A DNA stretch of 32,000 nucleotides from assembly GCA_964586355.1 (NCBI GenBank), contig CAZPGO010000030.1, positions 30,001 to 62,000 of the forward strand, read 5' to 3'. Positions 1-32,000 of this stretch are shown piece after piece. Origin of the DNA: an uncultured archaeon (GTDB taxonomy: Archaea > Iainarchaeota > Iainarchaeia > Iainarchaeales > CSSED10-239). Positions within the stretch are counted from its first letter, which is position 1. Every line of letters starts with the position of its first letter. Position numbers and translations under genes: made by a program. The notes below the pieces were generated by a model. That model was not told the DNA's origin, did no database searches, and was given only the letters and a program-made list of their open reading frames with translations.

Positions 1-426
1 ATTTTCATATTTACACATTCTGATATTCTAACACCTGTTGAAAACATAAATTCTACTATTAGTTTATTTCTAGTATTATCTATAACAGAAATAAGTTCTT
101 TAATTTCTTTAGGTGTTAAGACAATTGGTATTTTCTTAGCTTTTTTTGGCAGTTTTATATTTATTAAAATATTACTTTTTAAAAATTCAATATAAAAATG
201 TTTAATAGCAGAAAGTACAAGATTAAGTGTTGCAGATCCTACTTTTTTTTCTGTTTTTAAATATGATAAAAAATTTATAATATCATCATCATTTATTTTA
301 TCTAGATCTTTTTTAACATATTCATAAAACATATTTAAATATATCATATATGTATCAATAGTTCTTTGACTATAACCCATAATATTTAGTTCATTTTTGA
401 ATTTTTTTAATAGTATTTCTGACATA
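1..426 (-). CDS. Tyrosine recombinase/integrase (XerC/XerD/XerA-like), N-terminal part. The gene runs off the left edge.
   Basis: This ORF is absent from the ORF track because it is truncated. The reverse complement from the ATG at 426-424 reads MSEILLKKFKNELNIMGYSQRTIDTYMIYLNMFYEYVKKDLDKINDDDIINFLSYLKTEKKVGSATLNLVLSAIKHFYIEFL...LTPKEIKELISVIDNTRNKLIVEFMFSTGVRISECVNMK without stops. That is a SAM-like core-binding domain followed by the TGxRISE box carrying the first catalytic Arg of tyrosine recombinases. Confidence 0.75.
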
Positions 427-1123
427 TAAATAATAATAGCTCTATTTTCTTTATAATCTTATTGTTTTAAGCCGAAAAAGTGCTTTGTTTTTCAAACCTT
501 TTTGACTCTTTTTTTTTCTAGTTTTTTAGTTTTTTTAATAAATTATATTAAACAAGTGTTATTTTGGCTTGTTTTATTTATACATAAATTTATTTTTTAG
601 ATCTTTTTTTCTTCTAACCTTTTATATTTTCTAGCTTTTTTCTAATTTATACATAAGTTAGTAAAACAAACAAAACCACTTATAAAATGATTGACCTTCT
701 ATTAATTATACTTTTTTTAAAAAAAGAAATATAATGTGATCAAATATAAATCCCAAATACATACTCAACAGAAAAGATGAAAAAATCACTTATAATATTT
801 ATAAAATCAAATTAGCAATATTAAAAGCACTTGATGCAATTGAGAATCCTGATATAGATCTTGCTGATTTTATTACTAAAAAAGTTGATACTGTTTTAGT
901 TAATGAATATTTTAATAAAAAGATTTTACCTAAGATTGATGATATTCAAAATATTATTGAAGATGTTTTAATTAAAGAAGGATTAACTAAATTAGTAAAA
1001 GCTTATGTTATTTATAGAAAACAACATGATGATTTTAGGCAATTTTCTAAATTAATAGATAGTGTTAATGCTGTTGAAAGTTACATAAACATTTCTGATT
1101 GGCAAGTAAAAGAAAATAGCAAT

Positions 1124-2773
1124 ATGGATTATTCATTACAAGGTCTAAATAATTATTTATCTACTAAAATAATTTCTGATTATTGGATAAAAAAAATATA
1201 TCCTCCAGAAATAAAGGAAGCACACGAAAAAAGGCAATTACATATACACGATCTAAGCACATTAGGACCTTATTGTGTAGGTTGGGATCTACAATTTTTA
1301 TTAAGAAATGGTTTTAAGGGAGGTCTTGGTAAAATTGTTGCATCTGCTCCAAAACATTTTGATATTGCATTAGGTCAAATAGTTAATTTCATTTATACTC
1401 TTCAAGGAGAAGCAGCAGGTGCTCAAGCTTTTAGTAATTTTGATACTCTTTTAGCTCCTTTTATTTTTTATGATAATCTGGATTATAAAAGAGTAAAGGC
1501 AGATCTTGAAAAATTTATTTATAATATGAATGTTCCAACAAGGGTTGGATATCAAACTCCATTTTCAAATATAACCTTAGATCTAACAATACCATCAACT
1601 CTAAAAAACGAATCAGTAATAATTGCAGGAAAACCTATGGACAAAACCTATGGGGAATTCCAAGAACAAGTTGATATGTTTAATAAAGCAATTTTAGAAA
1701 TTTTTTATGAAGGTGATGCTGGAGGAAACATGTTTTCATTTCCAATACCTACAATAAATGTTACTAGTGACTTTAATTGGGATAGTGATCTTGCAAATAA
1801 AATAATTGATCTAACCATAAAATATGGTACCCCTTATTTTGCAAACTTTGTAAATTCTGATATGAAACCAGAAGATGCTAGAAGTATGTGTTGTAGATTA
1901 AGATTAGATAATCGTGAGCTTCAAAAAAGAGGAGGAGGGTTATTTGGATCTAATCCTCTAACAGGATCTATTGGTGTTGTAACAATTAACCTTGCACAGA
2001 TAGGTTATCTTGCAAAAACAAAAGAAGAGTATTTTGAAAGACTTGGTTATTTAATGGATCTTGCTAAAAAATCATTAGATCTAAAAAGAAAGATTGTTGA
2101 AAAGTATACAGAGGATGGACTATACCCTTATTCTAAATACAATCTTTCACAGATACATGATAGATTTGGATCTTATTGGAAAAATCATTTTTCTACTATT
2201 GGTCTACTTGGTATGAACGAATCTGCTGTTAATTTTTTAGGTGAAGGCATATATACAGAAAAAGGTCAGGCTTTTGCTATTGAAGTTATGGATTTTATGA
2301 GAGATAGAATACAAAAATATCAAGAAGATACAGGAAATTTATATAATCTAGAAGCAACTCCAGGAGAGAGTACTACTTATAGATTTGCAACTTATGATAA
2401 AAAAGAGCATCCTTCAATAATTGTTGCTAATGAAGAAAATTATCAACAAGGTGCTCAGCCATATTATACAAATTCAACACAATTACCAGTAAATTATACA
2501 ACAGATATTTTTGATGTCTTGGATTTACAAGACGATTTACAATGTAAGTACACTGGTGGAACAGTTCTTCATTTTTTTATTGGTGAAAAAAAACCTTCTA
2601 GAGAAGCAATAAAATCATTAATAAAAAAAATCTCTAAAAATTACAAATTACCATACTTTACATTTAGTCCAACATTTTCAATTTGTCCAAAACACGGATA
2701 TATTTTTGGAGAGCATGAATATTGCCCACTTTGTGATAAAGAAATAGGGTATATAGAAAAGGAGGAAAAGTAA
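1124..2773 (+). CDS. nrdD: Anaerobic (class III) ribonucleoside-triphosphate reductase NrdD, large piece. The frame is open upstream to 740 and encodes an ATP-cone, so the true N-terminus is almost certainly upstream of 1124.
   Basis: NrdD hallmarks are present: LGPYCVGWDL, ARSMCCRLRLD (thiyl-radical Cys loop), GGGLFGSNPLTGSIGVVTINL, and the C-terminal Zn-ribbon CPKH...CPLC. The upstream in-frame translation (740-1123) gives an ATP-cone-like YILNRKDEKITYNIYKIKLAILKAL...AYVIYRKQ and the conserved DWQVKENSN. Confidence 0.9.
   Translation: MDYSLQGLNNYLSTKIISDYWIKKIYPPEIKEAHEKRQLHIHDLSTLGPYCVGWDLQFLLRNGFKGGLGKIVASAPKHFDIALGQIVNFIYTLQGEAAGAQAFSNFDTLLAPFIFYDNLDYKRVKADLEKFIYNMNVPTRVGYQTPFSNITLDLTIPSTLKNESVIIAGKPMDKTYGEFQEQVDMFNKAILEIFYEGDAGGNMFSFPIPTINVTSDFNWDSDLANKIIDLTIKYGTPYFANFVNSDMKPEDARSMCCRLRLDNRELQKRGGGLFGSNPLTGSIGVVTINLAQIGYLAKTKEEYFERLGYLMDLAKKSLDLKRKIVEKYTEDGLYPYSKYNLSQIHDRFGSYWKNHFSTIGLLGMNESAVNFLGEGIYTEKGQAFAIEVMDFMRDRIQKYQEDTGNLYNLEATPGESTTYRFATYDKKEHPSIIVANEENYQQGAQPYYTNSTQLPVNYTTDIFDVLDLQDDLQCKYTGGTVLHFFIGEKKPSREAIKSLIKKISKNYKLPYFTFSPTFSICPKHGYIFGEHEYCPLCDKEIGYIEKEEK
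2761..2766 (+). promoter_or_regulatory. Shine-Dalgarno-like GGAGGA serving the mini-ORF at 2774
   Basis: GGAGGA lies 8 nt upstream of the ATG at 2774, inside the last codons of the nrdD large piece. The same GGAGG-type motif precedes dnaK, the pilin genes and the ORF at 5699. Confidence 0.5.
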
Positions 2774-2926
2774 ATGGAAGCAAATATAGAAGAATTAAAA
2801 GCAAAAAGACAAAAATGTGAAATTTTTTCTAGAGTAGTAGGATATGTAAGAAGAGTAGATGCATGGAATTATGGTAAACAAGCAGAGTTTCATGATAGAA
2901 AATTATTTAATACAGATAAGAAGTAA
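2774..2926 (+). CDS. 50-aa glycyl-radical peptide of NrdD, encoded as a separate ORF (not in the ORF track)
   Basis: The ORF translates as MEANIEELKAKRQKCEIFSRVVGYVRRVDAWNYGKQAEFHDRKLFNTDKK. It contains the class III RNR glycyl-radical signature SR(V/I)xGY...WNxGKxxEFxDRK. It starts immediately after, and in the same frame as, the nrdD TAA at 2771-2773. Confidence 0.7.
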   Translation: MEANIEELKAKRQKCEIFSRVVGYVRRVDAWNYGKQAEFHDRKLFNTDKK

Positions 2927-2931
2927 TTAAC

Positions 2932-3600
2932 ATGGAATTAAGAATAGGTGCAATAGAAAAATTTAGCACAATAGATTATCCTGACAAGATATCTTGTGCT
3001 ATTTTTTTAAAAGGGTGTAATTTTTTTTGTGGTTTTTGTTATAATAAACAACTAGTTTGTAAAGAACTATTGGACACCACTCCTGATCTTCCCCTAGAAG
3101 AACTTAAAGAATTTTTAAACAAACGTGTTGGCTTAATTGATGCGGTTGTTGTTAGTGGTGGAGAACCAACAATATATGGCGATTCTCTTATTTCTTTTAT
3201 TAGAGAGATAAAAACAAAAGGTTATCTAATAAAATTAGACACAAATGGTTCAAATCCAAAAGTATTAAAACAAATAATTTCTGAAAATTTGGTTGATTAT
3301 ATTGCTATGGATTTAAAAGATTCTTTTGAAAATTATGATAAATATACTTTTGTTCCTGTTGAAAACATCAAAGAGTCTATTAATTTAATCCTAAATTCCA
3401 ACATAGCTCATGAGTTTAGAGTTACCACTCACCCAGAACTAACTTTGGAGAATTTTAATATTTTATTAACTTATGTTCCTGAGCAAAAGGTTCTTGTCCA
3501 AGATTTCATGAACACCAATACTATAAAAGAATATCCTGATGATTCTAAAACAATTTTTTCACAATTATCAAAAGAGGACAAAAGATATATTTTACGTTAA
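2932..3600 (+). CDS. nrdG: Anaerobic RNR activating protein (radical SAM)
   Basis: The CNFFCGFC motif is the CxxxCxxC radical-SAM cluster, and VVSGGEPT is the SAM-binding GGEP motif. The gene sits directly downstream of nrdD. Confidence 0.88.
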   Translation: MELRIGAIEKFSTIDYPDKISCAIFLKGCNFFCGFCYNKQLVCKELLDTTPDLPLEELKEFLNKRVGLIDAVVVSGGEPTIYGDSLISFIREIKTKGYLIKLDTNGSNPKVLKQIISENLVDYIAMDLKDSFENYDKYTFVPVENIKESINLILNSNIAHEFRVTTHPELTLENFNILLTYVPEQKVLVQDFMNTNTIKEYPDDSKTIFSQLSKEDKRYILR

Positions 3601-3624
3601 TATTTTTAAAAAGAGAGATTAATT

Positions 3625-5670
3625 ATGGTTTTTGTAAATACAATAATAAGCAATTCAAATGAAAAAGAAATATTTTCTAAAGAAAAATTAACTATTTTAT
3701 TATTTGAAAATATGTGTACTATTGGTTCACCAAATTTAAATCTTGCAGAAAAACTTTCTTTTTTAATAGTTGATAAAGTTAATGCTAGTTTTTCAGAGTC
3801 TATTTCTTTTGAAAAATTAGATGATATTATAAAAGAGGTTTTATTTAAAGAAAATCAAAAAGATCTCTTACAAGCATATATTTTTAAGAAATCAAAACCT
3901 GATCATTCTTTAATAGATCAGGAGCTTAAAGAAAACATATTAAAATTTCTTTTGAATTTAAATGATTCTGAAAATATTTCTTCTTATTTAATAAATTTAA
4001 ATAGTCAATTAAATGAATTACAGAATAACACCCATGAAAAAATAAACAAAAATATTTTTGATTATATAAGAGAGGGTTTATTTTACCCAAGTTCAAAGAT
4101 TTTAAAAAGTATTTCAAAAAATCATTATTTTTCCTCCACATTTTCTTTTCATATTGAGGATACCTTAGAGTCTATTTTTGATAATTTGTCTTTATCTAGT
4201 AAGCTTCAAAAACAAGGTCTCTCAATATCAATTGATTTAAGTAAAATAAGATCTCAAAAAGAAAAAATAAAATCTATTAATGAAAATGCTTGTGGACCTA
4301 TTAAAGTTGCAAATTTATTTAGATCTGCAAAGGCTATGATTGGGTACTCTATAAAAACATCTAGTAATGTTTTTTCTATATCTATTGAACATCCAGATAT
4401 AATCTCTTTAATTAATTATAATTTTTCAGAAACCTCTGATAATTTCACAATTTTAGTTCCAAATAGATTTGTTGAAAACTATATGAATAATGAAGACTAT
4501 GTTATTGAGACTGTTTTTGGTAATCAAAAAATAACTCCTTCAATAATTTTTGATCTAATTTGTTCAAAAATAGCTATTGGGGAAAAAATAAATCTTGTCT
4601 TTGTAGATCTGATGTCTAAAAAAAACCCAATCTCTTTAGAACAAAAAATTTTTTCAATTTCTTCTGTCGGTTATCAACCAGTAATTGACAAAAGTGGTTT
4701 TCTCTCGGGGGTAATTGATGTTTCAAAATTAGTAAATATTTTAGGAGATGCTAAAACTTTTGATTGGCAAAAACTAAAAGCAATTATTTGGGATTCTGTA
4801 GAATTTTTAGATAATCTTATTGATTCTTCTAATTATATTAATGATGAATATATGCAAGCGGCAAAAGATTATAGGCAGATCTATTTGTCTATAACTGGTT
4901 TTGCTACTCTTTTATCTAAACTAAATATTTCCTATAATAGTGATGATGCGATCTTTTTTGCAGAAACTCTATCTAATTTTATATCCTACTATGCAAAGCT
5001 AAAATCCACTGAGCTTGCAAAAGAAAGAGGTCCATTTTTAAAATTCATAAAAAGTAAATATGAACAATCCTCTTTTTCTTTTGAAAAATCTTCTATTCAA
5101 AAAACTTTGTTTTCAAATGATCTAAGCAAATCTAAAAAATTATTAAATAATATGCCTTTAATTGATTGGGTTGAACTTAGAAATAATATTAAGAAATACG
5201 GACTTAGAAACGCAACTACTTTTGGAATAATTTTTTCTGATTTTTATTCTATTGCAAATGATTCTACTAACTCTGTTAATCCTATTTTGAGTTATAAAAG
5301 TACATATCTAATTAATGGTTATAAATCAGAAAAAATAAAGAAAGAACTTTCCTTAACTTCCCCAGACATAAATGAAAATTGGACAGAAGAGGAAATTGAT
5401 TCTTTTTTATCTAATGATCTAAAAAAGTTGTTTGTTAAAGCCAAAAATATAGATCCTTATTTTTTAATAAGATTACAATCTGTTTTTGAAAAAAATTCTG
5501 ACGGGCTTACAAATATAAATATTTTTATTACTGATAATTATACAATCTTAGATATAAAGAATCTAATAATCGAAAGTTACATGTTAGGAAATTCCTTATT
5601 TTTGCCAGAAAAAATAAATGGTCAAAATGACTTTAATACAGATAAAAAAACGAAAAAAAATAGTTTATAA
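3625..5670 (+). CDS. Ribonucleotide reductase-fold protein (NrdJ/NrdA-like alpha chain with a degenerate ATP-cone), predicted to be catalytically inactive
   Basis: The protein is collinear with RNR alpha-chain motifs, but every motif is degraded. SSTFSFHIEDTLESIF replaces SxCFxLxxxDSxESIF. GLSISIDLSKIR...ACGPIKVANLF replaces GGGxGxxxSxLRP...SGPVSFM. KTSSNVFSISIEHPDII replaces GGRRGAxxxxLxxxHPDI. SSVGYQP...SGFLSGVIDVSKLV replaces NPCGEQP...ESCNLGSINLSKFV. RQIYLSITGFATLL replaces RRIGLGxMGxAxxL. GLRNATTFGIIFSD...NSVNPI replaces GxRNxxxxxIAPTG...SGIEP. Confidence 0.75.
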   Translation: MVFVNTIISNSNEKEIFSKEKLTILLFENMCTIGSPNLNLAEKLSFLIVDKVNASFSESISFEKLDDIIKEVLFKENQKDLLQAYIFKKSKPDHSLIDQELKENILKFLLNLNDSENISSYLINLNSQLNELQNNTHEKINKNIFDYIREGLFYPSSKILKSISKNHYFSSTFSFHIEDTLESIFDNLSLSSKLQKQGLSISIDLSKIRSQKEKIKSINENACGPIKVANLFRSAKAMIGYSIKTSSNVFSISIEHPDIISLINYNFSETSDNFTILVPNRFVENYMNNEDYVIETVFGNQKITPSIIFDLICSKIAIGEKINLVFVDLMSKKNPISLEQKIFSISSVGYQPVIDKSGFLSGVIDVSKLVNILGDAKTFDWQKLKAIIWDSVEFLDNLIDSSNYINDEYMQAAKDYRQIYLSITGFATLLSKLNISYNSDDAIFFAETLSNFISYYAKLKSTELAKERGPFLKFIKSKYEQSSFSFEKSSIQKTLFSNDLSKSKKLLNNMPLIDWVELRNNIKKYGLRNATTFGIIFSDFYSIANDSTNSVNPILSYKSTYLINGYKSEKIKKELSLTSPDINENWTEEEIDSFLSNDLKKLFVKAKNIDPYFLIRLQSVFEKNSDGLTNINIFITDNYTILDIKNLIIESYMLGNSLFLPEKINGQNDFNTDKKTKKNSL

Positions 5671-5698
5671 CTTATTTTAAACAAAGGAGTGATAGTAA

Positions 5699-5995
5699 AT
5701 GCCATTATTTAAAGGTCCTATAAAAAGACCTGCAGTAAGGAAACCAAAAAAACCTACCCTGAATAAATTTGCAAATTCAAAAAAACCAAATAACTCTACA
5801 CAAATAAGTAAAGATTTAAGAGAATCATTTGGAGATTTAGCAAAGTCTTTAATGCAAAACAAATCAAAACCAAAAACAAAAAGCACAATAACTAGCGAAC
5901 AGCAAAAAAAGAAAGCAATTTTACTAACAAGACAAAAACAAAGAATAAAGCAAATTAAGAAAGCAAAAAAAGAAAATAAAAAAAGATCTGCATAA
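5699..5995 (+). CDS. Small, very basic Lys-rich protein (98 aa), function unknown
   Basis: A strong GGAGTG SD sits 8-9 nt upstream of the ATG. The ORF is extremely K/R/Q-rich with no hydrophobic core. It is convergent with cdc48. Confidence 0.5.
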   Translation: MPLFKGPIKRPAVRKPKKPTLNKFANSKKPNNSTQISKDLRESFGDLAKSLMQNKSKPKTKSTITSEQQKKKAILLTRQKQRIKQIKKAKKENKKRSA

Positions 5996-5999
5996 ATGT

Positions 6000-8195
6000 C
6001 TAACTAATTGCAGAATCTGTTTTTTCTGTTTTTTCATTTTTCTTTTTAAATTTTTCAATAGCTTTTAAGAAAGCAGTTTTTGAAACTATTGGTTTTGTTT
6101 TTAGTTTTTTATTTTTTTCTGTTTTTTCTACAATTGTTCTTATTTCAGAAAGTCCTGCTTCTCTACATATTGCTTCAATATCAGCACCAGAAAACCCTTC
6201 TGTTTCTTTAGCTAGTTGTGATATTTTTATTTGGGAATCCACATTCATCTTATTAATATATACTTCAAATATTTTTTCTCTGGTTTTTAGATCTGGTAAA
6301 GGGACTAATAATATTTTTTCAAATCTGCCTGGTCTTAAAAATGCAGAGTCTACCATATCTATTCTATTTGTTGCACCAATAATAACTATATCCTTAAGAT
6401 TAGAAACTCCATCAATTTCTGTTAATAGTTGTGCAACTACATTATTTTTTGCCTCGTTGCCTATTTCTCCATATCTTGTTCCTGTAATAGAGTCTATCTC
6501 ATCAATAAATATAATACTTGGCGCTAGTTGTCTTGCTTTTTTAAAAATATCTCTTATCTTTTTTTCTGATTCTCCAACCCATTTATTATAAATTTCAGGT
6601 CCTTTTACAGAAATAAAATTGGCATTTGCTTCAGTAGCAATGGCTTTTGCTAGTAGTGTTTTTCCTGTTCCTGGAAGCCCATAAAGTAAAACCCCTCTTG
6701 GTGCTTGAACCCCAACATCTTCAAACAATGTTTTGTGTTTCATAGGCCATTCTATCATTTCTTTAAGTTCTTGTTTAATATTTTCTAAACCACCAACAGC
6801 ATCCCATTTTGTATTTGGAATTGTAACCATAATTTCTCTTATAGCAGATGGTTCAACAACATTTAGTGCATCTGAAAAATCTTCTTGTGTTATAATTAGT
6901 TTATCCATTATCTCTTTTGATAAATGATTTCCTGTTTCCTTATTAATTAACGGTATTAATCTTTTTAGTGCTTTTAGTGCTGCTTCTTTACAAAGTGCGG
7001 AAATATCAGCACCAGAAAAGCCATTAGTGTATTCAATTATCTTATCTAGATTTACATTTACTAAAGGCATCCCTCTAGTATGCACCAATAATATTTCTTT
7101 TCTAGCATCTTTTGTTGGTATGTTAATCTCTATCTCTCTATCAAATCTTCCTGGTCTTCTAAGAGCAGGATCTAAGGAATCAGGAATGTTTGTTGCACCA
7201 ATAACAACAACATCCCCTCTTGTTTTTAACCCATCCATTAATGTTAATAATTGTGCAACAATTCTTTTTTCTGTTTCTCCATGAATGTTTTCTCTTTTAG
7301 GGGCTATTGCATCAATCTCATCAATAAATATTATGCTTGGTGCTTTTTCTTCTGCTTCTTTAAATATTTTTCGCAGATTTTCTTCTGATTGCCCATAAAC
7401 TCCACTAACTATTTCTGGCCCATTAATTATTTGAAAATTAGAATCTGTTTCACTAGCTACTGCTTTTGCTAATAATGTTTTTCCAGTTCCTGGTGGTCCA
7501 TAAAGTAAAATACCCTTTGGTGCAGATATTCCTAATTTTTTAAAAATTTCTGGTCTTTTTATTGGGAGTTCTACCATTTCTCTAATACTTTCTATTTCTT
7601 TTTTTAATCCACCAATATCATCATAAGTGATTCCTAGTTTATTTGCTTCTTCTGGTTTATCAGTAATTGTTATTTTTGTTTCTGGTGTGATCATTACTGC
7701 TCCTTTAGGTAATGTTTTTATTACTGTTAATTGTAGATCTCTTTGTTCTCCAGTTTTAGTAACCATTTTTATTCCTGGTATGATTACTGTATTTTGTTCA
7801 ATAATATTTTTATTTAATAATCTATCTTTAATATATGCTAAGACGTCTTGTCTTTTAAGATCAGAACTTTCATCAGAAGGAGAAAGTGTTATACTATTTG
7901 CAATCTGACAAACAGTTTTTTCAATAGTTACTTCTTCATCTATTTTTGTTCCTGCATTAAATCTTAAGGTTGCATCAAGGCATATGGAATTAAGCCCAGT
8001 GTCAGAGATTTTCCCTTTAATTGCATAAGCAATTGCAGATTTAGTTGTTTTTATTCCTTGTATCTTTATGGTATCTCCAGTAGTTAACCCAAGTTTTTCA
8101 AAAACAACAGGATCTATTTTTGCAATCCCTTTTCCTACATCTGAAATATCTATTTCTTTTACTGTTAAATATGCTTTTTCCATTTTTCTAATCAC
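6000..8195 (-). CDS. cdc48: CDC48/VCP-type AAA+ ATPase (N domain plus D1 and D2)
   Basis: There are two AAA modules, each with Walker A ([16 protein letters not shown]) and Walker B (IIFIDEID twice). A CDC48-type N-domain is present ([25 protein letters not shown]), along with second regions of homology. Confidence 0.95.
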
Positions 8196-8329
8196 TCAAT
8201 ATATATTATAGAATATTTATTTATAAATAACTACTAATATAAGAAATAGGTTTGAAAATAATTAAAAGTTTTGTGTAAATATTTTTATTAATTTTTCTTT
8301 TTTTATTAATTTTAAGTAGTGTTTTTTAA

Positions 8330-9151
8330 TTATAAAATTCTATTTTTTAGATCTTTTCTTATTTTGTAAGCAGTTTCTGCAATTTTTAATATATTTGTGT
8401 CTATTTCTTGAATAAACATTTCTTCTTTATTATGACTTAATTTTTTTATTGCACCTTTAAATGGAATAGTGATTTGTGAATGCCCAATTAGCGAATCCTT
8501 TATTTTATTATATTTAAATTCTCCAGCTGCATTACAAAAAACAAAAATGATTTCATTTTCAAAAGCGCGAGCAACACATATAGAATCTACAGATTTTATT
8601 TCTGCATTTGCATCTTCTTTTATTCCTTTGCCTGCATCTCCTGCAGACCAATGGCTTGGACAAATAATGATATTTGCGCCTTTTTTAACCATTTTTCTAA
8701 ATATTTCTGGAAATATCAAATCCCAACAAATAATTAATCCGATTTTTCCATATTTTGTATTAAATACAGAAATTTGATTTCCTGGTGTGAGATATTTTCT
8801 TTCAGGTAACCAAAGATTTATTTTTTTGTATCTTGATTTTATTTTTCCTTTTGAATCAATATAATATGTCACATTATAAATTCCTGTATTTTCTTTTTCA
8901 ATTATAGATCCAGGAACAATATCTATTTTGTATTTTTTTGCCAATTTTTGAAAATAGGCAACGAATAATCTTTTATGATCTACAAACTCGTCATTTCCCA
9001 TAGTTGGGCCAGTAATAAAATCTTCTGGAAAAACAATTATTTTTGCATTTTGATCTGCCGCCTTTTTGATAAATATTTCTGCTTTTTTTAAATTAGTTTC
9101 TGGTAGGAATTGATTTATTTTAAATTGTACTACTGCAATGTTTATTTTCAT
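8330..9151 (-). CDS. Carbon-nitrogen hydrolase (nitrilase superfamily)
   Basis: The Glu-Lys-Cys triad is in its canonical contexts: IIVFPED, RYKKINLW and GLIICWDLIFPE. Confidence 0.85.
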   Translation of the reverse strand: MKINIAVVQFKINQFLPETNLKKAEIFIKKAADQNAKIIVFPEDFITGPTMGNDEFVDHKRLFVAYFQKLAKKYKIDIVPGSIIEKENTGIYNVTYYIDSKGKIKSRYKKINLWLPERKYLTPGNQISVFNTKYGKIGLIICWDLIFPEIFRKMVKKGANIIICPSHWSAGDAGKGIKEDANAEIKSVDSICVARAFENEIIFVFCNAAGEFKYNKIKDSLIGHSQITIPFKGAIKKLSHNKEEMFIQEIDTNILKIAETAYKIRKDLKNRIL

Positions 9152-11346
9152 GTTGATTTTTTTTTAATAGTTTTTTTTACTGCTGGTTTTTCTTTTTTTA
9201 TTTGTTTTTTATCTTCTGCTTTTTTTTCTTTAAGTTTTATTTTTTCTGCATCTTTTATTGCTTTTGCATTTGCTTTTTCGACTTTTGCTTTTTCTCTTTC
9301 TTTTACTCTTGCTTCATATTCTTTTTGTTGTTCAATTCTTAATTTACATTTATGATTTAAGCAAACTTCTACTCCACCACGTTTACTTAGTATTTTAATT
9401 ATTGGATATTTACACTCCTCACAAACTTTTCCTGTTCCTTCAACTTTATATTTCTGAGGCAAAGGAAATGTGTTTTTACAATTAGGATACCCTGAACAGG
9501 CTGCAAATTGTTTATTATTTCTACTTATTCTAACAATTAAATCTTTTCCACAAAGAACACATTTTCCAAGGGTATTATCATATCTTGTTGCTGTTCTTAA
9601 CTCTTGAGAGATTTCTTGTCTTTCTTTTACTAATATTTTTACAATATCTAATAATATGTCTCTAGTTTCATCAACAACCTCTGTTTTCTTTTTTTTACCA
9701 GCAGCAACAACATCCATCTCTCCTTCAATCATTGCTGTTAGTTTTGGTTTTGTAATTAGCTGACAATGTTTGTTTAGTACAGAGCAAACAGCTATTGCAA
9801 TATTGGTTGCAGATATACTTTTATTTCCTTGAACATACCCTCTATCTCTTAATTTTTTAATAATTACAGGTCTTGTGGATTTTGTTCCTAGATTTTGATC
9901 TTCCATTAATTTAATTAAACCGCCTTCTGTATAATGGTCTGGAGGGGTTGTCTCTTTTTGATATTTTTGATTATCTACAATATCTACAATTTCGCCTATT
10001 TTTAGATTAGGTAATATCACTTCATTAATTTTTGAATAAATATATATTTTTTTCCAACCAATTTCTATAATTCTTTGACCAGTTACTACAAATGGTTCTT
10101 TTTTTACTTCAATTATTGCTGAGATATTTTCTGTTTTTGCATCAATATACAATGTTGCAAGAAATCTTCTAACAATAAGATCATATACTTTTTTTTCTAA
10201 GCCAGTTATTTTTGAGGAATAAGATACTGGATAAATAGGGGGGTGATCTGTTGTTTCTTTTGCTCCTCTTGATGGGTTAATTGGTTTAGATTCTATTTCT
10301 TTTATTATTTTTTTAATATCTGTCTCAGGACATAAAGATAATGTTTTTAATATTTCTAAAAAATTAATACTTTGTGGATAAACAGTGTTATCTGTTCTTG
10401 GATAACTAATATATCCTTGTTGATAAAGACTTTCTGCAATATTCATAGCTTGATTAGTGTTTATGCCAATAGCAGCAGAGGCTCTTAAAAAACTAGTAGT
10501 GTTAAAAGGAGCTGGTCTTTTAAGGTTTTTTTCTTTTTTGTTAATTGTTTTTACTATTCCTGTTTTCTCGTCTTTGATTTTTTCAAAGATCTCTATAGCT
10601 TTTTTAAGATCAAATATTTTTCCGTCTTTATGGGACCCAACAAATTTAATTTTTTCTTTTAAAAAAGTAAGTTCTAATTCTATATATTTTTCTGGCACAA
10701 ATTTTTCTCTTTCTAGTTCCCTTTCAACAATAAAATTTAATAAAGGTGTCTGAACTCTGCCTGCGGACAAAAACAGTTTCCCTTTTCTGTTTGCAGTAAC
10801 TGACAAATATCTAGTAAGTATGGCACCCCAAAGTAGATCTATTTCTTCTCTTGTAAAAACAGAATCTGCATAGTTAAAATCAACTTTTCTCAATTTTTCT
10901 TCTTGAAAAGAATCATTAATTTCTTTTTCTGTAAGTGCACTAAAATATGCTCTTTTCAAATCAAATTTAGTGTTTTTTTCAGAAACATAAGTATATGCTT
11001 CTACTCCTATTGCTTCTCCTTCCCTATCTGCATCTGTTGCTATTATAACTTTTTCAAGTTCTCTTTTTTTTTTAAGTGTTGAGATTATAGCTTTTTCTTT
11101 AGGTATGTATCTTAATGCTTTTTTTGCAAGAACATCTAAATTATTGGTGCTCCAATAACTATCTCCTTCTACAAAATCAACTCCATTAATATGTCCTCTT
11201 AATGGAATCACTAAATAATTTTTTTTATCTTTTGTAAATGAAAAAACATTTACTCCGTTCTCATGATTTGTTTCAAATTTATTTTTAGAAAGTATGCTTG
11301 CAATTCTTTTTCCTGCAATTGCTTTTTCTGAAATTATCAAATTCAT
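9148..11346 (-). CDS. topA: DNA topoisomerase, type IA (archaeal Topo I/III-like) with C-terminal Zn ribbons and a Lys/Glu-rich tail
   Basis: The TOPRIM motif IIATDADREGE and the catalytic Tyr context GYISYPRTDN are present. Zn-ribbons are CVLCGK...CSGYPNC and CEEC...CLNHKC. The TGA stop overlaps the ATG of the downstream hydrolase (ATGA at 9148-9151). Confidence 0.9.
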   Translation of the reverse strand: MNLIISEKAIAGKRIASILSKNKFETNHENGVNVFSFTKDKKNYLVIPLRGHINGVDFVEGDSYWSTNNLDVLAKKALRYIPKEKAIISTLKKKRELEKVIIATDADREGEAIGVEAYTYVSEKNTKFDLKRAYFSALTEKEINDSFQEEKLRKVDFNYADSVFTREEIDLLWGAILTRYLSVTANRKGKLFLSAGRVQTPLLNFIVERELEREKFVPEKYIELELTFLKEKIKFVGSHKDGKIFDLKKAIEIFEKIKDEKTGIVKTINKKEKNLKRPAPFNTTSFLRASAAIGINTNQAMNIAESLYQQGYISYPRTDNTVYPQSINFLEILKTLSLCPETDIKKIIKEIESKPINPSRGAKETTDHPPIYPVSYSSKITGLEKKVYDLIVRRFLATLYIDAKTENISAIIEVKKEPFVVTGQRIIEIGWKKIYIYSKINEVILPNLKIGEIVDIVDNQKYQKETTPPDHYTEGGLIKLMEDQNLGTKSTRPVIIKKLRDRGYVQGNKSISATNIAIAVCSVLNKHCQLITKPKLTAMIEGEMDVVAAGKKKKTEVVDETRDILLDIVKILVKERQEISQELRTATRYDNTLGKCVLCGKDLIVRISRNNKQFAACSGYPNCKNTFPLPQKYKVEGTGKVCEECKYPIIKILSKRGGVEVCLNHKCKLRIEQQKEYEARVKEREKAKVEKANAKAIKDAEKIKLKEKKAEDKKQIKKEKPAVKKTIKKKST

Positions 11347-11409
11347 TATTAATCAAATAGTTTTTTTTAAAGGCATATAAAAAAAATATTAACTAAAAAA
11401 AGTTAATTT

Positions 11410-11880
11410 TTAAAAAGTGGTTTGTAATATTTTCCCTGGAAGATTTTTACTGTTTTTGTGTTCTTTTAATAGTGTTAGAATACTTATTTTTGTTATGCCA
11501 TCTATTTTAAAAATATTATCCAGTAATTGCTTTAGATCTGTTTTATCTATTGCCATTATTCTAACAATAATATTATATTCTCCAGTTACTTCTAAAACTT
11601 CTTTAACATCTTCAATATCTTTTAATTTTTTTATAATTTCATTTTGTTTAGATGGATCTATAGTAATTAACATTTCTGCTTTTTCTGTAAATCCAAGTAT
11701 TTCATAGTCAATTTCTGCACTTATTGCTTTAATTATCCCTTTTTGCATCAATCGATCAAGTCTTTTTTTAATTGCAACATCAGTAAGATTAATATCTTTT
11801 GCTATATTTGCAAATGACGCTCTCCCGTTTACTGTTAGTTGTTCAATTATATATTTATCTATTTTATCTATTGCAGGCAT
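11410..11880 (-). CDS. lrp: Lrp/AsnC family transcriptional regulator
   Basis: An N-terminal HTH (DKYIIEQLTVNGRASFANIAKDINLTDVAIKKRLDRLMQKGII) is followed by a RAM/AsnC_trans_reg-like C-terminal domain. The size is 156 aa. Confidence 0.85.
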   Translation of the reverse strand: MPAIDKIDKYIIEQLTVNGRASFANIAKDINLTDVAIKKRLDRLMQKGIIKAISAEIDYEILGFTEKAEMLITIDPSKQNEIIKKLKDIEDVKEVLEVTGEYNIIVRIMAIDKTDLKQLLDNIFKIDGITKISILTLLKEHKNSKNLPGKILQTTF

Positions 11881-11890
11881 ATTTTTTCAC

Positions 11891-12604
11891 TTACCAATTT
11901 GGTTTTAATAATTTATATTTATCAAGATACACTTCTGTTTTTAAAATCTCAATAAAAGGAATTACAAATAATACAAAAAACAAACTTGATATTATTGTAC
12001 CACCTAATAACCCAAAAATAACATCTAGAAAGTATGTTATTAATGTTAAAATAAATGCTGTTACAAACAAATAAACTAATAATATTGCATTTTTTTTAAG
12101 ATAATTAAAATTAATTATTAGTGCTCTTTCTGTTTTTTCTTTTTCCATAATTATAATTTGGGGCATAAACCAAAATATAACACTCACAAAAAGAAGTATA
12201 ATATTTATTAAAATATTTTCTAATAAACCAACATCATATAAAAAACAAATAATAATAAATAATAATAAATAAAAAATAAGATTGAATTTTAATAATTCAA
12301 AGAATGGTTCCTTTATTTCTTTAGATTGTTTTTTATCAAATTCGTATTCATTCTCTACCCTAAACACAATAATTGTTTGAAAGAATGTAAATGCAACAAT
12401 AAAAACTGCTATTGCTACCATAATTAATAAGAGCGTAAATGGATCTTGATTTAATATATTATAAGATATGTTTAAACTTCCTCCAAATAAACTAAATAAA
12501 GGGTTTATTAAAAATAATACAAATATCAATAATAAACTTATAGAGAATATAACCTTTATATTCTGCAAATATTTTTTTAGTGATAATATAATATCTAAAC
12601 CCAT
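11891..12604 (-). CDS. Polytopic membrane protein, function unknown
   Basis: The 237-aa ORF has about six hydrophobic segments. I recognise no motif. Confidence 0.5.
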   Translation of the reverse strand: MGLDIILSLKKYLQNIKVIFSISLLLIFVLFLINPLFSLFGGSLNISYNILNQDPFTLLLIMVAIAVFIVAFTFFQTIIVFRVENEYEFDKKQSKEIKEPFFELLKFNLIFYLLLFIIICFLYDVGLLENILINIILLFVSVIFWFMPQIIIMEKEKTERALIINFNYLKKNAILLVYLFVTAFILTLITYFLDVIFGLLGGTIISSLFFVLFVIPFIEILKTEVYLDKYKLLKPNW

Positions 12605-12681
12605 TTTTCTACCCTTTGTTTTTATCTTTATATATACTTTACAAGTAATTCTTTTTAAATAATTAACTTTTTGTGCAGTTT

Positions 12682-13941
12682 TTATTCTTTTTTCAAAAGA
12701 TCTGTTCTTTTTAAGTTTTGTTTTTCTATTTTACTTCCTAGTAAGTAATGTTCTTTGGCATTTGTTATTAATATATCAAGTGTTTTGCCTATTTTTTCTT
12801 TTTTATTTACTAATATTACTTGTTTATATTCTTTTGTTCTGCATATTGTGTCTTTGTTATTAAAACCCACTACTCTAACTGTTTTTATTTTATTTAAGTA
12901 TTTTAAATTATTTTCTAATGCTATTTTTTTACAAAGAATAGTTGTCTCCCTAGATCTCTTTTTTTTTATGCTTCCAGGTAGATTTGGATATTTATTTGCT
13001 TCAATATTTTTTCTTTGCCCAAACCTAGAGATATTTACAATATCAAACTTAAGTTTTTTAATAATAGTCAAAGTGTCTTTAAACTGTTCTTCGCTTTCTG
13101 TTGGAAAACCAACAATAACATCTGTTGATAATGTAAGTTCTTTATGTTTTTTTTTAAAATAAGTTATAAGTTCTTCACATTCTTTAACTGTATATGGTCT
13201 ATTCATTTTTTTAAGTATCTCGTCGTTTCCACTCTGAATAGGGATATGTAAGAATTTATACATTTTTTTAGAATTAAGTATTTTAGATATCTCTTCTTTA
13301 TATTTTAATAAATATTTAGGATTAGCCATACCAAGTCTAATCTTGAAATCTCCTGGTATTTTTATAATTTCTTTAAGTAGTTCTACAATGTTTGTATTTA
13401 TATCAAAGCCATAACATCCAGTATCTTGAGAAGTTAACAATATTTCTTTTGTGTTATTTTCTATAGTTTTGGTTACTTCTTTTTTTATTTCTAAAATATT
13501 TTTACTCTTCAAAGTTCCTCTAGCAAACTTAACCGCACAATAGCTACAAGCACCAAGACAGCCATTAGAGATTATTATGGTTTCTGTGTTTTTATAGTTC
13601 TCTTTTTGTTTACTGTTTATTAATTCTTTTAGTTTTTCTTTTTCTTCAACTTTAAAGTATTTGGCATTTGGCAAGATTTCTTTAAGACCAAAATCATTAA
13701 TTGTAACCAAACACCCCGTAATAATTATTTTTTCTTCCTTTATTCCTTTCTTTTTAATTTCTCTTAAATATTTTAATATTTTTTGTTCTGTTTGTTCTTT
13801 TACACCACAGGTGTTAATTATAATAAGATCTGCTTCTGTAATTTTTTTTTCATCAGAAAAAGAAGAGAGATTTCCAATAATCTCTTCACTGTCCTTTTGG
13901 TTTAGTGTACAACCAAATGTTTTAATAAATATTTTTTTCAT
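12682..13941 (-). CDS. Radical-SAM methylthiotransferase, MiaB/MtaB (CDKAL1-like) family
   Basis: An N-terminal UPF0004 domain is present (IKTFGCTLNQ, NTCGV, TGC). The radical SAM motif is CLGACSYC. A C-terminal TRAM-like segment follows. Confidence 0.85.
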   Translation of the reverse strand: MKKIFIKTFGCTLNQKDSEEIIGNLSSFSDEKKITEADLIIINTCGVKEQTEQKILKYLREIKKKGIKEEKIIITGCLVTINDFGLKEILPNAKYFKVEEKEKLKELINSKQKENYKNTETIIISNGCLGACSYCAVKFARGTLKSKNILEIKKEVTKTIENNTKEILLTSQDTGCYGFDINTNIVELLKEIIKIPGDFKIRLGMANPKYLLKYKEEISKILNSKKMYKFLHIPIQSGNDEILKKMNRPYTVKECEELITYFKKKHKELTLSTDVIVGFPTESEEQFKDTLTIIKKLKFDIVNISRFGQRKNIEANKYPNLPGSIKKKRSRETTILCKKIALENNLKYLNKIKTVRVVGFNNKDTICRTKEYKQVILVNKKEKIGKTLDILITNAKEHYLLGSKIEKQNLKRTDLLKKE

Positions 13942-13956
13942 TTACAAAAAATGGTT

Positions 13957-14367
13957 TTATTTTTTAGAAAATATCAAACCTATAATTGCACTAAATAAAA
14001 ACTCTAAATAGGCAGAATCTAATAGTGTTTTAAAAAAACCTTTGTTTAATATTTCTAGTGTTTTTAAGAAAGCTACATTATTTAATACAACATAGATCTG
14101 ATAATAATAAATAAAAAGTACAAAATAATAAATAAAAAACCCCATAACTACAAAAACAATTAAAAAAGTCAATTTTTTAATTTTTGCAAATTCTAAAAAA
14201 TATTTTGTAAGAAAATAAGTTCCAAAAAATCCAACTATTGGTAATAATACATACATTGGACTTTTCAAAAAATTCTCTTTAGAAATAAAGTAAACCAGTA
14301 TTTGTGAAATTAAAAAGGTTATTATTGATAATATTATTATAAAAAAAATGTTTTTCTTCTCTTTCAT
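13957..14367 (-). CDS. Small membrane protein, function unknown
   Basis: The 136-aa ORF has four hydrophobic segments and is packed 15 nt upstream of the methylthiotransferase. Confidence 0.45.
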   Translation of the reverse strand: MKEKKNIFFIIILSIITFLISQILVYFISKENFLKSPMYVLLPIVGFFGTYFLTKYFLEFAKIKKLTFLIVFVVMGFFIYYFVLFIYYYQIYVVLNNVAFLKTLEILNKGFFKTLLDSAYLEFLFSAIIGLIFSKK

Positions 14368-14502
14368 ATCTTTTCACCAAATTTTATATATATTTATTGT
14401 GTAATATGTTTTTTTAATAGATTTGATTTCAATATAACAAGTAATTTAAATATATTGGTAATTTATTTATGTAATAATATATTTATAGGAGTTCTTAATA
14501 AC

Positions 14503-15489
14503 ATGTCAACAAATACAAACTTTATGCCCTGGACAGAGAAATATAGACCTAGTAGATTAGAAAACATTAGTGGGCAAGATCAAATTATTACTAAACTTAA
14601 AAAATATGTGGAAAAAAGATCATTACCAAACCTTCTTTTTTCAGGACCACCTGGTGTTGGAAAAACCTGTTGTGCTGTTGCTTTGGCAAAGGAGTTGTTT
14701 GGAGAGGGATTTTCACAAGATTTTTTAGAATTAAATGCTAGTGATGAAAGAGGTATTAATGTAGTAAGAGGTGCAATAAAGGATTTTGCAAGAACAATAG
14801 CCTTAACCTCTGATTTTAAAATAATTTTTTTAGATGAGGCTGATGCATTAACTACAGAAGCTCAGCAAGCTTTAAGAAGAACTATGGAAAAATACACTGG
14901 AACTGTTAGGTTTATTTTAAATGCTAATTATTCTTCTAAATTAATTGCTCCTATTCAAAGCAGATGTTCTTTATTTAAGTTTAAACCATTAACTAATGAG
15001 GATGTTAAAAAAAGATTATTATTTATTGCAAAAGAAGAAAATGTAGAGATAGATGATCCTGCACTAAATGCTATTAATGACATCTCAGAAGGAGATCTAA
15101 GAACAGCTATTAATCTATTACAAGCAGCAGCATCAACTAGTGAAAAAATAACAGAAAAAGAAATTTATGATGTTTCTAACACAGCTCAACCAAAAGATGT
15201 AATGAATCTTATCGATTCTTCTCTTGCTGGTGATTTTTTAACCTCTAGGTCTTACTTAGAAAATCTTTTATTTGAACATGGTTTATCTGGTGAAGACATA
15301 ATAAGTCAGATTTACAAAAAAATAATTTCTTACCCAGAAGAAAAACTTTCTGTGGAAGGCAAAGTAAAAATAATTGATAAAATTGCAGAATATAATTATA
15401 GAATTGTTCAAGGTGCAAATGATCGAATACAATTAGAAGCATTAATTTCTCAATTAATATTATTAAATTTAAAAAAAGATGGTGAATAA
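14503..15489 (+). CDS. rfcS: Replication factor C small subunit
   Basis: The N-terminus is PWTEKYRP. Walker A is GPPGVGKT, Walker B/DEAD is FLDEADALT, and the SRC motif is IQSRCSLFKF. I prefer the ATG at 14503, which is preceded by AGGAG, over the TTG at 14455 used by the ORF track. Confidence 0.92.
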   Translation: MSTNTNFMPWTEKYRPSRLENISGQDQIITKLKKYVEKRSLPNLLFSGPPGVGKTCCAVALAKELFGEGFSQDFLELNASDERGINVVRGAIKDFARTIALTSDFKIIFLDEADALTTEAQQALRRTMEKYTGTVRFILNANYSSKLIAPIQSRCSLFKFKPLTNEDVKKRLLFIAKEENVEIDDPALNAINDISEGDLRTAINLLQAAASTSEKITEKEIYDVSNTAQPKDVMNLIDSSLAGDFLTSRSYLENLLFEHGLSGEDIISQIYKKIISYPEEKLSVEGKVKIIDKIAEYNYRIVQGANDRIQLEALISQLILLNLKKDGE

Positions 15490-15491
15490 AA

Positions 15492-17405
15492 ATGGCATCA
15501 TATATAGATGAATTAAAATCTCAATTAAACAAAGCTAAAGAGAATAAACCAGAAGAAGTTAAATTAGAAAAAAAGCAGATGGATTGGTCTCAACCAGATA
15601 AACAAAAAACACAAGATCTTTCTTCTGAAAAATCTATAACTGAAGAAAATATTTCCAACACAAAAAATAATAATCAGTCTAAATCAGATAGTTTCTTAGA
15701 ATTAGATTCTTTAAAAGATGCTTTTTCAAACAAATCTAATAAGCAACCATATTCTGATATTAATAAAGTCCAAACAGAGCAAAATAAAGATTCTGATTTA
15801 AATTTTAAGGAATCTCACCAAGAATCAAAACTAGCATCTAAGGAAGATTCTGTCTTTGATGAGAATATAAAAGAAACAATTGATAGATCTGTTAATTCTG
15901 GAAAAATAGATGTTGAAAAAATAGAGACTAAAAAAGATAAACCTAATTTTGAAAAAGTATGGGCCGAAAATTCTCATTTAGTTACAAAGTATGGTGATGT
16001 TGAGATTTATAGAATTGAAAATCAAGCACTTTATCATTATAAAATTCCAACCCCAAAACCAACAGCAAGTCAGAAATTAATAATTAATACCTTAAAGGAA
16101 GCAGCAACAAGATTAATTACAATAGATCCTTATAAGATCAGAGATCCTTTACAAAGAAAAAACATTTATTATCAAAAAATTTTAGATATTTTAGAAAATG
16201 CACCTGAAATAAATGTTCCAAAGCACATGTTTGATTTTTATGCAGGGGCAGTTGTAAAAGAAATGGTTGGTTTTGGTCAAATTGAACCATTATTACAAGA
16301 TGACAAGTTAGAAGAAATTATGATCGTTGGTCCAAATAAACCAACTTATGTTTATCATAGAGATTATGGTATGATGACTAGTAATGTTGTATTTTATTCT
16401 GATGATGGGATCTTAGAAATTATTGATAAAATTTCAAGAATCTTAGGAAGAAGAGTTGATATTTCTAATCCTTTATTAGATGCAAGACTTCCAGATGGTT
16501 CTAGAGTAAATGCAACAATTCATCCAGCATCCATTGATGGGGCAACAATCACTATTAGAAAATTTAAAGCTGACCCTTACACTATTGTAGATCTAATTAA
16601 ATTTCGTACAATTAACTTAGAAGTTGCTGGATTTTTATGGTGTATTGTTGATGGGTTTGGGTCAAAACCAGCAAACATAGTTATATCTGGTGGAACAGGT
16701 TCAGGAAAAACTACTTTATTAAATGTTTTAGCAAACTTCATTCCAGATTCTAATCGTGTATTAACTATTGAAGACACTGCTGAGCTAAAATTACCTATAA
16801 AACAAGTAATTAGGTTTGAAGGACGACCACCTGGCTTAGAAGGTAAAGGTGAACTAACATTAGATGTTTTAGTAAAAAACAGTTTAAGAATGAGACCTGA
16901 TAGAGTAATAGTTGGTGAAATTAGACACACAGAAGCTTTATCTTTATTTACTGCTATGAATACCGGCCACGATGGTTGTATGGGTACAATTCACGCGAAC
17001 TCTCCTAGAGAAACATTAGTAAGAATAACGTCCCCCCCAATGGAAGTGCCTTTGATGATGCTTGCCGGTCTAGATTTTATAGTTGTTCAGAAAAGATTAA
17101 ACACTAGTAAAGGAATGGTAAGAAGAATAGTAAATATTGCTGAGATTAGTGGTGTTTTAGATAATGATCCAAAGGCAGATATTATTTTTAAATGGGATCC
17201 AAACACAGATTCTTTAAAAAGAACAGAGGCACCTATAAAGTTTTTTGAAATGATAAAAACATATACGAATTATACAGATCAGGATATAAAGAATATTTTG
17301 ACAAAAAGAATAAGTATTTTAAATGATTTAGTTACTAAGAATATACATGCTCTTGACGATGTGTCAGAAACTATTCAACATGAGTATCTTGATAGAAAAT
17401 CATAA
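15492..17405 (+). CDS. Type IV filament assembly ATPase (archaeal FlaI/EpdL/TadA-like, T2SSE family) with a roughly 155-aa low-complexity N-terminal extension
   Basis: Walker A is SGGTGSGKTTLLN, Walker B is RPDRVIVGEIR, and the His box is TGHDGCMGTIHAN. The conserved LPDGSRVNA segment is also present. Confidence 0.9.
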   Translation: MASYIDELKSQLNKAKENKPEEVKLEKKQMDWSQPDKQKTQDLSSEKSITEENISNTKNNNQSKSDSFLELDSLKDAFSNKSNKQPYSDINKVQTEQNKDSDLNFKESHQESKLASKEDSVFDENIKETIDRSVNSGKIDVEKIETKKDKPNFEKVWAENSHLVTKYGDVEIYRIENQALYHYKIPTPKPTASQKLIINTLKEAATRLITIDPYKIRDPLQRKNIYYQKILDILENAPEINVPKHMFDFYAGAVVKEMVGFGQIEPLLQDDKLEEIMIVGPNKPTYVYHRDYGMMTSNVVFYSDDGILEIIDKISRILGRRVDISNPLLDARLPDGSRVNATIHPASIDGATITIRKFKADPYTIVDLIKFRTINLEVAGFLWCIVDGFGSKPANIVISGGTGSGKTTLLNVLANFIPDSNRVLTIEDTAELKLPIKQVIRFEGRPPGLEGKGELTLDVLVKNSLRMRPDRVIVGEIRHTEALSLFTAMNTGHDGCMGTIHANSPRETLVRITSPPMEVPLMMLAGLDFIVVQKRLNTSKGMVRRIVNIAEISGVLDNDPKADIIFKWDPNTDSLKRTEAPIKFFEMIKTYTNYTDQDIKNILTKRISILNDLVTKNIHALDDVSETIQHEYLDRKS

Positions 17406-17422
17406 TTATAAATTGATTGTTA

Positions 17423-18574
17423 ATGACAGAAGTAAATGATAAACAATTAGAATTATTAAAAAAAGAGATGTCTAAATCTAAAGATAACAGCAGTAATATA
17501 GATCTAGATGCTGTTGATAGTATAGTAAACAAACTAAAACAAAAAGACAAATCTAAAGGCATAACAGGCCCAGTTTCAGAATCTCATTTAAAAGAATTAA
17601 GAGATATTATTTCTGAAGGAAAATTAACAAAATTAAATATAGACACTGAAGCAAAGCTAATGGAAGGTTCAGAATCTGTTATAGACAAAAAAATAGTGAA
17701 ATTATATAAACCTTTTCAAGGATTTATAAACACAATTGTAAAATACATGCTTAAGCAAAGTATAGGCAAAAAGATTTCTTTTTATCTTTATTCTGCAAAT
17801 ATTAAAAGAACATTAGTACAACATTTGGTTTTAGCAGTTTTGTTTTCTATGTTAGTTACTGTTTTTTTATCTTTTTTATTATTTATTATTTTAACTGTTA
17901 TTAATCCATTATTTTTAATAGTTCTTCCATTTATTGCTTTAGCAATTTTTCTATTTTCTATTTTTATATTTTCATATATTTTGCCAATGCAGAAAGCAAA
18001 GCAAAGAGGAGCTCAAATAGATACTGAATTGCCATATGCTTTAAGACACCTGTCTACCGAATTACAAGCAGGTATTGGATTATATAAAACTCTACAATCT
18101 ATTGCAAAAAACGATTATGGTTTATTAGCTGACGAGCTTAGTAGAACAATAATTGAAATAGAGAACGGGACTGATACAAAAACAGCATTAAGACATACTG
18201 CATTAAGAAGTCAATCCAAAAATTTCAATATTGCTTTGTTTCATATAATAAGAACATTAAATACTGGTGGAAATTTAGCACAAAGTATTGATGGAGTTGC
18301 AGAAACAGTATCTTTTGATCTTTTAGAGTCTGCTAAACAGTTTGGAGAAAAAATGAATTTTTTTGGAATTATTTTTATATTTGTAGCTATTGTTTTGCCG
18401 GTGTTTTTAGCAGTTTTATCAGCAATAGCAAATGCGCCAATTGGTCAAGGTGGCGAATTGTTTTTACCAGGGGTTTTAAGTGCAGAATTATTAGGGGTTG
18501 TTTATTTAGTGGTACTTCCTGTAATTTTAGGATTTATATCCTTTTATATTAAAGTAATAGAACCAAAAACATAG
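17423..18574 (+). CDS. Pilus platform membrane protein, single T2SSF domain (TadB/TadC/EpdJ-like)
   Basis: A T2SSF-type helical domain (ELPYALRHLSTELQAGIGLYKTLQSIA...GGNLAQSIDGVAETV) is flanked by TM helices. The ORF track starts at the TTG at 17417, and the ATG at 17423 is two codons in. Confidence 0.8.
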   Translation: MTEVNDKQLELLKKEMSKSKDNSSNIDLDAVDSIVNKLKQKDKSKGITGPVSESHLKELRDIISEGKLTKLNIDTEAKLMEGSESVIDKKIVKLYKPFQGFINTIVKYMLKQSIGKKISFYLYSANIKRTLVQHLVLAVLFSMLVTVFLSFLLFIILTVINPLFLIVLPFIALAIFLFSIFIFSYILPMQKAKQRGAQIDTELPYALRHLSTELQAGIGLYKTLQSIAKNDYGLLADELSRTIIEIENGTDTKTALRHTALRSQSKNFNIALFHIIRTLNTGGNLAQSIDGVAETVSFDLLESAKQFGEKMNFFGIIFIFVAIVLPVFLAVLSAIANAPIGQGGELFLPGVLSAELLGVVYLVVLPVILGFISFYIKVIEPKT

Positions 18575-18576
18575 AT

Positions 18577-19485
18577 GTGATTAAAGTGAAATTATTAGAT
18601 AAATATCAAATATATCTTTACTCAATAAAAATAAAAGTTCCTGCATTATATTGGATTGCTTCATTTTTTTTGATAGCTATAATATTTAGTGCCTTAATTT
18701 ATTTAATTTTTAGAAGTTCTATTTTTTCAATTTTGGTTTTTACGGTTGTTTTGGATTTGGGGGTGGGTACCCCTTTATTTTTATATACAAAACATATTGA
18801 AACAATTGAAAGATTTTGGCCAGATGCATTAAGATTGATTGCAGATACTATGAAAGCTGGAACTTCTTTTGATTTTGCATTAAGAGAAGTGGCATCAGCT
18901 GATTTTGGACCAGTTTCTGTAGAGTTTAATGAAGTAGTAAGAAGATTAGAGATGGGCGATACAACAAATGATGCATTAACTCATTTATCTATAAGAGTTG
19001 ATTCTAAAATAATAAAAAGAACAGTTACAATTATTCAAGAGTGTTTAAGAACTGGTGCTCAGTTAGCTGAAGTTTTAGATGAAATTGCAAATGATACTAA
19101 ATATATGTACAGAGTAAAAGTAGAAAGACAAACAAAAACCCTTTTACAAACTATTTTTGTTTTTGCTGCAGGAGGAGTTATAGCACCTTTTATTTTTGGA
19201 TTAACAAACGTTATTACACAGTTTTTAACAAATGTTGCAACAGCATCAGGCATTGCAAATGAAACTTCTATGGCTATTGCAATAGCAACACAGACAACTA
19301 TAATTTTATTATTAGATATTTATGTTATGATTGAAGTTGCAGCAGCATCATTAATGATAAGTCTTATGAGAAATGGAAAAATAAGCGGTGCTTTTATTTA
19401 TTTTCCTATAATGCTTACAGTAGCATATATTGTGTATTCTATATCTCAATTTATTTTAAATCAGATGTTAGTTACTATGGTATAA
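18577..19485 (+). CDS. Second pilus platform membrane protein, single T2SSF domain (TadB/TadC/EpdK-like)
   Basis: The domain reads FWPDALRLIADTMKAGTSFDFALREVA...TGAQLAEVLDEIANDT and is flanked by TM helices. It has a GTG start 2 nt after the upstream stop. Confidence 0.8.
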   Translation: MIKVKLLDKYQIYLYSIKIKVPALYWIASFFLIAIIFSALIYLIFRSSIFSILVFTVVLDLGVGTPLFLYTKHIETIERFWPDALRLIADTMKAGTSFDFALREVASADFGPVSVEFNEVVRRLEMGDTTNDALTHLSIRVDSKIIKRTVTIIQECLRTGAQLAEVLDEIANDTKYMYRVKVERQTKTLLQTIFVFAAGGVIAPFIFGLTNVITQFLTNVATASGIANETSMAIAIATQTTIILLLDIYVMIEVAAASLMISLMRNGKISGAFIYFPIMLTVAYIVYSISQFILNQMLVTMV

Positions 19486-19505
19486 ATTTTTTAATGTGAT
19501 AAAAT

Positions 19506-19697
19506 ATGAAAAAAACACAGAAACTAGAAAAAATAATTAAAGATCAAAAAGCACAGATCTCTTTAGAATTTTTATTAATTATGGGAGTTGTTGTTTTAAT
19601 TTCATTAATTGTTGGTTTTTATTTAAAACAGACTTCTGCAAATCAAGCAAATAAAATTACAGATTATCAGGATAAAAGTTATCAAGGTAATAACTAA
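19506..19697 (+). CDS. Small class III signal peptide (pilin-like) protein, 63 aa
   Basis: The N-terminus is ...KDQKA|QISLEFLLIMGVVVLISLIVGF. Gln is at +1 and Glu at +5, followed by a hydrophobic helix. This is the archaeal Epd-type prepilin signature. Confidence 0.6.
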   Translation: MKKTQKLEKIIKDQKAQISLEFLLIMGVVVLISLIVGFYLKQTSANQANKITDYQDKSYQGNN

Positions 19698-19744
19698 ATT
19701 GGTTTGTGGTTGTTTTTATTGGTTTAGTTTACAAAAAAGAAAAG

Positions 19745-19754
19745 TATATAAATA
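19745..19754 (+). promoter_or_regulatory. Candidate TATA box for pilin paralog 1
   Basis: The element tatataaata lies about 55-65 nt upstream of the ATG at 19810. The same element is duplicated upstream of paralog 2. Confidence 0.35.
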
Positions 19755-19809
19755 TATTAGTAATAATATTAATATATTATTTTTTTTATTAATTTATGGA
19801 GGGAAACTT

Positions 19810-20001
19810 ATGTTTAAAAAGAAAAAAGGACAAGGTGCTTTAGAGTATCTTTTGTTAATAGGTGGTGCGGTATTAATTACTGTTATTGTTATTGCATTAT
19901 TGGTTGGTATGGGTGGTCAAAGTAGAGACACAGCTCAAGATCAAGCAAATAGAGTTCAATCAGCAACAGATGTACCACAACCAGCTCAAATAATTTCTGT
20001 T
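19810..20001 (+). repeat. Conserved 5' module (about 64 codons) shared by pilin paralogs 1-3, copy 1
   Basis: The nucleotide sequence is near-identical to 20485-20676 and 20989-21183. Most differences are at third codon positions. Confidence 0.8.
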
Positions 20002-20364
20002 GACGCATCTTATAATGAATGTACACAGAATGGAGATGCAACAATAACAGTAAATTGGAGAGCTTTAGGTGAAGGAGGAAGTCATAGGTTATATGTTTCT
20101 GATTCATCTAATAAAGATCTAAATATTACACATTTGCCAAATACTAGTTCTGGTGAGGGTAATGTGGGTCATGAAATAGGAAATAGTGGTGGTACTACTG
20201 GCCCAGATGATCTAATTATTTTAAATCCAAACAATTTAGCTGTTACTGATTTCAATATTGGAAATGTAAAAAAATGTGGTGATTCTTATTATGTAAGAAT
20301 TGAAACAACAAAAAATAATCAAACAGTTGTTTCTGCTAAATACCAGTTTAGTTGGGTTAATTAA
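19810..20364 (+). CDS. Type IV pilin paralog 1 (184 aa): class III signal peptide plus FN3/Ig-like globular domain
   Basis: The N-terminus is MFKKKKG|QGALEYLLLIGGAVLITVIVIALLVG, with Q at +1 and E at +5. GGAGGG lies 6 nt upstream of the ATG. The ORF-track start at 19699 adds an implausible leader. Confidence 0.8.
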   Translation: MFKKKKGQGALEYLLLIGGAVLITVIVIALLVGMGGQSRDTAQDQANRVQSATDVPQPAQIISVDASYNECTQNGDATITVNWRALGEGGSHRLYVSDSSNKDLNITHLPNTSSGEGNVGHEIGNSGGTTGPDDLIILNPNNLAVTDFNIGNVKKCGDSYYVRIETTKNNQTVVSAKYQFSWVN

Positions 20365-20376
20365 TTTTAATCCTTC

Positions 20377-20385
20377 TTTTTTTTT
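20377..20385 (+). terminator. Oligo-T tract (T9) after pilin paralog 1, a candidate archaeal terminator
   Basis: A run of nine T begins 13 nt after the stop codon and is followed by a new TATA-like element. Confidence 0.35.
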
Positions 20386-20404
20386 CAAAAAATTAAATAG
20401 AAAC

Positions 20405-20414
20405 ATATATAAAT
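20405..20414 (+). promoter_or_regulatory. Candidate TATA box for pilin paralog 2
   Basis: The element atatataaat matches the one upstream of paralog 1. It is followed by the same ...tttatt(t)aatggagg(g)aaa(c/t)ttATG leader. Confidence 0.35.
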
Positions 20415-20484
20415 GTATTTTACTTAATATATATTAATGTTTTTTATAAAACAAAAATAAAATTTATTTAATGGAGGAAAATTT

Positions 20485-20676
20485 ATGTTTAAAAAGAAAA
20501 AAGGACAAGGTGCTTTAGAGTACCTTTTGTTAATCGGTGGTGCTGTGTTAATTGCAGTTATTGTAATTGCTTTATTAGTTGGTATGGGTGGTCAAAGTAG
20601 AGATACTGCTCAAGATCAAGCAAATAGAGTACAACAAGCAACAGATGTTCCACAACCAGCTCAAATAGTTTCTGTA
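20485..20676 (+). repeat. Conserved 5' pilin module, copy 2
   Basis: See copy 1. Confidence 0.8.
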
Positions 20677-20964
20677 AGAGCTCCATATGATGAATGTGGT
20701 GATGGAAATATTAGTGTTAGTTGGAGACCACTTGGCGAAGGCGGAAGTAATGAAATGGTTGTTTTAGATTCTAGCAATACTGAATTACAGATCGATGATG
20801 CAGGTACAAGAAAAGTACTTGATCCAAATGACTTAACTTTTGATGTTAATGTAACTTTAACTTCTGCTCATGAGTGTGGTGATTCTTACTATGTAAAAAT
20901 AATTACAGAGAAGAACAATCAAGAAGTTACTTCATCAGCATATCAATTTAGTTGGATTGACTAA
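20485..20964 (+). CDS. Type IV pilin paralog 2 (159 aa)
   Basis: It has the same signal peptide and helix as paralog 1. It shares the WRPLGEGGS landmark and the C-terminal CGDSYYVKIITEKNNQEVTSSAYQFSWID. Confidence 0.85.
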   Translation: MFKKKKGQGALEYLLLIGGAVLIAVIVIALLVGMGGQSRDTAQDQANRVQQATDVPQPAQIVSVRAPYDECGDGNISVSWRPLGEGGSNEMVVLDSSNTELQIDDAGTRKVLDPNDLTFDVNVTLTSAHECGDSYYVKIITEKNNQEVTSSAYQFSWID

Positions 20965-20988
20965 GTTTAATTTTAAAAGGAATTGTAA

Positions 20989-21183
20989 TTGATCTTCACA
21001 AAAAAAAAAGGACAAGGTGCTTTAGAGTATCTTTTGCTAATAGGTGGTGCGGTATTAATTGCGGTGATTGTAATTGCTTTGTTAGTTGGTATGGGTGGTC
21101 AAAGTAGAGATTCTGCCCAAAATCAATCTAATAAAGTACAACAAGCATCAGATCTTCCGCAACCTGCTCAAATAGTATCAATA
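20989..21183 (+). repeat. Conserved 5' pilin module, copy 3
   Basis: See copy 1. Confidence 0.75.
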
Positions 21184-21537
21184 AATGCAGTTTATAGTAA
21201 TTGTCCTAGTTTTGATGGAGATCAAAACAAAACTTCTAAAATTTCTTTTACTTGGAGACCACTAGGAGAAGGGGGTACTTATCATTTATCTTTTTATGAT
21301 TTTAGAGATCGCCAGTTAAAGATAATGTCTGCTGAGGGGCACACCATCGATAGTGATGGTGTTGATTCTTTAATTTTAGATCCAACAGACTTAACCTTAG
21401 ATATAAATGTTTTAAGATTAAATACTACTGAAATTGTACATAATTGTGGAAATTCATATTATGCGCAAATAATTACTGAAAAAAATAATCAAAAAGTAAA
21501 ATCATCAATTTTTGGTTTTAGTTGGATTCCAAATTAA
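20989..21537 (+). CDS. Type IV pilin paralog 3 (182 aa), with a TTG start and an A10 tract at codons 4-7
   Basis: The N-terminus is (M)IFTKKKG|QGALEYLLLIGGAVLIAVIVIALLVG. The C-terminus is CGNSYYAQIITEKNNQKVKSSIFGFSWIPN. Confidence 0.8.
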   Translation: MIFTKKKGQGALEYLLLIGGAVLIAVIVIALLVGMGGQSRDSAQNQSNKVQQASDLPQPAQIVSINAVYSNCPSFDGDQNKTSKISFTWRPLGEGGTYHLSFYDFRDRQLKIMSAEGHTIDSDGVDSLILDPTDLTLDINVLRLNTTEIVHNCGNSYYAQIITEKNNQKVKSSIFGFSWIPN

Positions 21538-21587
21538 TTTTTAAGAAAAAAATAATTTTTTAAAAATAATAAAAACAGGAGTTTATT

Positions 21588-22058
21588 TTGAAAAAAAATA
21601 TTAATTCAAACAAAGGACAAGGTGCCTTAGAATATTTGCTAATTATCGGTGGTGTTTTAGTTATTGCTGTTGTTGTTATCTCATTAATTATGTCAACAGG
21701 CAGATCAAACACAGACAAAGTAAATGAATCAGAACAACAACATTCTCAATTAATAGATAGCACTATTATTCCACCAATGATTCTTAAAGTAAATTGTTTA
21801 GATCAAGGTGGTAATGACACTAATATTATAGTAACTTACAACAGATCTACAACAAATGGGGTTGCTGAATATTGTTTAGTTTTAAACGAATCAATAACCA
21901 CAAATTGTAAACCACCTGCAACAACAGGCAATGTTGTTTTTTTTGATAATATTTCTGGATTAGCTACTGGAGTAAAACACAAAGTTTCTTTAGTTGCAAA
22001 AAGAGGAGATTATATGTCTCAACCTGCTTTACCAACACCAACTTGTGAGGTTGAATAA
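21588..22058 (+). CDS. Type IV pilin paralog 4 (156 aa), divergent
   Basis: The N-terminus is ...SNKG|QGALEYLLIIGGVLVIAVVVISLI. A different beta-rich, Cys-containing C-terminal domain follows. The start is TTG, preceded by AGGAG. Confidence 0.75.
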   Translation: MKKNINSNKGQGALEYLLIIGGVLVIAVVVISLIMSTGRSNTDKVNESEQQHSQLIDSTIIPPMILKVNCLDQGGNDTNIIVTYNRSTTNGVAEYCLVLNESITTNCKPPATTGNVVFFDNISGLATGVKHKVSLVAKRGDYMSQPALPTPTCEVE

Positions 22059-22074
22059 TTTTAATTTGGTAGCT

Positions 22075-22254
22075 ATGAAAAAATTAATTTTAGATCAAAG
22101 AGCTCAAGTATCTGTTGAATATCTAATCTTAATTGTTTTTGGAATGATGCTTGTAATCACAACAGGTATTATAGTAATTAATATCAATACTTTAGTAGCT
22201 GTTGCAAAATCTAAAATATTATCTTATAGAGATAATATCATTGCTACTTTATAA
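22075..22254 (+). CDS. Small class III signal peptide (minor pilin-like) protein, 59 aa
   Basis: The N-terminus is MKKLILDQRA|QVSVEYLILIVFGMMLVITTGIIV. The ORF-track start at 21994 overlaps paralog 4 and is unlikely. Confidence 0.6.
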   Translation: MKKLILDQRAQVSVEYLILIVFGMMLVITTGIIVININTLVAVAKSKILSYRDNIIATL

Positions 22255-22265
22255 TTTAGAAAAAT

Positions 22266-23393
22266 ATGTTTTCTATTTTTAATTTTCTGATTTTTTTTGT
22301 TTTATTAATTTTTATTATTCTTTGTACTTATTTTGATTTAAAAAAAAGAATTATTCCTAATAAATTAATTTTTATTTTTTTAATACTTTTTTTATGTTTG
22401 TTTTTAATAAAACTGGTTTTGTTTTTTTCATTTTCTTTATTATATAATACTTTTTTGTCAGTAACAATAACTTTTTTTGTTTGTTATTTACTTTGGGAGT
22501 TTGGGGTGATTGCCGGAGGAGATCTAAAATTTTTTTTTGTAATTTCTATTTTACTGCCTTTTAATCTCTCTGTTTTTTCTAATTTTTTTAATATTGGTTT
22601 AAATCTTACTTTATTAAAACACCCTATTTTTTCCATTTTTTTATTGTTTTTTAGTTTTTTAATGATGTTACCCTATATTTTATTATTTTCTATTATTAAA
22701 CTATTTACAAAAAAAAATCTTATATACTTAAAAAGATTTTTTTTTACAAAAAAGAATTTTGAAAATTTATTTTTAAGTACTCTTTCTTTATTTTTAGTTT
22801 CTATTATTGTAAGCTTTTTTGCTCTCTCTTTTAATTTGATTTTTTTGTTTATATTTTCTTTTATTTTGTTTAATTTAATTATGTTACTTAAAAATAAAAA
22901 TCAACATTATTTTATTTGCATTTTGATATTTTCTTTTTCTGTTTTAATTTTTTTAGAAATAATATTAAAACAATCTTTTTTTGTGTTTACAGATCTTGGT
23001 TTAATTTTTGTGATTAATATATCTGTCTCTTTTCTTTTGTTTTTAATAAAATTTACAAAAGAAAATATTTTAACAACCCCAATAAGTATTAAAAATTTAC
23101 AAGAGGGGGTAGTTCTATCTAAAAATTATTATTTTAATAAACAAACAAACAAATTAACTGTTGAAAACACCAGTTTTGTTAATCAATTCAAAAGATTAGT
23201 TTCTGGAACCTATTATCTTAACCTAAAAATAGATTCTAACAAAGCAGGGGGTCTAAAGAAAGAAGACATTGCTTTTTTAAATACTATGTATGAAAATAAT
23301 TTAATAGGCAACTGGATTTATGTTAAAAAAACATTGCCTTTTATGCCTGTTGTGTTAATAACTTTTATTGTTTTAAATTTTATAAAATTTTAA
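22266..23393 (+). CDS. Prepilin/preflagellin peptidase (A24 aspartyl protease; EppA/PibD/FlaK-like), enlarged to 375 aa
   Basis: The first catalytic Asp context is CTYFDLKKRIIPN. The second is GVIAGGDLKFFF (the GxGD box). The terminal LPFMPVVLI matches the PFxP motif. Confidence 0.8.
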   Translation: MFSIFNFLIFFVLLIFIILCTYFDLKKRIIPNKLIFIFLILFLCLFLIKLVLFFSFSLLYNTFLSVTITFFVCYLLWEFGVIAGGDLKFFFVISILLPFNLSVFSNFFNIGLNLTLLKHPIFSIFLLFFSFLMMLPYILLFSIIKLFTKKNLIYLKRFFFTKKNFENLFLSTLSLFLVSIIVSFFALSFNLIFLFIFSFILFNLIMLLKNKNQHYFICILIFSFSVLIFLEIILKQSFFVFTDLGLIFVINISVSFLLFLIKFTKENILTTPISIKNLQEGVVLSKNYYFNKQTNKLTVENTSFVNQFKRLVSGTYYLNLKIDSNKAGGLKKEDIAFLNTMYENNLIGNWIYVKKTLPFMPVVLITFIVLNFIKF

Positions 23394-23406
23394 AGATGTG
23401 TAATTT

Positions 23407-23877
23407 ATGATAAAAAATATTAAAGCACAAATTTCTGTAGAATTCATTATATTATTAGCTATATTTATGTTGTTTTTTCAAGCAACTATTTTGCCAACAA
23501 TAGAGTTTTCTGAAAATATTATAAAAGACACTCATAGCTTAAGTATAGCTAGTGATAATGTTTCTAGATTAATAACACATATAGAAAATTTTTCAAATAG
23601 TCCAGGGTATGGTAAAAGAAGTGTTTTTTTCTATCTTCCTGAGAATGCAACTATTACTTCTTGTGGTGGATCTGAGAATAACATAAAATATAATGTAAAA
23701 ATATCCACTCAAAACCCAATACCCTTAACTTGTGATAGTACTGGTGACTGTAATTTTACAAAAAATATAGAAACCTCTTTAGAAATTAGTTGTTCTCCAA
23801 ATAAGATAGGCCCTGGTTTTTCAGGAAATATTGTTTTAGAAAAAACAAGTATAGGGGAAATTATAATTAATGGTTAG
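23407..23877 (+). CDS. Class III signal peptide protein (pilin-like, 156 aa)
   Basis: The N-terminus is MIKNIKA|QISVEFIILLAIFMLFF. A Cys-rich beta domain follows. Confidence 0.65.
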   Translation: MIKNIKAQISVEFIILLAIFMLFFQATILPTIEFSENIIKDTHSLSIASDNVSRLITHIENFSNSPGYGKRSVFFYLPENATITSCGGSENNIKYNVKISTQNPIPLTCDSTGDCNFTKNIETSLEISCSPNKIGPGFSGNIVLEKTSIGEIIING

Positions 23878-23880
23878 ATT

Positions 23881-24228
23881 ATGAATAAGCAAGGACAGAT
23901 TAGTGTTGAGTTTATAATGATATTAGGTTTGTTATTATTATTTTTGTTTTTTATATTAAACACAACACAAAAAGATCTAAATCAAAATAGAGCAATTCTA
24001 TCTATAAAATCAAGAACTATTGATTTGATTAATTTATCAGACTCTAGAGCTGTTCTTTTAAATATGGATTATTTAATTCAAGGTAGTTATTTAGATGTTA
24101 CCATAAACATAAAAAAAAACGGATCAACATTTACACTGGCTGTTTCTGATTATTTAGATGTAATTGCTTATATCAAAAGAACAACTGGTTTTAGGAATGT
24201 TAATTTAGATTTTGTTTATTTAACATAA
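23881..24228 (+). CDS. Class III signal peptide protein (pilin-like, 115 aa)
   Basis: The N-terminus is MNKQG|QISVEFIMILGLLLLFLFFIL. The gene starts 3 nt after the upstream stop. Confidence 0.6.
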   Translation: MNKQGQISVEFIMILGLLLLFLFFILNTTQKDLNQNRAILSIKSRTIDLINLSDSRAVLLNMDYLIQGSYLDVTINIKKNGSTFTLAVSDYLDVIAYIKRTTGFRNVNLDFVYLT

Positions 24229-24239
24229 GGGTGAATTTT

Positions 24240-24881
24240 ATGATTAGTAAAGATTTATTATATATTCAAATATTTTTTTTATTTTCATTAATAGTTAATT
24301 TATTTACAGAGGGTCTTTTATTTTTAAAGATTTTATTAATTATTTTGCTTTTGTTGTTTATTATAAAGTCAAAAGATTCTTTTATCTATAATAGACAAAA
24401 ATACAACTTTTTTTCTTATGGTCTTTTATTTTTTTCTATTTTATTTCTTTTAACAAATTATCTTACAAGTAGTTATTTTTATATGTTTTTATTTTGTGTT
24501 TTAATATTATATATTTATTTATTTAAGGTTTTATTTAACACCTCTTATGGAGAAGTAATAAGTAATAAAAATGGTTTTATAGGTGTAAAAGTTTTAGATG
24601 CTTTTTACAAATCAAAAAGTCTCTCTTTTAAACATAAAACTCTATTAACAGGTTCAATAGTTGTTTTTTCTTTAACTAGATTTCCTTTAAGAAAAAAACC
24701 AATAGCTATTATAGATGTTGTTCCTCCTTATGACCTAAAACCCAAAAAGCAAAGTACTAAGAGGCCACCAATAAAACACGCAGCAAAGAAAACCCCTAAA
24801 AAGCAAGCGGTTAAAAAAACCCCTAACAAAAAAAACATCTCCAGACAAAAAACTTCAAAAACTATTAAAAAGAAAAAATAA
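24240..24881 (+). CDS. Membrane protein with a small beta domain and a Lys-rich C-terminal tail, function unknown
   Basis: About four TM segments are followed by GEVISNKNGFIGVKVLD...GSIVVFSL and then the tail KPKKQSTKRPPIKHAAKKTPKKQAVKKTPNKKN...KKKK. The ATG at 24240 follows AGGGTGA. The ORF track uses the GTG at 24231. Confidence 0.45.
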   Translation: MISKDLLYIQIFFLFSLIVNLFTEGLLFLKILLIILLLLFIIKSKDSFIYNRQKYNFFSYGLLFFSILFLLTNYLTSSYFYMFLFCVLILYIYLFKVLFNTSYGEVISNKNGFIGVKVLDAFYKSKSLSFKHKTLLTGSIVVFSLTRFPLRKKPIAIIDVVPPYDLKPKKQSTKRPPIKHAAKKTPKKQAVKKTPNKKNISRQKTSKTIKKKK

Positions 24882-25223
24882 ATGACTTTTGAAAAAATAA
24901 AATATTTTGTTTTTGTTTTTGCATTACTTTCTTTGTGTCTTTTATTATTTTCGATTTATTTTTTCTCACCAAAATTTTTTTCTGTAACGGATTTTTTAGT
25001 CTCTGACACCTCAAAGGTAGTTACTCTTTATGGAACTATAAGAGAATTAGATAACACAAACACAACCTATTTTTTTAATTTATGTGATGGATCTAAATGT
25101 GTTGAGTGTATTTTTTTTAATCCTTCTTCTTTTCAAAAAGATTTGTTAATCAACAATACAACTATTAAAATAACCGGTAAAAAAGAAGACAAATTTTTTG
25201 TTTATAAAATAGAAAAAGGCTAA
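24882..25223 (+). CDS. Membrane-anchored OB-fold protein (tRNA_anti-codon/nucleic-acid-binding OB-like)
   Basis: An N-terminal TM anchor (YFVFVFALLSLCLLLFSIYFF) is followed by VVTLYGTIRELDN...YFFNLCDGSKCVECIFF...NTTIKITGKKEDKFFVYKIE. That is the classic OB pattern of a beta-barrel with a ligand-test 'F.L.D.sG.i.c..F' signature. This call rests on pattern recognition only. Confidence 0.5.
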   Translation: MTFEKIKYFVFVFALLSLCLLLFSIYFFSPKFFSVTDFLVSDTSKVVTLYGTIRELDNTNTTYFFNLCDGSKCVECIFFNPSSFQKDLLINNTTIKITGKKEDKFFVYKIEKG

Positions 25224-25228
25224 CTACT

Positions 25229-26410
25229 ATGATTTTATTACTTCAAATAATATTAGGTGTTTTCTTAGGGGTGTTGTTTGGTTTTATACCTTCTCTTCAT
25301 ATTAATGTTATTGGTTATCTTATTTTATTAATTGGATTTTTTAGTAACCAATTTGATTTTTTATTCTTTTTAGCTTTTTCCATAGCTCAGTTAATTACTT
25401 CTATTATTCCTGCTATTGTTTTTGGAGTTCCAACAGATGAAACCATAAATACATTATTTCCTGGACAGCGAATGTTTCTTTTAGGTAAAGCTAAACAAGC
25501 AATTTACCTTTGTTTTATTGGTTATTTTTTAGGTGTTTTTTTTGCAATTCTTATTTTGCCTATTTTATATTTGTTGTTCTCTTTATTATCCTCTTTTTAT
25601 ATTTTAATTGTTTTTGTGATCTTATTTATTTTGTTTTTGTTTATTTATGAGCAAAAGTTTCTTTTTGATAAAATAATTGTTTTGATAATGATCTTGTTTT
25701 CAGGGGTTCTAGGCATATTTACTTTAAGCTATAATTATTTTTTTACAGAGCCTATTTTTGTGTGTGTTTTTGGTTTGTTTGGTGCACCTACTTTGATATT
25801 TTCTTTATTTTCAAACAAAAAAGTTTTTCAAAAAACAGAGATTCAATATTTAAACTTAAAAAACTCAATTTCAACTTCTTTTTTAGGAGCCCTCTCTTCA
25901 GTATTAGTTATTTTAATTCCTTCTTTAAGTTCTGCTCAATCTGGACTAATAATTTCCAAAATTAAAAAGAAATTAACTTCTCAAGAGTATCTAATATTGT
26001 TTTCAAGTATTTCTATAAGCACTCTTATTTTTTCTTTTTTTCTTTCTATCTTTTTCCGTAAATCTAGGTTAGGTTTTATTTCTTTATTACTTTCTAATAA
26101 GATCGTAGTTCCTTCTATAAATATTTTTTTATTTATCACAACAATCCTTTTTGCAACGATTTTTAGTATTTTAATATTGGTTTTGCTTTTAGATTCTTTT
26201 TTAAAATTTGTAAATAAAGTTAATCAAGTTGTTATAAATTTAACCATTTTGATTTTTTCTATACTCTTGATACTTTTAATATCTGGTCCAACAGCTTTAT
26301 TTTTATTATTTCTCAGCGCCTCTATTGGTTTTTTGCCTTTGTTATTTAATAAGCCTAGGGTTGTTTTAATGAGTTATATTATGTTTCCAACTTTGCTTTA
26401 TTTTATATAA
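25229..26410 (+). CDS. Polytopic membrane protein/permease (possibly DUF112/TctA-like)
   Basis: The 393-aa ORF has at least 10 hydrophobic segments. The N-terminal GVLFGFIPSLHINV resembles the G-x-PG-hH-x-N start of archaeal DUF112 proteins. The family call is tentative. Confidence 0.5.
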   Translation: MILLLQIILGVFLGVLFGFIPSLHINVIGYLILLIGFFSNQFDFLFFLAFSIAQLITSIIPAIVFGVPTDETINTLFPGQRMFLLGKAKQAIYLCFIGYFLGVFFAILILPILYLLFSLLSSFYILIVFVILFILFLFIYEQKFLFDKIIVLIMILFSGVLGIFTLSYNYFFTEPIFVCVFGLFGAPTLIFSLFSNKKVFQKTEIQYLNLKNSISTSFLGALSSVLVILIPSLSSAQSGLIISKIKKKLTSQEYLILFSSISISTLIFSFFLSIFFRKSRLGFISLLLSNKIVVPSINIFLFITTILFATIFSILILVLLLDSFLKFVNKVNQVVINLTILIFSILLILLISGPTALFLLFLSASIGFLPLLFNKPRVVLMSYIMFPTLLYFI

Positions 26411-26432
26411 CCATATATTACATATATTCTTT

Positions 26433-26795
26433 ATGACTTGGAAGATAAAAAAAGAAGTTTTAGCATCTATTTTAGAATTTAGTAAAGCAAGTTATCCTAA
26501 TGAGTTTTCTGGGCTTTTAATTGGAGAAGAGAATTTAATAACTGATATATATATTTTACCAGCTACACAAAATTACGCTCATTCTTCGGTTTTAAGATTA
26601 GATCTTGCCCCCCTAAGCACATCAATTATTGGTTCTGTGCATTCACACCCCATAAGATCTGGTAAACCTTCTTCTGCTGATTTAAAGTTTTTTTCTTCTA
26701 AAAAAATAAATATTATTTCCTATTATCCTTTTGATTTTAGTTCTTTTTCTGTTTATGATAGTTTTGGAAAAGAAGTTTTTTTAGAGGTTTTTTAG
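26433..26795 (+). CDS. Minimal JAB1/MPN/JAMM metalloprotease domain protein (120 aa)
   Basis: A complete JAMM motif is present: GSVHSHPIRSGKPSSADL (HxHx7Sx2D), plus the upstream Glu (PNEFSGLLIG). Confidence 0.8.
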   Translation: MTWKIKKEVLASILEFSKASYPNEFSGLLIGEENLITDIYILPATQNYAHSSVLRLDLAPLSTSIIGSVHSHPIRSGKPSSADLKFFSSKKINIISYYPFDFSSFSVYDSFGKEVFLEVF

Positions 26796-26938
26796 TGAAA
26801 TTTCTCTAAATTTTGCAAAGTTTTATAAACCTTACAGCAAAAAGAATTTATTAATTTTGGTCTCTATCTTTATTATAGTTGAATTTTTAAAATAATTTTT
26901 ATTTTTCGATTTTAGATAAGATTTATGGTTAGATATTT

Positions 26939-27601
26939 ATGAGTATGGATAATTTAGAAAACAGCAAAGATCAAAACAAAGAAGATCAAGATAAAAAAAA
27001 CACAGATCAAAATGATCAAGACATAAACACATCAGAAGAATTTTTAAAAAAAAATCTAATTAAAGAAACTAAGCATAACAAAGGTTCTCAAAATAAGGAA
27101 AACATTTCAAAAGAGCAAGCGACAGAGATAAAATCAGAAATAGATCTAATAAAGCATAAGTTAAATGAACAAAATAAGTTGTCTGATGAGTATTTAGATC
27201 TATTACAAAGAAGCCAAGCAAATTTTATTAACTACAAAAACAGAGTTGAAAAAGAAACTAAGGATCTGTTATTTATTGAACAGAAAAAAATAATTAGTAG
27301 TTTTTTAGATTTTAAAGAGACTTTAAAAAAAGCTTATGAACATGAATATGATTCAAAAAACAAAGAAAATATTTTACAATTGATTAATAACTATGATATA
27401 ATTTTAAAAAGATTAAGTGTTGAAAAAATGGAGCTCTTAAACAAAGAGTTTGACTATAATTATCACGAGTGTGTTTTTAAAAAAGAAACAGAAAAAGAGA
27501 ATCATAATAAGATTATAGAAATTATAGAAGATGGTTATTTATTAAATAACAGATTATTAAAACCAGCAAAAGTAGTTGTTGGAAATTATATAAAAAAATG
27601 A
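26939..27601 (+). CDS. grpE: Nucleotide exchange factor GrpE, with an N-terminal low-complexity extension
   Basis: The coiled-coil plus the [14 protein letters not shown] motif is typical of GrpE. The gene sits immediately upstream of dnaK. Confidence 0.8.
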
Positions 27602-27617
27602 TTTTGGAGGAAAAATT

Positions 27618-29441
27618 ATGACAAAAGTAATTGGAATAGATTTAGGTACAACAAATTCAGCAGTTGCTGTAATAGAAGGTGCAGCACCAAAGATTGTTAT
27701 TAATTCAGAAGGTGCAAGAACAACTCCCTCAGTAATTGCATATTCAAATGATCAGGTTATTGTTGGTACTCTTGCAAAAAGACAATCAGTAGTTAATCCA
27801 GAGAATACTATTTATTCAGTAAAAAGAAAAATGGGTACAAACGAAACAATTAAATTTCATGGAAAAGATAAAACCCCTGAGCAGATCTCTGCAATGATAT
27901 TACAAAAGCTAAAAAAAGATGCTGAAGAACAATTAGGTGAAAAAATAACAAAAGCTGTTATTACTGTTCCTGCATATTTTTCAGACTCTCAAAGAAAAGC
28001 AACAAAGGCTGCTGGAGAGATTGCGGGTTTAGATGTTTTAAGAATAATTAATGAACCAACTGCAGCAGCACTAGCATATGGTTTAGATAAGAAACACACA
28101 CATAATGTTCTAATCTTTGATTTTGGTGGTGGAACTTTTGATGTTTCTATCTTAGAGTTAGATGATGGTGTGTTTGAAGTAAAGTCAACTGCTGGAGATA
28201 ATCAGTTGGGTGGAGATGATATTGATCAAAAGATTATTGATTATTTAGTAAAAGAGTTTAAACAAAAGGAAGGCATAGATCTAACAAAAGATAAAATGGC
28301 TATGCAAAGATTAAAAGATGAAGCCGAAAAAACAAAAATAGAGTTATCATCAACAGTAAAAGCAACAATCAATGTTCCATATATAACTGCAACTCCAGAA
28401 GGTCCAAAGCACTTAAACATAGAACTAACTAGAGCGAAATTTGAGGAAATTTGTGCTGATGTTTTTAAAAAGTTAGAAGCTCCACTAAATCAAGCAATTA
28501 AGGATTCAAAACTAAGTTTATCTGAAATAAGTGAAGTTATCTTAGTTGGAGGGTCTACAAGGATTCCTAAAGTAGTTGAGCTTGTGGAAAAAATCACAGG
28601 TAAGAAAGCAAACAAAAGTATTAATCCTGATGAAGTTGTGGCTTTGGGTGCTGCTGTTCAAGGAGCTGTATTAATAGGGGATGTTAAAGATGTTTTATTA
28701 TTAGATGTTACTCCTTTGTCCTTAGGTATTGAAACCTTAGGAGGTGTTTTTACAAAACTGATTGAAAGAAACACAACAATCCCTACAAAAAGATCTCAAG
28801 TATTTTCAACAGCATCAGATAATCAACCCTCAGTAGATATTCATGTGTTGCAAGGGGAAAGACCAATGGCCAGAGACAATCTGACACTTGGTAATTTTCA
28901 ATTAGCAGGTATTCCTCCAGCACCAAGGGGTGTTCCACAAATAGAGGTTACTTTTGATATTGATTCTAATGGAATAATAAATGTTTCTGCAAAAGATCTT
29001 GCAACAAATAAATCCCAAGCAATAAAAATAACTTCTGCCTCTTTATCTAAAGATGATATTGAAAAAATGAAAAAAGAAGCTCAAGAGCATGAAGAAGAAG
29101 ATAAAAAAATCAGGGAAAAAATAGAGGTTAAAAACAAAGCAGAGACTTTAGTTTATTCTGTTGATTCTTTATTATCTGAAAATAAAGATAAGTTAGAGTC
29201 AAGTGATGTTGATGAAATAACAAAGCTAAAAGACGAGCTTAAAGAATCTTTAGAAAAAGAAAAAGATGATATAAGTCAAAAAACAGAGGCTTTACAGAAA
29301 AAAGTTTATGAGGTTTCTCAAAAACTATATCAAACAGCAAATAAAGCTTCTCAAGAAAACAATTCTAAGGAATCTACAGAAGACCCAAAATCTTCTGACG
29401 ATTCTAAAACAGTTGATGCTGATTACACAGTAGACAAATAA
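27618..29441 (+). CDS. dnaK: Hsp70 chaperone DnaK
   Basis: Diagnostic motifs are [39 protein letters not shown] and [19 protein letters not shown] precedes the gene. Confidence 0.97.
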
Positions 29442-29454
29442 AAGGTAAAAGATC

Positions 29455-30567
29455 ATGGCTAAAGATTATTATGATATTTTAGGTGTTAGTAAAGGTTCTT
29501 CAAAAGAAGAAATAAAATCAGCATATAAAAAACTAGCAAAAAAATATCATCCTGATGTTAATAAAGAAGAGGATTCTGAAGAGAAACTTAAAGAAATTAC
29601 TCAAGCCTATTCAATTTTAAGTGATGATCAAAAAAGAGCACAGTATGATAGGTTTGGTGCAGATGCTTCTAATTATGGTTCCTCAGGATTTTCTAGCCGT
29701 GGATTTTCTTTTGATTTTTCTGATCTCTTTTCTGATTTTGACACAGATTTTTTTTCAAATTTTGGTGGGTTTAGAAGTTCCAAACGAGATGAGTGGCAAA
29801 ACCTAGATATAAAGACCAGAATAGATCTTGATTTTATTAGTGCTGCAAAAGGAACAAAGAAAACAATTAATTTAACCAAAGAAGTTATTTGTGATTTTTG
29901 TAATGGTACTGGTTCAAAAAGTGGAAAAAAAACAACCTGCCCAGAATGTGGGGGTAGAGGCAGCACAGTAACTAGAAAGCAAACCCCCTTTGGATTATTT
30001 GCTGTTCAACAAACCTGTCAGAGATGTCATGGAACAGGAAAAATTATTACTGATGAGTGTAAGAAGTGTTCTGGAAAAGGTTATGTAAAGCAAACCTCAA
30101 CAATTAGTGTGGATATTCCTTCAGGTATTAATAATGGTGATTATCTAAGATTAAGGAATCAAGGAAATGAGAGAGTAGATAAGAAGGGCGATTTGTTTAT
30201 ATTAATTAGTGTAGCAAATCACGAGTTTTTTAAAAGAAGTGGAGCAGATCTATATTGTGAAGTTCCTTTAACATATTCTGATTTGGTTTTAGGTACAAAA
30301 ATAACCATTAAAGGAATACAAGACACTATTAACTTAAAAGTACCTTCTGAGACAACCCCAGGAACCCTTTTTAATGTAAGAGGTAAGGGTTTATCAGATC
30401 CAAATAAAAGAGGAGTTCATGGATCTTTGTTTGTTAAGGTTACTTTGGCTATGCCTACTAATGTTAATAAGGATTATAAAGAGTTTTTATCTAAAATAAA
30501 TTCTATTGATGATAAATATACTAAGAAAAAAATACAACAAAAATTAAAAGAATATGTTTCTGTTTAA
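29455..30567 (+). CDS. dnaJ: Hsp40 co-chaperone DnaJ (type I)
   Basis: The J domain has the HPD motif (KKYHPDVNK). A G/F-rich region follows. There are four CxxCxGxG repeats (CDFCNGTG, CPECGGRG, CQRCHGTG, CKKCSGKG). Confidence 0.95.
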   Translation: MAKDYYDILGVSKGSSKEEIKSAYKKLAKKYHPDVNKEEDSEEKLKEITQAYSILSDDQKRAQYDRFGADASNYGSSGFSSRGFSFDFSDLFSDFDTDFFSNFGGFRSSKRDEWQNLDIKTRIDLDFISAAKGTKKTINLTKEVICDFCNGTGSKSGKKTTCPECGGRGSTVTRKQTPFGLFAVQQTCQRCHGTGKIITDECKKCSGKGYVKQTSTISVDIPSGINNGDYLRLRNQGNERVDKKGDLFILISVANHEFFKRSGADLYCEVPLTYSDLVLGTKITIKGIQDTINLKVPSETTPGTLFNVRGKGLSDPNKRGVHGSLFVKVTLAMPTNVNKDYKEFLSKINSIDDKYTKKKIQQKLKEYVSV

Positions 30568-32000
30568 AAAAAGTCTGATAAAGATCTTTGTTTTTTTTCT
30601 TCTTTATCTAAAAATAGACTGTCAATTTCTTCTTCACAAAGATTTATTCTTTGTAGTAGGTATGGTTTTAGATCGTACTCAATAATTATTTTTTTAGCTA
30701 TTTCTAGATATTTTTTAATAGATCCTTTTGCAATTGTTAGTATAATGTTTCCTCCACAAGAGCAGGTTCCTGATAGAGGTATTCTTCTAAATTTTGCATT
30801 ACATTTTACGCATCTTAATTTTTGTCTGGAAAAAGCTCTAGTGTTTCCAATAATATCTGGAAATAAATGATAATGTAGTAATCTTTCTAGGGCGTCTTTT
30901 TGATCAACAGCAATAAGTCTTTCTTGAAGTTTTGCTTGTTTTAGAACTTTATCGCTCATTGCTTTTATGGTAATATATGCACTTTGCTTTGGTCCTTCAT
31001 CAAAGGAATTGGTATCATGTGTGAATTTTATGGAGTTGTATTGGTCTTTTGTTCCAAGTAATTTTCTAGCACTAATAATCCCTGGTATTTTGTCCGGATC
31101 TCCAAAGTTTTTGGCCATCTCGTAAAACTCGTAAGGATAACTGGTATTTGTTTCTATCTCGTGAGACTCATCATCAATCTCATAAGGGCTTAGGGTTGTT
31201 GTAAAAGCTATTGGTGCATCCATTCTACCGCCCCTACCAACACTTAGATAACTTTGAGAAAAGTTAAGTAGCCCATCTAATAGTAAAAGCATAGAATCCT
31301 GATCCCCATCAACATTTCTTCTTTTTGCAGTAATATAATAAGGATGTCCCCAACAAAGTTTTGCTTTAGAAAAACCAATGATTCTTCCAACAATTCCTGC
31401 TGATGTGTGTGGTGCAAGTCCAATTACATATTGTCCAATCAGGTCTTCTCTTGTTTTTGCATTATAATATTTATTTAACCCATAGAATTTTTCTAAAAGA
31501 TCATCAATAAACCAACTAACTCTTAAAAAATATTCTCCACAGTTTTCATCAACAATAATATCTTGTGGAAATATAGATGCTCTTTGGTTTTCGTCTTTTA
31601 GTTCTTTATCAAGATAATCTTTTTTATAACCTAATTCTTTAAATTTATCTAAAGACAAGTTAAGTTCTTTTGCTGACACTTGAGAGATGGTTGCATTTAG
31701 TGCTTCATATCTACAGGTGCCATCTCTAAAAACATATACTTCATGTTTTGCTCTAAGAATTCCTTTTTCTAATGGTTCTGCTATTCTTTTTGAGCTTACA
31801 AGTCCTTTTACTCCTTTTAGTGTTTGAGGTATTCCTACTTTTAGGTTTTTACTTGCTCTTTCTATTAATGAATCTAAATTTATTTTGTGATTAGTTTCAG
31901 GAATAGTTTCCTCTTTACAAACCGGACAGACTTTTTCAAAAGTTTTTTTGCCGCATTTTGCGCAGCTTCTCATCTCATTTGCTTCTAACTGACATTCAAA
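30564..32000 (-). CDS. polC: DNA polymerase II (PolD) large subunit DP2, C-terminal portion. The ORF continues past the right edge.
   Basis: DP2 motifs are RRNVDGDQDSMLLLLDGLLNFSQSYLSVGRGGRMDAPIAF and the C-terminal Zn module RCVKCNAKFRRIPLSGTCSCGGNIILT. The frame stays open upstream of the M at 31973 (…FECQLEANEMRSC…). Confidence 0.85.
   Translation of the reverse strand, partial: FECQLEANEMRSCAKCGKKTFEKVCPVCKEETIPETNHKINLDSLIERASKNLKVGIPQTLKGVKGLVSSKRIAEPLEKGILRAKHEVYVFRDGTCRYEALNATISQVSAKELNLSLDKFKELGYKKDYLDKELKDENQRASIFPQDIIVDENCGEYFLRVSWFIDDLLEKFYGLNKYYNAKTREDLIGQYVIGLAPHTSAGIVGRIIGFSKAKLCWGHPYYITAKRRNVDGDQDSMLLLLDGLLNFSQSYLSVGRGGRMDAPIAFTTTLSPYEIDDESHEIETNTSYPYEFYEMAKNFGDPDKIPGIISARKLLGTKDQYNSIKFTHDTNSFDEGPKQSAYITIKAMSDKVLKQAKLQERLIAVDQKDALERLLHYHLFPDIIGNTRAFSRQKLRCVKCNAKFRRIPLSGTCSCGGNIILTIAKGSIKKYLEIAKKIIIEYDLKPYLLQRINLCEEEIDSLFLDKEEKKQRSLSDFF
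30567..30590 (-). other. C-terminal PCNA-interacting peptide (PIP box) of DP2
   Basis: The last eight codons encode QRSLSDFF, which matches the canonical Qxx(L/I/M)xxFF at the extreme C-terminus. Confidence 0.6.

Follow-up and report, generated by a model that had tools for sequence, protein, structure and literature searches.

A predicted two-subunit class III ribonucleotide reductase with the radical glycine on a separately encoded peptide

Class III reductases and other glycyl radical systems

To our knowledge, all characterised glycyl radical enzymes, class III ribonucleotide reductases (RNRs) included, carry the radical glycine on the catalytic chain, and we know of no characterised NrdD in which the glycine loop is not the C-terminus of that same polypeptide. 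Benzylsuccinate synthase and 4-hydroxyphenylacetate decarboxylase are likewise glycyl radical enzymes made of more than one polypeptide; in both, the radical glycine lies on the large subunit, while Fe-S cluster binding or a structural role falls to the small subunits. The closest described relatives of the locus analysed here are the single-chain NrdD enzymes of phage T4, E. coli, T. maritima, P. copri and S. thermophilus with their NrdG. They belong to the same family and have the same parts, i.e. the ATP-cone, barrel, finger loop, Zn ribbon, R-V-x-G-Y loop and an adjacent nrdG, and the chemistry presumably is the same. Unlike in these enzymes, the glycine loop is encoded here as a separate gene product of 50 aa. 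The break falls inside what the work on P. copri NrdD terms the glycyl radical domain, a domain that is highly dynamic and, according to that work, probably shifts for the most part as one rigid unit (PMC11226230). In the full-text literature that could be searched, no account of a split NrdD turned up, not even in a review on glycyl radical enzymes from 2026; this agrees with the original prediction, made from the letters of this locus, that the arrangement was undescribed for class III RNR.

Two other systems invite comparison. Small stand-alone proteins with a glycyl-radical loop, acting in trans with a barrel protein, are represented by GrcA/YfiD of E. coli and Y06I of phage T4, which restore oxygen-cleaved PFL and are activated by PFL's own radical-SAM activase; validated in-trans spare parts of this kind are known for PFL only (PMC8683613). 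The peptide encoded here is also a small stand-alone protein with such a loop. GrcA, however, is a PFL-type protein of about 127 aa that rescues an enzyme normally equipped with its own radical domain, whereas the present peptide is NrdD-type, measures 38-60 aa in most lineages and has a partner without a radical domain. The likeness to GrcA/YfiD drawn in the original prediction consequently holds as an analogy (a glycyl-radical segment supplied in trans) but not as a spare-part role, the large subunit having no radical domain to be replaced. The second system is the class II RNR NrdJa/NrdJb of Pseudomonas aeruginosa, in which a single-chain form of RNR is also divided over two adjacent genes, with the C-terminal functional module carried by NrdJb, the second chain (PMC9669993). 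That enzyme is B12-dependent, and its second chain is substantial, with IscU-like and Zn-finger domains and no radical site; here the glycine loop is all that the second chain contains, the Zn ribbon being part of the first.

The nrdD locus and its two reading frames

The window (the whole stretch of DNA analysed, 32,000 nucleotides from an uncultured archaeon) contains the following features:

734 to 739, + strand: ATG followed immediately by an in-frame TGA (737-739) at the 5' end of nrdD, conserved in two strains
740 to 2773, + strand: nrdD gene for the large subunit (677 aa when read from 740), from Pfam, NCBIfam and an alignment with T. maritima NrdD
758 to 1030, + strand: ATP-cone domain (Pfam PF03477, residues 7-97, E = 4e-11)
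1889 to 1894, + strand: Cys-Cys of the S-M-C-C-R finger loop (C384, C385), candidate thiyl-radical site
2684 to 2734, + strand: predicted Zn ribbon C-P-K-H...C-P-L-C (Cys649, His652, Cys662, Cys665), wholly in the large subunit
2735 to 2770, + strand: C-terminal tail of the large subunit, DKEIGYIEKEEK, with the lowest AF2 pLDDT (62 at residues 671-680)
2761 to 2765, + strand: GGAGG, SD-like, within the 3'-terminal codons of the large ORF and 8 nt from the ATG at 2774
2771 to 2773, + strand: TAA stop of the nrdD large subunit, identical in 11 contigs of other samples
2774 to 2926 including the stop codon, + strand: predicted small subunit, a stand-alone glycyl-radical peptide of 50 aa (Pfam NRDD model 530-562)
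2816 to 2818, + strand: conserved Cys15 of the peptide, 8 residues N-terminal of the predicted radical glycine
2840 to 2842, + strand: GGA codon of the invariant Gly23, predicted radical glycine in S-R-V-V-G-Y
2932 to 3600, + strand: nrdG, radical-SAM activating enzyme, starting 5 nt past the stop of the small ORF

The large subunit comprises an ATP-cone, an alpha/beta barrel (ten-stranded) with finger loop, and a Zn ribbon; the glycyl-radical loop is absent. It matches Pfam PF13597 (NRDD) over model positions 1-532 of 562 (E = 9e-176; 586 bits, cut-off 26) and NCBIfam NF006126 with 971 bits (cut-off 548), and its alignment with T. maritima NrdD (651 residues) covers residues 101-610, up to the CPVC Zn knuckle. 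A search of the large piece for the R-V-x-G-Y motif gave none, in keeping with the premise of the original prediction that this piece does not already contain a glycyl-radical motif. Both finger-loop cysteines, C384 and C385, are invariant in our two alignments of homologues (A1 and A2, of 21 and 33 sequences), and the asparagines of the NxN flap are invariant in the aligned homologues too. The same invariance in A1 and A2 holds for Cys649, His652, Cys662 and Cys665 of the Zn ribbon, which align with the Cys-His-Cys-Cys set that forms the Zn site in T. maritima NrdD (PMC4493059). The SCCR motif of that enzyme, counterpart of S-M-C-C-R here, is treated in the same paper, and with the equivalence taken from there the C384/C385 finger loop is the candidate counterpart of the catalytic cysteine (PMC4493059). 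The start of the large gene is anomalous: the ATG at 734 runs at once into the TGA, and no in-frame ATG, GTG or TTG occurs between 740 and 1124. Over 740-1123 the differences from strain to strain comprise 12 synonymous and 3 non-synonymous changes.

At its 3' end the frame of nrdD closes with CPKHGYIFGEHEYCPLCDKEIGYIEKEEK-TAA, the TAA occupying 2771-2773 (+). The ATG at 2774-2776 adjoins this stop without a gap and in the same frame, and opens the 50-aa ORF (2774-2926), whose translation is MEANIEELKAKRQKCEIFSRVVGYVRRVDAWNYGKQAEFHDRKLFNTDKK. In all this, including the SD-like motif placed 8 nt ahead of the ATG, the junction is as it had been read in the original prediction. An ATG abutting the TAA, together with a GGAGG site of its own, suggests that translation of the peptide is coupled to that of the large gene. 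The break is positioned in a surface linker, with the Zn ribbon on one side and the glycine loop on the other. From CPLC to the Cys preceding EIFSRVVGY this linker counts 26 residues, versus 3 in the short fused relatives (CPKC-GAK-CEVYSRVVGY); a long linker had been noted correctly, but its excess is nearer to 23 residues than to the 28 or so first given. Some fused relatives already have a long linker at this place, one of them (P0101) aligning across the junction with a linker as long as that found here, and the D-x-E-I-G-Y signature in the tail of the large subunit is common to the split forms and the long-linker fused forms. A split intein with protein trans-splicing was considered and rejected, 26 residues from the Zn ribbon to the glycine hairpin being too few for an intein.

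The small ORF matches the remainder of the Pfam model, PF13597 positions 530-562 (E = 6e-9), and the NCBIfam mapping of both pieces agrees with Pfam: the NrdD profile is divided between two ORFs. With this match and the S-R-V-V-G-Y motif, the 50-aa ORF does carry the glycyl-radical signature that had been ascribed to it. The peptide has no match to the PFL-type Gly_radical family (PF01228 / IPR011140), the Pfam scan at E <= 0.01 having returned PF13597 only, and the NCBIfam scan likewise returned NrdD models only. Aligned with P. copri NrdD, it corresponds to residues 709-736, the segment of the radical Gly711. At the position of Cys15, a cysteine is present in 137 of 145 stand-alone representatives, and Cys or Thr in the fused forms. 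A role of Cys15 as a Zn ligand tying both chains together was considered; it is not required, because the large piece already has the T. maritima-like Cys-His-Cys-Cys set. Downstream, the nrdG ORF scores 176 bits against NCBIfam TIGR02495 (NrdG2; cut-off 131) and also matches Pfam Radical_SAM and Fer4_12.

An AF2 model was made of the large and small pieces joined as one concatenated chain, a construction that says nothing on the association of two chains; with an alignment of 100 rows including small peptides it reached a mean pLDDT of 83, with 70-83 in the peptide and the minimum of 62 at the junction (671-680). On a shallower alignment (33 sequences) the pLDDT of the glycine loop was below 50. 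The modelled peptide forms a helix (679-687) and a hairpin (693-698/701-704) followed by a C-terminal tail, and Gly23, residue 700 of the chain, is at the tip of the hairpin. Compared with solved class III RNRs, the model gave TM-scores of 0.52-0.65 when normalised to the model and 0.61-0.74 when normalised to the target chain.

Recurrence and conservation of the split

The junction is reproducible, as ggaggaaaagTAAATG is identical across 11 contigs from other samples that represent two strains differing at positions nearby. It also has counterparts far beyond this lineage. Our scan of GTDB species genomes, in which nothing matched the window above 60% identity, yielded 80 related loci, 36 split and 42 fused; the split ones are found in Pace-, Woese-, Nano- and Micrarchaeota, Patescibacteria and a few other groups. 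The census was made by regular expression, with patterns that also cover loci whose Zn motif deviates and fused Q-R-I-T-G-Y forms. In one locus (L083) with a truncated nrdD, no glycine-loop ORF was detectable within 2.8 kb downstream. Of the top 120 homologues of the large piece, about 108 have no RVVGY motif at their C-terminal end, and the 45 homologues of the peptide are each 44-63 aa long. A profile of the small peptides gave 4612 matches; the best 150 cluster representatives are all stand-alone (44-149 aa), and 139 of these start with Met. The original prediction had advised a search of related genomes for the same split, and the result is far more general than the single case it described. 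Among viral loci in IMG/VR the split occurs in 8 of 65. The viral loci scored as lacking the glycine loop ('noGRD') are, by eye, mostly fused forms with variant motifs. In a neighbour-joining tree of 83 large subunits, which has short deep branches and carries no support values, split and fused forms are interleaved.

By its position, frame and stop codon the junction varies widely. The 38 distinct split junctions collected from other lineages have gaps from -14 to +189 nt (one of 811), their relative frames are distributed 15/14/9, and TAA, TAG and TGA are all used as stops; only two of the 38 have a gap of zero. One of the loci (L020) is in frame with a TGA-ATG and zero gap. In the nearest relatives, with about 80% identity, the two ORFs lie 20 and 44 nt apart and in a different frame. 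Judging from this collection, the in-frame TAA-ATG geometry is confined to the present lineage; the split itself is widespread and conserved, its geometry being what varies. Because gaps, frames and stops differ among the 38 junctions, read-through therefore is not the general mechanism, and the small ORF is initiated independently in the relatives. An SD-like motif precedes it in 16 of the 38, versus a background of 8% (p = 1e-8). Within the small ORF, pN is 0.035-0.059 versus a pS of 0.66-0.76 (pN/pS about 0.03-0.09), which indicates strong purifying selection. The order large gene, small gene, nrdG is kept in 42 of 43 split loci. With 38 junctions elsewhere, 11 contigs and pN far below pS, the arrangement is an evolved pair of genes rather than a random nonsense hit, as had been proposed at the outset, and neither close relatives nor independent assemblies show a sense codon in place of the stop at 2771-2773.

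A probable separately translated radical subunit and its alternatives

We consider it highly probable that the locus encodes a class III RNR of two subunits, the glycyl radical being carried by a separately translated peptide. The large gene would provide the catalytic body, with the ATP-cone, the ten-stranded barrel with its Cys finger loop, and the Zn ribbon; the peptide would provide what ends a single-chain NrdD, i.e. the beta-hairpin loop with Gly23 and the tail over the barrel. We infer that both pieces form a complex, are activated by NrdG and catalyse ribonucleotide reduction together. The peptide would dock non-covalently, its glycine loop entering the barrel to face the finger-loop cysteines; NrdG would then remove the hydrogen from the C-alpha of the glycine, and the radical would pass from Gly to Cys to substrate, like in single-chain NrdD. 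Judged at the locus, and so from sequence, the peptide must be an obligate subunit rather than a spare part of the GrcA type, because its neighbour, the large subunit, lacks a radical loop.

It is improbable, in our estimation, that the peptide repairs, in the manner of GrcA/YfiD, an O2-cleaved full-length NrdD encoded elsewhere and that the adjacent truncated nrdD is independent of it. The adjacent large subunit, although without a radical loop, is strongly constrained and has all its catalytic motifs intact; nrdD and nrdG flank the small ORF in 42 of the 43 split loci; and the peptide stands outside the PFL-type Gly_radical family. In favour of the repair model, spare parts have been validated for PFL, with YfiD and T4 Y06I (PMC8683613), and the 144-aa ORF of the virus ANMV-1, discussed below, does fit such a role. 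Most of the split loci, on the other hand, derive from small-genome lineages (DPANN and Patescibacteria records). In lineages with such genomes a second nrdD seems unlikely.

Very improbable, too, is that the TAA at 2771-2773 is read through or recoded at some frequency, so that a single-chain NrdD with a long linker would be the functional product. The closest relatives have their gaps of 20 and 44 nt in another frame and the frames of the 38 junctions are spread 15/14/9, the ATG of the small ORF has its GGAGG at canonical spacing, and TAA is an ordinary stop codon in this DNA, closing 24 of the 30 ORFs of the window. Still, both ORFs of the window are in frame with zero gap, and some such product may be made in this lineage; L020 shares the in-frame, zero-gap layout with its TGA-ATG, fused relatives with an equally long linker occur (P0101), and another in-frame stop, the TGA at 737-739, precedes clearly translated sequence of the same gene. 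An assembly or sequencing error, or a recent nonsense mutation that would have made nrdD a pseudogene, has hardly any probability left and is counted as refuted: the bare internal stop would be explained by it and nothing further, but the same junction recurs in 11 contigs and two strains from other samples, the split is kept over phylum-level distances, and purifying selection acts on both parts.

On the reading of the peptide as an obligate subunit, one may speculate about its pay-off: cleavage by oxygen at the glycyl radical would cost a cheap, replaceable peptide and spare the core of about 78 kDa. A further and rather doubtful step would be to regard the peptide as an exchangeable 'radical cartridge', which NrdG would activate on or off the core, and which after cleavage by O2 at Gly23 would leave as fragments and be succeeded by a fresh peptide docking in its place. 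If true, ultra-small anaerobes (DPANN, Patescibacteria) and some phages would possess a cheaply repairable class III RNR, and there would be a natural two-component glycyl radical system in which experiments could take apart radical installation, docking and the turnover of the radical-bearing domain. Apart from this, a natural NrdD family with its radical loop as a subunit of about 50 aa would mean a novel subunit architecture for a textbook enzyme, and would offer a natural system for the old question of how the buried glycine loop leaves the barrel for the activase and returns. It would also bear on the upkeep of oxygen-sensitive nucleotide reduction in DPANN archaea and Patescibacteria. 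In practice, many nrdD genes in MAGs will appear truncated, with a tiny partner ORF that is easily missed or left unnamed, and NCBIfam holds no model dedicated to this small ORF; surveys of RNRs filtered on the C-terminal glycine motif may drop or misclassify the split clade.

Stand-alone NrdD-type glycine loops exist in other settings as well. The archaeal virus ANMV-1 encodes a protein of 144 aa (AJP62049), annotated as 'anaerobic ribonucleoside triphosphate reductase', that combines a Zn ribbon (CxxC...CxxC) with a glycine loop; in the ANMV-1 paper this ORF is simply called an oxygen-sensitive RNR. No nrdD core is annotated in the 7 kb around it, where the neighbours are mostly hypothetical proteins, and the ORF looks like a true spare part for a host enzyme. 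It resembles the present peptide in its stand-alone NrdD-type loop, and differs by its own CxxC...CxxC and by having no adjacent core. The same type of stand-alone loop characterises proteins already in public records under phrog_4132, a PHROG family listed with 'unknown function'.

Junction and gene order around nrdD

In the window the nrdD reading frame is closed by TAA (2771-2773), directly after CPKHGYIFGEHEYCPLCDKEIGYIEKEEK, and the ATG of a 50-aa ORF, MEANIEELKAKRQKCEIFSRVVGYVRRVDAWNYGKQAEFHDRKLFNTDKK, abuts this stop with the frame unchanged; 8 nt separate GGAGG (2761-2765) from the ATG at 2774. The in-frame TAA-ATG junction, the 50-aa ORF and the upstream SD motif of the original prediction are all in the sequence as described. 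The features discussed here are:

740-2773, + strand: nrdD (large subunit)
2774-2926, + strand: 50-aa ORF (the peptide), with the predicted radical glycine in a Gly loop
from 5 nt past the 50-aa ORF: nrdG (TIGR02495, above cut-off)
3625-5670: class II-type RNR gene, directly 3' of nrdG; ATP-cone plus Ribonuc_red_lgC, best solved match T. maritima NrdJ
5699-5995: 98-aa ORF, very basic and Lys-rich, between the class II-type RNR gene and CDC48; no Pfam match
15492-23877: archaeal type IV pilus locus (T2SSE-type ATPase; two T2SSF-type membrane proteins; archaeal prepilin peptidase; five small ORFs with class III signal peptides, one weak)

The Pfam NRDD model (562 positions) is divided between the two pieces, with positions 1-532 on the large piece and 530-562 on the small ORF, and matches to the NCBIfam NrdD models are split between them likewise. 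That the large piece lacks a glycyl-radical motif of its own was borne out: R-V-x-G-Y is absent from it and its Pfam match ends at 532. The class II-type RNR, with 186 bits, stays far below the NCBIfam NrdJ cut-offs of 961; its placement directly after nrdG is kept in the window's lineage. Four relatives (L001, L005, L152, L158) carry an ORF of 92-98 aa at the place of the 98-aa ORF. The remaining genes are archaeal (RFC, PolD large subunit, CDC48, and the pilus locus), and the GC content of the window is 27%.

The stop codon was checked in other assemblies: ggaggaaaagTAAATG is identical in all 11 fetched loci, which represent two strains differing at flanking positions. At least 12 contigs from other samples encode the exact peptide, and at least 12 a variant 96% identical to it. 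An assembly or sequencing error, or a pseudogene, is refuted. The next relatives (MAGs labelled 'archaeon' or 'Ca. Diapherotrites'; large subunits about 80% identical) have the same order of integrase, nrdD-large, a 47-49-aa ORF, nrdG, and class II RNR, followed by CDC48 with one or two small ORFs between; their stop-to-ATG gaps are 44 and 20 nt, in a frame unlike that of the window. Close relatives (P0047, P0051, L001-L005, L152-L156) also carry a 321-aa intein in nrdD at window position ~1555/1556, between ...TRVGYQ and TPFSNIT..., that opens with Cys1 in CMSEDTEILT, closes with ...ITGN before Thr+1, and has LAGLIDADG-like motifs; the insert has no match in Pfam, and the window holds the intein-free allele.

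At the 5' end of nrdD, ATG 734 is followed by an in-frame TGA (737), and the ATP-cone is encoded from 740. The next in-frame ATG, GTG or TTG comes at 1124, and a protein begun there would be without ATP-cone and NxN flap. Both strains keep the ATG-TGA at 734-739; between them 740-1123 shows 12 synonymous vs 3 non-synonymous differences (pN/pS 0.06), so this stretch is translated. This could be explained by TGA read-through, or by a start at ATA 746, a codon aligned with the Met of relatives. In databases the gene calls open with 'MW...' and were therefore made with TGA as Trp; TGA terminates 2 of the 30 window ORFs.

Distribution of the split

A search of related genomes, as suggested by the original prediction, recovered the split widely: among 80 loci of GTDB species genomes 36 are split and 42 fused, one runs off the contig end, and in one no Gly-loop ORF was found. 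By record title the split loci belong to Pace-, Woese-, Nano- and Micrarchaeota and, within the Patescibacteria, to Falkow-, Veblen-, Sacchari- and Moranbacteria; one record each is titled Planctomycetota, Elusimicrobium, and Bacillota, and several are titled 'uncultured Gammaproteobacteria', although their NrdD groups with that of Patescibacteria. A fused NrdD prevails in Bathyarchaeia, Syntrophomonas, Smithella, and Desulfobacterales. In IMG/VR 8 of 65 loci are split, three of them on larger contigs (94, 261, and 329 kb).

All 45 peptide homologues are 44-63 aa long. In about 108 of the best 120 large-piece homologues only a variable tail follows the Zn ribbon, and nine of the 120 have the Gly loop. 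A small-peptide profile searched against 1.84 billion cluster representatives (E <= 1e-3) gave 4612 matches; the best 150 are all of 44-149 aa, 139 with a Met start and one resembling a fragment of a fused protein, a result that shows abundance and not proportion, since the ranking favours relatives of the query lineage. In L083 (an archaeon MAG) and L122 (IMG/VR) nrdD ends after the Zn ribbon, and a pattern search of 2.5-2.8 kb downstream on the same strand found no Gly-loop ORF; a partner may be encoded at another site, or may have diverged beyond detection.

A two-subunit reading and its alternatives

The evidence best supports a class III RNR of two subunits, in which the radical glycine is carried by a separately translated peptide. 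All catalytic motifs are retained in the large subunit, which has no radical site and is under constraint. Over 38 distinct split junctions the stop-to-start gap lies between -14 (overlap) and +189 nt, apart from a single gap of 811 nt; the relative frames of the small ORF are distributed 15/14/9, the large-ORF stops are TAA (23), TAG (9), and TGA (6), and an SD-like motif precedes the small ORF in 16 of 38 vs a background of 8% (p = 1e-8). With such gaps, frames, stops and motifs, read-through of the stop cannot be the general mechanism; low-level read-through confined to the window's lineage is possible, but nothing requires it. In its conserved 35 codons the small ORF has pN of 0.035-0.059 and pS of 0.66-0.76, and from such sequence statistics we conclude that it is separately translated and under selection. 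The peptide could also be a spare part for a fused NrdD encoded elsewhere, an arrangement validated for PFL only (PMC8683613). From the nrdD loci compared, this is unlikely, because the adjacent large subunit has no radical site and because of the synteny: nrdD-large, small ORF and nrdG keep this order in 42 of 43 split loci, the sole exception being L035 (a Bacillota MAG), where the small ORF (5846-5983, GTG start, gap 811 nt) follows nrdG.

In the two-subunit enzyme the peptide would dock on the large subunit, NrdG would act on it, free or bound, and it might be exchanged after oxygen damage. These steps are plausible because YfiD/Y06I rescue PFL in trans (PMC8683613) and because the glycyl radical domain of P. 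copri NrdD is highly mobile, its motion being regarded as mainly that of a rigid body (PMC11226230).

T. maritima NrdD has a Cys-His-Cys-Cys Zn ribbon as an insertion after its last barrel strand and ahead of the Gly loop (PMC4493059). The large piece can be aligned to this protein as far as its CPVC knuckle, and the peptide to the segment of P. copri NrdD that surrounds the radical Gly711 (residues 709-736). Given the T. maritima layout and the invariance in alignments of the matching large-piece ligands C649, H652, C662 and C665, the cut falls between Zn ribbon and Gly loop. Split forms have in common with P0101, a fused protein with a long linker, a D-x-E-I-G-Y that follows the ribbon and a K-R-Q-x-C that precedes the hairpin; short fused forms read straight through as CPKC-GAK-C/T-EVYSRVVGY. 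Of 145 stand-alone peptides, 137 have a Cys 8 residues ahead of the radical Gly (window 2816-2818), where fused NrdDs have Cys or Thr; a metal or redox contact of this Cys with the large subunit is possible. AF2, run on large piece and peptide joined as one chain (alignment of 100 rows), gave a mean pLDDT of 83 (62 for the junction residues), with the peptide as a helix (679-687) and a hairpin (693-698/701-704) carrying the Gly at its tip (pLDDT 70-83). The prediction matches solved class III RNRs and shows compatibility with the canonical fold, and it speaks to fold, not association.

The known RNR splits are those of NrdJa/NrdJb. The original prediction was not aware of a description of such a split for class III RNR; in agreement with this, we found no mention of a split NrdD or an NrdD-type stand-alone radical module in the searchable full-text literature (subscription journals lie outside it), which included surveys of the RNR family and a glycyl radical enzyme review of June 2026.

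Annotation and variant Gly-loop proteins

In databases these small ORFs are labelled 'anaerobic ribonucleoside-triphosphate reductase' or are unnamed, and PHROG phrog_4132 ('unknown function') matches the window peptide. Stand-alone Gly-loop proteins of 91-126 aa with an extra N-terminal CxxC...CxxC occur in L048 (3545-3829), L084 (3853-4161), P0256, P0269, and P0293; in L048 and L084 at least, the Zn ribbon is still on the adjacent large subunit. The archaeal virus ANMV-1 (KP703175; L163) has at locus 3213-3647 a 144-aa ORF, named oxygen-sensitive RNR in its source paper, with CxxC...CxxC and then an NrdD-type Gly loop, CEMYSRIVGYLRPVNQWNKGK. The annotated genes of the flanking 7 kb, mostly hypothetical proteins, include no nrdD core, and the ORF is a candidate viral spare part for a host class III RNR. 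The three larger IMG/VR contigs, classed as viral (L118, 94 kb; L119, 329 kb; L121, 261 kb), have a split nrdD whose small ORF (61-78 aa) is extended at its N-terminus by a helical segment, IEKIDEQIQQI..KLNDP.LC. In L118, L119, and the further locus L079 the tail of the large subunit is likewise charged and helix-like, which hints at a putative helix-helix tether between large subunit and peptide.

Follow-up and report, generated by a model that had tools for sequence, protein, structure and literature searches.

The locus raises the question of why an uncultured archaeon keeps, directly behind the genes of a class III ribonucleotide reductase (RNR), a 2-kb gene that resembles the large subunit of another RNR class. 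The window, that is, the whole stretch of 32,000 nucleotides that we analysed (contig CAZPGO010000030.1), carries this RNR-like gene with nrdD, a separate glycyl-radical open reading frame (ORF) and nrdG upstream of it and a small lysine-rich ORF downstream (Table 1). The product is annotated by JGI as 'ribonucleoside-diphosphate reductase alpha chain'. An initial annotation made from the sequence took it instead for a retained pseudoenzyme and not a decaying pseudogene, and the alignments, the fold and the dN/dS values described below support that reading. The frame, described there as 2 kb without a stop, is indeed intact, and the chance of a stop-free run of 681 codons at the base composition of the window (27% GC) is about 1e-26.

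Table 1. Features of the nrd locus and of the RNR-like gene (window coordinates; residue numbers on the left of arrows are those of T. maritima NrdJ)
Feature	Position	Strand	Description
nrdD, class III RNR core	734..2773	+	ATP-cone coding 740..1123 behind ATG-TGA; standard-start ORF 1124..2773
50-aa ORF with NrdD glycyl-radical motif (SRVVGY)	2774..2926	+	separate from nrdD
nrdG, activating radical-SAM enzyme	2932..3600	+	TIGR02495, 176 bits against a cut-off of 131
RNR-like gene	3625..5670	+	681 aa, TAA stop; predicted catalytically dead class II (NrdJ-type) RNR alpha homolog
N-terminal ATP-cone-like domain, aa 1-89	3625..3891	+	degenerate K-R-D-G start (SNSNEK, aa 9-14)
T172	4138..4140	+	redox Cys134 column of T. 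maritima NrdJ; SACF→SSTF
Helix alphaA, degenerate GGGxG (GLSIS), loop 1	4159..4293	+	contains D179, K196, R209 and C223
Degenerate loop 2 (GYSIKTSSNVF)	4342..4374	+	T245 in place of substrate-phosphate ligand Arg207
Former finger loop and second redox position	4657..4710	+	ISSVGYQP: N320→S346, C322→V348, E324→Y350; KSGFLSG: C333→F359
Degenerate substrate-phosphate loop	5221..5271	+	canonical TIAPTGxxSIIAG → GIIFSDFYSIAND
C-terminal tail	5587..5667	+	without class II Cys pair; G655, N656, F659, K663, S680 and L681 conserved
Small Lys-rich ORF, 98 aa	5699..5995	+	28 nt downstream of RNR-like gene; GGAG upstream

Similarity to the RNR fold was highly significant in both sequence and structure searches. 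The 681-aa protein matched PF02867 in Pfam (E 7e-51) and T. maritima NrdJ (1xje) in phmmer (E 3e-29), and hhalign of the family profile against a canonical NrdJ profile gave a probability of 100% and E 1e-75 over 607 columns. The best Foldseek match of an AlphaFold2 model (pLDDT 80.7, pTM 0.78) was again T. maritima NrdJ (1xjm; E 1.5e-32, TM 0.68–0.77). PF00317 was not matched in the Pfam search, and at the family level the Pfam and NCBIfam profile searches pointed to no other enzyme family. The NrdJ equivalog models scored at less than half their cut-offs (TIGR02504, 171.6 versus 399.95; NF006417, 185.6 versus 961). The domain order of T. maritima NrdJ (1XJE/3O0O), an ATP-cone, a helical region and a 10-stranded barrel with finger loop, is common to both proteins and the HPD, FLDN, RxIGLG-like and QxxF motifs are kept; the motif spacings, earlier judged plausible, are 84 aa from SSTF (T172) to HPDI (H256) and 90 aa from HPDI to SSVGYQP (S346). 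These results showed that the protein has a full-length RNR fold of the class I/II type. Its nearest counterpart is the dimeric, ATP-cone-bearing form of class II NrdJ, canonical NrdJ being its best match in sequence as well as structure.

The catalytic columns were assigned by three independent alignments, phmmer with 1xje, MAFFT with canonical NrdJ and profile–profile hhalign. All three agreed with the proposal that the thiyl-radical loop NPCGEQP has become SSVGYQP with loss of both Cys and Glu, and Cys or Glu was found at the catalytic positions in none of the roughly 25 family members. Both redox cysteines are also gone, as had been proposed, with T172 and F359 in the Cys134 and Cys333 columns, and the predicted changes of GGGxG to GLSIS and of RRGA to TSSN were located at residues 198–202 and 245–248; KSGFLSG occupies residues 356–362. 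Across all members the finger loop follows the pattern S-[SPA]-[VI]-G-[YFLMN], with V or I in the thiyl-Cys column, and F stands in the second redox Cys column. The segment that is APTGTxS in canonical NrdJ reads IFSDFYS, and the pLDDT of the model falls below 50 both at residues 538–549 in this substrate-phosphate loop and at residues 243–245 in loop 2. No C-terminal Cys pair was found, the family ending in KNSL or MSL versus the CPxxxCP-type ends of canonical proteins. The only cysteines of the protein are C31, C223 and C313, of which none lies in a pocket column and C223 (NACGP) is family-invariant. Judged by these alignments, every residue that serves radical chemistry and turnover in canonical NrdJ is replaced in the RNR-like protein, namely the thiyl Cys, the Asn and Glu, the redox Cys pair, Arg207, the phosphate loop and the C-terminal Cys pair. 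Most of the residues that now occupy the pocket are hydrophobic or small (V/I, Y/F/L/M, F, T/S/G), and at several positions the choice varies between members.

The family consists of about 25 clusters at 90% identity together with metagenome loci and includes one markedly more distant member (P0053); only three full-length representatives, plus fragments, occur among 1.84 billion 50%-identity representatives. Its members fall in five GTDB species, all carriers being Diapherotrites/Iainarchaeota-like archaea with archaeal host contigs, and our scan found no member on viral contigs. The reading frame is unbroken in every member, P0053 included, and an alignment of 25 sequences has 118 invariant columns. 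Furthermore, the dN/dS of the RNR-like gene was 0.11–0.13 at unsaturated dS (0.14–0.54) and even across all domains, which is about equal to that of the adjoining nrdG (0.13–0.19) and not near 1; the values for nrdD and CDC48 were 0.03–0.06 and 0.05–0.065. Over the whole barrel, with the former finger loop included, omega was 0.02–0.15. An enzyme homolog with missing catalytic residues that is held under purifying selection is a pseudoenzyme by operational definition, and the RNR-like protein, predicted to be inactive, is of this kind. We are highly confident that it represents a conserved non-catalytic RNR homolog.

The tight packing behind nrdG that had been pointed out was confirmed, the successive gaps between nrdD, the glycyl-radical ORF, nrdG and the RNR-like gene being 0, 5 and 24 nt. 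The same order was found wherever the DNA reaches (L001–L003, L010, L011, L013 and L017) and in metagenome loci with NrdG of at least 53% identity, short contigs such as L012 covering part of it only. A convergent CDC48 gene constantly adjoins the RNR-like gene, L017 differing beyond CDC48. Because the carriers form one clade and the neighbours are colinear in most loci, this synteny counts as about one evolutionary observation. The lysine-rich ORF is present in most family loci and missing in L013 and L017; its dN/dS is 0.24–0.42, and it is probably outside the core unit.

The unusual start of nrdD was considered separately. The idea that the RNR-like protein supplies an ATP-cone to a cone-less NrdD was rejected, because the cone encoded at 740..1123 is under selection and the NrdD of relatives carries a normal ATP-cone. 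Use of TGA as a sense codon was also rejected, the sole internal TGA in the real gene frames of the window being nrdD codon 2, as was a split NrdD that depends on the RNR-like protein, since NrdD is split in L046, where the RNR-like protein is missing. The same split is seen in L071, whose contig ends just past nrdG. An intron or riboswitch explanation around nrdD was dropped, as scans of the window for Rfam families and tRNA genes gave no match. With an ATP-cone already present in the NrdD of this clade, the RNR-like protein has no obvious gap in regulation to fill.

In a sister contig (L042), the slot of the RNR-like gene is taken by a canonical nrdJ, which follows nrdD and nrdG and precedes the corrinoid adenosyltransferase gene cobA. 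A CobA-type gene follows canonical nrdJ in L014 as well, and no linkage to nrdDG was found in the canonical nrdJ contexts of L014 and L015. Searches of the window and of 12 family loci (about 6–30 kb of DNA each) turned up no CobA-like gene. We lean towards the view that the RNR-like gene was derived in place from nrdJ: a working nrdJ would have lost catalysis where it stood, plausibly along with the supply of adenosylcobalamin. As a similarity ranking gave only 23–28% identity between the family and all canonical NrdJ, sequence similarity is too low to establish the L042-type nrdJ as an ortholog.

The dNTP specificity effector is anchored in T. maritima NrdJ (1XJE) by Asp141, Lys158 and Arg171 (PMC4728125). 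With an offset of +38 in the phmmer alignment these residues correspond to D179, K196 and R209, which are invariant in 25 family sequences and are also kept in P0053. All three effector anchors are thus retained versus none of six catalytic or substrate side chains (p = 1/84 for nine randomly drawn residues). Conservation is highest in the ATP-cone-like core and in loop 1, and the finger loop is lower. Binding of dNTP at the old specificity site is a proposal to which we give slightly less than even weight. The counterparts of Asp141 and Arg171 could have been retained for structural reasons, and loop 2, through which genuine RNRs read the base of the effector, is degenerate; any binding may therefore be non-specific or lost.

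At the N-terminus, the annotated loss of the K-R-D-G start of the ATP-cone held: N-S-N-E stands in its place here, and most relatives have N-K-N-G. In this protein the basic start that binds phosphate is gone, a point against the function proposed below. The refinement is that the cone fold itself is retained: hhalign aligned it from residue 4, and the pLDDT is about 80–94 over most of residues 1–80. The Pfam ATP-cone model (PF03477) scored 23.4 bits, just below its cut-off of 25.8, and many relatives carry a precomputed PF03477 match. Family conservation is 0.83–0.86 over residues 21–60, and S18, K19, E20, C31, G34, P36, N37, L38 and D50 are family-invariant. In the C-terminal tail the model shows disorder from residue 666 onwards, yet the tail is conserved and under purifying selection.

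We infer the function of the RNR-like protein solely from residue retention and gene order. Our working proposal, which we regard as an even call, is that it is a positional descendant of nrdJ that no longer catalyses, has been kept in a non-catalytic role that probably involves dNTP binding, and is expressed together with NrdD and NrdG. The protein is predicted still to form an RNR-type dimer. It would also still bind dNTP at the specificity site, since D179, K196 and R209 do not vary in the family, and neither does the alphaA/loop 1 segment, with the catalytic pocket filled by V, Y/F and F. It would then act as a nucleotide-binding sensor, regulator or scaffold in dNTP supply and would probably interact through its repurposed ATP-cone-like domain and its conserved tail. 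Of the roles put forward in the initial annotation, a regulator, scaffold, nucleotide sensor or chaperone of the NrdD system, the invariance of the effector-site triad favours the sensor. That the protein acts on the NrdD system is, in our judgement, doubtful. A more specific version, in which a class II-derived dNTP-sensing scaffold docks on class III NrdD as a cross-class RNR subunit, seems highly improbable; it might hold or deliver the 50-aa glycyl-radical peptide in the former adenosylcobalamin pocket, or gate NrdG activation by dNTP levels. If true, this would be the first RNR of one class regulated by a pseudoenzyme of another.

Two further readings concern whether the gene is dead altogether or not dead at all. 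The loss of all catalytic residues and the NCBIfam equivalog scores far under the cut-offs would fit a pseudogene, a dead nrdJ decaying towards deletion, or an artefact of annotation. This is refuted by the dN/dS and the family conservation, with omega at 0.11–0.13 in all domains, 118 invariant columns and an intact frame even in P0053, and the length of the open frame (p about 1e-26) likewise speaks against it, which leaves this reading practically no weight. Conversely, the protein might be an RNR that still works with unconventional residues or with a radical provided in trans, for example by the free glycyl-radical peptide. The barrel is common to class II and class III RNRs, and the RNR-like gene is a neighbour of those for an activase and the separate 50-aa glycyl-radical peptide. 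However, under the established mechanism all known RNRs require a thiyl radical on the finger-loop Cys, which every family member has replaced by V or I; with none of the three cysteines in the pocket and with the phosphate loop and Arg207 lost, a working enzyme is scarcely credible.

A retained role unrelated to nucleotides is unlikely. Here the RNR fold would be used as a scaffold, either structural or for interactions, for instance in symbiont–host contact or protein quality control, and the effector-site residues would be retained for folding alone. Consistent with this, the most conserved segments include family-specific surfaces that are not known RNR sites (21–60, 461–480 and 521–540), the conserved disordered tail ends in S-L, the gene lies constantly beside CDC48, and there is a precedent in repurposed dead R1 proteins (PMC5469499). 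The retention of 3/3 effector anchors versus 0/6 catalytic residues would, however, be unexpected if only the fold mattered, and the operon-like packing with nrdD and nrdG (gaps of 0, 5 and 24 nt) also counts against a scaffold. We consider it very unlikely that the old barrel and cofactor pocket have been adapted to a new ligand or reaction, such as the binding or storage of a corrinoid, or an activity that needs no radical. The whole barrel, former finger loop included, is strongly constrained (omega 0.02–0.15), new family-invariant residues have appeared (for example C223, D365, D539 and K558), and AlphaFold2 still models a hairpin at 558–571 in the beta-hairpin region that binds cobalamin in class II RNR (PMC9531940). 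The partly variable pocket of V/I, Y/F/L/M, F and T/S/G nevertheless resembles cavity filling and not a new active site, no adenosyltransferase gene lies near the family loci (about 6–30 kb of DNA per locus), and family-level matches to another enzyme family were absent from Pfam and NCBIfam searches.

Inactive full-length R1 homologs that are kept for another role are known from betaherpesviruses, namely UL45 of HCMV and M45/vIRA of MCMV (PMC5469499). They resemble the RNR-like protein, by analogy only, as full-length large-subunit homologs in which catalysis has been lost in favour of another role. These proteins are viral, derive from class Ia R1 and target host RIPK1/RIPK3/NEMO signalling, whereas the RNR-like protein is archaeal, class II-derived and encoded in an RNR operon, and it keeps its effector-site residues. 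Yeast Rnr4 (beta-prime) is an inactive class Ia small-subunit paralog that supports Rnr2 folding and cofactor assembly. This RNR-family pseudoenzyme heterodimerises with its active twin, whereas no same-class active twin is seen near the RNR-like gene and the partner of its product, if any, would be a class III enzyme. NrdR is a small bacterial repressor of nrd genes made of an ATP-cone and a DNA-binding zinc ribbon. It senses (d)NTPs non-catalytically through an RNR-derived module, as proposed for the RNR-like protein; the latter differs in having no recognisable DNA-binding domain and a degenerate ATP-cone motif, and its putative sensing site is the specificity site. The protein is also set apart by score from the NCBIfam family NF005401 (PRK06948), 'ribonucleotide reductase-like protein', lying outside it with a weak partial match over residues 321–478 (62.2 bits versus a cut-off of 906). 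Literature searches on RNR pseudoenzymes, on dead NrdJ and on NrdD in DPANN archaea yielded nothing beyond papers on herpesvirus UL45/M45 and general phylogenies of RNR, and a text search of the RNRdb paper and of the Lundin 2010 paper found none of the terms used for inactive or non-functional homologs. In full-text literature searches we found neither a cellular prokaryotic or class II-derived RNR large-subunit pseudoenzyme nor a published description of the present family.

A 2-kb gene that is under selection in small genomes implies a real function. Because of the 'alpha chain' label, reconstructions from metagenome-assembled genomes may wrongly credit the carriers with a B12-dependent RNR, and the wrong credit may extend to aerotolerant dNTP synthesis or B12 dependence. 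With its allosteric-site residues kept and its active site lost, the RNR-like protein offers a natural separation-of-function variant for studies of RNR allostery. In addition, the loci provide a traceable path from nrdD-nrdG-nrdJ-cobA to nrdD-nrdG-dead nrdJ in DPANN archaea with reduced genomes.

The RNR homology proposed in the initial annotation was confirmed by four approaches. Pfam detected the barrel domain PF02867 in the 681-aa protein (E 7e-51), T. maritima NrdJ (1xje) was its best solved relative in phmmer searches (E 3e-29), profile-profile hhalign of the family (this protein and its relatives) against 20 canonical NrdJ sequences gave a probability of 100 % (E 1e-75, 607 columns), and the best Foldseek match of the AlphaFold2 model (pLDDT 80.7, pTM 0.78) was again T. 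maritima NrdJ (E 1.5e-32, TM 0.68-0.77). The noted motif spacings of 84 aa and 90 aa were exact. The gene ends with TAA, and at the window's G+C of ~27 % the chance probability of so long an open frame was ~1e-26. The Pfam ATP-cone remained sub-threshold (23.4 bits, cut-off 25.8). Class II NrdJ models topped the NCBIfam ranking far under their equivalog cut-offs (185.6 versus 961 and 171.6 versus 399.95), and NF005401 ('RNR-like protein') scored 62 versus 906 bits, outside membership.

Catalytic columns were set by three agreeing alignments (phmmer against 1xje, MAFFT with canonical NrdJ, and hhalign), which bore out the claim that all catalytic and redox residues are lost. Cys occurs only three times in the protein (31, 223, 313), never in the tabulated catalytic or redox columns. 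All family members lacked the catalytic residues, down to the most distant one, P0053: the Cys322 position holds V or I, the Cys333 position F, and the Cys134 position T, S, G or Q.

Replacement of catalytic and redox elements in the RNR-like protein
T. maritima NrdJ	RNR-like protein
Cys134 (SACF)	T172
GGGxG	GLSIS
Loop 2 RRGA, including substrate ligand Arg207	TSSN (T245)
Asn320-Pro-Cys322-Gly-Glu324	S346-S-V348-G-Y350
Cys333	F359
Phosphate loop APTGxxS	IFSDFYS
C-terminal Cys pair	absent

Among 5.8 billion proteins screened with a word-indexed search, 24 clusters belonged to the family (45-96 % identity, 679-727 aa); the next matches, at no more than 28 % identity, were already canonical NrdJ. 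When 1.84 billion representatives were scanned exhaustively with an HMM, one further full-length member, the more distant P0053 (646 aa), emerged together with fragments, and all lower-ranking matches were canonical NrdJ; no family member was found in IMG/VR viral contigs. The gene was present in five GTDB species in a GTDB genome scan. Archaeal gene products of the window include an RFC small subunit, a prepilin peptidase of the archaeal type and CDC48. For the RFC small subunit, the closest named relatives come from 'Candidatus ainarchaeum sp.' (84 % identity) and from 'Candidatus Diapherotrites archaeon' (76 %), which places the carrier in DPANN, phylum Iainarchaeota.

Gene order from nrdD, in window coordinates
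Feature	Position	Description
nrdD	734/1124..2773	first gene of cluster
50-aa ORF	2774..2926	glycyl-radical motif; directly after nrdD
nrdG	2932..3600	after 50-aa ORF
RNR-like gene	3625..5670 (+)	after nrdG
Small basic ORF	5699..5995	98 aa, Lys-rich, GGAG upstream; after RNR-like gene
CDC48		convergent; after small basic ORF

Intergenic gaps along the first five features were 0, 5, 24 and 28 nt, so the tight packing behind nrdG described initially amounts to 24 nt. The order of the first four genes was constant wherever DNA extends (L001-L003, L010, L011, L013, L017), and also in metagenome loci L021-L039, where NrdG shares 53 % or more of its residues with that of the window. The short contig L012 was visible only from the nrdG end onward, and the distant member's locus, L017, had the same four-gene order with different genes past CDC48. 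This synteny counts as roughly one observation, because all carriers belong to one clade and the neighbourhood is colinear in most loci. At most family loci the RNR-like gene is followed by this small Lys-rich ORF (92-97 aa), whose dN/dS is 0.24-0.42; it had no Pfam match and was missing in L013 and L017.

In the sister contig L042 (31 % GC, NrdG 45 % identical), an unsplit nrdD and nrdG were followed by a canonical nrdJ, intact in its KRDG ATP-cone (91 bits), SACF, GGGTG, KRRGA, NPCGEQP...ESCNLG, APTGTIS and C-terminal CPVTYCPY, and then by a CobA/BtuR corrinoid adenosyltransferase gene. CobA also directly follows the canonical archaeal NrdJ at L014; no CobA-like sequence was found in the window and 12 family loci. 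From canonical nrdJ and cobA after nrdG in L042, and no CobA at family loci, we infer that the dead gene occupies the slot of a once-working nrdJ by descent in place, catalysis probably having been lost along with the local adenosylcobalamin supply. Orthology with the L042-type nrdJ is beyond what similarity ranking can establish, as the family shares just 23-28 % identity with any canonical NrdJ. With uridine kinase, these L042 genes (1-5218) form a compact dNTP-supply cluster of class III and class II RNRs.

Other peculiarities were observed in nrdD. It is split in the window (2771-2926) and in L001-L003, L010, L011, L013, L017, L021-L039, L046 and L071: the main ORF stops past the third zinc-site Cys (…CPLCDKEIGYIEKEEK, TAA), and the fourth Cys and glycyl-radical motif (KCEIFSRVVGY) lie on a separate 41-62-aa ORF, which in the window has its own GGAGG Shine-Dalgarno and an ATG immediately after the nrdD stop. 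Because lineages lacking the dead NrdJ show this split as well as those that have it, the radical domain is apparently a peptide in its own right, recalling GrcA/YfiD for pyruvate formate-lyase. The ATP-cone coding region (734-1123) spans 128 stop-free codons with a dN/dS of 0.07-0.15 and begins ATG-TGA. Three strains, those of the window, L010 and L011, share this opening; deeper relatives have a normal start. No ATG, GTG or TTG was found ahead of 1124 in this region, and no sense TGA elsewhere in the window. Some database proteins carry Trp at that TGA, probably because genes on short contigs were called under code 4; the ATG-TGA opening may reflect readthrough, a non-canonical start or a regulatory element of the start-stop type. 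NrdD of L010 (2865-5477), from a strain 96 % identical, contains a 321-aa intein after VGYQ that is absent from the window (1124-2773), and NrdD ORFs of ~1000 aa in other relatives (L002, L026-L033) suggest the same or further inteins. Two NrdJ units are fused in tandem within single polypeptides of 1600 aa (P0055) and 1351 aa (P0056); both units have catalytic Cys motifs (NVCGE in the second unit of P0055), and a long Cys-rich C-terminal domain closes the chain. P0035 (660 aa) looks like a canonical NrdJ except that LFAATVL replaces the motif of the first redox Cys and IISGCGEQ stands in place of TNPCGEQ; it could be a class II RNR that is partly degenerate or mechanistically variant.

In 1XJE, Asn320, Glu324, Ser91 and Arg207 contact the substrate; of the dNTP specificity effector, the 3'-OH is bound by Asp141 and the phosphates by Arg171 and Lys158 (PMC4728125). 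Mapped by an ungapped +38 offset in the phmmer alignment, the effector anchors correspond to D179, R209 and K196, which were invariant in the 25-sequence family alignment and also kept in P0053. All three anchors were thus retained versus none of six catalytic/substrate side chains (p = 1/84, nine residues drawn at random). Conservation was comparatively high in the alphaA/loop 1 segment (LS.IRSEKEKVKSIN.NACGP; 0.84) and lower in the finger loop (0.66). Loop 2, the reader of the effector base in real RNRs, was degenerate and poorly modelled. The K-R-D-G cone start reported as lost is indeed N-S-N-E here and N-K-N-G in most relatives; the ATP-cone fold was nonetheless retained in the N-terminal domain (AlphaFold2 model, hhalign), which carries a strongly conserved family-specific signature, FSKEK..LFE.MC.IG.PNL.LAEKL.FLI.DK. 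The C-terminal tail was disordered in the model from residue 666, yet conserved, ending S-L.

That the gene is a pseudogene is extremely improbable: its dN/dS was 0.11-0.13 (Nei-Gojobori, unsaturated pairs, dS 0.14-0.54), compared with 0.13-0.19 for nrdG, 0.03-0.06 for nrdD and 0.05-0.065 for CDC48 on the same contigs, and constraint extended across all ten segments, including the cone-like domain, former finger loop and C-terminal tail. These values and the conserved family support the original pseudoenzyme reading. Equally hard to credit is an RNR that is still active, with the catalytic columns emptied throughout the family. What the data show is a class II-type RNR homolog of full length that has lost its catalytic equipment and remains under purifying selection, as a fixed member of the nrdD-nrdG cluster in a single DPANN clade; its mechanism is only partly constrained. 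The protein may still dimerise, and its effector anchors suggest that it would bind a dNTP at the old specificity site, making it a putative non-catalytic nucleotide-binding protein tied to dNTP supply, with the cone-like domain and C-terminal tail as candidate interaction surfaces. NrdD here has its own ATP-cone, and therefore leaves no evident regulatory gap for it to fill. A nucleotide-independent scaffold, by analogy with herpesvirus dead R1 proteins, would be a weaker candidate beside the invariant anchors; less likely again is a barrel with a new ligand or activity.

Betaherpesviruses encode catalytically inactive homologs of the RNR large subunit (PMC5469499). These are the nearest concept to the dead NrdJ, differing in lineage and partners. 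Lineage and partners also differ for yeast Rnr4, which we take to be the nearest parallel among small subunits. Full-text literature searches yielded no description of a prokaryotic dead NrdJ. The protein has an NrdJ-derived fold but fails the enzyme family's defining features, and should therefore not be filed as NrdJ. In public databases NCBI names it 'hypothetical protein' or 'ATP cone domain-containing protein', and JGI/IMG labels the identical protein 'ribonucleoside-diphosphate reductase alpha chain'. The JGI label overstates function and could lead metabolic reconstructions of these archaea astray.

Follow-up and report, generated by a model that had tools for sequence, protein, structure and literature searches.

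The window analysed here is a 32-kb stretch of DNA from a reduced DPANN archaeon of the phylum Iainarchaeota, in keeping with the reduced archaeon supposed in an earlier note made from the sequence alone. Its gene content identifies the region as the part of an Epd/EppA-like archaeal type IV pilus operon that encodes the pilins, with genes for an ATPase, two T2SSF proteins, eight proteins carrying the motif [KRQ][GA]↓Q...E5 (the arrow marks the cleavage site) and an A24+Arc_PepC peptidase:

15492..17405, + strand: pilus assembly ATPase of the PilB/TadA/FlaI superfamily (Pfam T2SSE, E=6.5e-46)
17417..18574, + strand: first PilC/TadC-like membrane platform protein, one T2SSF domain (Pfam T2SSF, E=2.3e-15)
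18577..19485, + strand: second PilC/TadC-like membrane platform protein, one T2SSF domain (Pfam T2SSF, E=1.5e-15)
19506..19697, + strand: small helix-only pilin, 63 aa, KA↓QISLEF (Pfam Class_IIIsignal, E=6e-8)
19810..20364, + strand: pilin P1, 184 aa, with a 7-aa signal peptide, an assembly helix and an Ig/FN3-like domain
20485..20964, + strand: pilin P2, 159 aa
20989..21537, + strand: pilin P3, 182 aa, TTG start, 24 nt past the P2 stop codon
21588..22058, + strand: pilin P4, 156 aa, TTG start
22075..22254, + strand: second small helix-only pilin, 59 aa, RA↓QVSVEY (weak Class_IIIsignal match)
22266..23393, + strand: EppA-like prepilin peptidase, 375 aa, multi-pass, GGD motif at D86 (Pfam Peptidase_A24 and Arc_PepC)
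23407..23877, + strand: pilin-like protein, 156 aa, KA↓QISVEF (weak Class_IIIsignal match; motif and position conserved)
23881..24228, + strand: pilin-like protein, 115 aa, QG↓QISVEF (weak Class_IIIsignal and TadE matches; motif and position conserved)

As in a type IV pilus locus, a PilB-type ATPase and PilC-type platform genes lie directly upstream of the pilins, and this ATPase/platform/pilin synteny is kept in the related loci L007, L009 and L010-L019. The ATPase also matches the NCBIfam FlaI and TadA models, in both cases under the family cut-offs. For the 375-aa peptidase, EppA is the sole NCBIfam match (E=3e-11, 43 bits against a cut-off of 450), which runs end to end over positions 5-330 of the 334 in the profile; a crude, not rigorous, hydropathy analysis gives ~9-11 transmembrane segments. 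Both helix-only pilins hold their positions in all related loci, and by analogy with Epd-type systems the 63-aa protein is a candidate major pilin.

The four pilin ORFs lie where the earlier note had placed them, with the lengths that it gave for P1-P3 and with TTG starts in P3 and P4. The common prepilin signal that it had recognised, KKG↓QGALEYLL(L/I)IGG, is present in all four genes (KKG↓QGALEYLLLIGG in P1-P3, NKG↓QGALEYLLIIGG in P4) and follows the cleavage-site pattern [KR][GA]↓Q (Gln +1, Glu +5) ahead of a hydrophobic helix (PMC4371748). All four score above the cut-off of 23.7 bits for Pfam PF04021 Class_IIIsignal (P1, 29.4; P2, 33.2; P3, 33.0; P4, 34.5 bits) and, on these profile matches, are class-III-signal pilins, putatively of the EppA-substrate type (PF04021/UPF0333). 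The landmarks W-R-(A/P)-L-G-E-G-G, Cys71 and Cys156 are real, being invariant or nearly so in 100 family members, and the globular domain of P1-P3 forms a narrow family of its own (36 representatives among 1.84 billion proteins). Related genomes carry one copy of the P1-3-type gene in most cases, two in L007 and L025 and three in this lineage, and the copies of multi-copy genomes cluster by genome. Since most relatives are single-copy, P1-P3 are, by this distribution, a recent, lineage-specific tandem triplication. The earlier note had set ordinary conserved single-copy pilins against its own proposal, and single-copy is what the homologues are in most related species. P4, which it had counted as a fourth tandem paralogue, is only 25% identical to P1 and belongs to a separate ortholog group that holds the same operon position in other species; by sequence it is a distinct, conserved pilin rather than a recent paralogue.

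The duplicated upstream regions of P1 and P2, their GGAGG leaders and the T9 tract between them were correctly described. The sequence TATATAAAT is present three times in the window, twice at equivalent sites 5' of P1 and P2:

19745..19753, + strand: TATATAAAT element 5' of P1, putative archaeal TATA box, followed by a GGAGG leader
20377..20385, + strand: T9 run after P1, putative archaeal oligo-T terminator
20406..20414, + strand: TATATAAAT element 5' of P2, putative TATA box, followed by a GGAGG leader

A longer block, AGAAAnnTATATAAATnTATT, is common to both upstream regions and is kept also in a diverged strain, and a T8 run occupies in L089 the site equivalent to the post-P1 T9. The TATATAAAT elements may function as promoters. 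For P3 and P4, described in the earlier note as promoterless, the sequence does not confirm this; the spacer between P2 and P3 is 24 nt long, that between P3 and P4 50 nt, AT-rich and with T5/T6 runs.

Predicted structures agree with the FN3/Ig-type fold that had been proposed to be appended to the pilin helix. The AlphaFold2 model of P1 (pLDDT 82) has a helix at 10-53 and nine strands, and its top PDB matches in Foldseek are generic FN3/Ig domains at E 3e-3 or weaker; the model of P4 (pLDDT 74) likewise resembles FN3 domains and, in addition, a solved archaeal pilin, 6w8u_A of P. arsenaticum (E=9e-4). In both models an N-terminal helix is followed by an all-beta domain, the predicted form of the archaeal pilin fold. 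A sequence profile searched against the PDB gave no pilin match. The layout is not an unusual one: archaeal type IV pilins canonically combine a helix with a beta-sandwich of the Ig-like kind (PMC7347861).

The earlier note saw in this array two near-identical ends around a hypervariable core, an architecture for diversification by gene conversion. The 5' ends are indeed alike: over the first 64 codons P1-P3 show 83-91% DNA identity, with differences mostly at third positions (3/1/13, 10/3/20 and 7/2/16 at codon positions 1/2/3 in the three pairs) and uninterrupted matches of 26-40 nt. No such near-identity holds at the 3' ends, where the final 30 codons have 66-71% DNA identity, a saturated dS of 1.7-2.6 and a longest common run of 14 nt, and are conserved as protein only (57-67% identity). 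The core is divergent, with the differences concentrated in about three segments, but it is not free-form, since 40-49% of its amino acids are identical on a fixed framework. For window P1/P2, dS is 0.37 at the N-terminus versus ~1.7 elsewhere (p=1.5e-4), and for the a/b pair of L007 it is 0.054 versus 1.02 (p=4e-8), with an identical run of 92 nt. In ortholog comparisons N-terminal dS is about equal to core dS, therefore synonymous constraint does not explain the contrast between paralogues. The contrast was not significant for P2/P3, P1/P3 or L025, and a recombination test of the kind that had been recommended, the PHI test on the window and L089 copies, gave no significant signal (p=0.18 for the whole gene, 0.79 for the core). 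Gene conversion is thus supported by the synonymous differences for the 5' ends only, in window P1/P2 and strongly in the independent L007 pair, where on this evidence it homogenises rather than diversifies the sequence. Because the proposed mechanism needs a recombinogenic end on either side of the core, while in DNA the copies resemble one another at the 5' end only, the shuffling of cores between conserved ends is not supported, and the variable patches of individual strains (see below) have no donor among the paralogues.

The surface variation itself fares much better, as population data reveal sharply localised differences. Near-identical strains (99.9% over 20 kb) differ by 24 substitutions in 20,477 aligned nt, 21 of which are confined to 79 nt (binomial p=4e-48) in a loop of P1 and in alternate residues of a strand of P2, so that the per-site difference in the patches is ~1,600x that of the remaining 20 kb:

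20131..20195, + strand: P1 hypervariable loop patch, codons 108-129; 16 substitutions and a 3-nt indel vs near-identical strains
20842..20855, + strand: P2 hypervariable strand patch, codons 120-124, FDVNVTL vs FNVRVDL; 5 substitutions, three alternate residues

Nearly all of these substitutions change the amino acid (pN 0.25, pS 0.05; Fisher p=0.03, on few sites). The P1 patch, for which six distinct alleles with a conserved scaffold were found, is a low-confidence surface loop in the AlphaFold2 model, and the P2 patch aligns with strand 144-150 of the P1 model; both are probably surface-exposed, as read from the monomer model and by analogy. Across the six P1 alleles and 12 P2-type sequences it is again these segments that vary, within a framework that is invariant, all variants being in frame with scaffold residues kept. 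Identical patch alleles were assembled independently in at least three samples, the L001-type alleles in at least seven contigs; the window-type alleles come from one contig only. Between strains, omega of the globular domains is 0.18-0.38, versus 0.04-0.11 for the machinery genes, P2 being the fastest-evolving ortholog (globular-domain dN 0.24, omega 0.38) and P3 the most conserved of P1-P3 (omega 0.18). As whole-domain omega is below 1, positive selection would be local. Taken together, the strain comparisons support surface variation.

Two further kinds of variation were found in metagenome contigs. For the array REARRANGEMENTS, L004 joins a P3 core carrying a P1-type tract of 45-60 nt and the P1 3' end to the P1-P2 spacer, and L092 and L093 contain an extra copy, P2b. 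Each rearranged array is one short contig (638-886 nt) assembled across repeats, and the three contigs suggest hybrid genes and an additional P2-type copy. The other concerns the start of P3:

21000..21009, + strand: uninterrupted A10 tract in P3 codons 4-7, candidate phase-variation tract

The tract is A10 in eight contigs, A9 in L093 and L094 and A13 in L003; the P1 and P2 tracts are interrupted and invariant, and length polymorphism is restricted to P3. As in a contingency gene, this is an uninterrupted homopolymer at the 5' end of a coding sequence with frame-shifting differences in length. In the A9 and A13 forms the TTG start no longer leads into the P3 reading frame, and P3 would therefore be off. 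These length differences could also be homopolymer sequencing errors or fixed pseudogenes.

We consider that an Epd/EppA-like pilin array with a diversifying surface and recombination-derived variants is probably the best explanation of the data as a whole. A single ancestral gene for an Ig-like-domain pilin was, as the sequences show, tandemly triplicated into P1-P3 in this Iainarchaeota lineage. Because the signal peptide and assembly helix are kept the same, one peptidase and one assembly machine could process and polymerise any of the three copies. Purifying selection is the main force that keeps these parts alike, with gene conversion contributing at some 5' ends (window P1/P2 and the L007 pair). 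The outer Ig-like domains have diverged and still vary among co-existing strains in a few surface segments, most clearly the P1 loop and one face of the P2 beta-strand. The exposed filament surface may thus be under diversifying, probably frequency-dependent, selection exerted by viruses, or by a partner or host cell, that bind to the pilus; recognition of a host, as the earlier note imagined, is a conjecture, and evasion of viruses that use the pilus as receptor is equally compatible with the data. Recombination of short tracts between alleles present in the population could generate the variants, together with unequal crossing-over of array copies, and separate transcription units (P1 alone; P2-P3) together with A10 length changes in P3 may add a choice of subunit.

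Alternatively, the array may consist of ordinary specialised pilins, the 63-aa and 59-aa proteins being the major subunits, like EpdE in Methanococcus, and P1-P4 minor, tip or accessory subunits with fixed roles whose divergence reflects subfunctionalisation and relaxed constraint. In clade-1 (EppA-type) systems the major pilin is typically ~70 aa long (PMC4858521), two genes of that size, conserved in all related loci, flank the array, a single P1-3-type gene accompanied by a single P4 is the state in most species, omega over whole domains stays under 1 and tandem duplication of pilin genes is common in archaea (PMC4858521). We nevertheless find this reading rather unlikely: relaxed constraint does not give 21 of 24 substitutions in 79 nt, almost none of them synonymous, at 99.9% identity, the changes return at the same sites on a scaffold whose residues are fixed, and P1 and P2 each have strong-looking TATA and SD signals. 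It could be right on the role of the subunits while the patches vary anyway. The size of Epd-type major pilins implies that P1-P3 could be minor or tip pilins rather than the bulk of the filament. An assembly artefact, in which alleles, hybrids and tract variants stem from de Bruijn assembly of mixed strains across the repeated 5' ends, would account for the many contigs that end within the array (L005, L002, L090) and for hybrids on contigs of 638-886 nt; homopolymers are error-prone and the identical 5' runs of 26-40 nt exceed small k-mers. Artefacts are however not expected to yield the L001-type alleles repeatedly across contigs and samples, in-frame variants with an intact scaffold or an A9 tract in two different samples. 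The 3' junction of L004 lies within a common run of ~15-17 nt, under the usual minimum k of 21, and the terminal repeats of L093 are ~97% identical, not exact, therefore this contig is not a graph cycle. Of the explanations weighed here we hold this one to be the most improbable.

The concentration of changes in the patches could also reflect programmed hypervariation, either by a diversity-generating retroelement (DGR; with reverse transcriptase and template repeat elsewhere in the genome) or by gene conversion in which unlinked, silent mini-cassettes act as donors, on the model of Neisseria pilE/pilS. Genomes of DPANN archaea frequently contain DGRs, the per-site excess in the patches is extreme, and the changes are nearly confined to the first and second positions of NNT-type codons, with A in one of the two alleles at 15 of 19 variable sites. 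At the other four sites, however, A is in neither allele, a comparison of two alleles with no template, and the alleles differ also by one in-frame codon indel. Among window ORFs of at least 80 aa (32 kb) there is no reverse transcriptase domain, and blastn-short searches with both alleles of both patches revealed no second copy and no template-like repeat in the 32-kb window or in 20 kb of L001; within this range the array is thus not supported as a DGR target. Moreover, the patches lie in the middle of an Ig-like fold and not in a C-terminal variable region of the C-type-lectin kind, and the array copies are all full-length genes rather than silent cassettes. Programmed hypervariation by either route is therefore very unlikely. 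A broader proposition takes the array, the patches and the P3 A-tract together as true antigenic and phase variation, in which the patches would be rewritten by a programme (mutagenesis aimed at them, or conversion that draws on unlinked donors) rather than by ordinary mutation plus selection, with copy number and P3 expression switching at high frequency. We regard it as distinctly doubtful.

DPANN archaea are ultra-small, mostly uncultured and often dependent on other cells. Few surface structures are consistently encoded in their genomes, and type IV pili belong to these. The papers that we found on DPANN type IV pili only record their presence (e.g. PMC8561730). Here, in one Iainarchaeota lineage, a pilus subunit appears as the fastest-changing part of the genome over the 20 kb compared, with the changes on a few residues of its outer domain; its gene is tandemly amplified and one copy may be switchable. 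The patches would pinpoint the exact residues "read" from outside, whether by a virus, by a host or by a partner cell, and the locus gives metagenomic time series, structural studies and analyses of co-occurrence something concrete to follow. It would also be an archaeal counterpart of bacterial pilin antigenic variation, of which we found no documented archaeal example in the literature. If the variation were mere fast drift in a tolerant loop, the locus would be an ordinary pilin expansion. If the programmed reading were true, the cell could keep altering the surface of the sole appendage with which it contacts viruses or partner cells.

Known systems resemble this locus in different respects. 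The contingency loci of Neisseria, Haemophilus and Campylobacter likewise have an uninterrupted homopolymer just past the start of a surface-protein gene, and as in these loci the P3 tract differs in length between strains and shifts the frame; here, however, the evidence is limited to three lengths (A9, A10, A13) in a few contigs from metagenomes. To our knowledge, homopolymer phase variation has not been described for archaeal pilins. Neisseria pilE/pilS shares a constant N-terminus and short, mini-cassette-like variable patches between framework stretches. In contrast to it, P1-P4 are all complete and translatable, the window contains no 5'-truncated promoterless silent copies, and the conversion detected here homogenises 5' ends and leaves the variable segments unreplaced; with start and signal in all four copies and no donor in 32 kb, cassette variation of the pilE/pilS type is not supported.

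Among archaea, the pilins of S. islandicus, S. solfataricus and P. arsenaticum (6w8u) have the same two-domain fold of helix and Ig-like beta-sandwich (PMC7347861), although sequence similarity to solved archaeal pilins is not detectable and the helix predicted here is longer (~44 aa). The best functional analogy for P1-P3, in our comparison, is Haloferax volcanii PilA1-PilA6, which are likewise paralogues with an almost identical N-terminal hydrophobic domain and differing outer domains. The Haloferax pilins differ in that they are processed by PibD, belong to another pilin family and do not form one tandem array inside a biogenesis operon; we found no report of strain-level patch hypervariation or 5' gene conversion for them in the literature. 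Contrary to the view that the locus matches no characterised pilus type, the signal motif, the neighbouring EppA-like peptidase and the pair of PilC-like genes agree with the Epd/EppA system of Methanococcus (PMC4371748). In Methanococcus maripaludis, the Epd system (pilins EpdA-E, ATPase EpdL) has the same KG↓Q sites with Gln at +1 and Glu at +5 (PMC4371748), one ATPase and two platform genes (cf. EpdJ/EpdK; PMC4371748, Table 1), a large dedicated A24 peptidase in the locus and clustered pilin genes with very small helix-only pilins among them (PMC4371748, PMC4858521). The system described here differs in that it belongs to a DPANN archaeon rather than to a methanogen, the locus being known from its genes alone, in that its peptidase scores far under the EppA family cut-off (43 vs 450 bits), and in that the Ig-like-domain pilin, with a globular domain of a narrow family of its own, is tandemly triplicated.

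The pilus locus holds one machine and several interchangeable-looking subunits, which have matched assembly domains and different outer domains. It lies in an AT-rich stretch (G+C ~27%) that is archaeal, as it encodes the RFC small subunit, PolD and NrdD:

15492-24228, plus strand: type IV pilus locus

The gene order starts with a T2SSE ATPase, two single-domain T2SSF platform proteins, a small pilin of 63 aa and the four array pilins P1 (19810-20364), P2 (20485-20964), P3 (20989-21537) and P4 (21588-22058), and continues after P4 with a 59-aa pilin, an A24 peptidase with an archaeal Arc_PepC domain and two more pilin-like genes. The hallmarks of the Methanococcus EppA/Epd systems, namely a Gln at +1, a Glu at +5, a KGQ cleavage site, a large dedicated peptidase and a PilC-like pair (PMC4371748, PMC4858521), are all present in the window locus as well, and the motif [KRQ][GA]|Q...E5 is found in 8/8 of its pilin-like proteins. 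Since EppA is the sole NCBIfam match of the peptidase, aligned end to end but with a score far under the cut-off, the system would best be termed Epd/EppA-like and not a member of EppA/Epd.

The pilins have full-length relatives in Iainarchaeota/Diapherotrites MAGs alone, among them the complete genome of Ca. Forterrea multitransposorum, and the entire pilus neighbourhood is syntenic in these genomes. The Forterrea sequence CP045477.1 (loci L011 and L023) also contains a second, more distant pilin-family match (34% identity) ~60 kb from the main locus, so these genomes have additional pilin loci. An exact look-up of the window P2 protein returned no record, and a metagenome scan with P1 returned three loci only, among which the near-identical JGI strains are absent. 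Rfam and tRNA scans of the window gave no matches. The gene at 24231-24881, whose position downstream of the pilin-like genes is conserved, encodes a protein of 216 aa that has no Pfam match; it has hydrophobic segments at the N-terminus and a C-terminal tail (…KPKKQSTKRPPIKHAAKKTPKKQAVKKTPNKKN…) very rich in lysine. In the related contig L007 (688 kb; 17479-20534), a giant surface protein of 2,688 aa with Propeptide_C25, CHB_HEX_C and Fn3_assoc repeats comes after the pilus locus. Elsewhere in the window (1124-5670), NrdD and its radical-SAM activase adjoin a second reductase-like gene (ATP-cone and Ribonuc_red_lgC barrel), so that this reduced genome has two classes of reductase next to each other.

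An earlier note had proposed that the pilins carry an FN3/Ig-type domain and could tie pilins of this layout to no characterised archaeal pilus. The fold holds in the predicted structures: the AlphaFold2 model of P1 (100-sequence alignment, mean pLDDT 82) places nine strands after a helix at 10-53, and its best Foldseek matches in the PDB are FN3 domains (tenascin 1ten, target-normalised TM 0.66; fibcon; fibronectin III-3) and Ig-V domains, with E-values of 3e-3 to 3e-2; the P4 model (pLDDT 74) matches FN3 domains and the Pyrobaculum arsenaticum pilin 6w8u_A (E = 9e-4). The layout is canonical for archaeal T4P and therefore not unusual, a helix plus an Ig-like sandwich being the fold described for all solved archaeal T4P and archaellins (PMC7347861). 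A sequence search of the family profile against the PDB gave no pilin match, and the globular domain forms a narrow family of 36 proteins (E <=1e-3, exhaustive profile search of 1.84 billion representatives). The globular domain of P1-P3 is also found at residues ~55-175 of far longer proteins of 350-1,433 aa (P0156, P0158, P0160, P0161, P0162 and P0169, and genes at L020 616-, L022 1919- and L025 5004-), in which a pilin helix and this Ig-like domain are apparently extended by a long C-terminal part ("giant pilins", possibly tip adhesins).

The basic description of P1-P4 proved correct for coordinates, signal peptides, lengths and landmarks, WR[AP]LGEGG and the two cysteines being near-invariant among 100 homologs. 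Both the T9 run, a putative terminator, and the block duplicated upstream (TATATAAAT plus GGAGG leader), a putative promoter, are likewise real and conserved in a strain ~12% diverged. The contrast between near-identical ends and a variable core stood at the 5' end and failed at the 3' end. By Nei-Gojobori estimates on the codon alignment, the first 64 codons of P1-P3 have 83-91% nucleotide identity (dN 0.03-0.09, dS 0.37-0.67) and the core ~58-60% (dN 0.43-0.58, dS 0.8-1.7), and the last 30 codons reach 66-71% only, with a dN of 0.22-0.33 and a saturated dS of 1.7-2.6. The longest exact runs are 40, 33 and 30 nt in the 5' ends and 14 nt only in the CGDSYY block, and the 3' end is thus kept by selection on the protein and is no tract of DNA homology. 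P4 is only 25% identical to P1.

The 13 related genomes compared have a common module, in which a small pilin is followed by a 'GQGALEYLLLIGGAVLIAVIV' pilin in n copies, a P4-type pilin, another small pilin, the peptidase and two pilin-like genes. Most have a single copy (n = 1), L007 and L025 have two and the window lineage has three. The two globular parts of L007 (a/b) are 52% identical to each other and <=43% to any other; those of L025 share 51% identity and have <=28% to others. The pairing of copies by genome makes the duplications lineage-specific. MAGs probably under-count the copies, as repeated 5' ends break assemblies; many metagenome contigs break off inside the array (L005, L002, L090, L021 and L016 end there). 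Even across species, identity over the first 49 residues of the mature proteins is 80-94%, and purifying selection alone thus accounts for most of the "conserved N-terminus, variable core" picture.

There is nonetheless a conversion signal at the 5' end. L089, the ~12% diverged contig, carries a full P1'-P2'-P3'-P4' array, and its orthologs differ from those of the window by a similar dS in N-terminus and core (e.g. 0.49 vs 0.47 for P1), so that the 5' synonymous sites are not intrinsically slow. Between window P1 and P2, 5' dS is significantly lower (synonymous differences 13/44.5 sites vs 39/58, p = 1.5e-4), and L007 a/b have a dS of 0.054 vs 1.02 (p = 4e-8) with a 92-nt identical run reaching into the leader; the contrast is not significant for P2/P3, P1/P3 or L025 a/b. 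In the 5' region P3 sorts by ortholog between strains and P1 and P2 do not, window P2 being 12 nt from both P1 and P2 of L089. The quartet site patterns there are mixed (4 genome-specific, 3 ortholog-specific, 3 other) and are suggestive, but could reflect homoplasy at a dS of 0.3-0.5. We read these data as indicating that episodic conversion of the 5' end occurs and keeps the assembly domains matched, and does not move the cores. The shuffling of cores between two conserved ends, as the earlier note envisaged, is not supported: only the 5' end is alike in DNA, and a PHI permutation test on the window and L089 copies gave no significant result, whether run on whole genes, the 5' end, the core or third positions.

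Population evidence for REARRANGEMENT comes from three short ENA contigs with altered arrays. L004 has the 3' end of P2, a P3-type gene and then the P1-P2 spacer, TATA block included; within the P3-type gene lie a 45-60-nt P1-type tract, in the helix-linker, and P1 sequence from CGDSYY on, the 3' junction falling inside a shared run of ~15-17 nt only. This arrangement is the product that would be expected of unequal crossing-over between P3 and P1. In L093 and L092, P2 is followed by a second P2-like gene ('P2b') with a P3-type spacer and start, and in L093 a direct repeat of ~130 nt (~97% identity) comprises the 3' end, spacer and start. These arrays, each a single contig assembled across repeats, are the closest approach to "conserved ends, different cores".

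P3-type genes start TTG ATC TTY ACA AAA AAA AAA GGA and so contain an uninterrupted A10 (window 21000-21009, P3 codons 4-7), where the P1/P2 tracts are interrupted (A5-G-A6) and invariant. Eight contigs carry A10; the exceptions are two ENA contigs with A9, each from a different sample, and a JGI contig with A13:

L003, ~524-536: A13
L093, ~632-640: A9
L094, ~354-362: A9

Both A9 and A13 put the P3 start codon out of frame. The tract thus looks like a candidate contingency tract for homopolymer phase variation; sequencing error and fixed pseudogenes are the alternative explanations of its length differences.

The claim that the filament surface varies is supported, the variation between co-existing strains being localised in a few defined surface segments. 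The JGI contigs L001, L002 and L003 are 99.6-99.9% identical to the window. An alignment of the window with L001 over 20,477 nt has 27 differing columns, 19 of which lie in P1 20131-20195 (16 substitutions and a 3-nt indel) and five in P2 20842-20855 (clustering, binomial p = 4e-48); the remaining three, outside these two patches, are all third-position changes. Within the patches pN is 0.25 vs a pS of 0.05 (18 non-synonymous vs ~1 synonymous; Fisher p = 0.03). The P1 patch is a low-confidence loop of the model (108-131), absent from P2. The P2 patch changes three alternate residues on one face of a beta-strand (FDVNVTL -> FNVRVDL), a strand that aligns with 144-150 of the P1 model. Among six P1 alleles the P1 segment is variable around fixed L109, P110, N118, G120, H121, G124, S126, G131 and P132, and the P2 segment also varies among twelve P2-type sequences. 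L001-type alleles occur in seven or more contigs, drawn from at least 3 samples; window-type patch alleles are known so far from a single contig. The window-type alleles contain N-x-S/T sequons (P1 N111-T-S, 20140-20148; P2 N122-V-T, 20848-20856) and the L001-type alleles none; allele switching may add or remove glycans on the pilus surface.

How did the patches arise? Ordinary mutation, even under selection, can hardly produce ~0.27 differences per site in the patches vs 1.5e-4 elsewhere. Conversion from another paralog was considered and rejected, because the peptide IDSDGV is common to the L001 P1 allele (codons 112-117) and P3 as protein only (ATT GAT TCT GAT GGG GTT vs ATC GAT AGT GAT GGT GTT), which suggests convergence at the protein level. 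In P3 the peptide belongs to a conserved DxDxDG-like motif, IDSDGVDS (21349-21372), that resembles calcium-binding loops. No patch allele copies another allele or paralog (for example, the codon for the Arg of 'HERG' differs between L001, with CGT, and L006, with AGA), and import from the diverged lineage was set aside as no known allele matches. A DGR is a low-probability rival: a Pfam scan of the larger window ORFs found no reverse transcriptase, and a search with both alleles found no template or donor copy of either patch in the window or in the 20 kb of L001.

We favour the explanation that very short recombination tracts would have carried old, selectively maintained alleles into a genome that had recently been homogenised, because the patches are polymorphic population-wide, the alleles include codon indels and array recombinants are seen. 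The near absence of synonymous change in the patches sits uncomfortably with such short-tract recombination. A targeted mechanism acting on the patches is the less favoured alternative.

The outer domains evolve faster than the machinery (omega 0.18-0.38 vs 0.04-0.11), and we infer that some agent that binds the filament exerts diversifying selection on its surface. Archaeal viruses commonly use pili as receptors. SSRV1, a virus, binds S. solfataricus pili (PMC7347861). Virus binding and, for a DPANN archaeon, recognition of a partner cell, the latter close to the host recognition proposed at the outset, are equally possible selective agents. P1-P3 could form the bulk of the filament or be minor or tip pilins, as the major pilins of Epd-type systems are typically ~70 aa (PMC4858521) and two such genes flank the array.

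In the archaeal-pilin literature we found no description of two micro-patches that account for almost every difference between near-identical DPANN genomes, nor of 5' conversion, array rearrangements or a variable homopolymer at a pilin start. Tandem pilin paralogs with a common N-terminus, the Ig-like fold and the Epd-like operon are known or expected: tandem pilin duplications have been noted in archaea (PMC4858521), and Haloferax PilA1-6 are, like P1-P3, paralogs with a common N-terminus.
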